Shown here: in pieces, positions 1 through 64,000 of the stretch
Layout of the letters: every line of letters begins with the position of its first letter
Numbering within the stretch: the stretch's first letter is position 1
NCBI GenBank assembly: GCA_022821275.1
Contig: JAJEDY010000067.1
Span: 47,958-111,957, forward strand
From: Candidatus Latescibacterota bacterium
Lineage (GTDB): Bacteria; Latescibacterota; UBA2968
Length of the DNA stretch: 64,000 nucleotides
Direction: 5' to 3'
Made by a program: the position numbers and the translations under genes
The notes under the pieces: model-generated
Databases searched by the model: none
What the model saw: the letters and a program-made list of their open reading frames with translations, nothing else
Told to the model about the DNA's origin: nothing

Positions 1-3000
1 TGAGCGCACCTGACGGCAGTTGAAATCGGCGCAACCGCCGAATCGCAGCATTGATGTGCTCGTCCATCTCCCGTGCAATCTCATTCGATTTATCCGATAC
101 GATGAGAATATCCTTGAGATAAAGCTGTGGAAACGTCGCCGACACCACTTGCTCCACACAACCGTAGGGATATTGCACCAGCCACAACAGGCGATTGCCC
201 AGCTTCATATTTGGGCGCGTATGCAGGGTGAGACGCGCGCGATTGGAACCGGGAATGCCCCGATCGGGAACGGGAAGTACAACCGCATCTCCCGGCCGTA
301 TCTCCCGCGTCTCATCGGCACTGATGCGCGGCGACGACGGCGAAATGGTCAGATCCGTCGTATGCGTGGCCATCACATCGCCCGCAGTTGCAGTAATCGC
401 AACGCGCGCATCTCCAATAGCATTGGGCACCACACACATAAATAACACATCTTCTTCACCGGCTTCTTGAAACGCAATGGTATCTCGCACCTGCCCATCA
501 ACGCGAAGCAACCCCTCTGTACTGATTGCCACAGCAACTGGACCCAAACTATCCCTCATTGCAAATACAGTAGCGGGCACAGCAATGCGGTCGCCGGGTC
601 GCAACGCACGCGGCAAAGTGGGCAAAACCATCAAATCCGTTTTCACGGGCACTGTTTTTTCCGCACTGCCATAAGCATTGCCCCGCGCTGCCACAGCCAT
701 GATGCGCACCGAACCGACGTAATTGGGCATAACAAAAGAAACCACAGCGCGCCCCTGATCGTCGGTTGCAGCCGGACCTTCAAAAAGCGATACAGACTTA
801 AAACGCTGTTTCTGCTCCTCGGGTAGCCTATCGCGCCGATAAGCAGCCAGAGCAGCATCGCCGCCTATCGCAAAAGTCTTAAACACATCGCCGATATTGA
901 CACCTATAACCTGCCCAAACAGATCGGAGATATGCAACCCCAAACGCAACTTGCCAAAAAACGCGCGCCAGGGATCGGGCGTGGAAAATTGCGTGATATC
1001 CAGCAAACCCTCATCCACAACAGACAGCGTCAACTGCGCGGGTTTTCCATCACCCGTTTGCACGACAACCTCAAAAGAATCATCGGGTTTGAGTTCATCG
1101 GGTGCAGTCAATGTGAGATCGAGCCGCGTATCTGGATCAACCACGCGCAAAGGCACAACCCCATACATCCGCAACGGGCGATCATTGGCCGTCTGTCTAT
1201 GCGGCTGAATAACGGATATCGTCACGTACGCATTCGGCGCCATGTCTGCTGTAATGGGAATCTCGATTTGCGCAGTATTCCTCGTACTCGGCGTGTGCCA
1301 CCGCGAATGCACCACATTTCCACCGCGCGACACCGTCACCAGCACAGACGGCGTATCGGGCACGGGAAAAGACACCACAGCCGTTTCATCCGACGCGTAA
1401 TTTTCCCGGTCTGTCTTAAGCACCAGTGCGCCAGCATCTCGACCACTTGCGGGCAAACTGCCCCAGGGATACGCGCGAATAAAAAGTGACGCCTTATGCC
1501 CACCTGCATCCTCCACCTCGATCAAATACTCTCCTTTTTTCTCGGGTGTAAACGCAATCGGCACCGAACGATCACGAGAAATAATCGATGTTTCGAAAAT
1601 CTTCTTCGTACTAAAATCCCGCTTAAAACGCAGGCGAAACTGATCCTTCGAATCGTATTCCCACCACCAGTAATTCTCATTGTGAAAAACGCGATACATC
1701 AACGTGCGTCCAGGCGCGGCCTCCCCATCGGGCGTCACCGCCACAACGGGCACTTCAAGAGAGGCATTAATACGCGTAAAACCATAATCCAGGTCTGGCT
1801 TTCGCAACCCCACGTAAACCTCAAACGGATCGATGTGTACCATGCGCGCTGTGCTATTGGGTCGCCCCCCTTTTTCGAGCACGCGAGCGCGCAATATCGC
1901 AGACAGGCGCGAAGGCGCTTCGCTCAAAGACGGAAACTGCCACGACACAGCGGACTTGCCCTCCTTATCCAGAGTGCCCGTAAAAATATTGGTAGTAATC
2001 GGCTTGAATTGAACCGCCTGATTGACAAACGAAAAACCCTCATACTTGGGAAATACAGGCGGAGAACTGTGCAGCGTAACATCGACACTGGCTTTTAATC
2101 CCGCCGCTGGATTGCCAAATAAATACGCACTCCTCAGATCTGCTTTCAACACGCGATCCCGCTCTGCAAGTTGCGGATCGAGAAAGACCTTGAGACGAAA
2201 AGGCACAATGGTTTCCACCTTGACCCTGTGATTAAATTTGCGGCTACCCACATCAATTTCAGCGCGCCAGTTGCCCGTTGGCGCATCGACCGAAGTCGAT
2301 AAATCAAAGATGTAAAATCCATCTTTCCCCTCGCGATTGGTCTGTGTGAGCACGCGCTGTCCCAATGGATTGTAAAACGCGAGCGAGACCGGATGCCCAT
2401 CGGGAAACGTGTGGTTGTGATTTCGCACAATCGCCGACAAATGAATATCATCGCCGGGCCGATAAACCCCGCGCTCCGTATAAAAAAACGCCCGAATACC
2501 ATTGGGTGCAGGGTCTCGTCCCCCCGTATCAAAAGTCGATAGATTCCACGCCATATCCCCTAATTTGATAAAACTGCGCTGCCCATCTTTCTCGGCTTCG
2601 ATATAAAAAACATCTGATTTTACAGAACTAAAATCCGCCAAACCATTCCGATCCGTAACTTTCTGTTCCACAATCTGATTCTGGTATGTGCGCAGGGTTA
2701 TAGTGACACCGGGCAATGGCCGCGCATCTTCCAAATGAGTAGCATAAACGAGATGCCGATCATGCGTCTTTTGATGCGTAAGACCGATATCGCTGACCAC
2801 CACGGGTTTATAGATGCGCCCGTTCTGATAGACATAACCGCGCGAATAGGGATTATTATAATAATCAGTCCCGCGGTACCGTCTGCGTTGTTGCCGCGCC
2901 TCTGCCGCTTCCACAGGGTCTCCGTAGAGCATATCCTCTGCCCCAAAAGTGAGACCGATCAGATAAAGCCCCTTCTCGTCTTTGGAAATCAGATCCTCTA

Positions 3001-4273
3001 AATCGAGTTCGTGCTGCAACCACACATTTTTTTCCCTACCGATATCCAGTGTTGTATCTGCCACCGTCACGCCCACGCGACGCATCCGATAGGAGGAAAT
3101 TCTTCGCGTGCGACTGCGCGATCCATCCAACCTTTCATCTTGTAAAAACTGCCCCAGATTCGACTCAAAAACCTTCTCTATTTTGAGGTGAACACGCGAC
3201 ACATTGACCGTTTGAAACCGGATTTTTCGATTACCAGAAGTGGGCAAAAATACCCCGTCACGCGCAAAACGCATGCGGGGCTTGATATCGTCAAAAGCCA
3301 CCGTCTCTGTATGCGGTTGAGCCAGTGCCATGCCCCAGCGGCTGCGAATCCCCGGATGTACGGTCAACACATAACTCTGTCCGTGCTGAAAATCGCCCAC
3401 AACACTCACTGTTTTGCCAAGCGCGGTGAGTTGAAGCTGTTGCGGTGGATCGGCAGTGATCAACCCCGCAATATCCTGACCAAAATCGAGATCATCTGAA
3501 AAAATAATGCTTACGCTCGGGCGGTCCCGGTCCGCGTATTTTTCAATCTCAACAACGAAAAATGCCGACAAAGGGGGAAGAGACCATGTATTGTCGTAGT
3601 CTTGCGAGAGTTCCAGATCAGCTCGATCAATATGCATCGCAAGTTCCTGAGACTCTCTTGTGCGCGTGATCACGGCACTCGTAAAATCGTGCGTCTTGCC
3701 ATCTGGCAACACGCGCCAATAGAGTGCAAGCCGCTGATCTCCCAGGCGCAACGCCACCGCATCGCTCACAACCGAAGAATCCGCGCGTTCGTTAAAGCTA
3801 ATCTGACCGCTAAAAACGAGACGCTGCGGATCATCCGCATCTGGCAACTCAAAATCTGCCTCGAGTGCGACGAGTTCTCGTCCCGCGACCTCAAACTGGA
3901 TAACGAGTGGCTTCAGATCTTTGTGCTGAGGAAACAAATCGACCATGCTGAGTTCACCGCTATAGACCGCGCGCAACGTCAACGGTGCGTTTGGCTTAAA
4001 AACAAGCGTACGCTCATCTTCCCATGTCGCCAAACCGTCAATAGATGGAACAAAGCGAAACACGCGCGTTCGCAACACCTGACCAACCTGACTTTTGCCA
4101 ATAACAGGCGACACAAAGCGCACGCGAATTGGATCAGTAGAGGCGAGCACCCCCTCACTCACATGACTCACCATACGCGCCGTCTCCAAAGGATAGGATT
4201 GCGGCGCGTCTTCGGGCGACCTTTTGCTACACGCAAACAGCGTCAGCAACGCGAGGAGAGAAATACGGTATGA
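1..4273 (-). CDS. Alpha-2-macroglobulin family lipoprotein, 5' ~1424 codons only; gene runs off the window start
   Basis: Hand translation of the minus strand from the ATG at 4271-4273 gives MSYRISLLALLTLFAC..., a lipobox signal peptide. The frame stays open to position 2, which is why it is absent from the ORF track. The revcomp of 149-172 encodes YPYGCVEQ, the canonical A2M thioester motif, followed by a ...INAAIRRLRRFQLPSGAL segment similar to the YfhM post-thioester region. Confidence 0.85.
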
Positions 4274-4285
4274 CATAGCGGCCTC

Positions 4286-4963
4286 CTATACCCTCCCATC
4301 AGCCGCATCGGCAATCCATGTCAAATAGGACCTGTGCCCGTGCGACACGGAAAATGAGATAGACAAATTCCTCAACCGTTTTTTCAGTGACCTCAAGCGC
4401 CCTTTTACAGTCATCACAAAAAGCACGGTACCTTCATCTTGATCCGGCGACAAAAAATACTGCGAAAAAACATCCACCCGCGCGGCCAACCGCTCGGCAA
4501 CAAGCGCGTGCCCAACGCGATTTGCCTCCGCTTCAGATGGCATGGAAAGAGCCAGAATATAAGGCGCAGTTTGCACCCCACCTTGAACCGTGACATTGAG
4601 ATCATCTTTACCCAGACTCCGTGCCGCCTGGATCTTTCGCACAACCGTATGCACCACAAAAAACACCAGACAAATCATCATCCCGATAACAACGTGCTTC
4701 ATCAACCCGCTGAAAAACGCGCCCTGCTCTCGATCCTCCGCCTGAAAAAATGCATGCTGAAAACGCCCATCCGACTCCACAGCCAACTTTCTCGCAATAA
4801 CGCGCACCTGTGCATTCGCTACGGGCGGCAACGGCTTCACGCGCTCAGAACCATACAGCGAGCGAATCATCTCCCGCGCAATACGCGAGGCATTCTCTTC
4901 CTCAGCCCCTGCGGATGTAGCAAAACAAAACGATAAAAGTATAAATATCCAGATTTTTAACAT
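4286..4963 (-). CDS. Hypothetical secreted protein (signal peptide), co-directional and immediately upstream of the A2M gene
   Basis: 225-aa ORF with N-terminal MLKIWIFILLSFCFATSAGA. It lies 13 nt upstream of the A2M start on the same strand. No recognisable family. Confidence 0.5.
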   Translation of the reverse strand: MLKIWIFILLSFCFATSAGAEEENASRIAREMIRSLYGSERVKPLPPVANAQVRVIARKLAVESDGRFQHAFFQAEDREQGAFFSGLMKHVVIGMMICLVFFVVHTVVRKIQAARSLGKDDLNVTVQGGVQTAPYILALSMPSEAEANRVGHALVAERLAARVDVFSQYFLSPDQDEGTVLFVMTVKGRLRSLKKRLRNLSISFSVSHGHRSYLTWIADAADGRV

Positions 4964-4967
4964 CCTC

Positions 4968-5615
4968 TCACACCTCGCGTATCACAACGAGTTCTGGCGT
5001 CTTGCCCCCGCCCAATTCCTCGGCGCGGCCAATCAAATGGCTGAGTTGCGCTCGCGTCGTCTTCAAAAAAACCATCGCCTCCGCAGCTTCTCGCACCCCA
5101 TCCTCCCTGCGATAGATTGAACGGATACTCGGCGCAACAGTTCCGCCCATCGCCAAATTTTCTTTAACAAGTGTCTCACCGAGTTTCTGTGCCCGCGCTT
5201 CTGTACGCATCGCAATCAACACCCCCAGAGGATCTTCACCCGACTCGGCACGCAACCCCCTTCTAAAGACACGGAAAATCGCCCACAAAACCAGCAGAGC
5301 AATCACAACAGCGATCCCTTTCGCAACCTGGCTCGCAATATTCCGAATCGCCGCATCTCTTTCCATGCGCACTTCTTCCAGCCGCTGTTTTTGTTCATCG
5401 AGAAAAACCACATCCTCCGCCAATTGCGCGGTCATGCGCTCGACCCATGCAACCTGCTCTGCCGTCAGAGAATCCCCCTCTGCTAAAACCGCCCGCGCCA
5501 CATGTCGCGCAATGCTCTCGAGCCGTTCCACATTCACCTGTCCCTCAGTGGGCATACACATCGCAAAAAACAAAGCGATAAATGCGCCCGCGCCAAAAAT
5601 ATGTCGATATCTCAT
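4968..5615 (-). CDS. Hypothetical membrane-anchored protein (start uncertain; ORF is open to 5774)
   Basis: The ORF is open over 4968..5774. The internal start MRYRHIFGAGAFIALFFAMC at 5615 has a GGAAAGG ribosome-binding site and avoids overlap with the divergent gene at 5721. It has a signal peptide or TM helix plus a central hydrophobic helix. Confidence 0.45.
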   Translation of the reverse strand: MRYRHIFGAGAFIALFFAMCMPTEGQVNVERLESIARHVARAVLAEGDSLTAEQVAWVERMTAQLAEDVVFLDEQKQRLEEVRMERDAAIRNIASQVAKGIAVVIALLVLWAIFRVFRRGLRAESGEDPLGVLIAMRTEARAQKLGETLVKENLAMGGTVAPSIRSIYRREDGVREAAEAMVFLKTTRAQLSHLIGRAEELGGGKTPELVVIREV

Positions 5616-5720
5616 AAAACGACCTTTCCCTGTCAAATTTCCTTTGTTTTTCTCCCGTACTTTCAGCAATATAGGACACAGAAATGCTACGAGCAAGAGG
5701 CTGAGAACAAGGAGACACAA

Positions 5721-6815
5721 ATGACACCCGAACAACTCGGTTTTAATTCGCAAAAACTCGACCGCGCCAGGCAAGTCTTACAACGCCACGTGCATACGCG
5801 CACCACCCCCGGTGCTGTCGGTCTCGTCCTGCGCCGTGCGGGCATCGTCACCTGCTGGGCCGTGGGCCACCACACCTATCACCCCAACGCCACACCCGTA
5901 CAAATCAATACCCTCTACGACCTCGCCTCCGTCACCAAAGTCATCGCCACCACAACACTCTGCATGTTATTTGTCGATAAGAATCGTCTCAACCTCGACG
6001 CACCCGTACAATTTTACGTGCCCTCCTTCACCGGAAAAAACAAAAACCGCGTCACAGTTCGGCATCTGCTCGCCCATTGCAGCGGCCTGCCCGCACATGT
6101 TCACCTGTACGAAAACCAACGCACAGCGCGCGATATTGACATCCGCGAGGCCATGCTCAACGCAGCGTGCCAACACCCCTTAATTTATGAACCCGGCACA
6201 GACACCGTGTACAGCGACCTGGGCTTTCTCACCCTGGGAAAAATCCTCGAAACCATCGGCGGCCAGCGTCTGGATCACCTCGTCAAACAGCACATATTCG
6301 AACCGCTCAAAATGAACGACACCAGGTACTGTCCACCGCCCCATCTCAAACACCGCATTGCCCCCACGGAAGACGGCTCCGACTTGCGCGATCACCTCGT
6401 ACACGGTGAAGTCCACGATGAAAACACCGCCGCAATGGGCGGTATCGCCTCCCACGCCGGTCTTTTTTCCACAGCACATGACCTGTCGAAATGCCTGCTC
6501 GCCTGGCTCGGTGCAGGCACCTTTCCCAAACGGAGCATCCCACAATTTACCACTCGCGCTAATATCGCGCCCAACAGCACCTGGGCACTCGGCTGGGACA
6601 CGGTCTCACCCGGCGCAAGTTCGAGCGGCCGCTACTTTAGCGAACAATCCTTCGGCATCCTCGGTTTCACCGGCACATCCGTATGGGGAGACCCCATACG
6701 AGACCTCGGCGTCATTCTCCTCACCAACCGCGTACACCCCACCCGCGAGAACAATCAAATTGCCCATCTCCGCCCCGAATTTCACGACGCAATCTCCGAA
6801 GCCTTAATCGCATAA
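5721..6815 (+). CDS. Serine hydrolase, beta-lactamase (class C-like)/PBP family
   Basis: SxxK motif (ASVTKV) near the N-terminus and overall beta-lactamase-related fold. AAGGAG ribosome-binding site 7 nt before the ATG at 5721. No signal peptide. Confidence 0.75.
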   Translation: MTPEQLGFNSQKLDRARQVLQRHVHTRTTPGAVGLVLRRAGIVTCWAVGHHTYHPNATPVQINTLYDLASVTKVIATTTLCMLFVDKNRLNLDAPVQFYVPSFTGKNKNRVTVRHLLAHCSGLPAHVHLYENQRTARDIDIREAMLNAACQHPLIYEPGTDTVYSDLGFLTLGKILETIGGQRLDHLVKQHIFEPLKMNDTRYCPPPHLKHRIAPTEDGSDLRDHLVHGEVHDENTAAMGGIASHAGLFSTAHDLSKCLLAWLGAGTFPKRSIPQFTTRANIAPNSTWALGWDTVSPGASSSGRYFSEQSFGILGFTGTSVWGDPIRDLGVILLTNRVHPTRENNQIAHLRPEFHDAISEALIA

Positions 6816-6868
6816 AAGAGGAGCAAGCCCTATGACATTGCTCCTCTTTTTAGTTTTAAAATCCAACA

Positions 6869-8788
6869 TCACCGCGTCACCCGAATCGTCCACCCGCCCT
6901 GCAGCTCGGGATTCTTAATCGTCAGAGTAATCCTTCGCAATAGATCTCCCCAAACCGTCTTCAATCGCGCGTCTTCAATCGCGATATCCTCAACCGCCAC
7001 ATCGAACACATCCGCCTCGTAGTACAAACGCCCCGCGCCAGACATGCGTCCATCCGCCAACGCCACCTCACTCAAGGCAATTGTACCATCGCCACAATCT
7101 TCAACGCCACACGCCGTCAACACATTCATCACAACATCGCCCATCACAGCTTTCAACGCATATTGATCTGCAATCGTCACACCCTCGCCGCGATGCAAAA
7201 CAACCGTCCGCATCCACGAATCAATCTGAGCCTCTGGCGGATAGGCCTGCGCCAGATCTAGAGTAAACGTTGCATCCGCCTCGCTCGCCGCATAAGACAC
7301 ATCTCGAGCCGCAATATCGTAGTGATAATCAATCCCCGCCTCGGAATAAACCCGCCCGGGAATCTGCATCTGTCCATTCACCGTCGGCAACGTATGATAC
7401 TGAGACTGCATCGTCCAGATATCATACCGCGTACTGCTAAACGTCTTCGCCGTATAAGTCTCGACCCCCGCATCCACGAGCACGGGCTTGCCATCCAGAT
7501 AGACCACCACGTGCCCGATATCATTGTGATTGTGACTCTCGGCATTGTGCCCGCCCTTTGCCCCCACAAAAAATCCATCTGCCGACCCGCCTTGATCGCG
7601 TGCGACAAACACCTCAATCTCATCCAAAAACACATCGCGCGGCAACGGCGGCGCAGCATCTGCGTCGAGAATCTCATTCAACGAAAACAGCGCGGGCAAC
7701 GCCCGCCCCATGCTCCCAAAAGACTCCGAAATACCCTTCTCGGCAGCACCCTGTTGTTTTGCAGCCCACGCCCCGAGAGCCACCATCGCATCATCCCCAA
7801 TGCGCTTGCCATAGCCATAGGCAACCGCAAAAGCCGGCATCACCACGGGTGACGCATCGGCAAAATTGATAAAATATCGATCCGCAATCTGCACCCGATA
7901 GATAAACTTGCCAATATTCTGAACGAGCGGTTCGTCGTACACATCAATCGCCCCACCCGTTGCACTGTAAAGCCATTCCAAACAATCGTAAAGCGATGCC
8001 CCCGCACGCCCCCAATAGCCCGGCCCCTCGTCACACCCACCGTCTTTCGGATATGGATCGATAAAATGATCCACCGTCTGCATTGCCTTAAACACCGACG
8101 CAACCCGACGCGCCTCATCGGTCTCCATCAACAAAGTAGAAGTCAACCAATTCGACACAATCCACGGATTCCAATTGTTCACGCGCGCACCCGAATACCC
8201 CATCCAGCCAAAGTCTTCGCGCTCCAACAAAGGCGTCAAAATGCGATATTGCATCTCACGCGCAATGCGCGGCACAATCAAAGGCGAAACCGCGTCGAGT
8301 TGCGCGCCGAGCAAATACACCGTCCACGCCAACAATTCCGACGTCTCTGCGGCAAACAGATCGACAATCGGCTCAGCCGTATCCGGCAGGCCACTACCCG
8401 CCTTTTGAACGCCAATATGCGCGGGCACACCCCAGAAAGACTCCTCGCAAATACACCAGATACCATTGGTAATATCATCCAAAAATCTCCCTTTCCCCTC
8501 CACGCATTCTGCCAGAACCAGATCGGACAGCGCCGTGCGCCGCCCAAAACTCAAACTCTCGTACCGCGAGCGATTCCCATTGCGCGCATAATCCAAAAAC
8601 CGCACCGCAGGCACGCCTGGCCATTCAAAATTCAGGCGATCTTCCCCACGCGCAATTTGCGCCTGCCGCACCGCGTCTGGCAACGCATCCCACGCATAGC
8701 GCATTAACGCCGTGGGAAAAGGCCGCCAATCATCCCGCGGAATCAAAATATCTTTTAACACGTCTTCCGAATACTTTTGCGAAAGCAT
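6869..8788 (-). CDS. Heparinase II/III-like protein (polysaccharide lyase family), no signal peptide
   Basis: 639 aa. Alginate-lyase-like N-terminal region and the characteristic GHNAESHNHNDIGHVVVY segment of the heparinase II/III C-terminal domain. Confidence 0.8.
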   Translation of the reverse strand: MLSQKYSEDVLKDILIPRDDWRPFPTALMRYAWDALPDAVRQAQIARGEDRLNFEWPGVPAVRFLDYARNGNRSRYESLSFGRRTALSDLVLAECVEGKGRFLDDITNGIWCICEESFWGVPAHIGVQKAGSGLPDTAEPIVDLFAAETSELLAWTVYLLGAQLDAVSPLIVPRIAREMQYRILTPLLEREDFGWMGYSGARVNNWNPWIVSNWLTSTLLMETDEARRVASVFKAMQTVDHFIDPYPKDGGCDEGPGYWGRAGASLYDCLEWLYSATGGAIDVYDEPLVQNIGKFIYRVQIADRYFINFADASPVVMPAFAVAYGYGKRIGDDAMVALGAWAAKQQGAAEKGISESFGSMGRALPALFSLNEILDADAAPPLPRDVFLDEIEVFVARDQGGSADGFFVGAKGGHNAESHNHNDIGHVVVYLDGKPVLVDAGVETYTAKTFSSTRYDIWTMQSQYHTLPTVNGQMQIPGRVYSEAGIDYHYDIAARDVSYAASEADATFTLDLAQAYPPEAQIDSWMRTVVLHRGEGVTIADQYALKAVMGDVVMNVLTACGVEDCGDGTIALSEVALADGRMSGAGRLYYEADVFDVAVEDIAIEDARLKTVWGDLLRRITLTIKNPELQGGWTIRVTR

Positions 8789-8847
8789 TTATTCCTCCGT
8801 TAATTAAAGCTATCATTCCGACTCTCAACAACAGGAGCAAGAACACC

Positions 8848-9837
8848 ATGCCACTCAAAATTGCACAAATCGGCAGCGACGGACATCAGAACATGGTACT
8901 CGACGGCATCGCGCACATCCCCGACGCACAACTCATCGCCTGCGCCAAAGGGCATCCCGACGACACCCTCGCCAAAATCAAAGCACACGCAGCATTCACC
9001 GCACACACCCGCCTGTATGACGACTATCGCCACATGCTCGACACCGAAGAAATCGATCTCGTCAGCATCTGTCGTCCGTATTCTCTCAATGCCGAAGCCT
9101 CAATAGCAGCAGCAAACCGCGGAATCGACATCGTCAGCGAAAAACCCGTTGCAACCACTCTGAAAGATCTCGACGCCCTTGAAACAGCGGTCAAAAACAG
9201 CGGTATTCGCCTCACCGCCATGTTTGGCCTGAGATTATCCCCCGCATTCCGCGCTGCACACCAGGCAGTCCAGGACGGCCTCATCGGCGAACCCATTCTG
9301 GCAACCGCACAAAAATCCTATCGCTTTGGCACGCGCCCGGACTTTTTCAAACAGCGAGAAACTTACGGCGGCACAATCCCCTGGGTCGCAATCCACGCTG
9401 TCGATTACACGCGCTGGACAACCGGGCGTGAATACACGCAAGTCGCCGCCCTTCACGGCAACCTCGCCCATCCCGACTATCCCGGCTGCGAAGACCACGG
9501 CGGCATGCTCTTTCGCCTGAGCAATGGCGGCACGGCAATGATCAACCTCGATTATTTGCGCCCGTCAACAGCACCCACCCACGGCGACGACCGCCTCCGA
9601 ATCGCCGGATCAGAAGGCGTCATCGAAGTCATCGACGACCACACACATCTGATTCGCTCGGGCGAAGCACCCCGCGACCTGCCCTTGCCACCCGAAGAAA
9701 ATTTTCTCGTCAACCTCCACGGCGAACGCACCGGCAAAGCACCCCACATCATCGGTCCCGACGAAGCCATCAAAGTCACGCGCCTGTGCCTGCGTGCACG
9801 CGAAGCCGCGGACACGGGCAATGTGCTCACACTCTGA
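8848..9837 (+). CDS. Gfo/Idh/MocA family oxidoreductase
   Basis: N-terminal Rossmann region MPLKIAQIGSDGHQ... and the EKP motif (IVSEKPVATT). Confidence 0.85.
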   Translation: MPLKIAQIGSDGHQNMVLDGIAHIPDAQLIACAKGHPDDTLAKIKAHAAFTAHTRLYDDYRHMLDTEEIDLVSICRPYSLNAEASIAAANRGIDIVSEKPVATTLKDLDALETAVKNSGIRLTAMFGLRLSPAFRAAHQAVQDGLIGEPILATAQKSYRFGTRPDFFKQRETYGGTIPWVAIHAVDYTRWTTGREYTQVAALHGNLAHPDYPGCEDHGGMLFRLSNGGTAMINLDYLRPSTAPTHGDDRLRIAGSEGVIEVIDDHTHLIRSGEAPRDLPLPPEENFLVNLHGERTGKAPHIIGPDEAIKVTRLCLRAREAADTGNVLTL

Positions 9838-9872
9838 GGGGTTGGGGACCAGGGGATGGTGAGGATGGGTGG

Positions 9873-9907
9873 ACTTCACACTTCTCACTTCACACTTCTT
9901 ACTTCTT
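9873..9907. repeat. Tandem heptamer array (ACTTCAC ACTTCTC ACTTCAC ACTTCTT ACTTCTT), preceded by a G-rich tract 9838-9872; copy A of a dispersed family
   Basis: Five perfect-phase 7-mers read directly from the sequence. They sit between the convergent Gfo and M24 peptidase genes and overlap the last codons of the peptidase. Confidence 0.8.
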
Positions 9908-11032
9908 CAACACCAGCGGATAATCCGTCAAATTTTGCACCCCGTCTTCCGTCACCAAAAACGTATTCTCCAATCGGATACCCCCGTTCAAAGCCTCGCT
10001 ATACGCACCCGGCTCACAGGAAAAAACCGTGCCCACCTCAAAAATACCTTCCCGGTCCCGGTTCAAATCGGGCGGTTCGTGTGCGCGAATCCCCACGCCG
10101 TGTCCCGCGTGATGAATCAGCCCGATATCGGACAAATGCGGATGCTCTCGGATTCTCTCATCAATCGCGTGCCACAGTGCAGTTCCCCGTCCACCAGGCC
10201 CTACCAGATTGGGAACATCCTCTAAAATAGCTTTCAAAAGATCGTACACCGACGCCTGCAAATCCGTGGGATCGCCCACGGCAAAAGTGCGGCACAGATC
10301 GGACCAGTACCCGTGATATTCCGTCTGCGCGTCGATAACATACAACTCCCCATCTTCAATAATCCGGTCTCTGGCAGGCCCGCCCAATTGCCCGCACTGG
10401 TAATCGCCCCCGTGGTGCAGCACTTCACCCGCTGCATTTAGCGCGACCTGTTGCCCCGCCGCGAGCACATCCAGTTCATTTACACCCGGCGCAATCACCT
10501 CTTGTACGCGGTCATAAGCCCGCAGATTAATATCAATCGCCTTTTGCAACATCGCAACTTCATCGGCGTCCTTACTCATCTGCTGTGCAATCAGCAAATC
10601 GTCTATCCCCACCCACGCGCAGCCCAGAGCATCTGCCATTGTATCGGCGAGCAACTTGGGCGTGGCTTCCTGCTGCCAGCCCAAACGAGAAATACCCCGG
10701 CAATCGCGGAGCTTCTGCGCCACAGCCGCATTTAGCAAACGCATCGGATCGGGATTCATCGTATAGAGCACATGCGAATCGTACACCACGCGCTCATCCA
10801 CAGCCACATCCCCTTCGTCGGTCGTTGACGCCAGCCACGACCCCCCATCGGTCTCCAGATACAGAAGCGCGGGAAAAGAAAATGATGGATATGCCCCCAG
10901 GAGCACGCCGGTCAAATAATAGATATCCCGATAATCTGTAATAATAACCGCGTCAATCCCCTCCTCAGAGAGACGCGCTCGAAATCGCTGCTGCCTGCTG
11001 CGGCAGCCTTCCAAAGTGAGCATAACACACAT
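9899..11032 (-). CDS. M24 family metallopeptidase (Xaa-Pro aminopeptidase/creatinase-like)
   Basis: Pita-bread-fold motifs (HGVGIRAHEPP, GIRLENTFLVTEDG) and a creatinase-like N-terminal domain. Possible alternative start at 11023 (MLTLEG). Confidence 0.8.
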   Translation of the reverse strand: MCVMLTLEGCRSRQQRFRARLSEEGIDAVIITDYRDIYYLTGVLLGAYPSFSFPALLYLETDGGSWLASTTDEGDVAVDERVVYDSHVLYTMNPDPMRLLNAAVAQKLRDCRGISRLGWQQEATPKLLADTMADALGCAWVGIDDLLIAQQMSKDADEVAMLQKAIDINLRAYDRVQEVIAPGVNELDVLAAGQQVALNAAGEVLHHGGDYQCGQLGGPARDRIIEDGELYVIDAQTEYHGYWSDLCRTFAVGDPTDLQASVYDLLKAILEDVPNLVGPGGRGTALWHAIDERIREHPHLSDIGLIHHAGHGVGIRAHEPPDLNRDREGIFEVGTVFSCEPGAYSEALNGGIRLENTFLVTEDGVQNLTDYPLVLKK

Positions 11033-11127
11033 CCTTTCCGTGAAATCCTGTTGGTAAATCCCTATTTTTTTCGCATAATACAGGACGCATTTTCACAACC
11101 AACCCAATTTAACAACAGGAGTGCATC

Positions 11128-12171
11128 ATGCCAGAAAAAAAAGTCCGCGTATGTGTCGTCGGTATGGGCATTGGAAAACCCAATGGCCGCGCCCTTGCGA
11201 AAAATGATCGCGGCGAAGTCGTCGCACTATGCGACCTGATCCCCGAAAGAATGGAAGAATTTGCCAGCGAACTGCCCGGCGAACAAAAATTTTACACCGA
11301 TTACAAAGAAATGTGCAAAGCCCCCGACATCGACGCGGTTTTTGTAGGCACTCCAAACCAGTGGCATGTGCCCATCGCACTCGAAGCCGTCAAAAACGAC
11401 AAACACGTCATGGTCACCAAACCGCTCTCGGACTCTGAACAGGCAGCAAAAGAACTCGTCGAAGCCGCCGAAGCATCTGGCGTCGTCAACATGATGTCGC
11501 TCTCCACCCGATTTTCCGACCAGTGCCAATACCTGGGCGACCTCGCGCGCGAAGGCTATTTTGGCGACCTTTACTATGCCCGCGCCCGCAGCGTACGCCG
11601 AAGCGGCATCCCCGCGTGGAACCTCGGATTCATCCAAAAAGGCGGCGGCGCATTCCGCGACATGGGCGTCCACGTTCTCGACGCCGTGTGGTACTTACTC
11701 GGCATGCCCAAACCCGTCACCGTCACAGGCGTGTGCGGCGCAAAATTTGGACCGCGCGGACGCGGCTACTGGGGCTTTAGACAAGTCCCGCGCAGCACCT
11801 ACGAACAATACGCCGCTGACGACTATGCTGGCGGATTCATCCGCTTTGAAAACGGCGCGGGACTCCAGGTCGAAAGCTTCTGGGCATCTCATCAGCCCAA
11901 CGAACTCCAGATCGAACTCTTTGGCGACGAAGCAGGCGCGCAATTCCGTCCGCTCAAACTCTACAAAACACAGGACGGTGTCCCGCACGACATCGCCGTC
12001 GATATTCCGCTTGCAACCCAGGCATGGGATCGCATTGCGGGCCACTTTATCGACTGCATCCTCGACGGCAAAACCTGCGAAGCACCCCTGCGCCACGGAT
12101 ATCAAGTGCAGCAAATGATGGAAGCCGTGCTCGAAAGCGGCGAAACAGGACGGGAAATTCGCATTGACTAA
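11128..12171 (+). CDS. Gfo/Idh/MocA family oxidoreductase
   Basis: VRVCVVGMGIG Rossmann motif and the VMVTKPL segment. 347 aa. Confidence 0.85.
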   Translation: MPEKKVRVCVVGMGIGKPNGRALAKNDRGEVVALCDLIPERMEEFASELPGEQKFYTDYKEMCKAPDIDAVFVGTPNQWHVPIALEAVKNDKHVMVTKPLSDSEQAAKELVEAAEASGVVNMMSLSTRFSDQCQYLGDLAREGYFGDLYYARARSVRRSGIPAWNLGFIQKGGGAFRDMGVHVLDAVWYLLGMPKPVTVTGVCGAKFGPRGRGYWGFRQVPRSTYEQYAADDYAGGFIRFENGAGLQVESFWASHQPNELQIELFGDEAGAQFRPLKLYKTQDGVPHDIAVDIPLATQAWDRIAGHFIDCILDGKTCEAPLRHGYQVQQMMEAVLESGETGREIRID

Positions 12172-12174
12172 TCC

Positions 12175-13383
12175 ATGGAGATCCCCATGACAGGCTTACA
12201 CATCACCGTCGGACAAAAAAACGCCGACATCATCGGCAATGACAACCGCGCGTTACAAGCTGCTGTCGATTACATCGCCGCACTCGGCGGAGGCACGGTT
12301 GAAATCCTATCCGGCACGTACATCATGCGCGACGCGCTCCATCTTCGCAGCAACATCACCGTCAAAGGACAGGGCGAAAATACCACATTGCGGAAAGCAG
12401 ACGGCGTTGAGACCCCACTTCTCCTCGACGGAGATTTTGGCGAAGAACAGATCACCCTTGAAAATCCCGATGGATTCAAAGTGGGCTATGGCGTCAGCAT
12501 CACAGATGATCAGGGCGGTGGATTTCACACCGCCGTCGGCACCATCCTCTGGCAAAAGGACAATACCTTTGGCGTCAATGTGCCCATGGGGGGCGATTAC
12601 CTCGTCTCTCGCAATGCGCGTGCTGCCACCACCTTCCCGGTCATCAGCGGCTACCACATCGAAAATGCCCGGATCGAAAATCTGACTGTAGATGGCAACC
12701 GCGAAAACAATCCGCACCTCAACGGTTGCCGCGGTGCCGGCATATTCCTCTACCGCGGGCATCATACCACCCTGATAGACTGCGCGATCAAAAATTATCA
12801 CGGCGATGGCATCAGCTTCCAGCAGAGCCAGTATGTCACAGTCGAAAACTGCACCTGCACGGGCAATACCCACCTGGGTCTGCACCCGGGCAGTGGCAGT
12901 CAGCACCCCATCATCCGCAACTGCCGCTCGGAAAACAACGGGCGCATTGGTCTCTTCCTGTGCTGGCGCGTCAAACACGGCGTCTTTGAAAACAATGACC
13001 TCATCGGCAATGGCGACACGGGCATCTCCATTGGCCACAAAGACACCGACAATGTGTTCTGCAATAACCGATCACTGCGCAACGGCTGTGAAGGCATACT
13101 CTTCCGCAATGAATCCGAACCCATGGGCGGGCACCGAAACACCTTTGAGAACAACCAGATCCTCGACAACGGCGACAAAAACAAAGGCTATGGCGTGCGA
13201 ATCCTGGGGGAAACCCACGACCTTACCTTCACAAATAACCGCATTGGCAATGACGAAACAGCAACACAGCGCATTGGCGTTCACATCGGTGAAAAAGCCG
13301 ACCGCATTCATCTCAACAACAACGACCTGTCGGGCAATCTCGACGCCGAAATCGAAGACACACGACAAGTCGTTTCAGTCTAA
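12175..13383 (+). CDS. Right-handed parallel beta-helix repeat protein (pectate-lyase-fold, GH28/PL-like), no signal peptide
   Basis: Repeated NxxGxGI / asparagine-ladder segments (NNRIGNDE, NNDLIGNGDTGISIGH, GNTHLGLHPG). Start may instead be 12187 (MTGLHI), which has a GGAG ribosome-binding site. Confidence 0.65.
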   Translation: MEIPMTGLHITVGQKNADIIGNDNRALQAAVDYIAALGGGTVEILSGTYIMRDALHLRSNITVKGQGENTTLRKADGVETPLLLDGDFGEEQITLENPDGFKVGYGVSITDDQGGGFHTAVGTILWQKDNTFGVNVPMGGDYLVSRNARAATTFPVISGYHIENARIENLTVDGNRENNPHLNGCRGAGIFLYRGHHTTLIDCAIKNYHGDGISFQQSQYVTVENCTCTGNTHLGLHPGSGSQHPIIRNCRSENNGRIGLFLCWRVKHGVFENNDLIGNGDTGISIGHKDTDNVFCNNRSLRNGCEGILFRNESEPMGGHRNTFENNQILDNGDKNKGYGVRILGETHDLTFTNNRIGNDETATQRIGVHIGEKADRIHLNNNDLSGNLDAEIEDTRQVVSV

Positions 13384-13497
13384 ACAAAATTGACTTTTTG
13401 CTGTGATCGCATATTTTGTTCACGACATTGAACATGATGAACAGAAGCGTTCGCTTTCGCAAAACCTCTCGCAGTAGCACAGATCGATAAGGGTCCC

Positions 13498-15120
13498 ATG
13501 CAAGGTGTACCAATAAATATTGATAACCTGATCCACGCCAGATCGGTTGAAGACAACCGCAGAGAGTTCAAAGCGACCTGGAATGATGCCGTAAAGGAAT
13601 CGGTAGTTCGGAGCGTGTGTGCATTTGCTAATGACTTACTAAATCTAAACGGCGGGTACGTCATCCTGGGCATCGACACAGATGAACAGGGCCGTCCTAT
13701 ATTGCACCCGCGTGGTCTCGGTCATCTCGATCTCGATCATATCCAAAGAGAGATATACGGACAGTGTAATCGCATTGATCCCATGTACCAGCCACTCGTA
13801 TTCCCCGAGACATACCGAGGTGAGACAATACTGATTATTTGGGCACCCGGCGGCGATAATCGGCCCTATCAAGCTCCGAAACGCGGACGCGGTGGCGAAC
13901 GGGAATACTATGTGCGGCAAGGCTCCAGCACTGTTGAGGCGAGAGGCGAAATACGCACCCAACTCATAGAGCAAACAGCACGGATACCATTCGACGACCG
14001 GCGCAGCCTAATTGCCAAAGTCGAGGACATATCTCCTACGCTGGTCCGCCGATTTCTTTCGGATGTACGAAGCGATTTGATACAGACCGGAACGAATGTC
14101 GCAGATAGCGACCTGTATCAGCGGATGCGAATCGTCGTCCGCCTCAATGATCACTACGCGCCGCGCAACGCAGCCATCCTGTTCTTCAACGAGACCCCGG
14201 ACAGTTTCTTTGACGGTGCGCGAATCGAGATTGTGCAGTTCGGTGACGATGCGGGAGGCGATTTAATCGAAGAGAGAACCATTACCGGACCGCTCAACGA
14301 ACAGATCAAACTCACTTTAGACTACCTCAATTCACTCACAGACGTTATGCTAAAAAAACGACCGCGAGAGGCCGAAGTAGATCGCGCGGTCACATATCCC
14401 TACGAGGCGATGGAGGAAGCGGTCGTCAACGCCGTATATCATCGTTCTTATGACAACCTGCGCGAACCCACGAAGATATATCTATACCCGGATCGCATGG
14501 AGATCATCAGTTATCCGGGGCCGCTGCAAGGCATTGAGGCACATCATCTCGTTCGGGATGGTGTTGTACCTCCCGTACCTGCGCGAAATCGACGAATAGG
14601 TGAGTTTTTAAAAGAATTGAGACTGGCCGAAGGGCGGGGAACAGGACTGCCCAAAATTCGTCGTCGGATGGCAGAAAATGGGTCTCCAGAACCGCTATTC
14701 GACTACGATGAAGGGCGGACGTATTTTCGCGTTATCCTGCCTGCTCATCCGCGTTACAAGGTTATTCATGCGTTGAGAGAAAGCGCGTTGCTGTGGTCAA
14801 CAGGCGAGCGTGACGCGGCACTTTCACATTTGAAAAGAGCCTTTGATACCCAGCCGAGTTCGGGCGCATTGGCAAGCCAACTCATAGACTATCTGATAAC
14901 GATGGATGACCTCGCAACAGCGGAACGCGTTTTTACGCAGTTTGATTCTCAGCCCTTGAAGGCCGAAACCGCCCAGCCATACCTGGTGTATGCGGCAGCG
15001 TTACTCGACAGAAACCAACCCCAAAAAGCACGTAGAGTTTTAGATATGATGCTGTTATCCGGCGCATCAGAAAACACACTTGAAACAGCAAGACTCCGGA
15101 AGCGGTTGGACGAGTTTTGA
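13498..15120 (+). CDS. Schlafen-like AlbA_2 domain + HATPase_c_4 (RecG-C-terminal-like) protein with a TPR-like helical tail
   Basis: AlbA_2 signature ...SVCAFANDLLNLNGGYVILGIDTDEQG.... HATPase_c_4 signature ...AVVNAVYHRSYD...EIISYPGPL...RNRRIGEFLKELRLAEGRGTGLPKI. The C-terminal ~120 aa are helical repeats. The flanks are AT-rich and a terminator follows. Confidence 0.75.
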   Translation: MQGVPINIDNLIHARSVEDNRREFKATWNDAVKESVVRSVCAFANDLLNLNGGYVILGIDTDEQGRPILHPRGLGHLDLDHIQREIYGQCNRIDPMYQPLVFPETYRGETILIIWAPGGDNRPYQAPKRGRGGEREYYVRQGSSTVEARGEIRTQLIEQTARIPFDDRRSLIAKVEDISPTLVRRFLSDVRSDLIQTGTNVADSDLYQRMRIVVRLNDHYAPRNAAILFFNETPDSFFDGARIEIVQFGDDAGGDLIEERTITGPLNEQIKLTLDYLNSLTDVMLKKRPREAEVDRAVTYPYEAMEEAVVNAVYHRSYDNLREPTKIYLYPDRMEIISYPGPLQGIEAHHLVRDGVVPPVPARNRRIGEFLKELRLAEGRGTGLPKIRRRMAENGSPEPLFDYDEGRTYFRVILPAHPRYKVIHALRESALLWSTGERDAALSHLKRAFDTQPSSGALASQLIDYLITMDDLATAERVFTQFDSQPLKAETAQPYLVYAAALLDRNQPQKARRVLDMMLLSGASENTLETARLRKRLDEF

Positions 15121-15246
15121 CAGGGAAATAATAGAGGATATCTACAGAATGATTGACCAGTGGTTGATGCAGAAGGGTATCATCCCTCATTAGATGAGGA
15201 AAAATATTGAATATCGACTCGGGGACATTCTAAATGCCAAATAAAG

Positions 15247-15281
15247 AAGCCCTCCTGCGAAGAACAGGAGGGCTTTTGTTC
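15247..15281. terminator. Rho-independent terminator, likely bidirectional
   Basis: AAGCCCTCCTG / CAGGAGGGCTT stem with a 7-nt loop. T-rich runs on both strands. It lies between convergent genes. Confidence 0.7.
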
Positions 15282-15303
15282 TAAAAAACTGTCCACTTTA
15301 CCG

Positions 15304-16816
15304 TCAACATCCCTCACGCGGTATTTCACTATACCAGTCGCGATGAAAAATCGCTTTTTCACCTTCATGAACCACAACTTTATTCGTCAGATAAAACAGT
15401 CTCTCATCACAGCGCATGTCACTCTGCGTCTCTACCCGGACACGCCATGCGCCTCTAACGAGCGCAATTTCCCGCTCACACTTTGCGGTCGCTGAAAGTG
15501 GATCCTCCATTTTGATTTCCCACTGATCCTTCGCCCGCTCATCTAACTCAAGCCCATCCTCAAACCGCAAACGCCCGCCATCCGTCAAAACTTCATAAAT
15601 CAGTTTTTCATCAACCGCATGCCAATGTCCAGCGGGAAACTGCCCTGACTTGCGAAGCACGCTGTGTTTCAGTTCAGAGGCACCTTCGGGTTCACCATAA
15701 GGTGTTTTCAGAGCTTGACCAGACCATATAGGCAAACGCAAACACCCACCATTCAGTCGCAAAGTCACCGGCTCAGGTGACGGCCATGCCTGGGGCCAAT
15801 ACGCGGGCGATAAAGATACGCGCAGTGCATTCCCTTCAGATATGCGACAGCCAATGGCATTGAGCCTCACAGTGACATCCAATATCTCGTCGGGTTTGAG
15901 ATATCTGACCACCTCGTGCGTTTCGCCGTGCGCCAGATTGAGCAACCCCCAGCTCAAAAGTGCTGACGTGCCGCCTGGGAAAACCTCACACAATCTCACG
16001 GATATGAGTGCGCGTTCCCTATTCGCAGACAAGCGCATAGACACCTCGGGAAAACCCAGAATATCGAGCGATTCCTCTAAAGGTCGCGATGTGAAAGTCA
16101 CGGACCGCCCATCTTCTGCACGCTGATCCGGCGGATAATCACCTATGACACCCATCGGACACCAATTTCCAGAATCCTGTCCGTGTGCCAGCGTTCCAGA
16201 AATAACCATATCGCCCACCTGCCTGGCTTCTTCGCCAAGTGATCCGTCCATGCCCAACGGATATTCGCACAATTTACCACAGGGCCAGATAGGCTCTTCT
16301 ATCCAGAACCCCGGCCAGGTCTTGTGATTGGCGGCTGGCTTTTTACTCTCCTGCATCCACACGCGCAAAGCAGGCTCCTCCATAATGCCAGTATCTATAC
16401 CCTTCAACCAGTAATCCCACCACCGCAAACATTCCTGCAAAAACCCAATCGCAGGACCGGGAGTCCCTCGTTCGGGAATTGGTGTGCCCAGGGGCCAATC
16501 AGCCCTTTTTTCGGGCAGGACAATCCTTCGAGCAATCGGGGAATCGCGTTGGTATAGCCATATCGCCACTCCCCCGCATATCCACGCGAATTGAGGCATA
16601 TCCATGACCGGCAAAATAGGGATGATGCACCGAATCCCGCACAGCAGTACCATCGCTTTTGCGGTACGGCAAATATTCCAGAATACCCGGCACGGGATTT
16701 TGTTCTGCATCTTCTGGCAACCAGATACGCGCGGCCAATCGCGTGCCATCTGACAGTGGAATCCAGACATGCTCAATCTCCCGAACAGGTCGGGGAAATT
16801 CGGTAATCACGCGCAT
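15304..16816 (-). pseudogene. CocE/NonD family (S15 X-Pro dipeptidyl-peptidase-like) hydrolase, disrupted by a frameshift and apparently missing its catalytic core
   Basis: The N-terminal ~85 aa (MRVITEFPRPVREIEHVWIPLSDGTRLAARIWLP...YASIRVDMRGSGD) are in one frame and end at 16499. Homology resumes in another frame at the post-catalytic WWDYWLKGIDTGIMEEPALRVWMQE motif only ~50 codons later. No GxSxG nucleophile elbow is present in either frame. Confidence 0.7.
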
Positions 16817-16827
16817 AAATATCACCC

Positions 16828-18321
16828 CTACAAATCGACAACTCGGGGTTTTGGCTGGCTTTTGCGCCCGTGCAAATACGCGTCGTTTTCCGAAGGCCAG
16901 CGCATGCGGTATTGCTTGCTGCGCTGACGTTTGTATCCGGCATTGTAATAATTGCTCGTCGCCATCCAACTGAGCAAATCCGCGAACATCTCGCCTTTCA
17001 CATCGGCGTATTCAGACCTATCCCACACATTCCACAACTCTCCGGGATCGCGGTTTAAATCATACAACTCGCCTTCTGCTTGCCCGATATAATACACCAT
17101 CTTATGGGTCTGTGACCGCATCATAATCTGATAGTTATCCTCGCAAAAAACGTATTTCCGAGGCACGGGCGTCTCTCCATTCAAATACGGCATCAAAGAG
17201 CGACCCTCCAAATAGGTTGGAACAGCTACCCCCGCAGCCTCTAAAATCGTCGGACCCAAATCCATAAGCGAAACCAGATCGCGCGTTTCGCCGGGTTGAT
17301 CAACAGATTGCGGCGTGCGAATCATCAGCGGAATATGAACAATCGGATCGTACATCAACCACTTATACGCCAACCCGTGATCGCCCAGCATCTCGCCGTG
17401 ATCGGAACAAAAAATCAACAAACTATTCTCCAACCACCCCCGCGCTTGCAGGGCGTCCATAATCTCGCCCAGCTTTTCATCAACCGTCGAAATATTCCCG
17501 TAATAATGCCGCTTCATCTCGGCGAGTTCATCATCTGTGCGCCCGCGCAAATTGATTTGCGACTCGTGATCAGTCGTCGCGTGCATATCCAGATGCGCCG
17601 CATGTTGCGGTGGCTTCTCTTCCAACTCCCCATCCCGCTTCACACACGGCGGCATCTCCCGATCGCGATACAGATCCAGATGCCGCGGCAAGGGATCCCA
17701 GGGTTCATGAGGTCCCGTAAATCCAACCTGGAGAAACAGCGGATTATCTCCCCGGTGATTGCGGATCCAGTTCAACGCGGAATCTCCGATAAACACATCG
17801 CTGTGAAATCGCTCCTCCTCGTGCCACACAACCCCCTGACACTTATTGAGCCATTCGGAATCGAACTTATTGCGATCATTGGGCCGCTTCACATTGTGAA
17901 ACGTCATATACCTGCCCCAATCGTCATCAGCCCCACCACTGTCCAGCGCCTTATTCGTGGGATTTTCTACAATAACGCGCTCGTGAAATCCACCCGGAAC
18001 ATCGCGCGGCGTCATGTGCATCTTGCCGATATTCACGCAATAGTAGCCCGCATCCGACAAATCCTGCACCCAGTTGCGGTGATTCGCCCAGTGATCAAAA
18101 CTATAAACGCCCGTCGTATGCGGGTACATACCCGTAAAAATCGCCGCCCGCGACGCCACGCAGGTCGCCCCGGGACAATACGCCTGGCGAAACGACACAC
18201 TCTCACGCGCGAGCCGATCCAGCGTGGGCGTCACCATATAATCATATCCCCAGGCGTGAATGGTATCAAAACGCTGCTGATCGGTAATCACAAAAATAAT
18301 ATGGGGCCTGCCATTAAACAT
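16828..18321 (-). CDS. Sulfatase (type I, formylglycine-dependent family) with a C-V-A-S-R variant motif; no signal peptide
   Basis: N-terminal IIFVITDQQRFD, the motif ATCVASRAAIFTG (a (C/S)x(P/A)xR variant), and C-terminal sulfatase-domain features. 497 aa. Confidence 0.8.
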   Translation of the reverse strand: MFNGRPHIIFVITDQQRFDTIHAWGYDYMVTPTLDRLARESVSFRQAYCPGATCVASRAAIFTGMYPHTTGVYSFDHWANHRNWVQDLSDAGYYCVNIGKMHMTPRDVPGGFHERVIVENPTNKALDSGGADDDWGRYMTFHNVKRPNDRNKFDSEWLNKCQGVVWHEEERFHSDVFIGDSALNWIRNHRGDNPLFLQVGFTGPHEPWDPLPRHLDLYRDREMPPCVKRDGELEEKPPQHAAHLDMHATTDHESQINLRGRTDDELAEMKRHYYGNISTVDEKLGEIMDALQARGWLENSLLIFCSDHGEMLGDHGLAYKWLMYDPIVHIPLMIRTPQSVDQPGETRDLVSLMDLGPTILEAAGVAVPTYLEGRSLMPYLNGETPVPRKYVFCEDNYQIMMRSQTHKMVYYIGQAEGELYDLNRDPGELWNVWDRSEYADVKGEMFADLLSWMATSNYYNAGYKRQRSKQYRMRWPSENDAYLHGRKSQPKPRVVDL

Positions 18322-18354
18322 AATTTCTCCTCAAGCGATAATTTGATCAATATG

Positions 18355-18573
18355 CTACAAATCCTCCCAAATTTCTCGGCTGACATTCGCTTGCTGCAAA
18401 ATCCTGTGCAAAAGCCCACGCCCAATATCACCTTGATGCGGATTGGGAATGGCAAGACGTTTTGTTTCTCGAATCATATAATGATGCTTGCCTCCAGGAT
18501 ACGGCCCTTCAAATCCCAATTGTCTCAAATAGCGAATTAGATCGCGGCGACTAATTGGTCCAAATTTGGGCAT
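18355..18573 (-). CDS. hicA: HicA family mRNA-interferase toxin (type II TA)
   Basis: MPKFGPISRRDLIRYLRQLGFEGPYPGGKHHYMI... matches the HicA/YcfA-like fold. Its start overlaps the hicB stop as TAATG. Confidence 0.7.
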   Translation of the reverse strand: MPKFGPISRRDLIRYLRQLGFEGPYPGGKHHYMIRETKRLAIPNPHQGDIGRGLLHRILQQANVSREIWEDL

Positions 18574-18815
18574 TAAACGGGCTCCAATACAGTATCCAAA
18601 CGCACCCCATCTACCTCCGGAAGTGGATGCCCCATCCTCAAACCGAGAATGATCCAACCCTCGAGCACGGATTGCAATTCCTCACGACACATTTCTAAGG
18701 TATTTGCATTGGCATACACACCTTGAAAGCCTGCAATTTCTCCATAAAACGTTTGATCATCAAGGATCTCGTATTTCGCGTGTTTCATAGCGGATTGAAT
18801 ATATGTAGTTAGCAT
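18573..18815 (-). CDS. hicB: HicB family antitoxin (UPF0150-like)
   Basis: MLTTYIQSAMKHAKYEILDDQTFYGEIAGFQGVYANANTLEMCREELQSVLEGWIILGL is the typical HicB N-terminal domain. It is translationally coupled to hicA. Confidence 0.7.
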   Translation of the reverse strand: MLTTYIQSAMKHAKYEILDDQTFYGEIAGFQGVYANANTLEMCREELQSVLEGWIILGLRMGHPLPEVDGVRLDTVLEPV

Positions 18816-18866
18816 AGAACCCTCACTTGATCATCGTAATACTCACCCTCAAACACTATGTCCATC

Positions 18867-20264
18867 TCAATTCCCCAGCGCAAAATGCGCCCCTGACAAA
18901 ACCTGTGACGAAGCCACGCGATCGAGAATCCGCAGACGCAATTGATTCTCAACCTCGACCATCTCGGGCAAACCCGCGAGATTATTCACCTCATCGGGAT
19001 CTTCTTGCACATCGAAAAGCAAATAGGGCTGCCCTTCGCGATTCAACACGATTTTCCATTCGCGATTCAACAACATAATTTCCCCGCCGTATTCCGATAT
19101 CGCTTCTGTGCGGTGTTCTCGCGTCGGATCTTCCAGAACGGGACAGGCCGATTTGGCAAACTGTCTGAAATGCAGTTCACCACCTGCAAGCTCAACCAGC
19201 GTCGGTCCCACATCAAACCACTCAATCGGACTGTCGCACACAGAACCAGCGACATCACCACTCGCCGTCTCGGGCGTGCGAATCAACAGAGGAACCCGCA
19301 CCGCGCCATTTAAAAGATTGCTCTTATAAATAAAACCGTAATCGCCATTCATTTCACCGTGATCCGACATCAGCACAACGACCGTATTATCCATCTCGCC
19401 GCGCTTTTCAATCGCATCGAAAATCTCGCCAATCTGATCGTCAATCAACGTGACATTGCCCGCGTAATTTGCGCGCAACAATTTCTCTTCCCCAGGTTCA
19501 AACGGTATCTTTTGCTTCGCGTCTAACAAACCCTGTGGGCGCTCGCGATCATCATCTATCGGCACAACAGGATCGGGCATATCCTCCGGATTATACCGGC
19601 TATAATGGGGTTCTGGCGTATCCCACGGTTCGTGCGGCCCGCCAAAACTCACCCAGCAAAACCAGGGCTGATCGCGGTCATATCCCGCCAGGTACTTCTT
19701 CGCCTGCTGCCCCACATACACATCTGCATAATCTTCAAAAGGCAGGGTCGAAGGTCGCGTCACCCAGGGTTTATTGCTAAAACGCTCATCGAAATCTGCC
19801 TTATATGCTGCCCACAACCCCTTCTCTTCCCACATCGCCGTCATATACGACAAACACCGCGCGCTCGCCCTCGGCCCGCCAATTTCATCCACATCATCAA
19901 GCCCATAACTGTGCATCAAATGCTCGCGATCCCTCAAATCGCCCCCGTGCGGATGCAAATGCGTCTTGCCAAACAGACTCGTGCGATACCCCGCATCGCG
20001 CACCGCCTGCATCCACGTTGGACAATCTGGCGACAACGTGTGATTCTGATTATCCCACACGCCCGTATTGTGCGGATAGTGCCCGGTAGCCAGACTCAAC
20101 CGCGTTGGAATACACACCGGCGAATTACTCACACAATTTGAAAATCGCACACCCTCTGCTGCAATGCGATCCATATTGGGCGTCTCCAGCCAATCGCTCA
20201 CGCAACTCAGCGCATCCCACCGCTGCTGATCGGTCATAATCATCAAAATATTCGGTTTACTCAT
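18867..20264 (-). CDS. Sulfatase (type I), canonical C-I-P-T-R motif; no signal peptide
   Basis: MSKPNILMIMTDQQRWD... and SPVCIPTRLSLATGHYPHNTG. 465 aa. Confidence 0.85.
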   Translation of the reverse strand: MSKPNILMIMTDQQRWDALSCVSDWLETPNMDRIAAEGVRFSNCVSNSPVCIPTRLSLATGHYPHNTGVWDNQNHTLSPDCPTWMQAVRDAGYRTSLFGKTHLHPHGGDLRDREHLMHSYGLDDVDEIGGPRASARCLSYMTAMWEEKGLWAAYKADFDERFSNKPWVTRPSTLPFEDYADVYVGQQAKKYLAGYDRDQPWFCWVSFGGPHEPWDTPEPHYSRYNPEDMPDPVVPIDDDRERPQGLLDAKQKIPFEPGEEKLLRANYAGNVTLIDDQIGEIFDAIEKRGEMDNTVVVLMSDHGEMNGDYGFIYKSNLLNGAVRVPLLIRTPETASGDVAGSVCDSPIEWFDVGPTLVELAGGELHFRQFAKSACPVLEDPTREHRTEAISEYGGEIMLLNREWKIVLNREGQPYLLFDVQEDPDEVNNLAGLPEMVEVENQLRLRILDRVASSQVLSGAHFALGN

Positions 20265-20342
20265 GTATTATCCTTTCAAAATTTGTCTTTGGGAACTATC
20301 TCGCCCAATATAAAAGCCCACAGTCAAATAGGCAAACCGTTC

Positions 20343-20513
20343 TTAAGAATCCGTATCGGCATCTCGATTCGCCTGCTGCAACAACAAAATAATCTGATCT
20401 AACCGCTTCATAAATCCATAGAGAAAGGCAAAAATCGTACACCACAATCCCACGATAAAAAGTCCTCCGGTAATCGCCATCAAAATCAAATCATAGCGCG
20501 TAAATTCTGGCAT
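20343..20513 (-). CDS. Small (56 aa) hydrophobic membrane protein, unannotated in the ORF track
   Basis: Hand translation gives MPEFTRYDLILMAITGGLFIVGLWCTIFAFLYGFMKRLDQIILLLQQANRDADTDS. An AGGAGG ribosome-binding site lies just upstream. Confidence 0.35.
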   Translation of the reverse strand: MPEFTRYDLILMAITGGLFIVGLWCTIFAFLYGFMKRLDQIILLLQQANRDADTDS

Positions 20514-20646
20514 CTTTCCTCCTTAAAATAGGGTATGCTTACTTGCTCGCTTGCTATTCTAATTCAATTGCCTTATGTTCCAATATCATGAGGAACAAAC
20601 ATTTATCTAAAATAGTCAAAAATAAAACAGCTCAAAGGACAGTATC

Positions 20647-21423
20647 ATGCGCCAATACCTGTGGATCGCAATATTTTTAATCGGCTGTGGCAACACCACT
20701 GCGCCGACGCCTACTGAATCCGACCTCACCGCCCAACACGCGCGTCTGGAACCCGTGCAATTTCAAACGCCAGACGGCTTTCTGTTATTTGGCACACTCT
20801 TTTCTTCTCCCAATCACGCAGCACCTCGTCCCGCGGTCATCTTACTCCATCAGTTTAACGAAAACCACGTTCAGTGGGCGGACTTTGTTCCCGAACTCGT
20901 TGCCGAGCGGGGCTATCTGGCACTCGCCTTTGACCTGCGCGGACATGGCAACAGCATTTTTCGCAATGGGCAACCATTCCCACTCCAGAACTTCTCCCTT
21001 GATGACATCAACCAGATGCCGCTCGATGTCGTCGCTGCAATTGCATTTCTCAAAACCCGCGCGGAAGCCGACCCCAATCGCATCGGCGTCATCGGCACAG
21101 ACATCGGCGCCGATATCGCCTTTGTGAGCGCGGGACTGTTCCCAGACATCAAAGCAACCGTATCCGTTTCTCCTAACTTTCTCGGGGACCAAGTTCAGGA
21201 AATTCTCATCGGCACCAATATCTCCGGTTTTGCACCACGCAATATTCTCTACCTCGCAGCTTTTGGCGATGGCTATGCCTATACCACATCTCAAACCATG
21301 TCTGAATTGACTCAGGGTGTTACTGCCGTAATCGGCTATCAAGGAACGGGACGTGGACTCGATTTACTCGCCCAGGGCAACGCGTGGACAACCGTCCTGG
21401 ACTGGCTCGACAAAAATCTTTGA
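20647..21423 (+). CDS. Alpha/beta hydrolase-fold lipoprotein (dienelactone-hydrolase-like) with an atypical G-T-D-I-G nucleophile elbow
   Basis: Lipobox signal LIGC and an HGNS region. The elbow reads GVIGTDIGAD, with Asp where Ser or Cys is expected. Confidence 0.55.
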   Translation: MRQYLWIAIFLIGCGNTTAPTPTESDLTAQHARLEPVQFQTPDGFLLFGTLFSSPNHAAPRPAVILLHQFNENHVQWADFVPELVAERGYLALAFDLRGHGNSIFRNGQPFPLQNFSLDDINQMPLDVVAAIAFLKTRAEADPNRIGVIGTDIGADIAFVSAGLFPDIKATVSVSPNFLGDQVQEILIGTNISGFAPRNILYLAAFGDGYAYTTSQTMSELTQGVTAVIGYQGTGRGLDLLAQGNAWTTVLDWLDKNL

Positions 21424-21467
21424 AACGATGTATGAAAGCGCGTCACTTCTTCACACAGGAGGCAATC

Positions 21468-22967
21468 ATGCGACCTTCAAGATGGCTATCGATCTTACTG
21501 ATTGGCACGGCACTATGCGCCATGGACATGTCAGATATTTACGCACAGCGCGGTGGTGGCGGTGGACGCGGCGGCGGTGGACGCGGCGGTGGCGGTGGTG
21601 GACGCGCAGATTTGAGCCCCCAGCAACGCAGACAATTTGCCGAATACCCCTGGGATGCCCAAAAGCTCCTCGAAACCAACGCGCAGATTCTCAACCAAAT
21701 GCCAGCACCCATACAGATGTACATACTCGATCAGGCTAAAAAATGGGACGATCTGTTTCCCGTTCGCCACCAGCAACTCGAACTCTTTTTTCGCAAAATC
21801 GTCAATACTGACCGCCAGGAATTTAACGCGGTATTCGGCAATATCTTGCGCGAATTTCAGGCACTTCAGGGCGGCAGACAGGGACGCCAGGGGCAAGGAG
21901 TACGCGGCGGTGGACAGGGAGGCCGACGAGGACAAGGAGCACGCGGCGGTGGGCAGGGACGCCAGGGGCAACAAAGAGCACGCGGCGGTGGTGGACGCGG
22001 AGGTCCCAGTCTGAATATCACCGACATTACACCTGCTCAATACGCCATGCTCGAACACGCTTTCGAATCTTTTGTCCTATCAGACCAGGGCTTGCCCAAA
22101 GGCGTGATCATCATTGCGATCACCGGATCGGAACCCGGATCGAATATCCCCGCCTATCTGACTTACAGAGGGGCATTATTTAACAATATCGACTACGGCA
22201 AAAAATCGCGCGATTGGATGACCACCGTTCAAACGGCTTCACCCAATGCAATCAAAGGCAAAAATCTCAAAGTCCCTTCTATATTTGAATATCACAACAA
22301 AGCCATTGAGGACAAAACTCATACGCGCACACTGGCTTTCTATCAGTCCGGGGAAAAAGAAATCCCTCCCATCGTTAGCAAAACCAAGGGCTATGGTACC
22401 AGATACAGCCCCTCTGCCGTCAACGCACCCAGCCTCGAAAAAATCGCAGGCACCATAGAAGAACAACTCGGCACAGCCATAAAACAGGGCAAATCGCAGC
22501 GGTATATCGACCGCATGGTCAAACCCAAGCTGACCCCAGAAGCACTCAAACTCAAAAAAGTTATCAAAGATGAGGCGTTTGGCCGGCTGGTATCCGGCGT
22601 ATTGATGGACAGCGAAGAAAGCCGCAAACTCGGCAGCGCGTTCATCATCGAGGTCACACAAAAAGCCATGGATGCCGCACTCCCCGATATCGTCTTCATC
22701 GAAATGAAAGCCGGCGATGTCTCTACCCAGACCATCTCTCAATTTCACGACACAATCAGCGCCATGGCGCGCTATGGCAGCGGCGTGACATTCGCCCTAT
22801 TCGATCAACCTGCCAGTCAGGCACTCATCATCAGTCCCAAAATCATTGGCGGCCAATCCCTTGACGGTCAAAGCCTCGAAAACATATCCGCCACCCTTGC
22901 CAGAGCGAGCAGCCTCATGCTCGACGGAGCAACGGGAACGCCTGTTGCAGAGGTGAGAATGCGTTAA
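21468..22967 (+). CDS. Secreted protein with two Arg/Gly (RGG) low-complexity repeat tracts and an unrecognised C-terminal domain
   Basis: Signal peptide MRPSRWLSILLIGTALCA. Repeat tracts GGGGGRGGGGRGGGGGGR and GGRQGRQGQGVRGGGQGGRRGQGARGGGQGRQGQQRARGGGGRGG. AGGAGG ribosome-binding site before the ATG at 21468. Confidence 0.6.
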   Translation: MRPSRWLSILLIGTALCAMDMSDIYAQRGGGGGRGGGGRGGGGGGRADLSPQQRRQFAEYPWDAQKLLETNAQILNQMPAPIQMYILDQAKKWDDLFPVRHQQLELFFRKIVNTDRQEFNAVFGNILREFQALQGGRQGRQGQGVRGGGQGGRRGQGARGGGQGRQGQQRARGGGGRGGPSLNITDITPAQYAMLEHAFESFVLSDQGLPKGVIIIAITGSEPGSNIPAYLTYRGALFNNIDYGKKSRDWMTTVQTASPNAIKGKNLKVPSIFEYHNKAIEDKTHTRTLAFYQSGEKEIPPIVSKTKGYGTRYSPSAVNAPSLEKIAGTIEEQLGTAIKQGKSQRYIDRMVKPKLTPEALKLKKVIKDEAFGRLVSGVLMDSEESRKLGSAFIIEVTQKAMDAALPDIVFIEMKAGDVSTQTISQFHDTISAMARYGSGVTFALFDQPASQALIISPKIIGGQSLDGQSLENISATLARASSLMLDGATGTPVAEVRMR

Positions 22968-22991
22968 AAGTATAAGCGATCGTCAATCGCA

Positions 22992-23022
22992 AGGGCGGAC
23001 CTGTGGGTTCGCCCTATTTTTT
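22992..23022. terminator. Rho-independent terminator
   Basis: AGGGCGGACC...GGTTCGCCCT stem with one mismatch, then ATTTTTTG. Confidence 0.55.
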
Positions 23023-23044
23023 GCATAGCCGAACGCGCCTCTCT

Positions 23045-24094
23045 TCACACCGCCACCGCCTGTCTGCGTCTTACCGACTCAACCTCCATGAAGCACAGAC
23101 GCAGCGCATCGGCAGCACTTTCACCAGAAATCTCTCTGGCAACCTCCCCGCTTTCCACAGCATCTACCCCGGCTTGAATCTCGTTGGTGAATGCCACAAC
23201 GGGATCGGCATCGCCCAAATCCGGTTCTCGCACCTCGCCATCATCCGTCAACAAGGTCACGGGCATCGTCACAACCGGCCTGCCGCCCAGAGTCGAAAAT
23301 TCGAAAAGCACCGTAGCGCGCTCCATATAAACTTCAAACCCGTGTGTAAACGCCCTGCCCTGCTGAGAAATAGCACCCGAAGCACACGTCACGCACAAAT
23401 CCGGCTGGCTGTCGTATTGATAACTCGTCGAAATATATTCCACATACCGATCTCGCACCAGCCTGCCCGAAGACACCACCCGATCTGGCCGACCGAGCAA
23501 CACCAGAATATAATGCGTATCGTGAATATGCAAATCGACGCCCGGTCCCCCGCTCTTTTCCATATTGCCGAAGGCAGTCGTCCAATTGGGCTGCGAAATA
23601 ACGCGCTTAAAATGCGCGCCGAGCACATTGCCGTATTCCCCACCATCGACCACCTGCTTGAGATAGGCAAACTCGGGGAAAAAGGGCAAAACCTGTGCCA
23701 CCATCATCAGCCTCCCCGTCTCTTCGGAAACCCGCACCATGCGGTCGGCATCCTCAAGGCTCAGTGCAATGGGCTTTTCGACCAGCACATGCTTGCCCGC
23801 ACGCATCGCATCAATCGCAACCTCACAGTGTTGAGACGTCGGCAAACAGATATCGACCAGATCAATAGAATCGTCCGATAGCAAATCATCAATCTTCTCA
23901 TACGTGCGAATACCCGAAAGATCTTCCATCCCACCCGGCTCTCCAAAATTGCCGCCCAAACCCCGCCAATCTCCCGCCCGCTTTTTGGGACTGCGCGTGC
24001 ATATCGCAGCCACCTTGCCCCCGCGCACCTTCTGAATCCCCCGGTAATGCGTCATACCCATAAATCCCAATCCAATAATACCTATCGAAACCAT
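23045..24094 (-). CDS. Gfo/Idh/MocA family oxidoreductase
   Basis: MVSIGIIGLGFMGMTH Rossmann motif and the VEKPIALS segment. Confidence 0.85.
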   Translation of the reverse strand: MVSIGIIGLGFMGMTHYRGIQKVRGGKVAAICTRSPKKRAGDWRGLGGNFGEPGGMEDLSGIRTYEKIDDLLSDDSIDLVDICLPTSQHCEVAIDAMRAGKHVLVEKPIALSLEDADRMVRVSEETGRLMMVAQVLPFFPEFAYLKQVVDGGEYGNVLGAHFKRVISQPNWTTAFGNMEKSGGPGVDLHIHDTHYILVLLGRPDRVVSSGRLVRDRYVEYISTSYQYDSQPDLCVTCASGAISQQGRAFTHGFEVYMERATVLFEFSTLGGRPVVTMPVTLLTDDGEVREPDLGDADPVVAFTNEIQAGVDAVESGEVAREISGESAADALRLCFMEVESVRRRQAVAV

Positions 24095-24117
24095 AGCAAA
24101 CCTCCAATCAGTAAATG

Positions 24118-25356
24118 TCAGTGTTTAGTGATATCTAATTCTTCTCCCTGGCGGCGGGCTATCAGGGCAGTGCCACATGAATCGCTCCAAACATTGACAG
24201 TGGTGCGACACATGTCCAGGATGCGATCTACAGTCAGGATCAGACCGATCCCCTCCAGAGGCAACCCCACAGAGGTCAGGACAATAGAAAGCATCACCAG
24301 ACCCGTCATAGGAATGCCGGCCGCGCCTATGGAGGCCAACAAAGCGGTAAGAACCACCAGGAATTGTTGGGCAAAGCCCAGATCAACTCCATAGGCCTGA
24401 GCAATAAATAGAGCAGCGACGCATTCGAACAGAGCAGTACCATCCATATTGATGGTAGCACCCAGCGGCGCGACAAAACTGGTGGTGCGGTTGGAAACGC
24501 CAGCGCGTTGTTCCAGCGACTCAATAGTAATGGGCAAAGTCGCCGAAGAAGAAGTAGTAGAAAAAGCAGTGAGAAGAGCCGGAATCATAGCGCGAAAGAG
24601 AGCCAGAGGCGATATGCCACCCAGAAAATAGAGCACCAGCGGCAGAATAATCGCCGCGTGGACGACCAGACCAACAAAGACAGTGAGGACGTACAACCCC
24701 AAATCGGCAAAAACCGACAGACCGGTAGTGCCAACGACTTTGGCGACCAGAGCAAAAATGCCAATTGGCGCCAGACGTATAATAAAATGGGTCAGTCGCA
24801 TCATAACTTCAAAGGCCGACTGAAAAAAACCGCGCAGGCGCTCCTGGTGTGGATCGGACAATCGAATAATGGCAAATCCGAGCAGAAAACAAAAGACGAT
24901 CACGGGCAAGATCTGCCCCTCGGCCATGGCCTTGAATACATTATCCGGCACCATATCCAACAGCAGCCGCTCAAGAGCGGCTTTGGGACCGTCGCCGAAT
25001 TGGGCTATGGAATCAGCCAGTTGTTCAGGAGGCGCTTGCAGACGCAATTGCGCCCCTTTGCCTGGACTTATGGCATTGACCAACACCAATCCGGTAATAA
25101 TGGACAACAAGCTGGAGCTCAGATAATAGGTAAAAGTCTGACCACTCAGGCGGCCAAAATGACCGACCTGGCCTATGCCGACCACCCCGGAAACAATAGA
25201 GGTGACGATCAAGGGGACAATGATCATTTTAAGCCCCTTGAGGAAAAGGGTCCCCAAAAAGGCGAAGTGAAGAACAGATTCACCTAACAGCAGGCCACTT
25301 ATTGCGCCGAGGATCAACGCGATGAGGATTTGCACATGGAGCGAACGCATGGTCAT
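24118..25356 (-). CDS. Dicarboxylate/amino acid:cation symporter (DAACS, GltP-like)
   Basis: 412-aa polytopic membrane protein with DAACS-like helical hairpins. Confidence 0.75.
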   Translation of the reverse strand: MTMRSLHVQILIALILGAISGLLLGESVLHFAFLGTLFLKGLKMIIVPLIVTSIVSGVVGIGQVGHFGRLSGQTFTYYLSSSLLSIITGLVLVNAISPGKGAQLRLQAPPEQLADSIAQFGDGPKAALERLLLDMVPDNVFKAMAEGQILPVIVFCFLLGFAIIRLSDPHQERLRGFFQSAFEVMMRLTHFIIRLAPIGIFALVAKVVGTTGLSVFADLGLYVLTVFVGLVVHAAIILPLVLYFLGGISPLALFRAMIPALLTAFSTTSSSATLPITIESLEQRAGVSNRTTSFVAPLGATINMDGTALFECVAALFIAQAYGVDLGFAQQFLVVLTALLASIGAAGIPMTGLVMLSIVLTSVGLPLEGIGLILTVDRILDMCRTTVNVWSDSCGTALIARRQGEELDITKH

Positions 25357-25564
25357 TCTCTCCTGGGGTTTTGCAGTATTCTCTGATCTGATGGGACAAA
25401 TAAAATAACCCTACATTCCACCTTTACACCATTGTTTTTTGACCCTCTTTGTTATATTTTATATTAGCTGCCCGTCCTATAACAAGTGGGAACATAGGCA
25501 CCGCCTTTACGTATAAATGAAAGATCGGCTACTTCCCACTTCTCATTCCTCAAGAGGTAATCTC

Positions 25565-26101
25565 ATGAAAAAAATTCTCTCACTATGTCTCTGCCTCCTC
25601 ATCGCATCATCTGTCCATGCGACCGAAGCCCCTGATTTCAACCTGCCGGGCCTCAGTGGCGAGCGGGTACAACTATCAGCACTCCTCGAAAAAGGTCCTG
25701 TATTACTCGACTTCTGGGCCACATGGTGCAAACCCTGCATCAAAGCAATGCCCAAACTCGAAGAAATCCACGCAAAATACGCCGATAGAGGACTCACCGT
25801 TCTCGGCGTGAATGAAGATGGCCCCCGTGGTCAAAACCGCATTCGCCCATTTCTGCGAGGACGCAAAATCACATTCCCAATCGCCATTGACGCCGATGGA
25901 TCGGTTATGCAACGCATGCAAGTTCGCGCCCTGCCCACCACAATTCTCATTGCGCCAGACAGGGAAATTGTATTGCGAGAGGCGGGTTTATCCGATGGGA
26001 AGGCCATCATCGACGCCTTAGAAGCCCTGTTACCCGAAAAGGAAAAATTAAAGAAAAAGGAAGCATCGAAAAAAGAGGAAACCCCAGATGAAAGCAAGTA
26101 G
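25565..26101 (+). CDS. TlpA/ResA-like thiol:disulfide oxidoreductase (thioredoxin fold, secreted)
   Basis: Signal peptide and the FWATWCKPC active site (WCxxC). Confidence 0.8.
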   Translation: MKKILSLCLCLLIASSVHATEAPDFNLPGLSGERVQLSALLEKGPVLLDFWATWCKPCIKAMPKLEEIHAKYADRGLTVLGVNEDGPRGQNRIRPFLRGRKITFPIAIDADGSVMQRMQVRALPTTILIAPDREIVLREAGLSDGKAIIDALEALLPEKEKLKKKEASKKEETPDESK

Positions 26102-27623
26102 CCTGCTCCTCATCCTGCTCTTCACGGCTCCCATTTCTGCACAAATCACCATCACTGGATTGACGGAAATGCAACGCGGTGAAATACCGGGATCTGACTC
26201 CACAGCCATCTCTACCGCCTACAACCAGCTGAACTTTGACTTTACGCAAAAGGGCTTGCAGGTCGGTTTAAGAGCAGAAGTTTATAACACCTGGGGCGCG
26301 GACCGCGAAACGTATCAAATCACGCAAAAATACGCACGGTGGAACCGTGGTGCTGCAAATGTGGAAATCGGCAATTACTACGCAATTCTCGGGCGGGGCC
26401 TCACACTCCGCGCATTTGAACTGCCCGGCGTCGTACTCGAAAGCCCCATTTATCGCCTGCGCTATGCCCCGGCTCAGGACCTCGAAGGCGCGATAGCCTC
26501 CTGGACTGGCAATCGCGTAGAAGCCAGAGCGCTCATCGGTCGATCAGCACTCAGCGATATTCCCCCAGGTGCCAAAACCGGCACCCCGCCGCGCAGTATT
26601 TCTCGTCGCGGAGATTGGGTCACAGGCGGCGAACTCGCCATCAGACTCTCTTCCAACCTCAAAATTGGCAGCACGGGTGTCCACATCACCCCCAAAGATT
26701 CTCTCATCGACAAAAATTGGGCCTGGTCTGGTTTTGCCGATCTCGACCTCTCTAATATCCTGCAAAAGGCCGGCCTATACGGCAGCTTCTACGGCGAATA
26801 CGCGCAACGCGAAGGCGAATATTCACGGCGCGAAGACAACGAAAAAGGAACTGCCCTCTACTTATCGGGCAATGTGGGCTGGAACAATCTGGGATTGAGT
26901 CTCGAATACAAAGATTACGACAACATGCACCTCCACTTCAATGATCCCCCATCGCTCATCCGCGAACACACCGCTTCTTTGCTCAACCGAAACACACATG
27001 TACTGCTACTCGCCAGCGAAAAAGGCTATCAGATCGAAGGCACTTATACGCCACTGAGCCTGGGCAATTTCACGGTCAATATCAGTCACGCCCGCAACGA
27101 TTTGGCTCCGACTGTACAGACCTTTTTCAAAGAAAGATATTTCTCTTTTGATCTATACAAATTTGACAACCTGACCGCCTCTTTCTTTTTTAGCTGGGGC
27201 AAAGACGACATCGAAAGCATCGACAGCCACCGCACGGGCGGCGCGATTTTTGAAACCACAACCGACCGAGGTCATACCCTCGGCCTCGATCTCCAATATC
27301 AACGCGCCGTCCATTTTGAAGACGAACCGCACTTCTCCAATGCTTATGGTGCGCTCTCCGCACAACACACACGCGGTTTTGGCGCAACTCTTGTCGTCGA
27401 TCACACAACCGACCCTTTTGAAGTTGACCGTCCAGAAACTTTCGACATCGAAACGGGCAGCCGCACCTTCGTGTCCCTAAACCTCAATGCGCGTTTTGGC
27501 GCACATTACGACGCCGTCCTCTTTGTGGGCGAACGGCGCGGGGGCACCGCCTGTACATCGGGAACCTGTTATTTGGTACTGCCTTTCAAAGGCGTGGAAA
27601 TGCGCCTCAATACCTATTTTTAA
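26088..27623 (+). CDS. Outer-membrane beta-barrel protein (porin-like), function unknown
   Basis: Signal peptide MKASSLLLILLFTAPISAQ. Alternating amphipathic strands and a C-terminal ...RLNTYF aromatic terminus. It overlaps the tlpA-like gene by 14 nt. Confidence 0.6.
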   Translation: MKASSLLLILLFTAPISAQITITGLTEMQRGEIPGSDSTAISTAYNQLNFDFTQKGLQVGLRAEVYNTWGADRETYQITQKYARWNRGAANVEIGNYYAILGRGLTLRAFELPGVVLESPIYRLRYAPAQDLEGAIASWTGNRVEARALIGRSALSDIPPGAKTGTPPRSISRRGDWVTGGELAIRLSSNLKIGSTGVHITPKDSLIDKNWAWSGFADLDLSNILQKAGLYGSFYGEYAQREGEYSRREDNEKGTALYLSGNVGWNNLGLSLEYKDYDNMHLHFNDPPSLIREHTASLLNRNTHVLLLASEKGYQIEGTYTPLSLGNFTVNISHARNDLAPTVQTFFKERYFSFDLYKFDNLTASFFFSWGKDDIESIDSHRTGGAIFETTTDRGHTLGLDLQYQRAVHFEDEPHFSNAYGALSAQHTRGFGATLVVDHTTDPFEVDRPETFDIETGSRTFVSLNLNARFGAHYDAVLFVGERRGGTACTSGTCYLVLPFKGVEMRLNTYF

Positions 27624-27636
27624 TCACAAGCGTATA

Positions 27637-27668
27637 AATCGGCTGTAAATCCACAGCCGATTTTTTTA
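27637..27668 (+). terminator. Rho-independent terminator
   Basis: AATCGGCTGT-AAATCC-ACAGCCGATT followed by TTTTTTT. Confidence 0.8.
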
Positions 27669-27729
27669 TATTTACCATAAGTGATACGAGAAACTTCAGA
27701 CACTATTCGCGCGTCCAAACACTTGCAAC

Positions 27730-29160
27730 ATGGAACTCGGTATGTCCCTGGATCTTCTACATCGCGTCGAAGCCTATATCCAACGAGAACGCCTCCTCAC
27801 ATTAGGTGATGGAGTGGTCGTAGCCCTGTCTGGTGGTCCCGACTCCGTCACCTTATTCGACCTGCTCCACCGCCTCAAATCAAAATGGCACCTCACACTT
27901 TATATCGCGCATCTCAACCATCAACTTCGTCCCAATGCCGAAAGCGATGCCGCGTTTGTCAAACAGATCGCCCGAAACTATCCCATCTATATCGGAAAGG
28001 AAGATGTTCTGCAGCGGGCAAAAAATAAAAAGCAATCTCTCGAAGAAGCAGCGCGCAATGCACGACGGACATTTCTCGACACCGTAAAACAGAAAACCGG
28101 CGCAAATCGGATCGCGCTTGGCCATACAAAAAGCGATCAGGCAGAAACCGTTCTGTTCCGCCTTGTTCGAGGTGCGGGACTCAGCGGATTGGGGGGTATG
28201 CGTCCAATTTCAGAAGCGTACTGGATTCGTCCTCTGCTCTCAATTTCCAGATCGGAAATTGAATCTTATGTACGCAGTCGCAATTTGCAGGTGCTACGCG
28301 ATGAAACAAATAGCGATCCAAAATTTCTGCGCAATCGCATTCGCACAGACCTGATCCCCCACCTGCAAAAGGCATATAATCCCCAAATCGAAGATCTCCT
28401 TTCACGTTCGGCAATCCTGCTGCAAAATGACGATGCACACCTCGAAAACATTGCAGAACAGGCACTTTCAGAAACCCTTCTGTACCGCGATAATAGAAAA
28501 TTTATCCTTGATGTTAAGCGATTTTTCGGTTATCATATATCACTTCGGCGTCGCCTGATTCGAAAGGTGATCTTTGCCCTCCAGGCCTGTGCCGAAGCCG
28601 CGCGTTTCCAGGTTGTCGAACGCATTCTCGAGATTTCTTCCACCCCTGGAAACAGCGTTCAAATAACACCAGAAATCTCAGCTTATCGCACGCATGACAC
28701 ACTCATTATAACGCAACCCGCTCGAGCCTACTGCTTCCTGGTTGAACCCGATGTGCCGCTCGATATCAACGGCAAATTCTCAATAAACATATTAATCAAC
28801 CATGAACACCTGCGAACGGTATATAACTACCACAGCAATTCAAAGACAGCGAAACACACCGTCTTTTTTGACCTGGACCAACTTCCCAACCGGGCGTTGT
28901 ATCTCCGTTCGCCCAGGCCGGGCGACTGGTTTCACCCTTTTGGCATGCAGGGGAAAAAAAAAGTCAGCAGATTGTTCGGTGACAGCAAAATACCCCGCCC
29001 ACTGCGCGGTGAAATACCACTGCTGGTGAGCGGTGCGACCATTCTGTGGGTCGTTGGACTTCGGCGTTCACAGATCGCACCGATCACACCAGATACCCGG
29101 CGCGTGCTCAAAGCAACCTATAGTAGTATGATCACACAATGCGAAAAGAGGCATTTATGA
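27730..29160 (+). CDS. tilS: tRNA(Ile)-lysidine synthetase
   Basis: SGGPDS PP-loop ([12 protein letters not shown]) and the TilS substrate-binding and C-terminal domains. Confidence 0.85.
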
Positions 29161-31289
29161 CCGACCCCAAAGACAGGGACTCGAAACCGGATGAAGAAAC
29201 ACAGTCATCCGACGAGACGCCCGATCGCGCTCCCACACAGCCTGAAGAAGACGCGCCTGCAGAACAAAAAGAACGGCGTCCCAACCTGTCAGTGCTCAAT
29301 CGGGATAATGCCGATCGCAATGGGGCTCCGGAGAATGGCAAGCGGCCCTGGCGGCACATCTCAAAACCCCTGGCTTTCTGGATATTTTTTGTCCTGGTTG
29401 CCATTTTTGCTTCCAAATTTTTTGGCAGCGATCCCTCCAGCGATGTCGTGCTTAGCTACAAAGAGTACAAAATGCTTCTCGAAGAGGGAAAAATCCAGAG
29501 CGCGATTATTATTGAAAACGAATTTCACGGCCGTCTCGTCGCAGAAGAGCTTACGCCACCGGGACGAAGGCAACAACACACCTTTCGCGAATTTGTCGTT
29601 GACCTGGGCGTCGTAGATGCCGAGACCAGGGAAGAATGGCTCAAATACGGCGTTGACTTTCGCTTTCAAAAGCCCTCCAACTGGCTCAACATATTCTTTA
29701 ATTTTTTGCCGTGGATACTATTCATAGGGCTTTGGCTTTTCATTTTGCGCCAGATGCAAGGTGGCCCCAAAGGCGCGTTCAGCTTTGGCAAAAGCAAGGC
29801 AAAACTCGTCTCTGAAGACAAAACCAAAATCACATTCAAAGACGTTGCAGGTGCCGAAGAAGCCAAACAAGAACTTCAGGAAATCATCGAATTTCTGAAA
29901 GATCCGCGCAAATTTCAACGTCTGGGTGGGCGCATCCCCAAAGGCGTACTCCTCGTGGGTCCCCCCGGCACGGGCAAAACGCACATGGCGCGCGCTGTCG
30001 CAGGCGAAGCGGACGTCCCATTCTTTTTGATGAGCGGCTCAGATTTTGTAGAAATGTTTGTCGGCGTGGGTGCCTCGCGCGTGCGCGATCTCTTTGAACA
30101 GGGGAAAAATCACGCCCCCTGCATCATCTTTATCGACGAAATAGATGCCGTGGGACGGCACCGCGGCGCAGGTATTGGAGGCGGTCACGACGAACGCGAG
30201 CAAACCCTCAATCAACTCCTGGTTGAAATGGATGGGTTTGAATCCAAAGAGGGCCTCATCCTCATCGCTGCGACCAACCGCCCCGACGTGCTCGACCCCG
30301 CGCTGTTGCGCCCCGGGCGCTTCGACCGCCAGGTCGTGGTGGATCGTCCCGACGTCAGAGGGCGCGAAGGCATTTTGAAAGTCCACACCCGCAACACACC
30401 CCTCTCCGACGACGTCAACTTACAGGTGCTGGCGCGCGGGACTCCCGGATTGGCGGGCGCAGATCTCGCCAACCTGGTCAATGAAGCCGCACTTCTGGCT
30501 TCCAGAAATAATCGAGACCGCGTAACCATGAACGACTTTGAAGATGCCAAAGACAAAGTCATGATGGGTGCAGAGCGACGCAGCCTTGTCATTTCCGACA
30601 AAGAAAAACGCCTCACGTCCTACCACGAAATTGGTCACGCACTGGTTGCCAAACTCATTCCGGAAAGCGATCCTCTCCACAAAGTGACCATCATTCCTCG
30701 TGGGCGAGCCCTCGGTGTCACACACACCCTGCCCATCGATGAACGCCACACCTATCCCCAGAGTTATTGTGAAGCGGTTCTCGCTTACGCATTGGGGGGA
30801 AGAATTGCCGAAAAACTCGTTTTTGGCGAAATCACAACAGGCGGGCAGCAAGACTACCGCATGGCCACCAATCTCGCCCGGCAGATGGTTTGCGATTGGG
30901 GCATGAGTCAAAAACTCGGACCCATTGCTTACGGGCAACAAAACGACGAAATATTCCTTGGGCGCGAAATGGCACAACGTCGAGAACACAGCGATAGAGT
31001 GGCCGAAATGATTGATGAAGAAATCAAAAACTTCGTACTCAAAGCGGAGTCCCGCGCCGAACAATTGCTCAGTGATAACATCGACAACGTCCACATTCTT
31101 GCCGAGGCATTGCTCGAATTTGAAACGCTCGACGATGTACAGCTCGACCAATTATTAGAAGGCAAAAAACTCGAAAAGCCCGTCGAGCCTGCAAAACAGC
31201 CAGAAAAATCAGAATCAGAAGAAGAACAGGAAGGCCAAACACCGGAGAAACACACCCCTGAAGAAGAAAAACAGCCATCCGACGACTAA
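29157..31289 (+). CDS. ftsH: ATP-dependent zinc metalloprotease FtsH
   Basis: Walker [13 protein letters not shown], second region of homology, and the HEIGHALV zinc motif. ATGA overlap with the tilS stop. Conserved tilS-ftsH synteny. Confidence 0.9.
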
Positions 31290-31297
31290 TCCCTGAA

Positions 31298-31327
31298 AAA
31301 AGATGGCAATCGCCATCTTTTTTTTGT
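31298..31327 (+). terminator. Rho-independent terminator/attenuator between ftsH and folP
   Basis: AAAGATGGC-AATC-GCCATCTTT followed by a T-run, only ~12 nt before the folP ATG. Confidence 0.65.
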
Positions 31328-31338
31328 ACACCTTACCC

Positions 31339-32211
31339 ATGAAACACACACGCCCTATTTACCAGCTTTCATGCTGCGGCACGTCCCTTCAATTGGGTCA
31401 TCGAACACTCGTAATGGGCGTTCTCAATGTCACGCCAGACTCGTTCTCAGACGGCGGCTTTTATTTTGAACCGCACAAAGCAATTGAGCGAGCATTGGCA
31501 CTGGTCGAATCCGGTGCTGACATAATCGATATCGGAGGTGAATCATCTCGTCCAGCCGGACCTTATGGCAAAGGGGCGATGGTCGTCTCTCTAAAAGAAG
31601 AACTGGATCGCACCATTCCCATTATTGAGGCCATTGCTCCGCAACTCGACGTACCCATCTCCATAGACACGACCAAATCCGAAGTCGCCCGACAGGCCAT
31701 AGACAACGGAGCAACCATTGTCAACGACATCAGCGCCCTGCGTTTTGATGACGACATGATACACCTGATCGCAGAAACCGGAACTGCTGTTATCCTCATG
31801 CACATGCGGGGAACGCCCTCAACCATGCAACAGAACCCCGCGTACGACAATGTCGTATCCGATATTCTCGATTTTTTAAGCACGCGAATCAACAGCGCAG
31901 AGGCGGTGGGAATTTCTCGATCTCAGATTGTAATTGATCCCGGACTGGGTTTCGGAAAAAAATACGCGCACAATATCGAAATACTCGCCCGACTGTCCGA
32001 ATTTCACACGCTGGGATATCCCCTTCTCATAGGTGCATCTCGCAAGCAATTTACCGCGCCACAAAATCTGCCTCACGAGCGCCTGCCGGGCAGCATTTCT
32101 GCAGCCATCTGGGGCGCAATCGCAGGCGTTCACATTATAAGGGTTCACGATGTCACAGAAACGGTCCAGGCATTGGCACTATCGGACAGCGTTTCCCGTA
32201 TAAATTTGTAA
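31339..32211 (+). CDS. folP: Dihydropteroate synthase
   Basis: Pterin-binding domain motifs (VMGVLNVTPDSFSDGG, DIIDIGGESSRP). Conserved ftsH-folP synteny. Confidence 0.85.
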   Translation: MKHTRPIYQLSCCGTSLQLGHRTLVMGVLNVTPDSFSDGGFYFEPHKAIERALALVESGADIIDIGGESSRPAGPYGKGAMVVSLKEELDRTIPIIEAIAPQLDVPISIDTTKSEVARQAIDNGATIVNDISALRFDDDMIHLIAETGTAVILMHMRGTPSTMQQNPAYDNVVSDILDFLSTRINSAEAVGISRSQIVIDPGLGFGKKYAHNIEILARLSEFHTLGYPLLIGASRKQFTAPQNLPHERLPGSISAAIWGAIAGVHIIRVHDVTETVQALALSDSVSRINL

Positions 32212-32288
32212 AACGCCTTGACATCACATGGCAAAACCCTGTAGATTTTTGGGTAAATAATATCTCGCCCCACTCTCACGCCCTCCAA

Positions 32289-33644
32289 ATGTCGATGGAC
32301 TATATATCTCTTTGCCGATGGCTGTGTATCATCGGCCTTCTGTTCCTTTTCTTTCCGCTCCCCAGAGCCTATTCCCGGTCTATTACACTCGAAGAGAGTT
32401 TGCGGCACGCGCTATCGCACAATGAAGACCTGCTAATAGCGCGCGAAGAACTGGAAAAATCACGCCAACGGATTCGCCAGGCAGTAGCCGATGTTCTCCC
32501 TCAACTCGATATCACCATGCAGTACACGCGCAACTGGTTGCTACCCACCTTTTTCTTTGAGACGCCAGCAGGCCAGCAACAATTTACCGTAGGGGCACAC
32601 AACAACCTCATCGGCACAGTTGGCATCCGACAACCCGTCTGGGGCGGGGGCAAATCTTTTTCTGCCATGCGCGCCGCGCGTCTGTTTCGACAATTTTCAA
32701 TGGAAAAGGTGCGCGCTGCAAAGCAGCAATTACACACCCAGGTCGAAACGGCTTTTTACGACCTGCTACTGGCTGGAGAACTCACGCGCGTCAGCAAATC
32801 TTCTGTAGCGCGCGCGCGTGTAAATTTCAAGCGCGTCGAAAAACTGCGCGAAGCAGGACGCGTATCGGACTACGATTTGCTGCGTGCACAGGTGCAGGTC
32901 GCCGAATTGCTAACAGACTCCATACGCACGGAAAATGCGCGTGTATTGGCAGATCTCGCGTTCAAAAACCAGATCGGCCTCAATCCCATGGAACCCATTA
33001 CACCTCGTGGGACTTTCCGCGAAGAAATCCACCTTTTATCGACCAGTGCCGAGACAGAACTAATTGACCTCTCAATGCAAATGAATCCCATTGTGCGCCA
33101 GTACCGCCTCGAGATCGAAATGCTCCAGCATGCAGAGACCATTGTCCAGGCAGAATCCCGCCCAACCATAGATTTAATTCTCAATGGACAGTGGCAGGCT
33201 CAAAAAAACGAATTTGATTTTGTAAAAGACGATTTTCGCCAGAGCTGGTTTTCGGGCATCGCCATCAACATTCCCATTTTCGATGGCTTTCGCACACGTG
33301 CACAGGTTGCGCAGGCCCGCTCAGACACGCGGCAAGCCGAACTGGTACAAAAACAAACCGAGCGCGACATACGTTTCAACATCTTGCAGGCGTGGCGCAC
33401 TTTTCTCGAAGTGCGCGCCAGAAAAAACGCGCAGATACAGGCTGTCGATCTCGCCCGTCGAGGCCTGGAAATCGCGGAATCGCGTTATGCAAATGGCGTT
33501 GGCACCCAGATCGAAGTCATCGATGGACAAATCACTTTACAACGCGCCGAAGCCGAACTCGCGCGCGCAAAGCGAGACCTTGCGGTCGCCCTCGTACATT
33601 TAGAACTCAATGCGGGCATTTTAGGTGAAGAGAATAAACCATGA
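32289..33644 (+). CDS. TolC-family outer membrane efflux protein (OMF)
   Basis: Signal peptide and two OEP repeats. First gene of the efflux operon. Confidence 0.75.
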   Translation: MSMDYISLCRWLCIIGLLFLFFPLPRAYSRSITLEESLRHALSHNEDLLIAREELEKSRQRIRQAVADVLPQLDITMQYTRNWLLPTFFFETPAGQQQFTVGAHNNLIGTVGIRQPVWGGGKSFSAMRAARLFRQFSMEKVRAAKQQLHTQVETAFYDLLLAGELTRVSKSSVARARVNFKRVEKLREAGRVSDYDLLRAQVQVAELLTDSIRTENARVLADLAFKNQIGLNPMEPITPRGTFREEIHLLSTSAETELIDLSMQMNPIVRQYRLEIEMLQHAETIVQAESRPTIDLILNGQWQAQKNEFDFVKDDFRQSWFSGIAINIPIFDGFRTRAQVAQARSDTRQAELVQKQTERDIRFNILQAWRTFLEVRARKNAQIQAVDLARRGLEIAESRYANGVGTQIEVIDGQITLQRAEAELARAKRDLAVALVHLELNAGILGEENKP

Positions 33645-34690
33645 ATTTTTACAGGCTTTTAATACCCTGTCTCTTGATCGCGGTCCATCTGGGCTGTGGC
33701 GACGAATCTTCGGCGCAAAAAGAAATGCCATTAGAGCGCACCACCAATGTATCCACATTTGTGATCAAACCCGACTCCCTCGTCCAATACAGCAGGCTGT
33801 CTGCCACAGTCAAGGCCTGGCGCGATGTGACCATTAATGCGCTCGAATCAGGTGAGGTCATCGGCACGTACAAAGATGTGGGCGACTACGTCAACCGCGG
33901 AGAGGCTCTCGCACAACTCAACATGGAACTCCTGCAAGCCGCATTGATCGAAGCCGAGGCCAATCTCAAATTTCAAGCCTACAATTACGAGCGCAGCAAA
34001 CAACTTTTTTCGGAGGGATCGATTTCCGAACAGGCGTATTTTGCTACAGAATACGACTTCCAAAAAGCCAAATCAACAGCGCAGACCTTAAAGCATCGGC
34101 TCTCTTATGGGCGGATACAAGCACCTTTTTCGGGCCATATCGCAAAGCGATACCTCTCACAGGGGCAACATATCGCGCGAGGTGATGCAACATTCCGCAT
34201 CGTTCAAACCGACAGCCTGCGCGTTGCTGCCTGGGTAGCCGAGAGCGAAATCATCGACTTTGCCAGAGGCAGCCTCGTCATCCTCGTCCTCGATGCCCTG
34301 CCACACCAGACCTATGAAGGCACAATCGCCCATGTTGGCCCGGCAGCAGATACAGACCAGAGGGTTTTTTCCATTGAAGTCCATCTGTCCAATCCAACAG
34401 GACATATCCGTCCCGGCATGATCGGCACGCTGAAAGCCATGCGCCGCATTCACCGGCAGGTCGTCGTCATTCCCCGCGAAGCCATTATCGAACGCGAAAC
34501 CGGGCCTGTGGCCTTTGTCGTGAAAGACGACAGGGCACTTTTGCATCGACTTAACCTCGGGCCATCAGAAGCCGAGCGCGTCATCGTCCAAAAAGGGCTT
34601 GCCTTTGGCGACCAGATCATCGTCAAAGGTGGGCGAGATCTCATTGATGGCGACCGCGTGGCAATAAAATATGCGGAACCCGTCCCATGA
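33641..34690 (+). CDS. Efflux RND periplasmic adaptor (membrane fusion protein, HlyD family)
   Basis: Lipoyl/beta-barrel MFP architecture. Overlaps the upstream gene's stop by 4 nt. Confidence 0.8.
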   Translation: MNFYRLLIPCLLIAVHLGCGDESSAQKEMPLERTTNVSTFVIKPDSLVQYSRLSATVKAWRDVTINALESGEVIGTYKDVGDYVNRGEALAQLNMELLQAALIEAEANLKFQAYNYERSKQLFSEGSISEQAYFATEYDFQKAKSTAQTLKHRLSYGRIQAPFSGHIAKRYLSQGQHIARGDATFRIVQTDSLRVAAWVAESEIIDFARGSLVILVLDALPHQTYEGTIAHVGPAADTDQRVFSIEVHLSNPTGHIRPGMIGTLKAMRRIHRQVVVIPREAIIERETGPVAFVVKDDRALLHRLNLGPSEAERVIVQKGLAFGDQIIVKGGRDLIDGDRVAIKYAEPVP

Positions 34691-37600
34691 CCATCACCGC
34701 GTACGCACTCAAACATCGCATCACCGTTTACGTCTTTGTCGGCATCCTGATCATATCGGGCATCTCGGCTTATCTGTCGCTTCCCCGCGAAGCCTCGCCA
34801 GATATTACCATACCCCTTATCATCGTCAATACGCCGTATATCGGAGCCTCGCCTCAAGATGTTGAAAATCTCATTACCCGACCTCTGGAAAAAGAACTCC
34901 AATCCATTGAAAACGTCAAAGTAATCCGCTCGAGTTCGGTCGAAGGTGCTTCGTCAATCACAGTCGAATTTAATCCCAATGCCGACATTGACAATGCGCT
35001 CCAGCGCGTCAAAGACAAAGTCGATCTCGCCAAATCAGAATTACCCGATGATGCAGAAGACCCCGTGGTCCTCGAAGTCAACTTTTCCAATATTCCCATG
35101 ATGATCGTCGCATTGTCCGGAGACTATGGACTTATTCGGCTCAAAGAAATTGCCGAAGACTTCGCCGATCATATCGAAACCATTCCCGGCATTCTCGAAG
35201 TACGCGTGGTGGGTGGCCTCGAACACGAAGTCAAAGTCGATGTCGATCCCGACCGCCTCGTCGCCTACAAACTCGCCATCCAGGACGTAATAGAAGCTAT
35301 TCAACGCGAAAACTTGACCCTTCCCGGCGGTAGCGTGGATATGGGTGCATACAAATACGCCGTACGCGTCCCCGGCGAGCTTGAAACCGTTCCCCAAATT
35401 GGCGACCTCCTTATCAAAGCGTCGCAGGGCCGACCGGTCTATGTTCGCGATGTTGCCGATGTCGTATATGGGTTTAAGGACCGCACAAATTACGCCCGCC
35501 TCAACCACAAACCCAGTGTGAGCCTCGAAATTGTCAAGCGCAGCGGTGAAAATCTGATTGCCATCGCCGATCAGATTAAAATCGCGCTCGACGAATTGAA
35601 ACCCACGCTTCCCTCAGGCACACAAATCACCATTTTGGGCGACCAGTCCGAAGACATTCGCATGATGGTCAAAGACCTCGAAAACAATATCGTATCCGGC
35701 CTCATCCTCGTCATTCTGGTGCTCCTCTTTTTCCTGGGCCTACGCAATGCCTTTTTTGTCGGTATCGCCATTCCCCTCTCGATGCTCATTGCCTTTGTCA
35801 TTATCTCCATTATGGGCATCACGCTCAATATGATCGTTTTGTTTAGCTTAATCCTCGCACTCGGCATGCTCGTCGATAATGCCATCGTCATCGTCGAAAA
35901 TATCTATCGCCATCGGCAAGAAGGCCAATCGCCCATCCAGGGAGCGTTGGAAGGCACGGGAGAAGTAGCATGGCCTGTGATCACCTCAACGCTGACGACA
36001 TTATGTGCTTTTGCACCCATGATTGTCTGGCCCGGTATCATGGGCGAATTCATGAAATATTTGCCCATCACCCTGATCATAACCCTGTCTTCGTCTCTCT
36101 TTGTGGGCCTCGTCCTCAATCCCACATTTTGTGCATCTTTCATGACGGTGCGGGGAACAGTCGAAGAAACATCACCCCGCCTCCAGCGCAGCCTCAATGC
36201 CTATCAGCGTCGCCTTGAACTGGCACTCAATTACCCGGGAATAACCCTCTTTTTTGCAGCGAGCACTCTCATCCTCGTCATTGTGGCGTACTACTTCACA
36301 GGCCGGGGCATCGAATTTTTTCCCGAAATTGAACCCAATACAGCCTATATCGATGTGCGCGCGCCATCGGGCACAAACCTCGAAACATCGGATCAACTGG
36401 CGCGCCAGATCGAATCCATACTCTCCGATATTCCCGATGTTGAAACCTATGTCGCCAACGTGGGTGTCTCTGGCGGCGATGTATTTGCAGCCGGAGAAGG
36501 CATTTCAAATGCCAGCCGCATCTCCGTTGACTTTATCGATGAAGACCTTCGACAGCAATCCTCTTTTAAGACCATCGAGGAAATTCGCAACAAACTCAAA
36601 AATCTGACCGGCGCTGAAATCGAATTGTCTCAAGAACGCGGTGGACCACCCGTAGGCCCGCCCATCAGCGTTGAGGTATCCGGCGAAAATTTCGAAATTT
36701 TGGGTCAACTCTCCGCACGCATCAAACGCATCGTGGCCGAAGTGCCCGGCGTTGTCGATCTCAAGGATGATTACGACCGGGGGCGCCCCGAAGTCCGCAT
36801 CGTCGTAGATCGAGAAGCCGCTGCAATAGCGGGCCTCAATACGCGCCTGATTGCCGCTACGGTGCGCTCGGCTGTTTATGGCTCAGAAGCATCCGAATAT
36901 CGATTGGGCGAAGACGAATACGATATTCGCGTGAGATTCAAATCCGACAAGCGCAACACCCTCGCCGACCTCGAACGCATCACCATTGAAAAAGATGGCA
37001 AAATCACGCCCATAAGCGCGGTTGCACGCATAGAAACGGGCGGGGGATTTGGCAGCATTCGGCGCAAGGATCTCAAGCGCGTTATCTCCATTGAAGGCAA
37101 AGTGCAAGACCGCACATCTGATGCAGCCATGCGCGATGTACAGGTAGCCCTATCCAATTTTCCCCTGCCACCGGGCTATCAGATCGCCTATTCTGGTGAA
37201 AATGAAGAACAGCAAAAAGCCACCGCCTTTCTTTCTAAAGCTTTGCTCGTAGCATTGGCGGGCATTGCACTCATTCTGATTACGCAATTCAATTCCCTGG
37301 CCCTGCCCTTTACCATTCTCACATCCGTCATTTTGTCTATGATTGGTGTATTGATCGGCCTGATCGTCACCGGAACCCCTTTTGGCATCCTTATGACCGG
37401 CATTGGCGTGATCAGCCTTGCGGGTGTCGTTGTCAACAACGCCATTGTTCTAATCGGCTATACCCTGCAATTGCGCCAGCGCGGCCTTTCAGCGCGCGAG
37501 GCAATCATACGCGCAGGCGTCGTAAGATTTCGCCCCGTCATTCTCACAGCCATAACCACCATCCTGGGCCTGTTGCCCCTTGCCACGGGTATCAGTTTTG

Positions 37601-37803
37601 ACTTTCTTTCCTTTTCATGGGAAATTGGGGGACGCAGCAGTCAATGGTGGGGACCAATGGGCGTAGCCGTCATCTTTGGTCTCGCATTTGCCACAGCCCT
37701 CACACTGGTCGTTGTACCCGTTCTAATCAGCCTTATCTGGCGATGGTTTGGCGCGCCCCAAATTGAATCGGCATCCCCATATCGCCACACCGCTGCAGAT
37801 TGA
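34687..37803 (+). CDS. Efflux RND transporter permease (AcrB/CzcA family)
   Basis: 1038 aa with 12-TM AcrB topology and two large periplasmic loops. Translationally coupled to the MFP. Confidence 0.9.
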   Translation: MTITAYALKHRITVYVFVGILIISGISAYLSLPREASPDITIPLIIVNTPYIGASPQDVENLITRPLEKELQSIENVKVIRSSSVEGASSITVEFNPNADIDNALQRVKDKVDLAKSELPDDAEDPVVLEVNFSNIPMMIVALSGDYGLIRLKEIAEDFADHIETIPGILEVRVVGGLEHEVKVDVDPDRLVAYKLAIQDVIEAIQRENLTLPGGSVDMGAYKYAVRVPGELETVPQIGDLLIKASQGRPVYVRDVADVVYGFKDRTNYARLNHKPSVSLEIVKRSGENLIAIADQIKIALDELKPTLPSGTQITILGDQSEDIRMMVKDLENNIVSGLILVILVLLFFLGLRNAFFVGIAIPLSMLIAFVIISIMGITLNMIVLFSLILALGMLVDNAIVIVENIYRHRQEGQSPIQGALEGTGEVAWPVITSTLTTLCAFAPMIVWPGIMGEFMKYLPITLIITLSSSLFVGLVLNPTFCASFMTVRGTVEETSPRLQRSLNAYQRRLELALNYPGITLFFAASTLILVIVAYYFTGRGIEFFPEIEPNTAYIDVRAPSGTNLETSDQLARQIESILSDIPDVETYVANVGVSGGDVFAAGEGISNASRISVDFIDEDLRQQSSFKTIEEIRNKLKNLTGAEIELSQERGGPPVGPPISVEVSGENFEILGQLSARIKRIVAEVPGVVDLKDDYDRGRPEVRIVVDREAAAIAGLNTRLIAATVRSAVYGSEASEYRLGEDEYDIRVRFKSDKRNTLADLERITIEKDGKITPISAVARIETGGGFGSIRRKDLKRVISIEGKVQDRTSDAAMRDVQVALSNFPLPPGYQIAYSGENEEQQKATAFLSKALLVALAGIALILITQFNSLALPFTILTSVILSMIGVLIGLIVTGTPFGILMTGIGVISLAGVVVNNAIVLIGYTLQLRQRGLSAREAIIRAGVVRFRPVILTAITTILGLLPLATGISFDFLSFSWEIGGRSSQWWGPMGVAVIFGLAFATALTLVVVPVLISLIWRWFGAPQIESASPYRHTAAD

Positions 37804-37815
37804 CCCATTAAGGCT

Positions 37816-38001
37816 ATGGAGACACCCATGTTGCTTCGTATATTTCTCATTGCCCTTATCCTGGTACTATTTTTTCGTTTTGTCGGTGGCCTGTTCCGCG
37901 CCATGATCATGCGCGCGACCACACGCACATCATCGGAAAAAAAACCACAGCGCGACATTGACGATTCACAAATTCAAGACGCGGACTTCAAAGATCTTTA
38001 G
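37816..38001 (+). CDS. Small (61 aa) single-TM protein of unknown function
   Basis: METPMLLRIFLIALILVLFFRFVGGLF... It lies in the 225-nt gap between the RND pump and holA on the same strand. Confidence 0.3.
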   Translation: METPMLLRIFLIALILVLFFRFVGGLFRAMIMRATTRTSSEKKPQRDIDDSQIQDADFKDL

Positions 38002-38027
38002 ACTCTGATTCCCGGATAACACAGAAC

Positions 38028-39053
38028 ATGGCTACCCGACGCCCTCGCAAAACTGGCCCATCGCCAGCCCAGGTTCTCGACGCCGTAAAAAAAGGTGAAA
38101 TCTCATCTCTCTACTATTTCTACGGGGAGGAAGACTTCCAACGCGACCAGCTTCTCAACGCCCTCGTTGAAACCCTCATTGAGCCTGCAGCGCGCCCCTT
38201 CAACCTCGACATCTATCGCGCCGAAGACATCGATATTTCGCAGCTCATTGCACAAGCACTCACCTTTCCAATGATGGCGCAACGCCGCCTGATTATCCTC
38301 AAAAACGCCGATCGCTTACCCGATTCAGCCACCCCCGAACTCTTTCCCCTCATCGAATCTCCACCTGAAACAACGACCATAATCATCACAGCCGCGAAAC
38401 CCGATGGGCGCAAGAAACTATTTGTCGAACTCAGAAAACGCGCGACTGCAATCGAATTTCGCCCGCCCTACGATAATGAAATCCCGGCCTGGATCCAGAC
38501 ACATGTCAAAACCCTGGGCAGGCAAATCGCGCCCGACGCGGCCCACCTGCTCCACATGAGTATTGGATCAAATCTGCGCGAACTAAACGGCGAAATCGAA
38601 AAACTCTTTATCGCTACGCCATCCGATCCAATCTCTCGCGAGCACGTCGCTCAGGTAATCGACAACACGCGAGGGGTCACGGTCTTTGAACTCGCCGACG
38701 CCCTCGGGCACCGCCAGCTAAACAAAGCACAGACCCTCATAGGACGACTCTGCGAACAGGGCGAACACCCTGCCGGTACGATCGCGCTACTCGTCCGTCA
38801 CTTTGGAATTCTGCAGCGCGCGCGATGGCTATCGGGCCACCGCTTACCCAGAAATGCTCTATCTTCACGCCTCAAAGTACCCGCTTTTTTTCTCAATAAC
38901 TACCTCGATCAGGCCCGTCTATTCGACGAACGAGCACTCTGGAATGCCCATGAAGCCCTTCTCGATGCAGACAACCGCCTCAAATCCAGCGGCGGAACAC
39001 ATCGCGAAATTCTCGCTCATCTGGCCTATCGAATCTGCCGTGCATCCCCTTGA
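38028..39053 (+). CDS. holA: DNA polymerase III subunit delta
   Basis: 341-aa HolA-like protein (N-terminal ...YYFYGEEDFQRDQL..., LRELNGEIEKL). Confidence 0.75.
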   Translation: MATRRPRKTGPSPAQVLDAVKKGEISSLYYFYGEEDFQRDQLLNALVETLIEPAARPFNLDIYRAEDIDISQLIAQALTFPMMAQRRLIILKNADRLPDSATPELFPLIESPPETTTIIITAAKPDGRKKLFVELRKRATAIEFRPPYDNEIPAWIQTHVKTLGRQIAPDAAHLLHMSIGSNLRELNGEIEKLFIATPSDPISREHVAQVIDNTRGVTVFELADALGHRQLNKAQTLIGRLCEQGEHPAGTIALLVRHFGILQRARWLSGHRLPRNALSSRLKVPAFFLNNYLDQARLFDERALWNAHEALLDADNRLKSSGGTHREILAHLAYRICRASP

Positions 39054-39124
39054 CAACCCCATAAAAATCTGGTAGTTTAGCACATTCTCATCAGAACAAA
39101 ACCCAACCTGAAAGGAGTCTCAAA

Positions 39125-39451
39125 GTGGGAAGCCCATTGAATGTTACAGATGAAAATTTCCAAACAGAAGTTGTCGATTCCGATCTTCCGGTACTCGTGG
39201 ATTTCTGGGCAACGTGGTGCGGCCCGTGCCGGATGATTGCCCCCAGCATTGAAGAACTCGCTCGTGAATACGACGGTCGCGTTAAAATCTGCAAAGTCGA
39301 TGTAGATCACGCCCAGCAGACAGCACAGGGGTTTGGCATTCGCAGCATCCCCACACTGCTCATATTTAAGGACGGCAAACAGGCAGATCAGCTTATCGGC
39401 GCTGTCCCCAAAAGCGCGATAGAAGACAAACTCAAAGCCGTGCTCGCCTAA
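39125..39451 (+). CDS. trxA: Thioredoxin
   Basis: WCGPC active site and 108-aa thioredoxin fold. GTG start with an AAAGGAG ribosome-binding site. Confidence 0.9.
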   Translation: MGSPLNVTDENFQTEVVDSDLPVLVDFWATWCGPCRMIAPSIEELAREYDGRVKICKVDVDHAQQTAQGFGIRSIPTLLIFKDGKQADQLIGAVPKSAIEDKLKAVLA

Positions 39452-39536
39452 AACAAAAAAGCCGAAGACAGTGTCTCCGGCTTCTTCGTAAAAATAAAAG
39501 CCCGATATCCTTTATGATACCGGGCTTTTGTTTTGT
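39452..39536. terminator. Two back-to-back hairpin terminators serving the convergent trxA (+) and radical SAM (-) genes
   Basis: Hairpin 39458-39483 is followed on the minus strand by TTTTTTGTTT. Hairpin 39498-39527 is followed on the plus strand by TTTGTTTTG. Confidence 0.6.
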
Positions 39537-39549
39537 ATCGCAGCGCGTC

Positions 39550-41385
39550 CTACCGAGCAGGTTGCAAACCCCTTTGTATGGGATATGATTCGAGGATCGC
39601 CTCAATCTCTTGTTGAAAACGCTCGAGAGGTTCTGCAACCTGGTGGCGAAATTCTTCGCGGATCAGCCCGCAGTATTCTTGAGCCGCCTTCAACATCACC
39701 TCGGCGTTGTGTTGCAAAGTGCGATAATCGTCCTGAAAATGATCAAACCGCCCGTGCAGGGCGTGCATCAACTTACTCGCGTAATCACCGACACTCACCT
39801 CTTTATATCCCTCGCTAAATCGCTTCAGATGATCCAGCGCCTCATCCAAAAATGTCTGCACCTCATCGACCTGCAGGGCGTCGCGCGTGGTGAGAATCAA
39901 ATGACGACCATGAATGGATATGCGTATGGCATCGCCAAAATCGCGGGGATGATGCAAGAGCATATGGGCCATAAACTTCCAGAACGTCCACCGATAAGTC
40001 CCGACCACTCCCTGGTGCCAAAAAGAGCGCAATCCCGCCCTGAGTTCCGTCCAACCAACTGGCATTGACGGGATCGGTCTGCGCACGCGATGTGCATAAT
40101 GCGTGCGGCAGCGTTCAAAGAAAATCTCTGGACTATTCAGCGTTTCGAGGACCTTGCGATGGCGCGCCAACAACTCGTCGGGATCAATGAGGGGCACATA
40201 ACTCAACTCCCGACTAAAAATACCCGAATCACCCGTATATTTTACGTCTTCACGCAGACGGCCCAACCGCTTGTAGCGCTTGTAATCGGGGGTGTCGCGC
40301 AGCACGCCCAAAACCCCCACCATAGCCACCGGAATACCCGCTTCTCTTATAAAAGCAATCATGCGGTCCGCAATATCATCTGGATCCGTATCCAGGCCCA
40401 TAATAAAACCGGCCTGAACTTCCATGCCGTATTCTTGCAGAATCTTCACTTTGTCCAGCAAAGGCGTATCGCCCTGCAAGTTCTTTTGCGCGCCCATAAA
40501 CTTCAGGCTTTCTTCCACTGGCGATTCAATGCCCGCAAACATTTTATCAAACCCGGCGAGGTACATCGCCTCTAACAACGCGGGATCATCACTCACCCGA
40601 ATACTGGCCTGTGTAAAGAGCTGGAAAGGATACCCGCGCGCGCTCTGCCAGGGAACCACCTCTTCTTCCAGTGTTTGTCGAATCTCTTCGCGGTTGCCAA
40701 CAAAATTGTCATCAACCGCCATAACCGAGCCGCGCCAACCTCTATCGTAAAGCGCGTCCAGTTCTTGAATCACGCGGCTGCTATTTTTTAAACGCGTTAT
40801 CTTGCCGTATAGCGCGGGAATATTGCAAAACGTACAACTTTCGGGACAACCCCTTGTAATCTGAATCACCATCACCGTATAATCGTCAAAATTGATCAAA
40901 TCCCAGTTCGGAAGCGGTGTAGTGGTGAGACTTTGAAATTCACCTCGCCGATCAATGTACTCTCGCCCCCCCTTATAAGGCTCGGCCACCAAACGATCGA
41001 CCACATCCATAAATCCATTCTCTGCCTCGCCCAAATAAAAGACCGCATCTCCCTCAATATCTTCGCAATACTGCGTGGGCAATGGACCGCCATTGAGCAC
41101 GGGCACGCCTGCGACATTGCACTGGGCAATAATTTCTTCGAGGGAATGCCAGTGAATAATCATCGACGATGTAATCACAACATCTGCCCAATCCAGATCT
41201 TCATCTGTCAGCGGATGCACATTCACATCCACCACGCGCAAACTGTAGTGCTCGGGCATCATACCGGCAATCGTCAACAACCCCAAAGGCGGAAAAGCAG
41301 ACTTCTTTCCGACCAACCTCAAAGCCTCATCAAAACTCCAGAACGTCACCGGATTTTTTGGATATACAAGCAACGCGTTGGGCAT
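39550..41385 (-). CDS. B12-binding domain radical SAM protein (class B) with a DUF4070-like C-terminus
   Basis: N-terminal cobalamin-binding Rossmann-like domain, the CPESCTFC (CxxxCxxC) cluster motif, and a long helical C-terminal extension. Confidence 0.75.
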   Translation of the reverse strand: MPNALLVYPKNPVTFWSFDEALRLVGKKSAFPPLGLLTIAGMMPEHYSLRVVDVNVHPLTDEDLDWADVVITSSMIIHWHSLEEIIAQCNVAGVPVLNGGPLPTQYCEDIEGDAVFYLGEAENGFMDVVDRLVAEPYKGGREYIDRRGEFQSLTTTPLPNWDLINFDDYTVMVIQITRGCPESCTFCNIPALYGKITRLKNSSRVIQELDALYDRGWRGSVMAVDDNFVGNREEIRQTLEEEVVPWQSARGYPFQLFTQASIRVSDDPALLEAMYLAGFDKMFAGIESPVEESLKFMGAQKNLQGDTPLLDKVKILQEYGMEVQAGFIMGLDTDPDDIADRMIAFIREAGIPVAMVGVLGVLRDTPDYKRYKRLGRLREDVKYTGDSGIFSRELSYVPLIDPDELLARHRKVLETLNSPEIFFERCRTHYAHRVRRPIPSMPVGWTELRAGLRSFWHQGVVGTYRWTFWKFMAHMLLHHPRDFGDAIRISIHGRHLILTTRDALQVDEVQTFLDEALDHLKRFSEGYKEVSVGDYASKLMHALHGRFDHFQDDYRTLQHNAEVMLKAAQEYCGLIREEFRHQVAEPLERFQQEIEAILESYPIQRGLQPAR

Positions 41386-41599
41386 ACAGCTATCCTTTCA
41401 CAAAATGAACAACCAAGAACTTCTGATGGTTCAATATACCACAATTTTTTCGTAACTCATAGAAAAAACGAGAGCATCCAGATCGGGAAAATGTGATACC
41501 TCGAATCGTCGCGAACAATAAACCTTGATTTACACCGTAATTTGCGATAATTTTTCTGTACCTATCCATGGAGACAATAGCTGGGGCAAGGAGGCTAAC

Positions 41600-42925
41600 A
41601 TGAAAATGATACAAAAGCCAACCAACCGTTTGCTACCTGCCATAATACTATCAATCGCGCTACTCGGATGCAGTAAATTACCGGAGGTCTCTCCCACGGC
41701 ACCGCCTTCAACTGAGACAGAAGAAACACAATCAAACGAAGTGCGATCAGAAAAGACGCGAGTGGCCGTACCTCTGGCGACAGATTCAGAGCTAACAGAC
41801 CTGGTCCGCGGAAACAACGACTTCGCCTTTGGCCTGTATCAAAAGTTGCGCGAAGAAGAAAGCGGAAACCTGTTTTATTCGCCCTACAGCATCTCGCTGG
41901 CACTTGCGATGACCTATGCCGGCGCCAGGGACGAAACCGAACGCCAGATGTCAAACGCACTACACTTCACCCTGTCCCAGGACAAGTTGCACCCCGCGTT
42001 CAACGCCCTCGATCTCCTGCTCGCCTCTCGCGGCGAAGGAAGCAGTGGCCAGGATGGCAAGGGGTTTCGATTGAACATCGCCAATGCCATCTGGGGACAA
42101 CGGGGCTATGCCTTCCTGCAGAACTTTCTGGACAAACTCGCTGAAAATTACGGCGCTGGAATGAGAATTGCAAACTTCACTGAAGCGCCTGAAGATTCGC
42201 GCGTCACAATCAACGATTGGGTTGCCAATCAAACAGAAGAGAAAATCAAAGATTTGATTCCTTCCGGTGCCATTAACCCCTTGACTCGTTTAGTCCTGAC
42301 AAACGCCATCTATTTCAACGCGGCGTGGCTCCACCCTTTCGACGTAAGAGCCACTGCTGAAGGCGACTTCCATTTGCTAAATGGCAGCAGCGTAAAAGCA
42401 CCCATGATGCGACAGACCGAATCATTCGGCTATGCGAGGAGCACGGGATATCAAGCTGTGGAATTGCTCTACGACGGCAGTGAAATATCCATGGTCATCC
42501 TGCTCCCCGACAAAGGCACTTTTGACGCGTTCGAAAATACGCTAAACGCCGAACTCATCAGTCAGATATCGAAAGACCTGAGACGCCAGCGCATAGAACT
42601 CACCATGCCCTCATTTGGATTTGAAGCGCAATTCAAATTGGGTGCAACCCTCAAGAAGATGGGAATGTCCGATGCCTTTGACCCGCAATTAGCGGACTTC
42701 TCGGGCATGGATGGAACAAAAGACCTGTCCATTTCAGATGCGTTTCACAAGGCGTTTGTCCTGGTCAATGAGAATGGCACAGAAGCCGCTGCTGCTACCG
42801 GCGTAGTCATAGGCGTAACATCCCTTCCCCCCAGAGTCACGGTCGATCGGCCATTCATCTTCCTCATCCGGGACATAGCGACCAATACCACCCTGTTTGT
42901 CGGGCGAGTAATGGACCCGAGATAA
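41600..42925 (+). CDS. Serpin (serine protease inhibitor) lipoprotein with an inhibitory-type hinge
   Basis: Lipobox LLGCSK. Serpin core (NAIYFNAAW, FHKAFVLVNENGTEAAAATG) and the RCL ...VVIGVTSLPPRVTVDRPFIF. AAGGAGG ribosome-binding site. Confidence 0.85.
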   Translation: MKMIQKPTNRLLPAIILSIALLGCSKLPEVSPTAPPSTETEETQSNEVRSEKTRVAVPLATDSELTDLVRGNNDFAFGLYQKLREEESGNLFYSPYSISLALAMTYAGARDETERQMSNALHFTLSQDKLHPAFNALDLLLASRGEGSSGQDGKGFRLNIANAIWGQRGYAFLQNFLDKLAENYGAGMRIANFTEAPEDSRVTINDWVANQTEEKIKDLIPSGAINPLTRLVLTNAIYFNAAWLHPFDVRATAEGDFHLLNGSSVKAPMMRQTESFGYARSTGYQAVELLYDGSEISMVILLPDKGTFDAFENTLNAELISQISKDLRRQRIELTMPSFGFEAQFKLGATLKKMGMSDAFDPQLADFSGMDGTKDLSISDAFHKAFVLVNENGTEAAAATGVVIGVTSLPPRVTVDRPFIFLIRDIATNTTLFVGRVMDPR

Positions 42926-42942
42926 TACAAGGATATCACAAC

Positions 42943-43692
42943 ATGATCACAGAAGAAGACCTCTGGTATTTCAAAACCACTGGATTTTACAAAGTCCGCG
43001 AGACCCTGCCTGGCGACCTTGTCGATCGCCTAAACGAGGTCACCTCCCGGCAAATTGCAGGCATGCGCGCACCCATTGTTTGGGAAGAAAAAGAAGATCG
43101 GACGCCAGAAAATGTACGCCGTCTCTCAAAAATTTTCTTGCGAGACCCCGTCTATTTTGAAGCCGCGTCTCACCCCATCATCCTCAACGCCCTCGAAGGC
43201 ATCATCGGTCCAAACATCGAAGTACTCACCAACAAACACAACCACGTCATGGTGCGCCCATCCGGATCTTATCCCGTCCCCTGGCACGCCGGTGAAGAAC
43301 CCTATGACCACACCCTTATCACCGGTTTAATATATCTCGAAGAATCAACCGTTGAAAACGGATGTGTACGCATCGTGCCCGGCAGCCATAACCGGCCATT
43401 TCTCAACCCGCGCCGACCACAGAAACAAAGAGACAATTTTTACTACAGCGACAACTATTACCGCGCAGTGCCAATCCCCATGCCGCGCGGCGGTGTCCTC
43501 CTCTTTAACGACTGCTGTTATCACGGATCTGACACAAATAGTTCCGATCATTCTCGCCGCAGCATGACGGTTGCCTATCGCGCCCACGACGCCCACGACG
43601 TGATCAAAGACGACCCGGAAAAAGTTCTCGTACGCGGCGAAAAAGTCTATACGGGACATCCCCATCCCTATTCTCTTCCCGTTCAGGAGTAA
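42943..43692 (+). CDS. PhyH-family Fe(II)/2OG oxygenase paralog with H-A-G in place of the H-x-D/E iron ligand (halogenase-like motif)
   Basis: Aligns with the downstream paralog (…NKHNH…YLEE…ENGC.RIVPGSH…). H-A-G aligns exactly to the H-R-D of the paralog. The second His (GSHN) is conserved. Confidence 0.65.
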   Translation: MITEEDLWYFKTTGFYKVRETLPGDLVDRLNEVTSRQIAGMRAPIVWEEKEDRTPENVRRLSKIFLRDPVYFEAASHPIILNALEGIIGPNIEVLTNKHNHVMVRPSGSYPVPWHAGEEPYDHTLITGLIYLEESTVENGCVRIVPGSHNRPFLNPRRPQKQRDNFYYSDNYYRAVPIPMPRGGVLLFNDCCYHGSDTNSSDHSRRSMTVAYRAHDAHDVIKDDPEKVLVRGEKVYTGHPHPYSLPVQE

Positions 43693-43695
43693 GAC

Positions 43696-44403
43696 ATGCC
43701 CTCACTCACCATGCGACAAATCCAGCTCTTTCGAAACAACGGATTTCTCTGTCTTCCAGACCGCCTACCAGAAAAAATGGTTGAAAACTTAAAGACCGCT
43801 ATCACGGAAGACATTGACCGCAAAATCGAACCCATCGTACGCAATAAGAATGGCCGCGCCGTGCGTATCTCTGCCCTTATGGACCGCGCGCCGATCTTCC
43901 GAGAAGCAGTCACGCATCCACACGCGCTCGACCCACTCGAATCGCTTCTGGGACCCAACATCGAAATCCTCACCAACCGCCACAATCACGCCACCTTGCG
44001 CACAGCAGAAGACAACAAAGGCGCGTATCTTCACCGCGATGTCAGACAGTGGACGCGCACCATCTACACCATCATCTTTTACCTCGAAGAAACCACCCTT
44101 GAAAATGGATGCACCCGCATTGTACCCGGATCGCATCACTTCCCCGGCGTCTCCACATCTATTCACGATGCAGACTGGGCAAGCGACGTCCTCGGTCAAG
44201 CACTCCCCGTACCCATGCCCGCAGGTGGCATGCTCGCAATCGACAGCATGGTTGTCCACGGCGCAGGCGAAAACCATACCGACGACACGCGCATGAGCAT
44301 GACGGTTGGCTATCACAGCGTCGATGAACTCATGGACATTCCCAATCCCAAACGCCTGCTCGTGCGCGGCGAGGGACTGTATAACGGGAATGATCGAAAA
44401 TAG
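43696..44403 (+). CDS. Phytanoyl-CoA dioxygenase (PhyH) family Fe(II)/2OG oxygenase, canonical HxD…H
   Basis: LHRDV...RIVPGSHH motifs. It is a tandem paralog of the upstream gene, 4 nt away. Confidence 0.75.
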   Translation: MPSLTMRQIQLFRNNGFLCLPDRLPEKMVENLKTAITEDIDRKIEPIVRNKNGRAVRISALMDRAPIFREAVTHPHALDPLESLLGPNIEILTNRHNHATLRTAEDNKGAYLHRDVRQWTRTIYTIIFYLEETTLENGCTRIVPGSHHFPGVSTSIHDADWASDVLGQALPVPMPAGGMLAIDSMVVHGAGENHTDDTRMSMTVGYHSVDELMDIPNPKRLLVRGEGLYNGNDRK

Positions 44404-44488
44404 GATCGGGATTTTCAGAGCTTGCACTGGAAAGGTTCTATCCAGTGATTAAAGGATTGCAGACTGTGATCATTGCAGGCTGCATTTT

Positions 44489-44516
44489 ACTTCTCACTTC
44501 TCACTTCTCACTTCTT
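44489..44516. repeat. Tandem heptamer array (ACTTCTC x3, ACTTCTT), copy B of the dispersed family
   Basis: Read directly from the sequence. It sits in the 123-nt gap upstream of the sulfatase gene. Confidence 0.75.
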
Positions 44517-44526
44517 CTTTCGCCTT

Positions 44527-45990
44527 ATGACGCCTAATATTATCATCATCATCTCCGACCAGCACAATCCCCATGCAATGGGATGTGCGGGAAATCCCAT
44601 TGTGCAAACGCCCAATTTAGATACGCTTGCGCGTCGCGGAACCCGGTTCCGCAATGCGTATTGCCCCTATCCCCTCTGTGCGCCTTCGCGGTCGGGCTTT
44701 ATGTCCGCGCAGTACCCCAGCGATGTGGGCGTCTATGACAACAGCGGCAGCCTGTCATTTGACACCCCCACATTTGCCCATGCATTTGGCGCGGCGGGAT
44801 ACGAAGCCGTACTATGCGGTCGCATGCACTTTAGAAACCCCGACCAATTCCACGGCTTTGAAAAACGCATCCACGCCGACTGCGGCGGGCTATCCGCAGA
44901 AATTCTCGGCTCTGGATACAACCGCACCACGGGACAGACCAAATACGGCGTCCAGGTATCCGGCTATGGCGAAACCGGTTATCGCTACTTTGACAAATCC
45001 GTCACCGAAACAGCCTGCAAATTCATCGCCGATCGGCAAAACAGCGACAGACCTTATGCCCTCGTCGTCGGCTACATGAACCCGCACAATCCCCTCATCT
45101 GCGGCAGAGAAGACTTCGAGTATTACATGGCGCAAATCCCACCGCTCGAACCCGAATCACCCGAATACCTAAACGCCTTGCATCCGGCCATGAAAAAATG
45201 GCGCGAGCGACGCGGCGTTGAAGACATCACGCCAGAACAAAACCGCCGCGGGTTAGCCGCTTATTACGGCCTGACGACCGAACTTGACCGGTATATCGGT
45301 CAAATCATTGACACCGTACAATCCTCCTCTAATGCAGACAACACCGTCATCATCTACACCTCGGACCACGGCGACATGGCCCATGAACACGGCATGTGGT
45401 GGAAAAGCAGTTTTTACGAAGGCTCTGTGGGCATTCCCATGATCTGCTCATGGCCGGGCCATCTTCACGAAAACCACACCGAAGATGCCATCGTCAACCT
45501 CATCGACGTAGGCCCCACAGCTCTGGACATTGTGGGCGCAGACCCCCTGCCCGATGTCTCGGGCAAAAGTTTCGCCTCATTCCTCCAGGGTACCCCACCA
45601 TCGGACTGGCCCAATGAAGTCTTTGCAGAATACATCGGCCTACTCGGCGACCAGCCCGCGTGCATGCTCCGCACGGGACCGTGGAAATTGAACTATTACT
45701 CCGAATTTGACTCTTGCCAATTGTTCAACATCGATCAGGATCCCGAAGAACGTCGCGACCTGTCCAATGATCCCCGATATCGTGACGTAATCCAATCGGG
45801 CCTCAAAAAAATCTTTGCACGCTGGTCTGCTGATGACATTTTAAAACAAGCCGAACGACAAGCGCGCGCCCGAGTACTCATCGCGCGCTGTGGACACAGC
45901 CACATCCCCCACGCCATCCCCCCATTCGCGCCAAACATCGACGAAGTAAACGAATTCGACTTCTCACAACTACCCGAAGACCCGAGATAG
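44527..45990 (+). CDS. Sulfatase (type I), canonical C-A-P-S-R motif; no signal peptide
   Basis: MTPNIIIIISDQHNPH... and CPYPLCAPSRSGFMSAQYP. 487 aa from the internal ATG at 44527. Confidence 0.85.
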   Translation: MTPNIIIIISDQHNPHAMGCAGNPIVQTPNLDTLARRGTRFRNAYCPYPLCAPSRSGFMSAQYPSDVGVYDNSGSLSFDTPTFAHAFGAAGYEAVLCGRMHFRNPDQFHGFEKRIHADCGGLSAEILGSGYNRTTGQTKYGVQVSGYGETGYRYFDKSVTETACKFIADRQNSDRPYALVVGYMNPHNPLICGREDFEYYMAQIPPLEPESPEYLNALHPAMKKWRERRGVEDITPEQNRRGLAAYYGLTTELDRYIGQIIDTVQSSSNADNTVIIYTSDHGDMAHEHGMWWKSSFYEGSVGIPMICSWPGHLHENHTEDAIVNLIDVGPTALDIVGADPLPDVSGKSFASFLQGTPPSDWPNEVFAEYIGLLGDQPACMLRTGPWKLNYYSEFDSCQLFNIDQDPEERRDLSNDPRYRDVIQSGLKKIFARWSADDILKQAERQARARVLIARCGHSHIPHAIPPFAPNIDEVNEFDFSQLPEDPR

Positions 45991-46069
45991 TATTGCACAA
46001 AACTGATATTGAGGTATCTTACTTCATGGAAAAGACCATCGTCAAATCCACCCATATCTGGAGGAGATT

Positions 46070-46801
46070 ATGACACGAGGACGATTGCTGGTCTTGCTGA
46101 CTGGCCTGCTATTATTGTGCGGGTGCGGCGGCGAACGCGATCCCGTCGTTGAAATGCAAAAATCGCTGGCCTCGGCACCGGCATATATGATTGTATTGGA
46201 TGACATGCGTGAAGAAGGCACTCTTTTCACCACGTATTATCACCGGTATTTAATTACACAGGGAGAAAAAAAGGTACAATCGGACTGGATAGAAGTATCG
46301 GAATCCATCTATCGAAAATACGAACCATTTTTGGGAATGGCGCTCGTTGCCAAATCGGAGCAAGATGGGGTAAACAATACGCCACATCCCCCCGGATACC
46401 ACTATGTGGGCAATCCGAGCTACGGGCGTTGGACGGATCGCGGAGGCACATCGTTCTGGGAATTCTACGGCCAATACGCGCTCATGAGTCATTTGCTCGG
46501 TTGGGGTGGCGGATTTGGCATGAGTCGCTACGATTACGACGATTATCGGTCTTACCGCCGGGATCGACGTCCGTATTACGGACGAAATCGGGAGTATGGC
46601 ACGCAGGGATCTGTCACGCAAAAACAAAAACCATCGACATTCCAGCGGCGCCAGGCAAACATAGCGCAAAAGAGACAGTCGTTTACACAAAGAGTACAAA
46701 GTCGCGCGAGCCAGAACCGCACGGGATTTGGCAGCTCGCGTTCAACAAGTCGCAGCCGATCTGGATTTGGCAGCCGCAGTTTTGGAGGGTTTGGAAAATG
46801 A
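46070..46801 (+). CDS. DUF1190/YjfM-like lipoprotein
   Basis: Lipobox LLLLCGCGG. The SFWEFYGQYALMSHLLGWGGGFG segment and the Ser/Arg/Gly-rich tail resemble E. coli YjfM. Confidence 0.5.
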   Translation: MTRGRLLVLLTGLLLLCGCGGERDPVVEMQKSLASAPAYMIVLDDMREEGTLFTTYYHRYLITQGEKKVQSDWIEVSESIYRKYEPFLGMALVAKSEQDGVNNTPHPPGYHYVGNPSYGRWTDRGGTSFWEFYGQYALMSHLLGWGGGFGMSRYDYDDYRSYRRDRRPYYGRNREYGTQGSVTQKQKPSTFQRRQANIAQKRQSFTQRVQSRASQNRTGFGSSRSTSRSRSGFGSRSFGGFGK

Positions 46802-47643
46802 TAGTACAGGACTTAATCGCAACGGGTATTTATCTCATCAGCGCGTTTGTATTATTCTGGATCGGCAAATTGGTCAAAGACTTGACGACAACGAGTTACA
46901 GCGTGCGGGAAGAACTGGTCGAAAAAGACAACGTCGCACTGGGTGTAGCCATGGCGGGATATTATTTTGGATTGATATTGGCCATTGGCGGCACCTTGTC
47001 CGGGCCATCTCAGGGATTGGAAAACGACTTGATCGACATCGGCATATACGGATTGCTCGCAATCATCTTGCTAAATCTGTCGCGTCTGGTCAACGACGGA
47101 TTGATCTTGCACGGATTCAAAATTCGGGATGAATTGATCGACGATCAAAACGCGGGCACGGGTGTCGTAATCGCCGCGACATATATCGCAACGGGATTGG
47201 TGATCTTTGGCGCGGTCTCGGGTGAAATTGGCGGAATAGTGACAACAGTGATCTTCTGGGCATTGGGCCAGGCCGCCCTGATACTGGCCGGGCTGGTGTA
47301 CGAATGGATTACCCCATATAGCATTCACGATGAAATCGAAAAAGACAATGTCGCTGCGGGCGTCGCTTTTGCCGGCGCACTGGTCGGCATTGGCGTCATC
47401 GTATTTCACGCATCGGCGGGCGATTTTATTTCCTGGACTGTGAATTTGCAGGATTTCGCAATCGAAGTCGTCGCGGGATTAATACTGCTACCCATCGTCC
47501 GATTCATCTCCGATGTGATCCTCTTGCCCGGACAAAAACTGACCGACGAAATCGCCAATCAAGAACACCCCAATCTGGGCGCGGGCTTCATCGAAGCCAC
47601 GTCTTATGTCGGCGCATCATTTCTGATTGTGTGGAGTTTGTGA
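46798..47643 (+). CDS. DUF350 (YjfL-like) multi-repeat membrane protein
   Basis: Four DUF350-like repeats (…EKDNVALGVAMAGYY…, …DDQNAGTGVVIAATY…, …EKDNVAAGVAFAG…, …NQEHPNLGAGFIEA…). ATGA overlap with the upstream gene. Confidence 0.7.
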   Translation: MIVQDLIATGIYLISAFVLFWIGKLVKDLTTTSYSVREELVEKDNVALGVAMAGYYFGLILAIGGTLSGPSQGLENDLIDIGIYGLLAIILLNLSRLVNDGLILHGFKIRDELIDDQNAGTGVVIAATYIATGLVIFGAVSGEIGGIVTTVIFWALGQAALILAGLVYEWITPYSIHDEIEKDNVAAGVAFAGALVGIGVIVFHASAGDFISWTVNLQDFAIEVVAGLILLPIVRFISDVILLPGQKLTDEIANQEHPNLGAGFIEATSYVGASFLIVWSL

Positions 47644-47709
47644 AAAAGGAAGTTGTATTAAATCTTTCCAACTCGGCGGGATGAACACCCGTCGAGTTGT
47701 TTATTTTTT

Positions 47710-49245
47710 ATGCGTCAAAGCTACCTCTTAAAAGCCTGTATATTCGCCACGGGATGCGCGGGCATAGTAGCGGAATTTACGCTATCAACGCTGGCGAGCT
47801 ATCTATTGGGCAACACGACATTGCAGTGGGCTGTGCTCATGTCATTGATGTTATTTGCCATGGGCCTGGGCAGTCGGTGGAGTCGGTTATTAACGGACCG
47901 GTTGCTGGATCGCTTTATCGCAATCGAATTTTATCTCTCGGCTCTGTGCGCCACCTGCGCGGTTGTGGCGTATTTTGGATCAGTACTCGCGTTATCGGCA
48001 GGCGTTTTTATCTATAGTTATGCCTTTGCCATCGGCGTGCTAATCGGCATGGAAATTCCGCTGGTGGCGCGCATGAACGAAGCGTATCAGGATCTGCGCA
48101 CCAACATCGCTTCAGTAATGGAAAAAGACTATTTTGGTGCATTGATAGGCGGACTATTGTTCGCCTTTTTTTTATTACCAGAATTGGGGCTGACTTACAC
48201 ACCACTCGCATTGGCCGCGATTAACTTTATCGTGGCATCGGTATTGCTGTGGCAATATCGACACTTATTGGCGCGTCGCGGGTGGCTACTAACGGCATTC
48301 TGGATCCTGGGCGCGGGCCTTCTGATACTGGGCCTTTATATCCGTCCCATTGTCATATGGGGCGAACAAAGTCGGTATCGCGACCGCGTAGTCTATCAAG
48401 AGCAAACTGCTTACCAACGCATTGTCATAACAGAATGGAAGGGCCACCACTGGCTGCACTTAAATGGCAATGTGCAATTTAGCACCTATGACGAAGAACG
48501 CTATCACGAATCGCTGGTACATCCAGCCATGCAATTATCGGGATCGCGGAACAACGTACTCATCTTAGGCGGGGGGGATGGACTCGCCGTGCGCGAAGTC
48601 GTAAAATACGCAGATGTAAAAGCGATTACGCTGGTAGATTTAGACAAAGCGATAATCGACCTGGCGCGCACACACCCGGTCTTTGTAGAAGCGAATGCGC
48701 GAGCGCTGGACGACCCGCGTGTCAATGTGGTAATCGGCGATGCGGGCGCATTTTTGGCGCATTCAGAAGCATTATTCAATATCATCATCATCGACTTGCC
48801 CGATCCCAAAGGACCGGACCTCGCCAGATTGTATTCGCGGGAATTTTATCGCCTATGCGCGCGTCACTTAACACCCGATGGCGTACTGGTAACCCAGGCG
48901 TCGAGTCCCCTCAATGCGCGCCTTGCTTTTCTGTGCATTGAGCGCACAATGGCAAACGCTGGTTTTTCCACCATACCCTATCACACCTATATACCGACAA
49001 TGGGAGATTGGGGGTGGGTATTGGGAATGAAAGTCCGGGAAATGCGCGAAGAGGACCTCATTCGCCGGACGCGACAACTCACCTTTGAGGATATTGAAAC
49101 GCAGTTTTTGAATGCAGAAGCAATGCGGGGAATGTTGCACTTCTGGAAGGGCATGTTTGACGACAAACATGCAATTGAGGTAAGCACAGAAATAGAACCG
49201 ACAGTGGATCGGTACTATCGAAAATCAGAATGGGGATTTGAGTAG
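47710..49245 (+). CDS. Spermidine-synthase-family (polyamine aminopropyltransferase-like) protein fused to an N-terminal polytopic membrane domain
   Basis: ~220-aa multi-TM N-terminus followed by the SpeE-like domain (VLILGGGDGLAVREV, IIIDLPDP, GVLVTQASSP). Confidence 0.75.
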   Translation: MRQSYLLKACIFATGCAGIVAEFTLSTLASYLLGNTTLQWAVLMSLMLFAMGLGSRWSRLLTDRLLDRFIAIEFYLSALCATCAVVAYFGSVLALSAGVFIYSYAFAIGVLIGMEIPLVARMNEAYQDLRTNIASVMEKDYFGALIGGLLFAFFLLPELGLTYTPLALAAINFIVASVLLWQYRHLLARRGWLLTAFWILGAGLLILGLYIRPIVIWGEQSRYRDRVVYQEQTAYQRIVITEWKGHHWLHLNGNVQFSTYDEERYHESLVHPAMQLSGSRNNVLILGGGDGLAVREVVKYADVKAITLVDLDKAIIDLARTHPVFVEANARALDDPRVNVVIGDAGAFLAHSEALFNIIIIDLPDPKGPDLARLYSREFYRLCARHLTPDGVLVTQASSPLNARLAFLCIERTMANAGFSTIPYHTYIPTMGDWGWVLGMKVREMREEDLIRRTRQLTFEDIETQFLNAEAMRGMLHFWKGMFDDKHAIEVSTEIEPTVDRYYRKSEWGFE

Positions 49246-49250
49246 AGATA

Positions 49251-49796
49251 TTAATCTACAGGCAAAATATTGGTAAATTGATATTCTTCGACAATCTCAC
49301 CCACTGCGGCATCAAAAGCGTCTTCATCCCATTGCTCGATAGATAGGGTATGCGCCTCCGAGTCGTCGAGATAATTCCAGATGATAAACTGCTGTCCCTC
49401 GTCTCCGCCATCTTTGTAAAAAGATCCAACGGCTGACGATACGCCATAGAACACAATCCCATGGCATCTAACTTCATCTGGGGGATCCTCATTGTCGTGG
49501 TCGCGCATATGCCCACGGATATCGCTCTCAATATCGGAAAGGGGGATCTTGCGCGTCAGTATCCAGGAAATACTGTCGTCTTCTGACCGCTCGAGAAATG
49601 CCACATCATCGCCGCAGGTGAGTTCCCATTCATCCACGCGATCGCCTTCGTAATCGTAATAATGCTGCGCAGTAACCTGCCATGTTTTGAGATCGTAGTC
49701 GAGAACATAACCCATCTTGAGATCGGACAGCGTAACACTAAGGGGGTCGAGAGCCTCGGGTTCTTCTTTCTTTTTTTTAAAAGGATTCCAATTCAT
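49251..49796 (-). CDS. DUF4178-like PspA-associated protein
   Basis: 181-aa acidic protein positioned between pspA and the DUF350/SpeE genes, as in known PspA neighbourhoods. Family assignment is from memory of the architecture only. Confidence 0.45.
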   Translation of the reverse strand: MNWNPFKKKKEEPEALDPLSVTLSDLKMGYVLDYDLKTWQVTAQHYYDYEGDRVDEWELTCGDDVAFLERSEDDSISWILTRKIPLSDIESDIRGHMRDHDNEDPPDEVRCHGIVFYGVSSAVGSFYKDGGDEGQQFIIWNYLDDSEAHTLSIEQWDEDAFDAAVGEIVEEYQFTNILPVD

Positions 49797-49876
49797 TTTT
49801 CGTTCCTGTAACCCATGAATCCTCTGCGACAGCTAAAACGGATGCGCCAGTGTCTCCCTCACAGACACACCCGGCG

Positions 49877-50587
49877 TCAGTCTTTTGAAGTCATCCCCAT
49901 CTTTGCTTTGAGTTCAGCAAGGCGTTGATCTGTATCCCCCGATGAGGTACTCAGTGCCGCGTCAATCTCATCATCAACGCTCTTGGATTCACCGGCTATT
50001 TCGCCATAAGCCTGTGAGAGCGATTCATCTTCTTCAACCCGTTCTTTCATGCGCTCGAGCATAGCGATTGTACCAGACGAATCGACTTTGGCGAGTTGCT
50101 TGTTGATTTTCTTGGTCGCAGCGGCTGTTTTTGCTCGCGCACGCAGTGAAATAAGTTCATTTTCGTGCGTTGCAATCGTAGATTTGAGTTTCTCCACCTG
50201 ACTTTGAAGCTTAGTTGCCATATCTTCCTGCATCTCGGCATCCTGCTCAAACTGAGAAATGCGGCTGTCGGCTTCTGATTTGCGACTGAGGGCTTCCGTT
50301 GCCAACCGATCAGCTTCTCCAGCATCCAGATCACCGCTCTGGGCTTTTTGCAGCAAAACCATGGCCTTCCGCTCCCAGTCAGCAGATGCCTTTTTGTTAT
50401 CTTCGGCTTGCTTTCGCAATCGAATGGCCTGCCCTTTGACCTCAGCCAGACTGGTCATCGCGCTATTGAGATCATTTTTCAGATCGCGGATACCCTGTTC
50501 GGTCATTTTGATCGGATCTTCAAATTTGTCAATAGCCGAATGGACTTCGGCCTTGCCCACACTGAAGAGGCGTTGAAAGATGCTCAT
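49877..50587 (-). CDS. pspA: PspA/IM30 family protein (phage-shock protein A-like)
   Basis: MSIFQRLFSVGKAEVHSAIDKFEDPIKMTEQGIRDLKNDL... is the canonical PspA/IM30 N-terminus. 236-aa coiled-coil. Confidence 0.85.
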   Translation of the reverse strand: MSIFQRLFSVGKAEVHSAIDKFEDPIKMTEQGIRDLKNDLNSAMTSLAEVKGQAIRLRKQAEDNKKASADWERKAMVLLQKAQSGDLDAGEADRLATEALSRKSEADSRISQFEQDAEMQEDMATKLQSQVEKLKSTIATHENELISLRARAKTAAATKKINKQLAKVDSSGTIAMLERMKERVEEDESLSQAYGEIAGESKSVDDEIDAALSTSSGDTDQRLAELKAKMGMTSKD

Positions 50588-50672
50588 GAGATACTCCTTT
50601 TTTAAAAATGGTCAGTTTTTGTACGGGCGGGTTTTGAGCGATGTACAACTGCGTAGCAGTTCAACCCGTTCC

Positions 50673-51068
50673 CTACTGATGGCTATATTCGAGTAATTCT
50701 GCGGCATTATCGGCTAAGGCGAGTTCGAGCGCGGTGATAGAGCCTTCAAGCTCAGATCGGTCGAGCGTATCGAGGCGCAGGGTATCGCGGAAAAGAACCG
50801 TGCCGGTTTCATCATCCAGGGCAAACGCTCCGTGGACGAGTGTGCGATTCATTTCGAGCAGCCTTTTGAACAGGTCGCCAGGAACGTTGGGAATAGGCAT
50901 AATAGCCTGCTCAATAATGAGAATGGGATCCTCGCAATCGACAATGAGGTGATTGACACCGCGATCTTCGTCACTCACCACCACGAGTTCTTCAGCGGTA
51001 TCTTCCTCGTCAACTGCGAGATTGAGGTCTTGAAGATAAGATTTGACTGTATCGAAATATTCTGACAT
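50673..51068 (-). CDS. YbjN/DUF2170-like (YjfI-like) protein
   Basis: 131-aa acidic protein with a YbjN-like pattern. It is the upstream gene of the pspA operon. Confidence 0.45.
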   Translation of the reverse strand: MSEYFDTVKSYLQDLNLAVDEEDTAEELVVVSDEDRGVNHLIVDCEDPILIIEQAIMPIPNVPGDLFKRLLEMNRTLVHGAFALDDETGTVLFRDTLRLDTLDRSELEGSITALELALADNAAELLEYSHQ

Positions 51069-51170
51069 TTTAAACTCCTGAAAGCGGTTAGCGGAAAGTG
51101 TAAACCTGACCCACCGTCCTGCCTATGAGATACTCAAGCGAAATATTAGTTTCAAAAATTAACGTTCAAA

Positions 51171-51185
51171 TTGACTTCAAGTCAA
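51171..51185. promoter_or_regulatory. Perfect 7-1-7 palindrome TTGACTT-C-AAGTCAA in the divergent pspA-operon/recJ promoter region
   Basis: Read directly from the sequence. It lies 47-61 nt upstream of the recJ ATG and ~100 nt upstream of the minus-strand operon. Confidence 0.4.
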
Positions 51186-51231
51186 GTAGAGATCGCATAT
51201 ACGCGCTCTGACCAACCTCTCTGGAGATTTT

Positions 51232-52920
51232 ATGGAACCCAGGTACCCGATATGGAACATACGCCATAAGGGCGATTATGATTCCCTCGTCGATATCATT
51301 CTCGCAAACCGTTCATTAAAAACAGAAGATTTGGCCGATTCTCCCGATATTTTGAATGACCCCTATTTAATGAAAGACATGCACCGCATTGTTGAACGCA
51401 TTTCAGAAGCCATATACAACAAAGAGCGCATTGTGGTTTTTGGCGATTACGATGTAGATGGCGTCACGAGCACCGCTGTGTTGCTGGATTTTTTTGATCT
51501 GGTAGGTGCCAATGCCACATTTTTGTTACCCGACCGGTTCCGAGATGGATATGGCATGAAACCACCGGGTGTAGATCTGGCACAAAAAAAAGGAGCACAA
51601 CTCATTGTAACAGCCGACAATGGTATTTCAGCCTTTGACGCTGTTGACACAGCCAATGACGCCGGAATTGATGTGGTAGTCATTGACCATCATCACCCAC
51701 AGGACAAATTGCCAGACGCTCTGGCACTGGTGAATCCCAATCGCGCAGACTGCGAATATCCCTTCAAGGGACTGGCTGCCGTAGGGGTGGCATTTAAGGT
51801 AGTACAGGCTCTGGCATCCGAATTTCTATCCGATTCAGAACGCCGGCGATACTTGAACTCGCTTCTGGACCTGGTCGCTCTGGGCACTGTGGCTGATATG
51901 GCTCCCATGGTAGAAGAAAATCGCCTGCTCACGCGAAAGGGGATGCAGGTACTCAACACCACCGAGCGCCCGGGCTTGCAGGCACTCAAAGCCGTCGCGG
52001 GTACGACCAATCGCCCCGTTGACACGATCTCGATTGGATTCTTTCTGGGACCGCGCATCAACAGCGCCGGGCGCCTATCGTCGGCCGATCTGGCACTCGA
52101 TTTATTGCGTTGTCAGAACCGGGTACAGGCGGCAAAACTCGCCGAAGAATTAAACGGTCTAAATGGCGAAAGACAGACGCTACAAAACGATGGCATAACC
52201 GAAGCAGAACGCATGGTAGAAGATAACTGGTTGGATCAATATCGCATTCTGGTCGTGCGCGGTGAAGACTGGCATCTCGGTGTGGTCGGGCTGATCGCCG
52301 GGCGATTGGTCGAAAAATTTTCGCGCCCAGCCCTCGTGTGTACCAACTTTCGAAAAAATGGCATCTACACGGGTTCTGCACGCACAGCGGGCGGATACAA
52401 TATCGTCGAGGCGATTTTCCGCGTCTCAGATCTGCTCACCGAATTTGGAGGACACGCCGATGCCGCTGGATTTTCAGTCCCCGCTGAAAATTATCTCAAA
52501 TTTCAAGACCGGTTGATCGCAGATGCTCAAGAACGGTTATCAGAGGACGCACTGACGCCCCAACTGGAAGTCGATGTCGCCCTCAAACCATCCGATATTT
52601 CTCTCACAACCGTTGACACCCTGGACAAACTGGCACCTTTTGGTGCAAAAAACGAATTGCCGCGTTTTATAGCCCACAATTGCCGGATTGCAGATGCGCG
52701 CGCCATAGGCCGCGGGGCACATCTGAAACTCACAGTGGATACAGGTGCTGACCTGTGCGATGCAATCTGGTTTCGCCAGGGCGAGCGGGTTTACGAATTA
52801 TCCGCAGGCGATCACATCGATCTGGCATTTGCACTACAGGCCAATACCTGGCAGGGCAGAACCAGCGTGCAAATGCTGGTAGAGGACATACGCCTGTCGA
52901 ACCTTAGCACCAGCGGTTAG
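51232..52920 (+). CDS. recJ: Single-stranded-DNA-specific exonuclease RecJ
   Basis: DHH motifs (VVFGDYDVDGVTS, VIDHHHP) and the DHHA1 domain. 562 aa. Confidence 0.85.
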   Translation: MEPRYPIWNIRHKGDYDSLVDIILANRSLKTEDLADSPDILNDPYLMKDMHRIVERISEAIYNKERIVVFGDYDVDGVTSTAVLLDFFDLVGANATFLLPDRFRDGYGMKPPGVDLAQKKGAQLIVTADNGISAFDAVDTANDAGIDVVVIDHHHPQDKLPDALALVNPNRADCEYPFKGLAAVGVAFKVVQALASEFLSDSERRRYLNSLLDLVALGTVADMAPMVEENRLLTRKGMQVLNTTERPGLQALKAVAGTTNRPVDTISIGFFLGPRINSAGRLSSADLALDLLRCQNRVQAAKLAEELNGLNGERQTLQNDGITEAERMVEDNWLDQYRILVVRGEDWHLGVVGLIAGRLVEKFSRPALVCTNFRKNGIYTGSARTAGGYNIVEAIFRVSDLLTEFGGHADAAGFSVPAENYLKFQDRLIADAQERLSEDALTPQLEVDVALKPSDISLTTVDTLDKLAPFGAKNELPRFIAHNCRIADARAIGRGAHLKLTVDTGADLCDAIWFRQGERVYELSAGDHIDLAFALQANTWQGRTSVQMLVEDIRLSNLSTSG

Positions 52921-52955
52921 CTAATCGCTGGTCGCCAATTTTCCGGAGGTATTTA

Positions 52956-54080
52956 ATGGGCATCGCTGAAAAATTAAACGTGGGCATTGTAGGCGCTGCT
53001 GGGCGTGGGGGAAGTTTTCGGGTCGCTTTTGAAGCACATAAAACAGCCCGCATACACGCGGTATGCGATGTGCGCGAAGAAGAACTCGACGCCGCCGCTG
53101 AACGATTGGGAGCATCTGAAAAATACGCGGATTACGAAACCATGCTCGCGCGTTCAGAACTCGATGCGGTCGTCATCGGCACGCCCATGCACTTTCACGC
53201 CCCCCAGGCAATCGAGGCATTGACCCGGAACATCCACGTCTTGAGCGAAGTCACGGCCGGGATCTCCGTAGCGGAATGCCGCTACCTGGTACACGCTGCT
53301 ACATCGTCAAAAGCAATCTATATGATGGCTGAAAATTACACCTATACCCGCCCCAACGTACTGGTAAAAGAACTCGTACAGCGGGGTTTGTTCGGCGATG
53401 TATATTACGGTGAAGGAGAGTATTTGCACGAATTGAAAGCCCTGAATGAAATCACAAAATGGCGGCGCAAGTGGCAAACGGGCATTGATGGTGTCACCTA
53501 TTGCACGCACAGCCTGGGACCTCTTTTGCAGTGGATGCCGGGCGATCGCGTGGTGCGCGTGTGTTGTGCGGGCAGCGGACACCATTACACAGACCCGCGA
53601 GGAGACCAGTATGAAAACCAGGATTCGTGCGTGATGTTGTGCCAGATGGCGAGCGGTGGACTGGTAAAAATTCGGGTAGATATGCTCTCGGAACGCCCCC
53701 ACGCAACGGGAAATTTTCAACTGCAAGGAACAAAAGGATGTTATGAATCGGCGAGAGCGCGCGGTGGTATCAATCGCATATGGCTTGCAGATATCTGCGG
53801 CGAAAAAAATGAATGGATGGATCTGGCAGATCTGGAAGAAGATTATTTGCCCGACATGTGGCGCAACCCCACTGAAGCGGCATTAAAAGCCGGGCACGGT
53901 GGGGGCGACTATTTTGAAATCATGGATTTTATTCAAAGTATCAACGGCGAAATCGCCTGTCCGATTGGCATTCACGAAGCCATGGACATGACCTTGCCGG
54001 GATTAATCAGTCAACAATCAATTGTGCAAGACGGCGCGTGGTTAGATGTACCCGACTCGCGCACATGGGTAGAGGAATAA
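52956..54080 (+). CDS. Gfo/Idh/MocA family oxidoreductase
   Basis: LNVGIVGAAGRGGSF Rossmann motif. 374 aa. Confidence 0.8.
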   Translation: MGIAEKLNVGIVGAAGRGGSFRVAFEAHKTARIHAVCDVREEELDAAAERLGASEKYADYETMLARSELDAVVIGTPMHFHAPQAIEALTRNIHVLSEVTAGISVAECRYLVHAATSSKAIYMMAENYTYTRPNVLVKELVQRGLFGDVYYGEGEYLHELKALNEITKWRRKWQTGIDGVTYCTHSLGPLLQWMPGDRVVRVCCAGSGHHYTDPRGDQYENQDSCVMLCQMASGGLVKIRVDMLSERPHATGNFQLQGTKGCYESARARGGINRIWLADICGEKNEWMDLADLEEDYLPDMWRNPTEAALKAGHGGGDYFEIMDFIQSINGEIACPIGIHEAMDMTLPGLISQQSIVQDGAWLDVPDSRTWVEE

Positions 54081-54083
54081 AAT

Positions 54084-55565
54084 ATGGGAATACTAAATGC
54101 GATTGATCTAAAACAAAAAATAAAAAAATCAGAATACAACGCCCGCATGGACAAGCTGGAAATAAAACTGGGGCAACTCGAGCGACAGGCACTGGAAAAC
54201 AAAGTACCCATCACGATTGTATTCGAAGGCTGGGGCGCTTCTGGCAAAGGGCGGTTGATCAACGAATTATTGCAAGTACTCGATCCTCGCGGCGTCAAGG
54301 TATATTCAACCCAGGTCCCCAATCAAGAAGAAAGTTACCGACCATTTATGTGGCGATTCTGGACCAAAATACCCGAACGCGGGCGCCTGGTAATTTACAG
54401 CAGGAGTTGGTACAGCCGGTTCATTGTAGAGGACATGGATCCAACGATGGACAATCTGCCGGTTGATAAGGCGTATCAAGAGGTAAATAGTTTCGAGCGA
54501 CAACTCGTAGATGACGGCCATGTAATCATCAAATTCTTCCTGCACATCTCGCGCAAAGAACAAAAAAAGCGTTTTAAACAACTCGAAAAAAATTCCCTGA
54601 CCTCCTGGCGCGTGACAGATTACGATTGGAAAAAGAATAAGCAATACAAACCGTATGGAGAAGTCATCGAAGACATGATCGCACGCACGGACAAGAAATA
54701 CGCCCCCTGGCATATTGTACCGGCTGAAAATTGGCGTTTTGCAACGGTTTCAGTATTTGAAAAAGTGATTAAAGTCCTCGAAAAAAAATTGGCCTCTCTG
54801 AACAAAAAGACGCGAGCCAAAGCAATTTCCCTACCCTCAATCCCGCATTCTATGCTCGAAACTTCTGATTTGTCCAGAGAACTCACGCGCAAAGAATACG
54901 ATCGCCTGCGCCGGGTCTATCAAAAAAAGATATGGGAACTCGAACACGAAGTGTATTTGCAAAGACAATCGGTGGTCATTGTGTACGAAGGCTGGGATGC
55001 CGCGGGAAAGGGGGGCAACATCAAACGCCTGGTGCGCCGCATGGACCCGCGAGGATACGACGTGTTCCCCATCGCCGCGCCAAATGACATTGAACTGGCA
55101 CATCACTATTTGTGGCGATTCTGGATCAAAATGCCCAAAGCCGGTCATTTTGCCATCTTTGACCGGTCGTGGTACGGACGCGTTCTGGTCGAGCGCGTAG
55201 AGGGATTTGCGACAATACGGGAATGGCAGCGCGCATACCGCGAAATCAACGAAATGGAAGAACAGATGGCAAATTACGGCACCTTATTATTCAAATTCTG
55301 GATCGATATAGACAAAGACGAACAATTGAAGCGCTTTCGAGACCGCGAAAAAGTACCGTTCAAACAGTGGAAAATTACAGATGAGGACTGGCGCAATCGG
55401 GGGAAATGGAATCAGTATCGCGACGCTGTAGATGAGATGTTGTATCGCACGAATACAGATTATGCGCCCTGGACCGTTGTAGAGTCCAATTGCAAGCTAC
55501 ATGCGCGCATTAAAACGCTGAAAACCGTGGTCAATACCCTGGAAAAGCGCTTGATCAAGCGCTGA
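54084..55565 (+). CDS. Two-domain polyphosphate kinase 2 (polyphosphate:AMP/nucleotide phosphotransferase-like)
   Basis: Two PPK2 domains, each with Walker A (FEGWGASGKG; YEGWDAAGKG) and lid motifs (RSWYSR; RSWYGR). The start is 4 nt after the Gfo stop. Confidence 0.85.
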   Translation: MGILNAIDLKQKIKKSEYNARMDKLEIKLGQLERQALENKVPITIVFEGWGASGKGRLINELLQVLDPRGVKVYSTQVPNQEESYRPFMWRFWTKIPERGRLVIYSRSWYSRFIVEDMDPTMDNLPVDKAYQEVNSFERQLVDDGHVIIKFFLHISRKEQKKRFKQLEKNSLTSWRVTDYDWKKNKQYKPYGEVIEDMIARTDKKYAPWHIVPAENWRFATVSVFEKVIKVLEKKLASLNKKTRAKAISLPSIPHSMLETSDLSRELTRKEYDRLRRVYQKKIWELEHEVYLQRQSVVIVYEGWDAAGKGGNIKRLVRRMDPRGYDVFPIAAPNDIELAHHYLWRFWIKMPKAGHFAIFDRSWYGRVLVERVEGFATIREWQRAYREINEMEEQMANYGTLLFKFWIDIDKDEQLKRFRDREKVPFKQWKITDEDWRNRGKWNQYRDAVDEMLYRTNTDYAPWTVVESNCKLHARIKTLKTVVNTLEKRLIKR

Positions 55566-55579
55566 AGGCGAGACGTAAA

Positions 55580-56338
55580 GTGAGTGAATTAGCCATTGAA
55601 CTGCGAGATGTTCACAAGGTTTTTGTGACCGACAGCAACCGGGTAGAAGCACTCGAACAAATTTCTCTGCAAATAGCGCAGAGCGAATTTGTCAGTATGA
55701 TCGGACCCTCGGGATGTGGCAAAACGAGCTTAATGCGGATTGTCGGCGACCTGGAAACACCGACGAAAGGCACGGTTCGCGTACTGGGAAAAATACCCGA
55801 AGCCGCGCGGCGCGAACGATTGGTGGGTTTTGTATTTCAACATCCCTCGCTTCTCGCCTGGCGCACAGTAGAAGAAAATGTGCGCCTACCTGCAGAGGTC
55901 TTTGGAGACGCAGAAATTTTAAGCCGGGTCTCTGAAATGATCGACATCGTCGGACTGGCTGGATTTGAGCAGGCGTATCCGCGCGAACTATCGGGCGGCA
56001 TGCAATCGCGAGTCGCCATTGCCAGAGTTTTGACCTTCCGACCATCCGTTTTGCTTATGGACGAGCCTTTTGGCGCATTGGATGAAATGACGCGGGAAAA
56101 AATGCAAATTGAACTGTTGCGAATATGGCAGGCAACGGGTGCCGCTGTCTTATTCATTACCCACAGCATCTCCGAGGCATTGCTCCTCTCGGACCGCGTT
56201 GTGGTCATGTCTGCCAGACCCGGCAAAATCGCGGAAGACCTGCGCGTTAATTTTCCCCATCCTCGAGAAAGCACCTTGCGCGCCGATCCCCAATTTGTGG
56301 CAATGGAAGCCCATCTGCGCGAACAGTTGGAAGGATAA
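55580..56338 (+). CDS. ABC transporter ATP-binding protein (NitT/TauT-like), without an adjacent permease or binding protein
   Basis: Walker A GPSGCGKTS, signature LSGGMQSR, Walker B LLMDEPF. GTG start. Confidence 0.8.
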   Translation: MSELAIELRDVHKVFVTDSNRVEALEQISLQIAQSEFVSMIGPSGCGKTSLMRIVGDLETPTKGTVRVLGKIPEAARRERLVGFVFQHPSLLAWRTVEENVRLPAEVFGDAEILSRVSEMIDIVGLAGFEQAYPRELSGGMQSRVAIARVLTFRPSVLLMDEPFGALDEMTREKMQIELLRIWQATGAAVLFITHSISEALLLSDRVVVMSARPGKIAEDLRVNFPHPRESTLRADPQFVAMEAHLREQLEG

Positions 56339-56343
56339 ACTTT

Positions 56344-56462
56344 GGAAGTAAAAAGTGTGAAGTGAGAAGTAAGAAAGCCCACCCTACCACCCAAAATCTG
56401 GTGTCTCATCCCCCTTCACATTTCACACTTCATCCTTCATCCTTCATCCTTCACACTTCTTC
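56344..56462. repeat. Inverted pair of heptamer arrays separated by a 36-nt C-rich spacer, copy C of the dispersed family
   Basis: Arm 1, 56344-56377, is the reverse complement of CTTTCTT ACTTCTC ACTTCAC ACTTTTT ACTTCC. Arm 2, 56414-56462, is CTTCACA TTTCACA CTTCATC x3 CTTCACA CTTCTTC. It lies between convergent genes and overlaps the last 4 codons of the hydrolase. Confidence 0.8.
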
Positions 56463-58373
56463 CATATCCGCCCCCCAGGGCTGTATGAGCGCGAGTTTTT
56501 CATCCAAAGCGTGCATCAGATCGGGCAAATCAAATGATGTGAGAACACCCCGGGGGATATTGGCAGCAGGCCAACTGACCAGGGGCGTTTGTGTCCAGGC
56601 ATGAAAGGAAAGCGGATAGTTTTTCAGGGTAACAGTCGTCACCGCGGAATGCAGAAATCCGGCAAACAGCGCGTGAATTGCACCCTGTCCACGACCGTAA
56701 AGATGGAGTTTTTCCGCGCCTTCATAAGCCAGCAGATCAAGCGTGGATAACACATCGTGTACCCGCCGCCCGAGAAAGCTTTGACCGAGCATCAGGCCAT
56801 ATCCATTGCACATATAGTCATTGCCATAAGGATGAAAAAAGTCGCGTTCATCATCGGCAAGCGACTCCCCCAGACCGCGCACATCGAGTGCATAGATCGG
56901 ATGTTGTTCTTTCAGTCTTTTCGCAAAAGGATCTTCAATCAAATCCACTTCCGCAGAAACATGTGGCAAATAGAGATGAACTTCGCGCTCGACATCAAGC
57001 GTATGCGAATAAGACGGATTGGACAGGCGTTTCCGCATAATAGCGCGGATATTGTCCTCAGTTTCAATCGCATACCGCGCCAAACGAACGCCATCTTCTG
57101 TCGTACCGCGCAACCAGCGGTGGTGGGGCTGGTCGCGGTTGTCAGACAAATCGAGCGCGCTTTGCACACAACGAATGAGTTCATCTTTGCCCAGCTTTTT
57201 GCGTTTTGATGCAAGAACATCTGCTTTTTGGGCAATCAAATCGTAAATGGGCGTAGCCCCTTCGGGCACAACCTCGCCTTTCGGCGTGACATTTAAAACA
57301 TCGCTCAAGTCCTCGGTCTCTTCCAAACGGGTAACCTGCTGAATGCCCGCCTGTGTTGCAAAAAATTGCACCATAGCTTCCTGGTTATCTCGGAAAAAAC
57401 CGTGGCCTTCTGACCCGATAAAAATATCAGTCGCATTGGCTGGCGCGCCAATAATATCGTAAAAACGACGGATTTCAGAATAGGCTTGTTTGAGGCCGCG
57501 TCGGTCAAAAAAGCAATAGGCTTGCCCGAGCAAGATGACGGGAGCAGGTGCTCGGGCAATAAAAAAATCGGCCATATCCAGACCCGCGCCAATCACACCC
57601 GGCGGATACTGTTCCGAATCGGCGGGCAATTCATTTTCGAGATTGGCGGCAAACGTGGTGACAAAGCAACTGGGAGCAGCCATAGTAAAACGCGCTTCCA
57701 CCGGCCAGATCCAACTGGTCATAGTACCACCACCCGAATTGCCCGTAAGCCCAATATGCGCGGGATCGACTTCGGGACGGGTAAGCAAATAATCGAGTGC
57801 GCGGATACCATCCCAGGCGCGCCATGCACCAAACCATTCGCCCACGAGTTCGAGTTGTTTACCCATCATATTGTGGGCATGTGTTGACGATCGCACGCTT
57901 TCTCGGCTGTGCAGGGCATAATATTGATCGCGCTCACCTTGATTGAAGGGATCGTAGATCAAGACGACAAAGCCATTGCGCGCCAGACGCTGACAAAAAG
58001 CCTGATAAAGCGGTGCATTTTTGCCATCGGCAGCATGACCACAAGAGCCAATAATACCAGGTGCTGGCCCATCGAGTTTGTCGGGCACGTAAAGGTGGGC
58101 CGTGACCAAACAACCCGGACGGCTCTCAAAGAGGATTTTTTCAATGCGGTAATGGCGGCGTTCAACTGTGCCGACGACGCGCGCATTAAGCGGTGTTTTG
58201 CGCGGCCAGGGGCGATAGGCCTTGCCAATGGACTCTCGCACTTCATCGCGATATGCGAGAGCTTCTTTTTTTGTTCGGATAGATGACAGGCGTTTTGCGC
58301 GGTCGGCATTTACAGCTCGTACGCGCGCAACATAATCATCCATCACCATATGTCCATAACCATTTCGCGGCAT
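56451..58373 (-). CDS. Alpha/beta hydrolase (acetylxylan-esterase/peptidase-like) with an internally duplicated fold
   Basis: The first half carries an intact nucleophile elbow (LTGNSGGG). The second half has a Ser-less elbow (LYGRGQGAIHALFAG). 640 aa. Confidence 0.55.
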   Translation of the reverse strand: MPRNGYGHMVMDDYVARVRAVNADRAKRLSSIRTKKEALAYRDEVRESIGKAYRPWPRKTPLNARVVGTVERRHYRIEKILFESRPGCLVTAHLYVPDKLDGPAPGIIGSCGHAADGKNAPLYQAFCQRLARNGFVVLIYDPFNQGERDQYYALHSRESVRSSTHAHNMMGKQLELVGEWFGAWRAWDGIRALDYLLTRPEVDPAHIGLTGNSGGGTMTSWIWPVEARFTMAAPSCFVTTFAANLENELPADSEQYPPGVIGAGLDMADFFIARAPAPVILLGQAYCFFDRRGLKQAYSEIRRFYDIIGAPANATDIFIGSEGHGFFRDNQEAMVQFFATQAGIQQVTRLEETEDLSDVLNVTPKGEVVPEGATPIYDLIAQKADVLASKRKKLGKDELIRCVQSALDLSDNRDQPHHRWLRGTTEDGVRLARYAIETEDNIRAIMRKRLSNPSYSHTLDVEREVHLYLPHVSAEVDLIEDPFAKRLKEQHPIYALDVRGLGESLADDERDFFHPYGNDYMCNGYGLMLGQSFLGRRVHDVLSTLDLLAYEGAEKLHLYGRGQGAIHALFAGFLHSAVTTVTLKNYPLSFHAWTQTPLVSWPAANIPRGVLTSFDLPDLMHALDEKLALIQPWGADMEEV

Positions 58374-58583
58374 AAGAATAGCTCCAGATTTGAAAGAGTA
58401 AAAGGGCCTTTATACTGCGCCCTACAATACACATATCCCCCGTATGGGGTCAACGCTTTTCTGGCCTATATAACTAAAAAACTCGTGCGGTTCCCCCCGT
58501 ATATTCCAGGCCGTTTTTGTTGCCATTACACTGTTTTTTACCTAAATTGTAAAATCTATATTTCAATTTTGAGACCGAAATCT

Positions 58584-59267
58584 ATGTCGGCAATTGCAGA
58601 GAACACAAAGCGCGTTCAAGACCGCATTGATAGGGCTGCCCAGCGGTCTGGGCGGTCAGCAGATGCGATTAAATTGATTGTTGTAACAAAGACCTGGCCT
58701 GCCGATGTCGTGCAACAGGTCGTAGATGCAGGGACACGGGTTTTGGGTGAAAGTCGCGTACAAGAGGCACAGCACAAAGTCCCAGAGGTGGTCGGCAAGG
58801 TATCCTGGCATTTGGTTGGACACTTACAGCGCAACAAAGTCAAACAGGCGTTGCCTTTATTCGACCTGATTCACTCGGTTGACACATTGCGCCTGGCGAA
58901 AGAGATCAGCCGGTGGGCCCTGCGGAGAAACACCCCGGCTCGCGTATTAGTACAGGTAAATACATCGGGCGAAGCATCCAAGTTCGGTGTATCGCCCGAC
59001 GCGGCATTGGACCTGATCGGGCAGGTCGATGACCTGCAAGGCGTTTCTGTGGCAGGGCTGATGACAATTGGCGCATTTGATCCAGATTCCGAAACAGCGC
59101 GACCAAATTTTGTCTTGTTGCGACAAATCAGGGACCGCATCGCAATTCACAAGCCCCATGTATCTGCACTATCTATGGGGATGACCAGCGACTTTGAAGT
59201 CGCAATTGAAGAAGGCGCGACAATGATTCGCATAGGCACGGCGATTTTCGGTCAGCGGGCGGTATAA
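58584..59267 (+). CDS. yggS: YggS family pyridoxal-phosphate homeostasis protein
   Basis: [14 protein letters not shown]...[10 protein letters not shown], the typical YggS/PLPBP motifs. Confidence 0.85.
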
Positions 59268-59270
59268 ACT

Positions 59271-59858
59271 ATGGTTGATGTGGTTGCTCAGGCGATTATT
59301 TTAATCCAACAAGCCATTGACTGGATACTTGTTGCATTGGTTATCGGCATGGTGGCGTTGTTGCTATTACGCGCTATTTTGGTGCGTATGAGTTCTTTTG
59401 GCTGGTCTCAATATTATGTTCGGCGCATAACCGACCCGCTCGTGTGGCCCATTGCGCAACACATGCCTGGAAATGCCGCTGCAGCACCGTTGATTCTGGT
59501 GATTGCGACATTGATCGGAGCCTTTTTTTTTAAGTGGTTGACCAACGATGTGCTGCGTTCACTCATAGGATTATTACACGGTATTTCTTCAGGAGAAATT
59601 CTGCATATCATCGGATGGTTGCTCTATGGAACCGTTGCGGTCTTGCTGGTTTTAATTATCGCGCGTATCGTATTTTCATGGCTGCCCTTTGTGCGCGGAG
59701 GCAGATTTATGTGGACCCTTTACAGCTTGACCGAACCTATTATGGGGCCTTTTCGACAGATCGTTCCCCCACTGGGCATGTTCGATCTGTCACCCATTTT
59801 GTTAATTTTGCTTCTGCAGGTTGTTCAAAGTGCCATCCAAAGTGTATTTGAATTATAG
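59271..59858 (+). CDS. YggT/Ycf19 family membrane protein
   Basis: 4-TM YggT-like protein directly after yggS, with conserved synteny. Confidence 0.65.
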   Translation: MVDVVAQAIILIQQAIDWILVALVIGMVALLLLRAILVRMSSFGWSQYYVRRITDPLVWPIAQHMPGNAAAAPLILVIATLIGAFFFKWLTNDVLRSLIGLLHGISSGEILHIIGWLLYGTVAVLLVLIIARIVFSWLPFVRGGRFMWTLYSLTEPIMGPFRQIVPPLGMFDLSPILLILLLQVVQSAIQSVFEL

Positions 59859-59877
59859 CCCTTAGGGGAGGGGAAAT

Positions 59878-60399
59878 GTGAACATCACACCACTGGATAT
59901 TCGCAAACAGATTTTTAAGAAGTCTTTTCGCGGTTATGACCAAGAGGAAGTACAGGCATTTCTCGACATGCTGGCTACAGAAGTCGAAAATCTCGGTGCC
60001 GAAAATATCGAACTAAAAGAACATCTCAATGCGTTGCAATCAGAAGTGCATCACTATCGGTCAATAGAGCAAGCCCTCCAGGAGATGCTCAGGACTGCCC
60101 AACAAACGGCTGATGAAGTCAAGGAAAATGGGCACAAAGAAGCGCGGCTGATTGTGAAAGAAGCGGAGATCCGCAGCAATCGGGCCATTGAAAAAGCGCG
60201 TACACAGGTGCATGATATCCGCACAGAGATAGTGGAGTTACAAAATCAACGCGATATGTTCTTGTCCAGATTTAAGGCTCTGGTACAGGTTCAGACCGAT
60301 TTTTTAGACCAATTGAAAGTGACCACCTTCGATGTGGTACAAGAGGATATTCCGGAAACGGAAGATGACGCCACAGAGCAGGAAGGGGAAGATGCCTGA
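59878..60399 (+). CDS. DivIVA domain protein
   Basis: MNITPLDIRKQIFKKSFRGYDQEEVQAFLD... is the canonical DivIVA N-terminus, followed by coiled coil. GTG start. Confidence 0.8.
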   Translation: MNITPLDIRKQIFKKSFRGYDQEEVQAFLDMLATEVENLGAENIELKEHLNALQSEVHHYRSIEQALQEMLRTAQQTADEVKENGHKEARLIVKEAEIRSNRAIEKARTQVHDIRTEIVELQNQRDMFLSRFKALVQVQTDFLDQLKVTTFDVVQEDIPETEDDATEQEGEDA

Positions 60400-61267
60400 A
60401 CAGATTGTTCGACTGGGTGTTATGGGAGGATCGGGTGTTTATCACATGGAAGGTGTGGAAATCGTAGCCGAACATCGTCTTGCAACACCTTTTGGCGATC
60501 CTTCAGATGCAGTTATCGAAACGCGCATCTGCGACCAATCGGTATATTTTTTGCCCCGTCATGGACGCGGGCATGTGCTACTGCCTTCTGAAGTACCCTA
60601 TCGCGCCAATATATATGCCATGAAGCAGATGGGTGTGACGCATCTGTTGGCGATAAGTGCCGTGGGAATTATGCGGGAATCCATAAAACCGGGTGATATG
60701 GTGGTGCCCAATCAGCTTTTTGATCGCACCCGCGGCATTCGTGCGAGCACATTTTTCGGTGAAGGCATTGCCGGACATGTGGCTTTTGCCGATCCTTTTT
60801 GCGGCGAATTGCGCGACTTGCTGCTGGCCGCTGCAAAAAATTCCGGGGTGACCACCCACGACGGAGGAACGTATATCTGTATGGAGGGACCGCAGTTCTC
60901 CACGCGAGCAGAGTCCCATTTTTATCGCCGAGAAGTCAATGCAACCGTAATTGGGATGACGGCTTTGCCCGAAGCCAAGCTCGCGCGCGAGGCTGAAATG
61001 TGTTATGCGATGCTGGCTATGGGCACTGATTACGATTGCTGGCATGAAGCCGAAGAAGATGTATCGGTAGAAGCTGTAATCGCTGTGTTAAAAGCCAATG
61101 CCGAGCACGCAAACCAAATTGTATGCTCATTGGCTGCCCAGTTGCCCAGAACATCGGATTGCGATTGTCTCAATGCCGCACAATTTGCGATTATCACATC
61201 GCCAGATGCCATTTCCAGCGCGGCAAAAGAACGACTCAGCCTTTTATACGATAAGTACTGGACCTGA
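60392..61267 (+). CDS. mtnP: S-methyl-5'-thioadenosine phosphorylase (PNP/MTAP family)
   Basis: VMGGSGVY...HLLAISAVG... PNP/MTAP family motifs. Overlaps the divIVA-like stop. Confidence 0.7.
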   Translation: MPEQIVRLGVMGGSGVYHMEGVEIVAEHRLATPFGDPSDAVIETRICDQSVYFLPRHGRGHVLLPSEVPYRANIYAMKQMGVTHLLAISAVGIMRESIKPGDMVVPNQLFDRTRGIRASTFFGEGIAGHVAFADPFCGELRDLLLAAAKNSGVTTHDGGTYICMEGPQFSTRAESHFYRREVNATVIGMTALPEAKLAREAEMCYAMLAMGTDYDCWHEAEEDVSVEAVIAVLKANAEHANQIVCSLAAQLPRTSDCDCLNAAQFAIITSPDAISSAAKERLSLLYDKYWT

Positions 61268-61268
61268 C

Positions 61269-61297
61269 GTAGATGTGGGTTTGAAACCCACATCTAC
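61269..61297. other. Perfect 13-bp-stem hairpin (GTAGATGTGGGTT / AACCCACATCTAC) in the mtnP-NUDIX intergenic gap
   Basis: Read directly from the sequence. No downstream T-run. Confidence 0.6.
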
Positions 61298-61307
61298 AAT
61301 AACGTTT

Positions 61308-61772
61308 ATGATCGACAATAGCTGGTACATACGCCCCAAAGGATTGCGAGAACGCCATGCTGCAGGCGGTGTGGTCGTGCGCTGGGATGGCAATCAGGTA
61401 TTGCTGGCTCTTGCTCGCGAAAGAGGGCACACCGACTATGTGCTGCCCAAAGGACACATTGAAGCGGGCGAGAAAATCGAGTATGCTGCCCGACGAGAGA
61501 TCGAAGAAGAAGTGGGAATATCAAAACTGCAGCTCGTAGAAAAACTCGGCACAAAAGAACGGCTTGATTTTCACAAGACAGAATGGAAAATAACACATTA
61601 TTTTTTGTATTCGACCAGGCAGATTGATGCCGTGCCAACCGATACAACGCATCACGAAAGCATGTCCTGGGTGCCACTTGATCCAGTCCCTTTATTTTTT
61701 TGGCCGGAACAACGCGCGCTAATCGAAGAAAACGCGCGTCTAATTTGGAAAGCTGTGGATAGAAAGGAATAA
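61308..61772 (+). CDS. NUDIX hydrolase
   Basis: Nudix box GHIEAGEKIEYAARREIEEEVG. Confidence 0.8.
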   Translation: MIDNSWYIRPKGLRERHAAGGVVVRWDGNQVLLALARERGHTDYVLPKGHIEAGEKIEYAARREIEEEVGISKLQLVEKLGTKERLDFHKTEWKITHYFLYSTRQIDAVPTDTTHHESMSWVPLDPVPLFFWPEQRALIEENARLIWKAVDRKE

Positions 61773-61773
61773 A

Positions 61774-62145
61774 ATGACAAAACAAGACCTGGAGTATTTC
61801 AAAAATCTTTTAGAGACCAAACGCACCTCTATCGTTAAAGACCTGGGCACATTGCAGAGCCATTCCATGCAGAGCACCTCGGCAGAATCGTCGGGAGACC
61901 TGACGTATTCAGATCACATGCCCGATTTGGGCAGTGCGACCATGGAACGCGAAAAGGCTTTTCTATTTGCAGCGCGCGACGGTGCTTATCTGGACCAAAT
62001 TGAAGCCGCTTTAACGCGCATTCAAAATCGCAAATTTGGCACGTGTCGAGCGTGTAAAGCTCCCATTCCCAGAGCAAGACTGGAAGCGGTGCCAACCACG
62101 GAAGTTTGCGTCCCTTGTAAAGAAAAACAAAACAAATCGGTATGA
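61774..62145 (+). CDS. DksA/TraR family C4-type zinc-finger protein
   Basis: C-terminal CRACKAPI...CVPC four-Cys finger and N-terminal coiled-coil. Confidence 0.75.
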   Translation: MTKQDLEYFKNLLETKRTSIVKDLGTLQSHSMQSTSAESSGDLTYSDHMPDLGSATMEREKAFLFAARDGAYLDQIEAALTRIQNRKFGTCRACKAPIPRARLEAVPTTEVCVPCKEKQNKSV

Positions 62146-62148
62146 GGT

Positions 62149-62652
62149 GTGCTTGTGAGATTTTTGTGGATTACAGGCGTGGCATTGGTGCTGGACCAAT
62201 TTACAAAATGGTGGGTGTTGCAAACCATGACCCTGGGCGAATCTGTACCGGTGTTGGGATCTTTTTTTAAACTGACCTACATTCACAATCCGGGTGCAGT
62301 ATTCGGCATCCGATTGGGCAACCCATACCTGCACCTGTTACTGGCCTGCGTGGCACTTCTCGTGGTTGGTGGATTACTGTGGCGCCTCTCTCCTGAAGAC
62401 CGCCTCGCAGCCATTGGTTTAACCCTCGTGCTGGGAGGTGCAATTGGCAATATCATCGACCGTGTGCGGTTTGGCGTCGTAATTGATTTTCTCGATTTTG
62501 GTATTGGATCTACGCGGTGGTGGGTTTTTAACCTCGCGGATACCTGCGTCAGTGTGGGAACCGCTCTCTTAATTTTTGCTTTTGGCATCACACCGAAACA
62601 CCGTAAGACGGTGTACGACCGTGATTCATCTAAAAATTCTGCCCCAACATAA
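62149..62652 (+). CDS. lspA: Lipoprotein signal peptidase II
   Basis: LspA motifs (NPGAVFG, IIDRVRFG.VIDFLDF, FNLAD). GTG start. Confidence 0.85.
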   Translation: MLVRFLWITGVALVLDQFTKWWVLQTMTLGESVPVLGSFFKLTYIHNPGAVFGIRLGNPYLHLLLACVALLVVGGLLWRLSPEDRLAAIGLTLVLGGAIGNIIDRVRFGVVIDFLDFGIGSTRWWVFNLADTCVSVGTALLIFAFGITPKHRKTVYDRDSSKNSAPT

Positions 62653-63601
62653 AGGCCAGCGTCTGGACCGCTATCTGGCCGATCAACGCCCAGAACTTTC
62701 GCGTTCACGCCTTCAAAAACTGATTGTCGAGGGTGCTGTATGCATCAATGGAAAGACGACGCGGTCGAGCTATCGGGTGGTAGCTGGCGATAGCATCACA
62801 ATAGATATACCCCCTCCAATAGACAGTACAATTAATCCAGAGGATATTCCTCTGGATATTTTTTTTGAAGATGATCATGTGCTGGTGCTCCACAAACCTG
62901 CGGGTATGATTGTACATCCAGCGGGAGGCGTGACCTCGGGAACACTCGTCAATGCTCTCCTGTCACATTGCACGCATTTATCGGGTATCAATGGGGTTTT
63001 GCGACCGGGTATTGTACATCGGCTGGACAAAGACACATCGGGGCTGATGGTCGTCGCCAAAAGTGATGAAGGGCACCGCGGATTGGCTGCCCAGTTGGAA
63101 GCCCGTGCGATGGTACGACGTTATCTCGCGTTGATATGGGGGGGCTTTGAAGAAGATGAGGGGCGCATAGAAGCACCCATTGGAAGACATCCAAAAGATC
63201 GAAGGCGAATGACCGTTTTTCAGAGTGGAAGATATGCAGCAACGCGCTGGAAAATCAGGGCGCGTTACGATTTTCTCTCTTTGCTATCTCTCGCGCTGGA
63301 GACGGGTCGTACGCACCAGATCAGAGTGCACCTAACGCACCTCAATCGTCCTGTATTTGGCGATCCGCTATACGGTGGACGCGAGGAGAAGCTATCTGGG
63401 ATTGCCCCCCTGTTTCGCAGGAGAGCAACCCACCTGCTCGCACAAACCAATCGACAGATGCTCCACGCGACCCAATTGACCTTTGTGCATCCCGTAACAA
63501 AAAAAGAAATGATGTTTGAAGCACATCCACCAGGAGATATGCAGAAGATTCTTGCTTATTCCTCATCATCTTCTTCTGGCATAAGCACAAATTCGGGATA
63601 A
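62621..63601 (+). CDS. rluD: RluA-family 23S rRNA pseudouridine synthase (RluD-like); start uncertain (GTG 62621 chosen, ORF open from 62576)
   Basis: S4 domain (RLDRYLADQ...) and the catalytic HRLDKDTSGLMVVAK motif. Confidence 0.75.
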   Translation: MIHLKILPQHKGQRLDRYLADQRPELSRSRLQKLIVEGAVCINGKTTRSSYRVVAGDSITIDIPPPIDSTINPEDIPLDIFFEDDHVLVLHKPAGMIVHPAGGVTSGTLVNALLSHCTHLSGINGVLRPGIVHRLDKDTSGLMVVAKSDEGHRGLAAQLEARAMVRRYLALIWGGFEEDEGRIEAPIGRHPKDRRRMTVFQSGRYAATRWKIRARYDFLSLLSLALETGRTHQIRVHLTHLNRPVFGDPLYGGREEKLSGIAPLFRRRATHLLAQTNRQMLHATQLTFVHPVTKKEMMFEAHPPGDMQKILAYSSSSSSGISTNSG

Positions 63602-64000
63602 GCGTCGATTCCCAATTCCCCAACATCCTGACCCAACTGTTCGACCTGCCGCGACACGCGCACACTCAACGTCATAGCAATCACGCGCCACAACACCCAC
63701 GAGGTCACAAACACGAATGCGCCAATCGCTACGATACCGATCAATTGTACGCCTAAGTTCCCGCCGCCAGCGATGCAGACCGCCACAGTTCCCCAGATAC
63801 CGGCGAACAAGTGAGCCGGTATCGCCCCAACCACATCGTCCAGCTTGATTTTTTCCAGCAACTTGATCCCAGCAGTACACAAAACCGCGCCAATGGCACC
63901 AATAACGACTGACCAGTAGTGATCGACAATATCAGGTCCAGCAGTAATCGACACCAGACCGGCGATTGCGCCATTCAACCCTGCAAACAGATCTAAGCGC
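63556..64000 (-). CDS. Ammonium transporter (Amt family), 3' portion; gene start lies beyond the window end
   Basis: The C-terminal TM helices (…AIAGLVSITAGPD…, FAGIWGTVAVCIAGG) match Amt/MEP. Convergent with rluD, overlapping by 46 nt. Confidence 0.7.
   Translation of the reverse strand, partial: RLDLFAGLNGAIAGLVSITAGPDIVDHYWSVVIGAIGAVLCTAGIKLLEKIKLDDVVGAIPAHLFAGIWGTVAVCIAGGGNLGVQLIGIVAIGAFVFVTSWVLWRVIAMTLSVRVSRQVEQLGQDVGELGIDAYPEFVLMPEEDDEE

Follow-up and report, generated by a model that had tools for sequence, protein, structure and literature searches.

It was only in 2025-2026, with the reports on Cash, SLFN-pAgo and Avs9, that Schlafen proteins of prokaryotes were shown to act as immune effectors that cleave tRNA. 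Cash is a demonstrated tRNase (PMC13462974). Avs9 is toxic on expression, and this toxicity requires its predicted AlbA_2 nuclease site (PMC12680541). A recent study defined the 'Schlatpase', a supradomain consisting of SLFN_AlbA_2 and a GHKL domain of family PF13749 (Kuzmenko et al., bioRxiv 2026, 10.64898/2026.05.29.728809). This SLFN-GHKL module is found in ~60,000 proteins, almost none of which has been studied. More than 90% of Schlatpases end in an HTH, and TPR is a minority C-terminal fusion that was listed in Extended Data Fig. 1b and not studied (10.64898/2026.05.29.728809). The Schlatpase module of the SLFN-pAgo RzAgo binds and hydrolyses ATP and tetramerises via GHKL, and its SLFN motif, E(x)4(D/E)xK with SAFAN, cleaves tRNA (10.64898/2026.05.29.728809). 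No paper joining 'Schlafen' and 'HATPase_c_4' was found in the literature. In this study, we analysed a gene of this kind in a window of 64,000 nucleotides from a Candidatus Latescibacterota bacterium.

Domain architecture and comparison with described Schlafen proteins

The gene at 13498..15120 (+ strand) is intact and maintained by selection. It is a single gene whose product joins a predicted Schlafen-type RNase domain to a GHKL ATPase and a tail of TPRs. Its 540-aa product is the short-tail form of a Schlatpase-TPR protein, and an identical called protein is carried by the ENA scaffold KELL22-1 scaffold_339. The N-terminal SLFN_AlbA_2 domain (PF04326; Pfam, E 7.9e-14) covers aa 18-148 (13549..13941, +) and contains E18-x4-E23-x-K25, C41-A-F-A-N45-D46 and the acidic residues D60/D62. 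The segment that follows (13945..14217, +), delimited by AF2 secondary structure, includes an invariant D166-D167-R168 motif in the homologue alignment, and its helix at aa 151-161 appears, in the model, to match the dimer-interface helix of RzAgo. The GHKL (Bergerat-fold) ATPase domain spans aa ~241-416 (14218..14745, +), with E307/N311 (Mg-ATP), D332, G341 and G381-T-G383; Pfam places HATPase_c_4 at aa 325-414 (E 3.5e-14). This PF13749 GHKL-type ATPase thus lies C-terminal to the SLFN domain in one polypeptide, as in a Schlatpase.

The TPR domain occupies aa 418-536 (14749..15105, +). Pfam matched TPR_14/TPR_19 at aa 430-516, and the AF2 model (pLDDT 86.9) showed seven helices across aa 418-536, corresponding to three TPRs and a capping helix. 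The ~34-aa tandem helix pairs form a right-handed solenoid, as in peptide-binding units of three repeats. Pfam detected no HTH after the ATPase, and in the AF2 model the last GHKL strand, at aa 410-415, is directly followed by the TPR helices from aa 418 onwards. These results bear out the first-pass annotation, which had proposed a Schlafen/AlbA_2 domain fused to HATPase_c_4 with a TPR-like tail in place of the usual wHTH ending. An NCBIfam search of the protein returned no family model, just sub-threshold TPR noise. The 'RecG' label attached to such proteins is an artefact of Pfam naming, as the helicase domain is absent.

The window protein belongs to the known Schlatpase kind, which was catalogued only in 2026. 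Like other Schlatpases, it has both domains in the same order, and keeps E(x)4(D/E)xK, a SAFAN-type box and the GHKL E...N; its gene stands alone, lacks a fixed partner and is distributed in an HGT-like pattern. However, it ends in a short TPR tail of 3.5 repeats and so falls outside the HTH-ending majority. The PADLOC model for SLFN-pAgo, PDLC02394, matched aa 29-412 (1.3e-21) over model positions 50-434 of 1121 only, in line with a homologous N-terminal module of ~440 aa in RzAgo from Runella zeae. The earlier link to nucleic-acid sensing and anti-phage biology is supported by this homology and by the intact motifs. In contrast to RzAgo, the window protein has no PAZ/MID/PIWI and no guide RNA sensor, is 540 aa long instead of 1,071-1,187 aa, and is not an SLFN-pAgo. 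An ATP-driven tetramer with a tRNase effector has been demonstrated only for RzAgo. RzAgo genes lie near RM, TA and BREX systems, and those of the TPR-tailed family mostly do not.

Two structural-genomics AlbA_2-HATPase_c_4 proteins, DIP2311 of Corynebacterium diphtheriae (PDB 3lmm) and the NMR domain 2kyy, are functionally uncharacterised. Their identity to the window protein is just ~17%, and the C-terminal region of 3lmm differs and has no TPR. Avs9 and SAMD9-SAMD9L show the same order of AlbA_2/SLFN nuclease, NTPase switch and TPRs, and E14/D19/D45/E65 of Avs9 are equivalent to E18/E23/D46/D60-62 here. However, their NTPase is a STAND P-loop domain, whereas that of the window protein is a GHKL Bergerat fold, and the window protein is far smaller and lacks SIR2, SAM and OB domains. 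The resemblance is therefore analogous, a convergent architecture, and not family membership. Cash, the CRISPR-associated Schlafen (CbCash, PDB 9ylu), shares the SLFN domain (profile match E 0.005), but it has a Csx15 cA4 sensor and a type III CRISPR link and lacks GHKL and TPR.

Conservation of the active sites and of the TPR tail

The conservation of the active-site motifs was examined among homologues. Both E18-DNRR-E23-F-K25 and C41-AFAN-D46 were kept in 119-120 of 120 homologues, and the first residue of the Schlafen box is C here, not S. E307-x3-N311, which holds the Mg-ATP residues of the GHKL domain, was invariant in 121/121 sequences, as were G341 and T382-G383. E307 and N311 would correspond to E314 and N318 of RzAgo, judging from the common E-x3-N motif and similar numbering rather than from a direct RzAgo alignment. 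The dN/dS among six close copies was 0.08-0.18 (~0.1), indicating purifying selection. In the same six copies the evolutionary rate of the TPR tail exceeded that of the enzymatic domains by 3-6x, which would be expected of a sensor.

An alternative role as an ATPase or regulator that binds nucleic acid and has no nuclease activity, with the TPR as a scaffold, is improbable. Source databases name such proteins 'RNA-binding domain-containing protein', 'putative DNA-binding' or 'RecG-like', the HTH of most Schlatpases suggests DNA-related roles for the class, and the SAMD9 AlbA_2 structure was solved with DNA bound (7ksp). However, the window protein has no HTH, the RecG name reflects no helicase, and the invariant acidic catalytic set with the K of E(x)4(D/E)xK would hardly be expected of a protein that only binds.

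By analogy with the described systems, we lean towards a stand-alone Schlatpase with TPR replacing HTH, likely a single-gene conflict system acting as an ATP-switched tRNase. ATP bound by the GHKL domain would drive oligomerisation into dimers or tetramers, which would pair the SLFN domains into a two-lobed Schlafen architecture. The paired domains would then act as a metal-dependent endoribonuclease, likely on tRNA, and shut down translation. The TPR tail, of the peptide-binding 3-TPR type, stands where SLFN-pAgo has its Argonaute core and most Schlatpases have an HTH, and may be a sensor or autoinhibitory module in which binding of a protein ligand gates activation. The most likely role would be abortive infection against phages or mobile elements.

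The tail also occurs in a longer form. Of the 120 closest homologues, 101 are longer than the window protein by ~115 aa. This distal extension, which adds three repeats, is found in most homologues; the window copy lacks it and has 3.5 repeats. The truncation point is an exact TPR repeat boundary. The short tail is conserved in a clade reaching down to 72% identity, and it had at least four independent origins. The tail is nearest to the 3-TPR units of the HOP/STI1/RPAP3 type, which clamp C-terminal peptides of chaperones. An exhaustive search found this tail solely behind HATPase_c_4, which ruled out a module common to other effectors.

Composition, borders and mobility of the gene cassette

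The first-pass annotation had taken the gene and its flanks for an AT-rich, differently composed islet. As the gene GC was 0.518 against a window mean of 0.519, with a GC z of -0.46 and a GC3 z of -1.0 among 34 long genes, this was not upheld. Codon-usage divergence was 0.114 bits/codon, rank 6 of 34 from the low end (codon KL z -0.87), and the flank GC of 0.43 and 0.41 was ordinary beside an intergenic mean of 0.45. The six upstream genes have GC3 of 0.60-0.67, compared with 0.52 for the gene, and are codon-usage outliers; the downstream genes have GC of 0.526-0.529. The apparent AT-richness thus came from comparison with the GC3-rich upstream outliers. No compositional islet exists here, and the gene does not qualify as a genomic island by composition. 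For this window, the outcome is mostly corrective.

What the locus does contain is a self-contained cassette of promoter and gene (13389..15123, +), defined as the homology block common to related Latescibacterota genomes regardless of flanks. By blastn, one of these genomes (L017) showed 93.5% identity over exactly 13389-15123 with both flanks unrelated, and in two others (L008 and L003) homology resumes at 13389. On the upstream side, (A)TTGACT is where five different junctions meet the cassette, and on the downstream side three different junctions each start directly 3' of the stop codon. The left border coincides with a predicted sigma-70-like promoter found by consensus scan, TTGACT-16 nt-TATTTT (13390..13417, +), which has TATAAT in place of TATTTT in L003. 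The 5' leader of ~80 nt (13418..13497, +), read from the sequence like its two elements, contains a palindrome TGTTCA-N6-TGAACA (13418-13435) and an AAGGG ribosome-binding site (13489-13493, +). L002 and L003 lack the palindrome through deletion, and thus it is not conserved. The leader and upstream flank gave no significant fold (z -0.77 against shuffled sequence), an Rfam scan of the flanks found nothing near gathering thresholds, and a search for flanking repeats or att-like sites around the cassette yielded short chance-level repeats only.

The promoter-gene block is sharply bordered and lies in different contexts in L017, L004 and L005; in L017 its neighbours are pyrimidine-biosynthesis and regulatory genes. 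The family, with about 570 hits in genomes, spans bacterial phyla and methanogenic archaea at 46-62% identity, and its tree mixes phyla and domains, with Latescibacterota and Dehalococcoidia copies interleaving at 72-80% identity. Four related Latescibacterota MAGs carry the gene at this same locus, where it has diverged as much as its flanks, and thus it is not a recent insertion in this lineage. The best explanation is that the cassette has spread horizontally among bacterial and archaeal phyla, presumably moving as a minimal unit of promoter and ORF, and is vertically stable here within a Latescibacterota species group. The composition-based evidence offered earlier for a horizontally inserted islet does not hold, nor does recent insertion, but mobility is supported by these other data. 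Close relatives (>90% identity) came from ENA/NCBI only, none from JGI. A megablast of the locus against E. coli genomes gave no match, and an enterobacterial origin was rejected on this basis. Tblastn against plasmids found only distant Schlatpases (≤47% identity), most matching the SLFN-GHKL region alone.

A recent, compositionally foreign single-gene island or a C-terminally truncated, decaying remnant is very unlikely, and this reading is largely refuted. The lower GC3 relative to the upstream neighbours and the missing distal tail would suit it. However, the composition is typical of the window, locus and divergence follow the flanks in the four MAGs, the dN/dS is low with motifs intact, and the shortening falls on a TPR boundary, is conserved in a clade and is recurrent.

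Between the gene and the convergent downstream gene, sequence and folding predict a bidirectional intrinsic-terminator hairpin (15247..15275). It has a stem of 11-13 bp with perfect 11-bp arms, T-runs on both sides and a dG of -22.6 kcal/mol on both strands (z -5.7 and -5.2). A strong terminator had been said to bracket the gene; the downstream hairpin agrees with this, but upstream there is a promoter and no significant structure. Likewise, the gene does not lie inside a metabolic operon as had been stated, since it is preceded by a promoter of its own and faces the next gene in convergent orientation, which places it between units. The hairpin is probably part of a window-specific PepX_C insertion rather than of the cassette, because it falls within a 1.7-kb segment (15121..16823) that has no counterpart in L001, L002, L003 and L008. 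The strain-specific DNA is this adjoining PepX_C segment. A REP/PATE-like repeat family was rejected for the hairpin, which occurred once in the window and otherwise only once, in L003.

Genomic neighbourhood and possible roles

A location in a defence island had been expected. The window neighbours are instead heparinase, sulfatase and GFO/IDH/MocA genes of polysaccharide catabolism, the sole defence-related neighbour in the window is a HicAB pair 3.2 kb away, and no CRISPR locus lies nearby. The cassette is flanked by a beta-helix gene that ends at 13383 and, beyond the PepX_C segment, by the sulfatase gene at 16828..18321. At 67 non-redundant loci, the ±2 neighbours were overwhelmingly housekeeping. 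Defence-like neighbours were few (AAA_21/AriA-like ATPases 5-6, mad3 4, a handful of methyltransferases). The commonest Pfam families of the 238 neighbours were TPR, GDT1, AAA_21/AAA_15 (6 and 4 of 119), ABC transporters and metabolic enzymes. PADLOC matches at 1e-10 were also few and partly generic, and no clear defence-island signal was seen in these counts, which carry no background control. No conserved partner gene was present in 76 loci, and when 1,220 ORFs from 80 loci were clustered all-vs-all, only lineage-specific synteny emerged. The lack of a conserved neighbour fits a single-gene system, and a defence role is plausible by homology.

In its specific form, the defence reading is a tentative one: TPR-tailed Schlatpases may be autonomous single-gene immune sensors that shut down translation and lie outside defence islands. 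A HOP-like TPR clamp would recognise a phage or mobile-element protein, or an infection-perturbed chaperone tail of the host, and release the ATP-assembled SLFN tRNase. Recurrent loss of the distal three TPRs, as here, would retune or unlock the sensor. If true, this would be a GHKL-based analogue of the 'nuclease-NTPase-TPR' design of Avs9/SAMD9, reached by convergence. Against an immune role stand the neighbourhoods, a sequence conservation unusually high for an immune gene, and the near absence of the family from viral sequences, where 2.9 M contigs gave a single partial match.

As a less likely alternative to the conflict system, the same ATP-switched SLFN RNase with a TPR adaptor may serve an endogenous, non-immune role, such as RNA/tRNA turnover coupled to stress or to chaperones, or control of translation in response to a host protein ligand. 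The housekeeping neighbourhoods, the pyrimidine-biosynthesis and regulatory surroundings in L017, strong purifying selection with very high cross-phylum conservation, and a tail most like chaperone-peptide clamps all agree with this. However, the gene occurs patchily and out of step with host phylogeny, its position differs between genomes of one phylum and the tail module is lost recurrently, features typical of accessory conflict genes and not of core physiology. In addition, the characterised prokaryotic SLFN proteins are all defence components (RzAgo, Cash) or defence-associated (Avs9).

The TPR-tailed family is compact and stand-alone, with intact active sites, clear cassette borders and natural long- and short-tail variants. 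It is thus a convenient system for asking how a sensor that is neither Argonaute nor HTH gates a Schlatpase, and it allows a role in immunity to be tested for genes outside defence islands. The short-tail and long-tail forms may be regulated differently.

Domain architecture and conserved residues

The Schlafen gene is a 540-aa ORF at 13498..15120 (+). An 80-kb metagenome scaffold from ENA encodes an identical protein, and the nearest genomes are Candidatus Latescibacterota MAGs with 93-98% protein identity. The Pfam matches were SLFN_AlbA_2 (aa 18-148), HATPase_c_4 (aa 325-414) and TPR_14/TPR_19 (aa 430-516). The AlphaFold2 model (mean pLDDT 86.9, pTM 0.81) comprised an alpha/beta SLFN domain, a helix formed by aa 151-161, and a Bergerat-type alpha/beta sandwich behind a small linker domain. 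The tail, with seven helices at aa 418-536, started directly behind the last GHKL strand, and thus no HTH intervened between the ATPase and the tail in this model. Since Pfam and AlphaFold2 agreed, the architecture proposed in the first-pass annotation, a Schlafen/AlbA_2 domain and HATPase_c_4 with a TPR-like tail in place of a wHTH, was correct. The gene is real and intact, with its domains properly read.

The SLFN nuclease signature combines E(x)4(D/E)xK with a SAFAN box, and in RzAgo, the SLFN-pAgo of Runella zeae, E314/N318 are the GHKL Mg-ATP residues (Kuzmenko et al., bioRxiv 10.64898/2026.05.29.728809). Avs9 uses E14/D19/D45/E65 (PMC12680541). We found E18, E23, K25, C41-AFAN45-D46, D60/D62, E307 and N311 in the window protein, and these residues were kept in 119-121 of about 120 homologues. 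A comparison of six close Latescibacterota copies gave an overall dN/dS of 0.08-0.18; the SLFN domain had 0.03-0.14, the linker/GHKL region 0.05-0.14, and the TPR tail, with small substitution counts, 0.21-0.60. The kept motif residues and the low dN/dS show that the gene is functional; its tail evolves fastest.

SLFN plus GHKL forms the Schlatpase supradomain, present in 60,692 of 103,533 prokaryotic SLFN proteins (Kuzmenko et al., bioRxiv 10.64898/2026.05.29.728809). The PADLOC SLFN-pAgo model matched aa 29-412 at 1.3e-21. Judged by its sequence, the window protein is a member of this class, with a TPR sub-architecture that is catalogued but unstudied. In RzAgo, ATP bound by the GHKL domain leads to tetramerisation, and the paired SLFN domains, which mimic the mammalian two-lobed nuclease, cut tRNA after sensor triggering (bioRxiv 10.64898/2026.05.29.728809). 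Cash is an SLFN tRNase triggered by cA4 (PMC13462974). Avs9/SAMD9 join AlbA_2, an NTPase and TPRs (PMC12680541); the window protein is analogous in design, but the NTPase is not homologous. The window protein is probably an ATP-switched SLFN RNase, which would be gated by a TPR sensor. It belongs to an already-known kind and is mildly unusual only in its recurrent short-tail form and its location outside a defence island.

Composition and flanking signals

The gene had been described as an AT-rich, terminator-bracketed islet. Its GC was 0.518 against a window mean of 0.519, and within the set of 34 genes with 250 or more codons its z-scores were -0.46 for GC and -1.0 for GC3. Its synonymous codon usage diverged from that of the remaining window by 0.114 bits/codon (z -0.87), one of the most typical values. 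The flanks of 114 nt and 183 nt had GC of 0.43 and 0.41, in line with the intergenic spacers as a whole (mean 0.45). By the refuting condition set in the first-pass annotation, gene and flanks are compositionally ordinary and form no distinct islet. The local outliers are the six genes upstream (5502..13383), including a heparinase-like gene, two GFO/IDH/MocA genes, an M24 peptidase and a beta-helix gene, because they showed the highest GC3 (0.60-0.67) and a codon divergence of 0.20-0.40 bits/codon, some of the most atypical in the window. This composition would reflect either high expression or separate ancestry.

A bidirectional terminator hairpin was present downstream at 15247-15275 (dG -22.6 kcal/mol and z about -5.5 for either strand). 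The upstream flank contained a sigma-70-like promoter (TTGACT-16-TATTTT, 13390-13417) but neither a terminator nor a significant fold, so that the hairpin is real while the bracketing fails. No Rfam family matched the flanks. At 13418..13444, where the leader begins directly 3' of the putative -10 hexamer, a palindrome (TGTTCA-CGACAT-TGAACA) is followed 3 nt further on by a third TGAACA, and it looks like an operator. Differing deletions in L002 and L003, two related loci, each removed parts of it, apparently through recombination between the repeats.

Cassette mobility, family spread and tail variants

Window 4964..15120 was colinear with four related MAGs (L001, L002, L003 and L008) at 91-96% nucleotide identity, and the alignment restarted at 16824. 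The gene therefore occupies the same locus in these MAGs, with divergence equal to that of its flanks. The intervening 1.7 kb (15121..16823), absent from all four, is a true strain-specific indel. It carries the terminator hairpin together with an ORF of 490 aa (15304..16776, -), whose only match was the non-catalytic PepX_C domain and which may represent a CocE/NonD-type hydrolase that lacks part of its N-terminus.

The promoter and gene (13389..15123) recurred as a discrete cassette in differing surroundings. In L017, a 93.5% identical cassette lay amid unrelated housekeeping genes (sigma-54 regulator, YdjM, DHOD-B Fe-S subunit, carbamoyl-phosphate synthase). A TnpB fragment adjoined it in L008, and inserts of 120 nt and 25 nt were found in L003 and L002; each of these junctions lay directly upstream of the -35 box, and three differing sequences followed the stop codon. 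The L004 and L005 copies, also from Latescibacterota but more distant (~80% identity), had gamma-glutamyltranspeptidase and M20 peptidase genes next to them. Window 13384-13389 appears to be a hotspot for insertions. The L008 fragment (103..566) is the C-terminal part of a TnpB (Cas12f1-like_TNB) with a hairpin downstream, and the L003 insert (9797..9915) has a hairpin whose stem, GCCCTCCTG/CAGGAGGGC, is that of the window terminator at 15249-15273.

The family comprised more than 4,000 matching database proteins and at least 572 loci in the genome scan. It occurred in Latescibacterota, Dehalococcoidia/Chloroflexota, Spirochaetia, Cyanobacteria, Acidobacteriota, Desulfobacterota, Planctomycetota, Bacteroidota, Pseudomonadota and methanogenic or methanotrophic archaea at 46-62% identity to the window protein, and was virtually absent from viral contigs. 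Latescibacterota and Dehalococcoidia sequences were interleaved at 72-80% identity in a neighbour-joining tree. The wide spread and the interleaving point to horizontal transfer of the family. The proposed horizontal insertion loses its compositional basis, but mobility of the cassette is supported by its borders and phylogeny.

Most homologues were longer than the window protein (640-710 aa in 101 of the 120 best; ~540 aa in 11). In the long form, modelled for P0005 (pLDDT 86.5), the tail comprises 13 helices, or ~6.5 TPRs; the window protein ends behind helix 7, precisely on a repeat boundary. Short forms of ~536-549 aa (P0010, P0017, P0018, P0024 and P0039; loci L004-L013) occupied at least four separate tree positions, each ending right behind TPR helix 7 with a different leftover C-terminal peptide; the tail was therefore lost independently at least four times. 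One short-tail clade was common to Latescibacterota and Dehalococcoidia. In an exhaustive tail-only search, 62 cluster representatives passed E <= 1e-3 and 22 passed E <= 1e-10, and HATPase_c_4 lay upstream of the tail in nine of ten matches checked with Pfam; the tenth, P0164, was a generic TPR protein. One match, P0132 (882 aa), combines SLFN_AlbA_2, HATPase_c_4 and three TPRs with a Ser/Thr protein kinase (Pkinase E 1.2e-38) behind them, in place of the distal TPRs.

Genomic neighbourhood

The gene's neighbours in the window are polysaccharide-catabolic (heparinase II/III-like, two GFO/IDH/MocA oxidoreductases, M24 peptidase, beta-helix protein, two sulfatases). When 1,220 ORFs taken from 80 loci were clustered, no partner gene proved conserved beyond lineage synteny. 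The 238 immediate neighbours at 67 non-redundant loci included 256 different Pfam families, most commonly TPR proteins, GDT1, AAA_21/AAA_15 ATPases, ABC transporters and metabolic enzymes. Counted without a background control, PADLOC matches at 1e-10 were few and partly generic (AriA-like in five, mad3 in four, some methyltransferases), and no obvious defence-island signature emerged. In contrast, a defence context has been reported for SLFN-pAgos and for AlbA_2 clades in general (PMC12680541). The suggested defence role is thus plausible from homology but unsupported by genomic context.

One ORF cluster recurred near the family gene: 10 of 76 loci (L018, L045, L067 and seven others) had a member of it no more than 10 kb away, and in L045 and L067 the distance was at most 150 nt. 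The cluster may be that of the AAA_21/AAA_15 (AriA/AbiEii-like) ATPases found among the neighbours, and is the only recurring neighbour that is possibly defence-like, too infrequent to be called a partner.

A HicA toxin gene (18355..18573) and a HicB-like UPF0150 gene (18573..18815), both (-), lie 3.2 kb downstream of the Schlafen gene, wedged between two sulfatase genes, with a GC3 of just 0.39. The order of this pair and the second sulfatase was swapped in L001 and L003, and the pair was missing in L008; it is therefore a small mobile TA cassette.

Follow-up and report, generated by a model that had tools for sequence, protein, structure and literature searches.

[quoted passage not shown] Besides AspH, the characterised natural Fe/2OG enzymes with an H-x-G/A motif are, to our knowledge, halogenases. 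The motif of AspH reads H679-x-G681...D721-x3-H725, in which D721 hydrogen-bonds an Fe-bound water that stands in for the carboxylate, the D721 carbonyl hydrogen-bonds the G681 amide, and the D721A substitution abolishes about 80% of the activity (PMC10915816). AspH is an HXG...H enzyme that acts as a hydroxylase, and the D-to-G variant of FIH (D201G) also still hydroxylates (PMC10947486). H-x-G/A is the signature by which specialists mine genomes for Fe/2OG halogenases (PMC11186838, PMC12871659, PMC12346261). At the plant dechloroacutumine halogenase locus (DAH / DAH-like / FLS), where halogenase activity has been demonstrated, adjacent H-x-G and H-x-D paralogs share 64-95% identity (PMC12346261).

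The window analysed here, a stretch of 64,000 nucleotides from a Candidatus Latescibacterota bacterium (contig JAJEDY010000067.1), carries two adjacent genes, A and B, that also place an H-x-G and an H-x-D protein side by side (Table 1). Gene prediction run independently on the ENA scaffold returned the same two genes. Both products match the Pfam family PF05721 (PhyH) at about 1e-23 (A 84.4 bits, 1.8e-23; B 85.1 bits; cutoff 22), and BLASTP aligns them colinearly with 37% identity over 242 columns (E 5e-49), in agreement with the preliminary description, which had taken them for tandem PhyH-family paralogs. The gap between them, given there as 4 nt, is in fact a 3-nt spacer (TAA-GAC-ATG), and the AGGAG Shine-Dalgarno sequence of B sits within the final codons of A. 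A promoter and terminator scan from the serpin gene to the sulfatase gene returned sites no more numerous than in shuffled sequence.

Table 1. Features of the A-B locus, in positions of the window.
Feature	Position	Strand	Description	Basis
B12-binding radical SAM protein (DUF4070, CxxxCxxC at residue 180)	39550..41385	-	divergent from the A-B operon	Pfam
Serpin gene	41525..42925	+	17 nt upstream of A, between the radical SAM gene and A	Pfam Serpin 5e-118
Gene A	42943..43692	+	249-aa PhyH-family Fe(II)/2OG-type protein, H-x-G clade	ORF, Pfam
H115-A116-G117-E118 codons (CAC GCC GGT GAA)	43285..43296	+	proximal His; Gly replacing the carboxylate ligand	
D190-C-C-Y-H194 codons	43510..43524	+	distal His and, four residues before it, the clade-specific Asp	
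R205 codon (distal His +11)	43555..43557	+	predicted 2OG C5-carboxylate-binding Arg	
RBS of B (AGGAG), stop codon of A and 3-nt spacer	43685..43695	+	translational coupling	
Gene B	43696..44403	+	235-aa canonical PhyH-family oxygenase, H113-R-D115...H188...R199	ORF, BLASTP, Pfam
Cys-type sulfatase (CAPSR at 44677), choline-sulfatase-like	44473..45990	+		Pfam Sulfatase 2e-48

The two genes are not recent tandem duplicates: besides their low identity, they fall in separate old clades of an NJ tree. In this they differ from the DAH pair, which are recent duplicates from a different 2OG-oxygenase family. Nor is A a pseudogene or a decaying copy. Its dN/dS against 13 orthologues is 0.07-0.14 (0.06-0.14 for B), and its full-length homologues, about 100 when clustered at 90% identity, have invariant catalytic residues.

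In the alignment of the two paralogs, W114-H115-A116-G117-E118 of A stands over L112-H113-R114-D115-V116 of B. The H-x-D/E...H facial triad is present in B as H113-R-D115...H188, and the same positions of A read H115-A-G117...H194, both as previously described. B falls in the large 'HRD[VI]xQWSR' clade and is an ordinary member of the canonical PhyH-family oxygenases. Both paralogs keep the distal His (H194 in A, H188 in B) and, 11 residues further on, the Arg (R205 and R199). R205 is aligned by phmmer to the matching Arg of human PHYH, to which the other members of A's His, Ser, Asn and Arg set align as well; within the clade of A, H115, H194, N199 and R205 are invariant and S196 is the majority residue. 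This conservation suggests that iron and 2OG binding are probably retained by A.

The best sequence and structure matches of A are human PHYH, EvdO1/EvdO2/AviO1, SnoN/SnoK, EctD and GriE. Like A, these canonical proteins have a distal His followed by Ser at +2 and Arg at +11. They combine H-x-D with a non-acidic residue four places before the distal His (in those checked, Ser, Pro or Phe), whereas A has the two swapped. The AF2 model of A (pLDDT 86.8) is a double-stranded beta-helix, and Foldseek matched it, with E-values around 1e-13, to PHYH (3.5e-14, TM-score 0.72), EvdO1 and SnoN, and also to GriE. SyrB2 was among the matches as well (about 4e-13), with a TM-score of 0.60 compared with about 0.70 for the hydroxylases. 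By DSSP on this model, H115 lies at a strand end with G117 in the next loop; D190 comes just past strand 185-189 and H194 opens the following strand, in a segment (residues 181-200) modelled with pLDDT 94-97. An alignment to the SyrB2 profile puts G117 on Ala118 and D190, without gaps, on Ser231. In SyrB2, S231 reportedly lines the chloride pocket. The -4 position would thus adjoin the vacated ligand site in the PhyH family too, and we infer that D190 faces the metal site.

The H-x-G sequences form a monophyletic clade, as the preliminary description had asked to be checked, of about 100 protein clusters at 90% identity under purifying selection (dN/dS about 0.1), with hosts in Latescibacterota, Gemmatimonadota, Poribacteria and Planctomycetota. 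In an alignment of A, B and 119 homologues, 116 of the 121 sequences have Gly in the G117 column, as do all 48 of a second alignment (A1), so that G117 is neither a one-off nor a sequencing error. Within the clade G117 is kept in 100% and D190 in 98-100% of sequences, and D190 and H194 are both invariant in the 48 sequences of A1. Asp at -4 is absent from all 107 H-x-D representatives, in 97 of which the position is S, G, A or C; 105 of the 107 have R or K at +11 from the distal His. The swap can be followed without gaps along a basal series: P0121 (WHRDA/THGCLLH), P0120 (WHRGA/MNDAVFH), L076 (WHRGE/FNDALFH) and A itself (WHAGE/FNDCCYH). In outline the order is HRD with Gly, then HRG with Asp, then H[SA]GE with Asp. 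The pairing of Gly at +2 with Asp at -4 represents one evolutionary event in a single clade and has little statistical weight.

The divergently oriented neighbour of the A-B operon has weak NCBIfam matches (ApyD, PhpK, etc.), far under the cutoffs. Together with A and B this radical SAM gene forms a module found in about 36 of 84 loci. A count of loci in which it and both paralogs are adjacent or no more than 4 kb apart gives 33, from at least two phyla; radical SAM genes adjoining A-B pairs were seen in both Latescibacterota and Gemmatimonadota, in 35 loci in all. In about 45 of the 84 loci A has no B, an indication of its autonomy, and in roughly half it lacks the B or radical SAM gene. The sulfatase gene reported to follow the pair is indeed there. 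Its product scores 318 bits against the NCBIfam choline-sulfatase model, under the cutoff of 433; the published gene call begins at the ATG at 44527, and there is no obvious signal peptide. A sulfatase gene comes after A-B in loci of the window type, and a nitrile hydratase, whose subunits exceed the NCBIfam cutoffs, takes its place in others. The serpin gene is probably co-transcribed with A. It was considered as part of the system and rejected: of the related loci just the closest (L005-L017) have it, L019, L028, L064 and L077 lack it, and it is a lineage-specific insertion outside the conserved module. A literature search for a known cluster of radical SAM, PhyH and nitrile hydratase genes gave unrelated RiPP papers only.

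The arrangement in A resembles that of AspH. H115, G117, D190 and H194 are spaced as H679, G681, D721 and H725 at the dyad and the -4 Asp. AspH belongs to another DSBH family, and the likeness is convergent and positional, not homologous: a Pfam search of A at E<=0.01 gave PhyH only, and AspH is absent from the PDB sequence matches listed to E=1. Taken together, these features suggest, with a probability of roughly 0.55, that A is an active, hydroxylase-type Fe(II)/2OG oxygenase with two-histidine iron, in which D190 compensates for the lost ligand, and that it works with B and the radical SAM protein on one substrate. A would bind iron by H115 and H194 only, Gly having taken the place of the usual Asp while a new Asp arose on the neighbouring loop. 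By analogy with AspH, D190 most likely compensates for the missing carboxylate ligand; it may hydrogen-bond an iron-bound water at the vacated position, as Asp721 does, or bind the iron directly. A would then perform ordinary oxygen-rebound chemistry, that is, hydroxylation or a related oxidation and not halogenation; we infer hydroxylation. The canonical 2-His-1-Asp paralog B, translationally coupled to A, would act alongside it. The two proteins and the divergently encoded B12-radical-SAM enzyme form a conserved three-gene module that may serve one pathway and modify a putative cytoplasmic substrate. This substrate could be processed further by the neighbouring hydrolase, choline-sulfatase-like here and a cobalt nitrile hydratase elsewhere.

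In the preliminary description, A was read as halogenase-like, and the pair was speculatively proposed to act on a sulfated or lipid substrate. The part that stands is the motif: the invariant H-x-G lies exactly in the halogenase column, with G117 on A118 of SyrB2, and carries the mining signature. What speaks against that reading is the invariant, AspH-like D190, which the 107 H-x-D relatives lack. An acidic residue at the ligand position, the adjacent Glu or another one, had been named there as evidence against halogenation. D190, at distal-His minus 4, could occupy or service that position and so partly answers to this; E118 is not diagnostic. As a substitute ligand E118 is not supported, since acids at that place are also found in SyrB2 (H116-Q-A118-D119) and EvdO2 (H-Q-D-E), both of which align with H115-A-G-E118 and have other ligands; it is also absent from the basal clade member P0120 (HRGA). 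An unusual hydroxylase is thus more likely than a halogenase. It is possible but unlikely that A is a true Fe(II)/2OG halogenase, with chloride or bromide bound at a site freed by the Gly; it would then chlorinate a free-standing small molecule at an unactivated carbon, and B would hydroxylate the same scaffold. SyrB2 and CytC3 do belong to the same Pfam family and fold, with a small residue in the same column and an acid at His +3 (D119 in SyrB2, E118 in A). The plant DAH locus has a comparable tandem of HxG and HxD paralogs (PMC12346261), and several of the related genomes are, by their record names, marine or sponge-associated MAGs (e.g. Poribacteria), where abundant halide is expected. On the other hand, SyrB2 and CytC3 are about 60 residues longer, with insertions, depend on carrier proteins, and have Ser at -4 (Ser231 in SyrB2) where A has an invariant Asp; among halogenases, this comparison covered SyrB2 and CytC3. 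An uncharged halide pocket with Ser at -4, which is a supporting feature of halogenases and not a formal family definition, is replaced in A by Asp, and a carboxylate near the anion site should disfavour halide. The -4 Asp is moreover a feature of the non-halogenating AspH (PMC10915816). Against TIGR01762 (cutoff 226), the curated 'chlorinating enzyme' model for the SyrB2/CmaB type, A scores 29 bits, no better than the 35 bits of B, and the structural match to SyrB2 is below those to hydroxylases. The annotated recurrent neighbours of A include no gene for a carrier protein, an NRPS, a PKS or an amino-acid pathway and look catabolic (MFS, GFO, AKR, amidohydrolase, sulfatase, nitrile hydratase, GH2); nothing seen nearby suggested a gene cluster for a halogenated natural product. 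The TIGR01762 score and this gene context led us to reject a SyrB2-type, carrier-dependent halogenase. The authors of a mining pipeline have themselves warned of false positives from HXA/G searches (PMC12871659).

Other functions of A deserve less weight. It is quite improbable that A keeps the fold while using H115, H194, D190 and E118 for another metal or for epimerisation, desaturation or lyase-type cleavage. Two new invariant acids do surround its site, and its closest solved relatives include the non-hydroxylating epimerase SnoN, the carbocyclase SnoK and the orthoester-forming EvdO/AviO; yet the 2OG-binding Arg and the Ser are kept, ordinary family members are also acidic at the place of E118, which is dispensable in P0120, and the sequence of A does not discriminate among reaction outcomes. 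Very improbable is a catalytically dead or regulatory A that works only as a partner of B, for example in a pocket-shaping heterodimer. The loss of the carboxylate ligand, the translational coupling to B and the recurrence of the A-B pair in at least two phyla would fit such a role, for which heterodimeric Fe/2OG pairs in the PDB (TlxI/TlxJ, 7vbq) give a precedent. Against it, roughly half of the loci have an A-clade gene without the B or radical SAM gene; dN/dS is about 0.1, and invariance extends to both His, the 2OG-binding Arg and many residues of the pocket; and two histidines are enough for catalysis in AspH and FIH D201G (PMC10947486).

Two broader ideas concern the clade and its module. 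The first, which we regard as rather unlikely, is that the H-x-G/Asp(-4) clade is a novel family of Fe/2OG halogenases, or in a wider sense of anion-transfer enzymes, that are free-standing and common among uncultured members of Latescibacterota, Gemmatimonadota and Poribacteria. They would cooperate with a B12-radical-SAM enzyme and a canonical hydroxylase paralog in making or breaking a halogenated, sulfated or nitrile-bearing metabolite. Even more speculative is a role of the radical SAM-A-B module in modifying the adjacent hydrolase itself. Sulfatases (formylglycine) and nitrile hydratases (Cys-sulfinate/sulfenate) both need an oxidised active-site Cys, and this shared need is what suggests a maturase.

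The clade of A thus combines the signature used in halogenase mining with a carboxylate at a neighbouring position, and it is a natural case, inside the fold family of SyrB2, of an arrangement like that of AspH. If A hydroxylates, the AspH strategy would have a second example, one that arose independently and in bacteria, and an Asp at distal-His minus 4 would offer a simple sequence rule by which halogenase mining could discard false positives. Halogenation by A despite this Asp would be an even greater surprise. The basal series and the canonical paralog B make a tractable system for finding what decides between halogenation and hydroxylation. The conserved radical SAM-A-B module, with its interchangeable sulfatase and nitrile hydratase, suggests that these poorly known phyla have a pathway still to be characterised.

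Genes A and B of the window encode tandem PhyH paralogs that share 37% identity over 242 columns (BLASTP, E 5e-49). Their positions in the preliminary description were exact, and identical calls were obtained by independent gene prediction on the public ENA scaffold carrying the sequence. The spacer, put there at 4 nt, is 3 nt long (TAA GAC ATG: stop of A, spacer, start of B), and the ribosome-binding site of gene B (AGGAG) lies inside the final codons of gene A. The reported difference between H-A-G upstream and H-R-D downstream was also recovered: W-H115-A-G117-E of gene A aligns over L-H113-R-D115-V of gene B, and both keep the distal histidine (H194 and H188) and an arginine 11 residues further on (R205 and R199). 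The sulfatase gene described there is likewise present downstream.

Positions of the features in the window and of the nitrile hydratase genes in related loci
Feature	Position	Strand	Description
B12-binding radical SAM protein, DUF4070	39550-41385	-	611 aa; synteny with A-B holds in two or more phyla
Bacterial serpin	41525-42925	+	Pfam 5e-118; lipoprotein-like N-terminus; 17 nt upstream of gene A
Gene A	42943..43692	+	ORF, 249 aa; Pfam PhyH PF05721 ~1e-23
Gene B	43696..44403	+	ORF, 235 aa; Pfam PhyH PF05721 ~1e-23
Cys-type sulfatase	44473..45990	+	3' of A-B; CAPSR motif
243-aa ORF	46070-46801	+	lipoprotein-type N-terminus (LLLCGC); Arg/Ser/Gly-rich C-terminal tail
Nitrile hydratase genes (loci L044, L045, L047, L049, L056, L057, L059, L063, L065, L067, L070, L072, L073, L081, L083)	~7500-9100 per locus; ~1750-3100 in L057		

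A search of 5.8 billion proteins with gene A yielded 119 homologous clusters. The motif W-H-[SA]-G-E was near-invariant (G in 116 of the 121 aligned sequences) and absolutely invariant in A1, a 48-sequence subset reaching down to 49% identity. When 1.84 billion representatives were searched with a profile, the best 150 comprised 122 H-x-D and 10 H-x-G proteins; the latter are a small group whose nearest relatives form a very large canonical "H-R-D-[VI]-x-Q-W-S-R" set that includes gene B. In a neighbour-joining tree the H-x-G group was monophyletic; whether such homologues form a clade was a check proposed beforehand. Its basal members are L076 (a Poribacteria locus, HRGE) and the representative P0120 (HRGA), with the canonical P0121 (HRDA) as outgroup. 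Genes A and B fell into separate old clades, which rules out a recent tandem duplication and makes them ancient paralogs. Against 13 orthologous loci, dN/dS was 0.07-0.14 for gene A, which is thus a functional gene, and 0.06-0.14 for gene B. When one genome per species was scanned, the clade was found mainly in Latescibacterota and Gemmatimonadota. A few members belong to Poribacteria or Planctomycetota, and MAGs of Thermoanaerobaculia, Vicinamibacteraceae and Rhodothermales gave one match each; Latescibacterota MAGs came nearest to the window (93-97% identity). The confirmed H-x-G observation thus defines a conserved clade.

The gene context of the clade, mapped by tblastn at 84 loci, falls into three situations. 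In the window scaffold and 18 Latescibacterota MAG loci, a divergent radical SAM gene is followed by A, B and a choline-sulfatase-like sulfatase gene (the radical SAM gene is absent in two loci and the sulfatase gene in one). In 15 Latescibacterota and Gemmatimonadota loci, the same three genes precede nitrile hydratase beta, alpha (VCTLCSC) and accessory genes, which, in the representatives tested, exceeded their NCBIfam cutoffs; one of these loci lacks B and another starts too near A to reveal the radical SAM gene. Their flanks contain GFO/Idh/MocA, aldo-keto reductase, MFS and amidohydrolase genes and one gene of no known type. In about 45 of the 84 loci, gene A has no adjacent B or radical SAM gene, and its surroundings vary and look catabolic (GH2, aldose epimerase, SDR, xylose-isomerase-like TIM barrel, other PhyH paralogs). 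The radical SAM-A-B set is a conserved module, and the hydrolase encoded downstream of it is interchangeable. A literature search turned up no account of a cluster like this. The nitrile hydratase taking the place of the sulfatase is of the cobalt type; in sulfatases and nitrile hydratases alike, an active-site cysteine is oxidised post-translationally.

Stand-alone A genes often lie near further, unrelated PhyH paralogs (gene clusters c19 and c23; L034, L035, L039-L042, L048, L079; L037, L043, L050, L052, L053, L058, L060, L062, L066), a sign that PhyH oxygenases may have expanded broadly in these phyla. Outside the window, the serpin gene that separates A from the radical SAM gene was seen only in the 13 closest Latescibacterota relatives (L005-L017), as an insertion. 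Downstream of the sulfatase gene, the 243-aa ORF has no Pfam match and is followed by DUF350 and spermine-synthase-like genes. Up to ~46 kb, where both strands carry ORFs, GC skew stays negative throughout (-0.07 to -0.29); across 46000-64000 it is near zero or positive. The cumulative-skew minimum near 46-50 kb may mark a replication strand switch.

Clade members also share an Asp placed four positions ahead of the distal His (F-N-D190-C-C-Y-H194 in gene A). D190 is invariant in A1 and reaches 98% conservation across 101 full-length members, whereas Asp occurs in none of the 107 H-x-D representatives covering the region, 97 of which have Ser, Gly, Ala or Cys. Aligned without gaps, P0121 (WHRDA ... 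THGCLLH), P0120 (WHRGA ... MNDAVFH), L076 (WHRGE ... FNDALFH) and gene A (WHAGE ... FNDCCYH) form a stepwise series, indicating that a carboxylate was lost two residues after the proximal His and gained before the distal one at the same node. Since this Gly/Asp swap arose once, the correlation represents one evolutionary event and not statistical proof. In the AF2 model of gene A (pLDDT 86.8; 94-97 for residues 181-200), H115 ends a strand and G117 lies in the next loop, while D190 directly follows strand 185-189 and H194 begins the next strand. The predicted topology is canonical, with the G117 and D190 loops as neighbours and an inferred orientation for D190.

With an "HXG...H motif" and no more than two protein ligands, human AspH is a genuine 2OG hydroxylase (PMC10947486). 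Its H679, G681, D721 and H725 are spaced exactly as the corresponding residues of gene A. The iron-bound water that stands in for the absent carboxylate of AspH is hydrogen-bonded by D721, whose backbone carbonyl bonds the amide of G681, and ~80% of turnover is lost in D721A; FIH D201G is still an active hydroxylase (PMC10915816). This position has a counterpart inside the PhyH family: profile-profile alignment of the clade with SyrB2 (probability 92%, no gaps around either motif) paired H115, G117, E118, D190 and H194 of gene A with H116, A118, D119, S231 and H235, respectively. According to PDB-verified sequences, SyrB2 shares the acid three residues after the proximal His, but SyrB2 and CytC3, the two halogenases checked, both have Ser where gene A has D190. 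In the SyrB2 structure of Blasiak et al. 2006, the chloride pocket is reportedly lined by the S231 beta-carbon, A118 and F121.

H-x-G/A is the motif by which Fe/2OG halogenases are recognised (PMC12871659, PMC12346261, PMC11186838), and the preliminary description had accordingly read gene A as halogenase-like. The motif is indeed conserved and SyrB2 is among the structural matches of gene A, but at TM 0.60 it matches no better than hydroxylases (~0.70). The carboxylate at D190 also disfavours a halogenase, as do the score against the curated "chlorinating enzyme" model (29 bits for a cutoff of 226, no higher than the 35 bits of the canonical paralog B) and the absence of carrier protein, NRPS, PKS and amino-acid pathway genes from the annotated recurrent neighbour families of clade loci. 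We therefore regard halogenation by gene A as the less likely reading. The Glu of H-A-G-E, flagged earlier, proved uninformative, EvdO2 having H-Q-D-E, SyrB2 H-Q-A-D and the basal P0120 an Ala there.

An AspH-like or relocated-carboxylate oxygenase is given a probability of roughly 0.55, and the AspH-like model of two His plus Asp is the best-supported one. A non-catalytic partner and other chemistry share what these two readings leave; that clade gene A stands alone in many genomes argues against a dead partner subunit. On this model, gene A would encode a PhyH-fold enzyme of bacteria that has arrived by convergence at the arrangement of AspH, with two His and an outer-sphere or relocated Asp. 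Its partners, in a pathway yet to be characterised, would be the canonical paralog B and the B12-radical-SAM enzyme.

As A, B and the sulfatase have no obvious signal peptides, the substrate is probably cytoplasmic. The many invariant basic residues specific to the clade (R59, R60, K63, K98, R158, R206, K222) hint at an anionic one. The top NCBIfam matches, all weak and far below cutoffs, are only leads: methylphosphonate hydroxylase for A, ApyD and PhpK-type P-methyltransferase for the radical SAM protein, which has no close curated family, and a PehA-type ester hydrolase for the sulfatase. For halogenase mining, the gene A clade offers a practical filter; it is also a natural setting in which to test what makes such an enzyme halogenate or hydroxylate.

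Follow-up and report, generated by a model that had tools for sequence, protein, structure and literature searches.

Tandem heptamer arrays of the unit ACTTCNY at gene boundaries in a Latescibacterota contig are probably simple-sequence repeats

The window analysed here is a whole stretch of 64,000 nucleotides of Candidatus Latescibacterota DNA from a metagenome scaffold (ENA ERZ23491296, KELL22-1 scaffold_339), in which direct reading and TRF identified period-7 tandem arrays of the unit ACTTCNY at 9873-9907, 44489-44516 and 56344-56462. The first array sits between a GFO/IDH/MocA gene (stop 9835-9837, plus strand) and an M24 peptidase gene (stop 9899-9901, minus strand), the second lies in the gap between a PhyH gene and a sulfatase gene, and the third, an inverted pair, sits between an ABC ATPase gene (stop 56336-56338, plus strand) and an alpha/beta hydrolase gene (stop 56451-56453, minus strand). 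These are the three copies reported in the original prediction, and both approaches placed them where it had located them. TRF returned 4.9 copies of period 7 at 9873-9906, 3.9 copies with 100% matches at 44489-44515, and, within the third array, 4.4 copies at 56345-56375 with units on the minus strand and 6.6 copies at 56414-56459 with units on the plus strand. Searching the window for the dimer ACTTCNYACTTCNY with at most one mismatch yielded 13 matches, compared with 0.71 ± 0.90 expected from 100 dinucleotide shuffles (maximum 3), and revealed an additional small fourth copy at 25531-25551. The ENA and Logan assemblies carry identical sequence across the arrays, an agreement that is not a test of independence. 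The array strand had been described as purine-free; it contains A, and is G-free instead. The features are as follows.

9838-9872, plus strand: G-rich head that starts with GGGGTTGGGG and ends in GGGTGG, directly after the TGA of the GFO/IDH/MocA gene; about 7-nt periodic and G4-like.
9873-9907, plus strand: (ACTTCNY)x5 array that overlaps, at its 3′ end, the terminal codons (..L K K) of the M24 peptidase gene on the minus strand and that gene's TAA stop (9899-9901).
25531-25551, plus strand: mini-array ACTTCCC ACTTCTC ATTCCTC in the 5′ leader of an AhpC/TSA gene, whose probable ATG (25566) is 15 nt downstream.
44489-44516, plus strand: array of (ACTTCTC)x3 plus ACTTCTT between the PhyH and sulfatase genes, ending 11 nt ahead of the sulfatase ATG (44527).
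56344-56378, minus strand: left arm, CTTTCTT ACTTCTC ACTTCAC ACTTTTT ACTTCCA, pyrimidine-type and lineage-specific, beginning 6 nt past the ABC ATPase stop.
56379-56413, minus strand: spacer, C-rich on the plus strand; read on the minus strand, it forms a G-rich head of the GGGTGG type, and the minus-strand pyrimidine units follow directly 3′ of it.
56414-56462, plus strand: right arm, (MCTTCAY)x6.6, whose minus strand is a GAAG-type purine array encoding E-E-V and the TGA stop (56451-56453) of the hydrolase.

All four copies are intergenic or cover only the final codons of a gene, and the intergenic share of the window that holds them is about 7% by ORF call (4,719 of 64,000 nt). Pfam matches and gene calls confirmed that two copies lie between convergent genes and extend over the stop and final codons of the minus-strand gene, as had been predicted, and the copy assigned to a 5′ intergenic gap does lie in one, ahead of the sulfatase start codon. 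With the excess of dimer matches over shuffled sequence and four of four copies at gene boundaries, the proposal of a dispersed, non-random family was borne out: the arrays are real, non-random and confined to gene boundaries in the window. Two broader accounts were rejected. The first, generally 7-periodic intergenic DNA in the lineage, failed in that only two of 30 gaps stand out, and the second, a cyanobacterial origin, in that the HIP1 sequence GCGATCGC gave two matches where three were expected. Tandem repetition of another sort occurs at 21549-21991: here the plus-strand ORF 21384-22967, which looks like a gene for a glycine-rich repeat protein, contains G-rich repeats (GGCGGTGGA-like) with periods of 9, 15 and 39.

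At the hydrolase locus, the predicted inverted repeat with arms of about 30 bp is present but imperfect, its arms being 25-31 nt long, 71-80% complementary and 39-60 nt apart, and it pairs in several alternative 7-nt registers. We compared this locus with three syntenic relatives of 92-95% protein identity (L123, L124 and L125). The purine array of the right arm is conserved in position among them with 3-7 units: the window has seven GAAG-type units at the hydrolase stop, L123 five, L124 four and L125 three, and all four arrays begin right after the same (G/A)ATATG codon in one 7-nt register. The pyrimidine-type left arm, on the other hand, is found in the window only and is missing in all three syntenic relatives; L124 carries other G-rich heptamers at its position. 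The gap between the hydrolase and ABC ATPase genes measures 112 nt in the window, 15 nt in L123, 121 nt in L124 and 10 nt in L125. Relatives of 83-86% identity have a decayed array at this locus, and the 73% outgroup has none.

The hydrolase proteins record the same turnover at their C-termini. Close homologs are labelled Gemmatimonadota or Candidatus Latescibacterota, and those of 92-98% identity (P0001-P0032) read ...QPWGADM or a close variant, followed by EEV, SEV, GEV, SEVESEK, SEEGSVKEEV or similar. The array at the stop has kept its position throughout this clade, and unit changes affect only the last 3-10 residues. The 90% homolog P0033 ends in ...WGAIWEK, and homologs of at most 80% identity have a conserved tail that is about 25 residues longer (KPLSGK...). 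The ancestral C-terminal tail of the hydrolase, about 25 residues, has been replaced by array-encoded residues ending in E-E-V. In a closed relative the hydrolase is recorded as two products, P0135 and P0138 (355 and 295 aa), which suggests a frameshift or pseudogene in that genome.

The peptidase locus varies in a similar manner. Across the gap 9838-9898 the lag-7 match is 0.50, compared with 0.32 at other lags. A 97% relative (L160) has a related array whose distal half is different, an 86% relative has a 4-nt gap with the array absent, and an 82% relative (L162) has a 763-nt spacer containing GGGAGGGGTTGGGTGG and then (ACTGACA)x5. The leader array at 44489 is likewise absent from L129, a relative with a sulfatase of 95% identity, where the gene ends on both sides align but the spacer between them does not. 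Thus, unit number varies in register among close relatives, and arrays are gained and lost at orthologous sites.

Several other elements were seen in the relatives at or near these loci. L160 contains a small GC hairpin (GCGGCATCCCTGCCGC) at 1270-1300, inside the heptamer array downstream of its M24 peptidase gene. The 763-nt spacer past the M24 peptidase gene of L162 holds two direct copies of about 110 nt (4270-4510), each with the palindrome CCCCCCTTCCTTAGAGGAAGGGGGG; these belong to a separate repeat family that contains hairpins. Between the GFO/IDH/MocA gene and recJ, L123 (15427-17423) and L125 (15366-17379) carry a two-gene insert, absent from the window and from L124, that encodes an AAA_15/AAA_21 ATPase of about 505 aa and a protein of about 160 aa with no Pfam match; it is a small variable island and may be a defence module. 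Other heptamer families (CAGTAGT, ACTGACT, CAGGGAA and ACATCTC) also occur nearby in the relatives, including (CAGTAGT)n, (ACTGACT)n and (CAGGGAA)x10 at L124 12803-12828, L125 9965-9989 and 21122-21146, and L128 12654-12725. In one relative a heptamer array separates a PPK2 stop from an ABC start; the corresponding gap in the window is just 14 nt.

The G-rich tract at 9838-9872 and the C-rich spacer at 56379-56413, which had been noted separately, both exist but turned out to be one kind of module, a GGGTGG-type head located 5′ of a pyrimidine array. The same GGGTGG/GGGTTGGG head was found directly 5′ of heptamer arrays in L041, L124, L126, L128 and L162. Such heads precede pyrimidine-type arrays of several units, the instances in the window being at 9838 and 56413. 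The suggestion that the C-rich and G-rich partners could form G4 or i-motif structures stood for the head alone: 9838-9869 matches a G4 pattern (G3+N1-12, four times), while the array itself, having no G-run, is incapable of adopting either structure. GGG is absent from both ACTTCNY and RNGAAGT, so the array unit lacks the G4-forming feature of GGGNATC-type repeats, in which a G-run of at least 3 in every unit lets four units build a G4. We also considered the head as a G-enriched purine arm that pairs with the array by G-U pairs. The interval 9838-9907 fits this idea on the plus strand (-27.1 kcal/mol), but with z = -1.25, and the idea was dropped as a general rule because the head in L162 precedes (ACTGACA)n, with which it is unable to pair.

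The recurrence of a head-plus-array composite, in either orientation to the flanking genes (9838 in the window versus L162 4819), together with the dispersal of the copies and the REP-like position of one palindromic copy between convergent genes, could point to a REP/MITE-like mobile element that inserts at gene ends, as the original prediction had listed among its candidates. REP/BIME elements of enterobacteria are palindromes of about 35 nt with a conserved head that are mobilised by RAYT. The arrays resemble them in being intergenic, often between convergent genes, and in possibly forming hairpins at mRNA 3′ ends, but differ in consisting of a variable number of 7-nt units, with three of the four copies not palindromic. 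Nothing is common to the copies beyond the heptamer and the short G-rich head, and their lengths range from 21 to about 119 nt with no defined ends. Terminal inverted repeats or target duplications were not apparent on reading alone, without a dedicated search, and neither the Pfam matches of the ten flanking genes in the window nor the Pfam labels of related loci included a transposase or RAYT-like gene. Orthologous sites differ in unit number or lack the array, rather than showing presence or absence of a defined element. We therefore set aside the REP/MITE-like candidate, which we regard as highly improbable.

We then examined how ACTTCNN arrays are distributed beyond this lineage. Species-representative genomes were scanned for four ACTTCNN units, which identified at least 120 loci (per-genome counts are lower bounds) in Bacteroidota, Acidobacteriota, Verrucomicrobiota, Planctomycetota, Cyanobacteria, Gemmatimonadota, Latescibacterota, Myxococcota and others, and the loci were oriented with ACTTC on the top strand. 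Among the matches listed, TRF detected 218 period-7 arrays, 98 of them not ACTTC-type, as well as 1, 4, 12, 16 and 7 arrays of periods 5, 6, 8, 10 and 11, respectively. Also among the matches listed, 89 of 106 ACTTC arrays were intergenic, and ACTTC arrays were often flanked by arrays of other heptamers, with a 7-nt periodicity that faded over about 60 nt on each side. An ACT core common to all heptamer units was considered and dropped, as it was present in 21 of the 98 non-ACTTC units among the matches listed.

These loci are strongly oriented with respect to genes. The nearest ORF lay 3′ of the array in 57 cases versus 28 (p = 0.002; among the matches listed). Within 50 nt, the commonest neighbour among the matches listed was the stop codon of a gene with GAAGT in sense (38, versus 15 in the opposite orientation), a bias present in both GC strata. 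Strand bias relative to transcription had been raised in the original prediction, and it is present in the cross-phylum matches listed: for Pfam-supported ORFs, stop-adjacent arrays had the purine strand in sense in 29 cases versus 9, a count that is based on greedy, Pfam-checked ORF calls and leaves out the roughly one quarter of stop-adjacent ORFs without Pfam support. Arrays overlapping a stop codon were purine-sense in 10 cases versus none (after the Pfam check, among the matches listed), whereas arrays within 50 nt of a start codon showed no orientation bias (13 versus 11 among the matches listed).

Inverted partners follow a polarity as well. Among the matches listed, 18 of 110 arrays (16 independent loci, about 16%) had an inverted partner within 150 nt upstream and two had one downstream; with 26 of 4,771 windows as the background, partners are enriched about 30-fold near arrays. 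The purine arm thus comes first in 18 pairs versus 2 among the matches listed, which means that both convergent transcripts would read the purine arm first. Other upstream signals were not general across phyla: the upstream flank was not purine-rich (0.45-0.53 purine) and upstream G-runs were not enriched (15 of 104 versus a background of 12.5%), both among the matches listed. The strong cross-phylum polarity is not predicted by plain slippage. Coding may explain part of it: with the purine strand in sense, the units specify short hydrophilic tails and soon run into a stop codon, so that only arrays in this orientation can encroach on ORF ends.

Such a polarity could reflect RNA 3′-end elements, in which a long hairpin after the stop codon, formed by a purine arm with a pyrimidine arm or with a G-U-pairing head, terminates or protects mRNA in both directions. 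The enrichment of inverted partners, with the same arm order for both convergent transcripts, and the preference of arrays for adjoining stop codons agree with this explanation, and 56336-56470 folds at -26.6 kcal/mol on the plus strand (z = -4.4) and at -36.2 kcal/mol on the minus strand (z = -2.0). The interval 9830-9915 folds on the plus strand only, via G-U pairs (-27.1 versus -12.9 kcal/mol), although its z-score of -1.25 is not better than shuffles. The copies at 44489 and 25531 have no inverted partner and do not fold (z of about -0.3), only about 16% of arrays among the matches listed have a partner, and the pairing arm at the hydrolase locus is absent in L123, L124 and L125. An Rfam search gave no match at the gathering score, its hits being chance matches to plant miRNA and snoRNA models only (E 0.2-0.8). 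The candidate of a conserved structured RNA terminus was accordingly not supported, given these chance matches and a pyrimidine arm restricted to the window.

Termination itself was addressed with an intrinsic-terminator scan. A rho-independent terminator consists of a GC-rich stem with a loop of 3-8 nt, followed by a U-tract. The scan of both convergent loci found no site at the arrays and no U-tract, which bears out the earlier statement that the arrays are unlike rho-independent terminators. Canonical intrinsic terminators were found elsewhere in the window, at 15247-15275 (minus strand) and 47669-47699 (plus strand), where 12-bp GC-rich stems are followed by T-runs just past genes, indicating that the organism uses canonical terminators. 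Weighing these observations, we consider it quite unlikely that the arrays are RNA 3′-end elements.

The leader copies raise a different possibility, namely that the arrays are phased candidate sites for a single-strand-binding protein with a footprint of about 7 nt, which would tune translation initiation at 5′ positions or Rho loading at 3′ positions. Candidates for such a binder are cold-shock-domain proteins, ribosomal protein S1 and Rho, whose primary sites bind YC dimers. The copies at 44489 and 25531 lie immediately ahead of start codons with their G-free, C/U-rich strand in sense, and no Shine-Dalgarno-like purine run was found between the 44489-44516 array and the sulfatase ATG. S1, Csp or CsrA has been proposed to bind the TAACTGA repeats that occupy the same position (MacGregor 2015, PMC4679880), and the avoidance of the pyrimidine-sense orientation after stops (9 versus 29) would fit selection against premature Rho loading. 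Against this, the leader array is not conserved in the 95% relative, as a required site should be, the unit varies freely at two positions and between loci, and the arrays near start codons are unbiased in orientation. We regard binding sites of this kind as an improbable explanation.

A more general reading is that ACTTCNN arrays are cross-phylum gene-boundary elements with an intrinsic polarity, which would arise from an RNA-level function or a dedicated generating mechanism. It draws on the purine-sense orientation after stops, on the purine-arm-first pairs, and on the GGGTGG-type head that marks the switch from purine to pyrimidine in this lineage. The ACTTC core in at least 120 loci and the recurrent G-rich head likewise hint at sequence-specific selection or a specific generating mechanism. 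If this reading were true, candidate functions would include 3′-end hairpins, avoidance of Rho loading and phased binding by OB-fold proteins with 7-nt footprints, and the preference of so many bacteria for a period of seven would be explained. On present evidence we think it unlikely.

Several known systems share properties with the arrays. Cyanobacterial STRR heptamers are said to have been described by Mazel in 1990. A phase-variation SSR switches a surface or restriction-modification gene on and off through changes in unit number, and lies in the promoter spacer or the 5′ coding region of that gene; the arrays in the window lie instead at the 3′ ends or in the leaders of peptidase, hydrolase, sulfatase and peroxiredoxin genes. 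Closer to the present case are the heptameric G-rich SSRs GGGAATC and GGGGA(C/T)T of Xanthomonas and Nostoc (Rehm et al. 2015, PMC4692102). Like those GGGNATC repeats, the arrays here are tandem 7-nt units that are strongly intergenic, vary in unit number between close relatives and occasionally form inverted pairs (PMC4692102). They also obey the same polarity rule, with the purine strand in sense after stops (PMC4692102), and all four copies in the window conform to the Rehm-type positional rule: 9873 and 56414 overlap stops in the purine-sense orientation, and 44489 and 25531 are purine-antisense before starts. They differ in the unit, ACTTCNY (GNGAAGT on the other strand), which has no G-run, and in the host, an uncultured lineage labelled Latescibacterota or Gemmatimonadota.

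The TAACTGA direct repeats of Beggiatoaceae, Cyanobacteria and Bacteroidetes (MacGregor 2015, PMC4679880) offer a second comparison. They share with the arrays the placement of heptamers directly before start codons without Shine-Dalgarno sites (here 44489-44516), the mixture of heptamers in one spacer, and indels in 7-nt increments between strains (PMC4679880), and the relatives of the window carry ACTGATA/ACTGACT units that are near-rotations of the Beggiatoaceae TAACTGA. In contrast to TAACTGA repeats, half of the copies in the window are at 3′ ends rather than at start codons, the unit is different, and inverted pairs, which number 1 in 170 for TAACTGA in BOGUAY (PMC4679880), involve 16% of ACTTC arrays among the matches listed.

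At a broader level, Mrazek, Guo and Shah (2007) described the LSSR5-11 class, in which, as summarised in PMC4679880 and PMC4692102, heptanucleotides are the most abundant long-unit SSRs in many genomes of non-pathogens; the explanation proposed for them is a general propensity to lengthen through polymerase slippage, not a specific function. As in that class, so far as these summaries describe it, period 7 dominates here over periods 5, 6, 8, 10 and 11 among the matches listed. The LSSR5-11 work was a statistical survey, and its summaries do not mention the ACTTCNY unit, the head-plus-array composite or the purine-first polarity of pairs. A literal text search of the literature for ACTTC/GAAGT dimer strings gave no match for the ACTTCNY unit.

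Taken together, we consider it likely that the arrays are heptanucleotide simple-sequence repeats, microsatellite-like and of the class LSSR5-11/STRR. They consist of head-to-tail 7-nt units (3.9-6.6 copies by TRF, where the class calls for at least 3-4) that are commoner than chance, vary in unit steps among relatives, and show a non-coding bias with several unit families present. At orthologous sites they lengthen and shorten by whole units, appear, disappear and decay, which is how an SSR behaves and not what would be expected of a conserved RNA or a transposable unit. We infer that strand slippage creates the arrays and lengthens or shortens them seven nucleotides at a time. They would persist where sequence is dispensable, that is, in intergenic gaps, leaders and the last few codons, and would decay by point mutation. 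An array in the purine-sense orientation could grow into the 3′ end of an ORF, as GAAGTNN units encode tails of E, K, S and V and soon a stop. The pair at 56344-56462 would then have formed recently, and in this lineage only, when a purine array, a G-rich head and a pyrimidine array came to lie side by side; it can fold as an imperfect hairpin, and any terminator or RNA-stabilising effect of that hairpin would be incidental and not a conserved function. The arrays themselves appear to be neutral or nearly so. Speaking against this account are the cross-phylum polarity, the recurrence of the ACTTC core and of the G-rich head, and the retention of the array at the hydrolase stop throughout the 92-98% clade.

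ACTTCNY is thus a new unit family of a documented kind, the heptanucleotide SSR (PMC4692102, PMC4679880). In many bacteria no long-unit repeat is commoner than the heptameric SSR, and both its function and the 7-nt period are unexplained (PMC4692102). The cross-phylum polarity is the most interesting loose end, in a kind of repeat that as a whole is still without a mechanistic explanation. For annotation, we propose that such arrays be flagged as heptanucleotide SSRs and not as terminators, REPs or sRNAs, and that altered final codons and stops be anticipated in the genes next to them. The present case adds a unit family that is widespread across phyla, a series of close relatives with clean in-register turnover, and a quantified polarity, purine-sense after stops and purine-arm-first in pairs, for any mechanistic model to explain.
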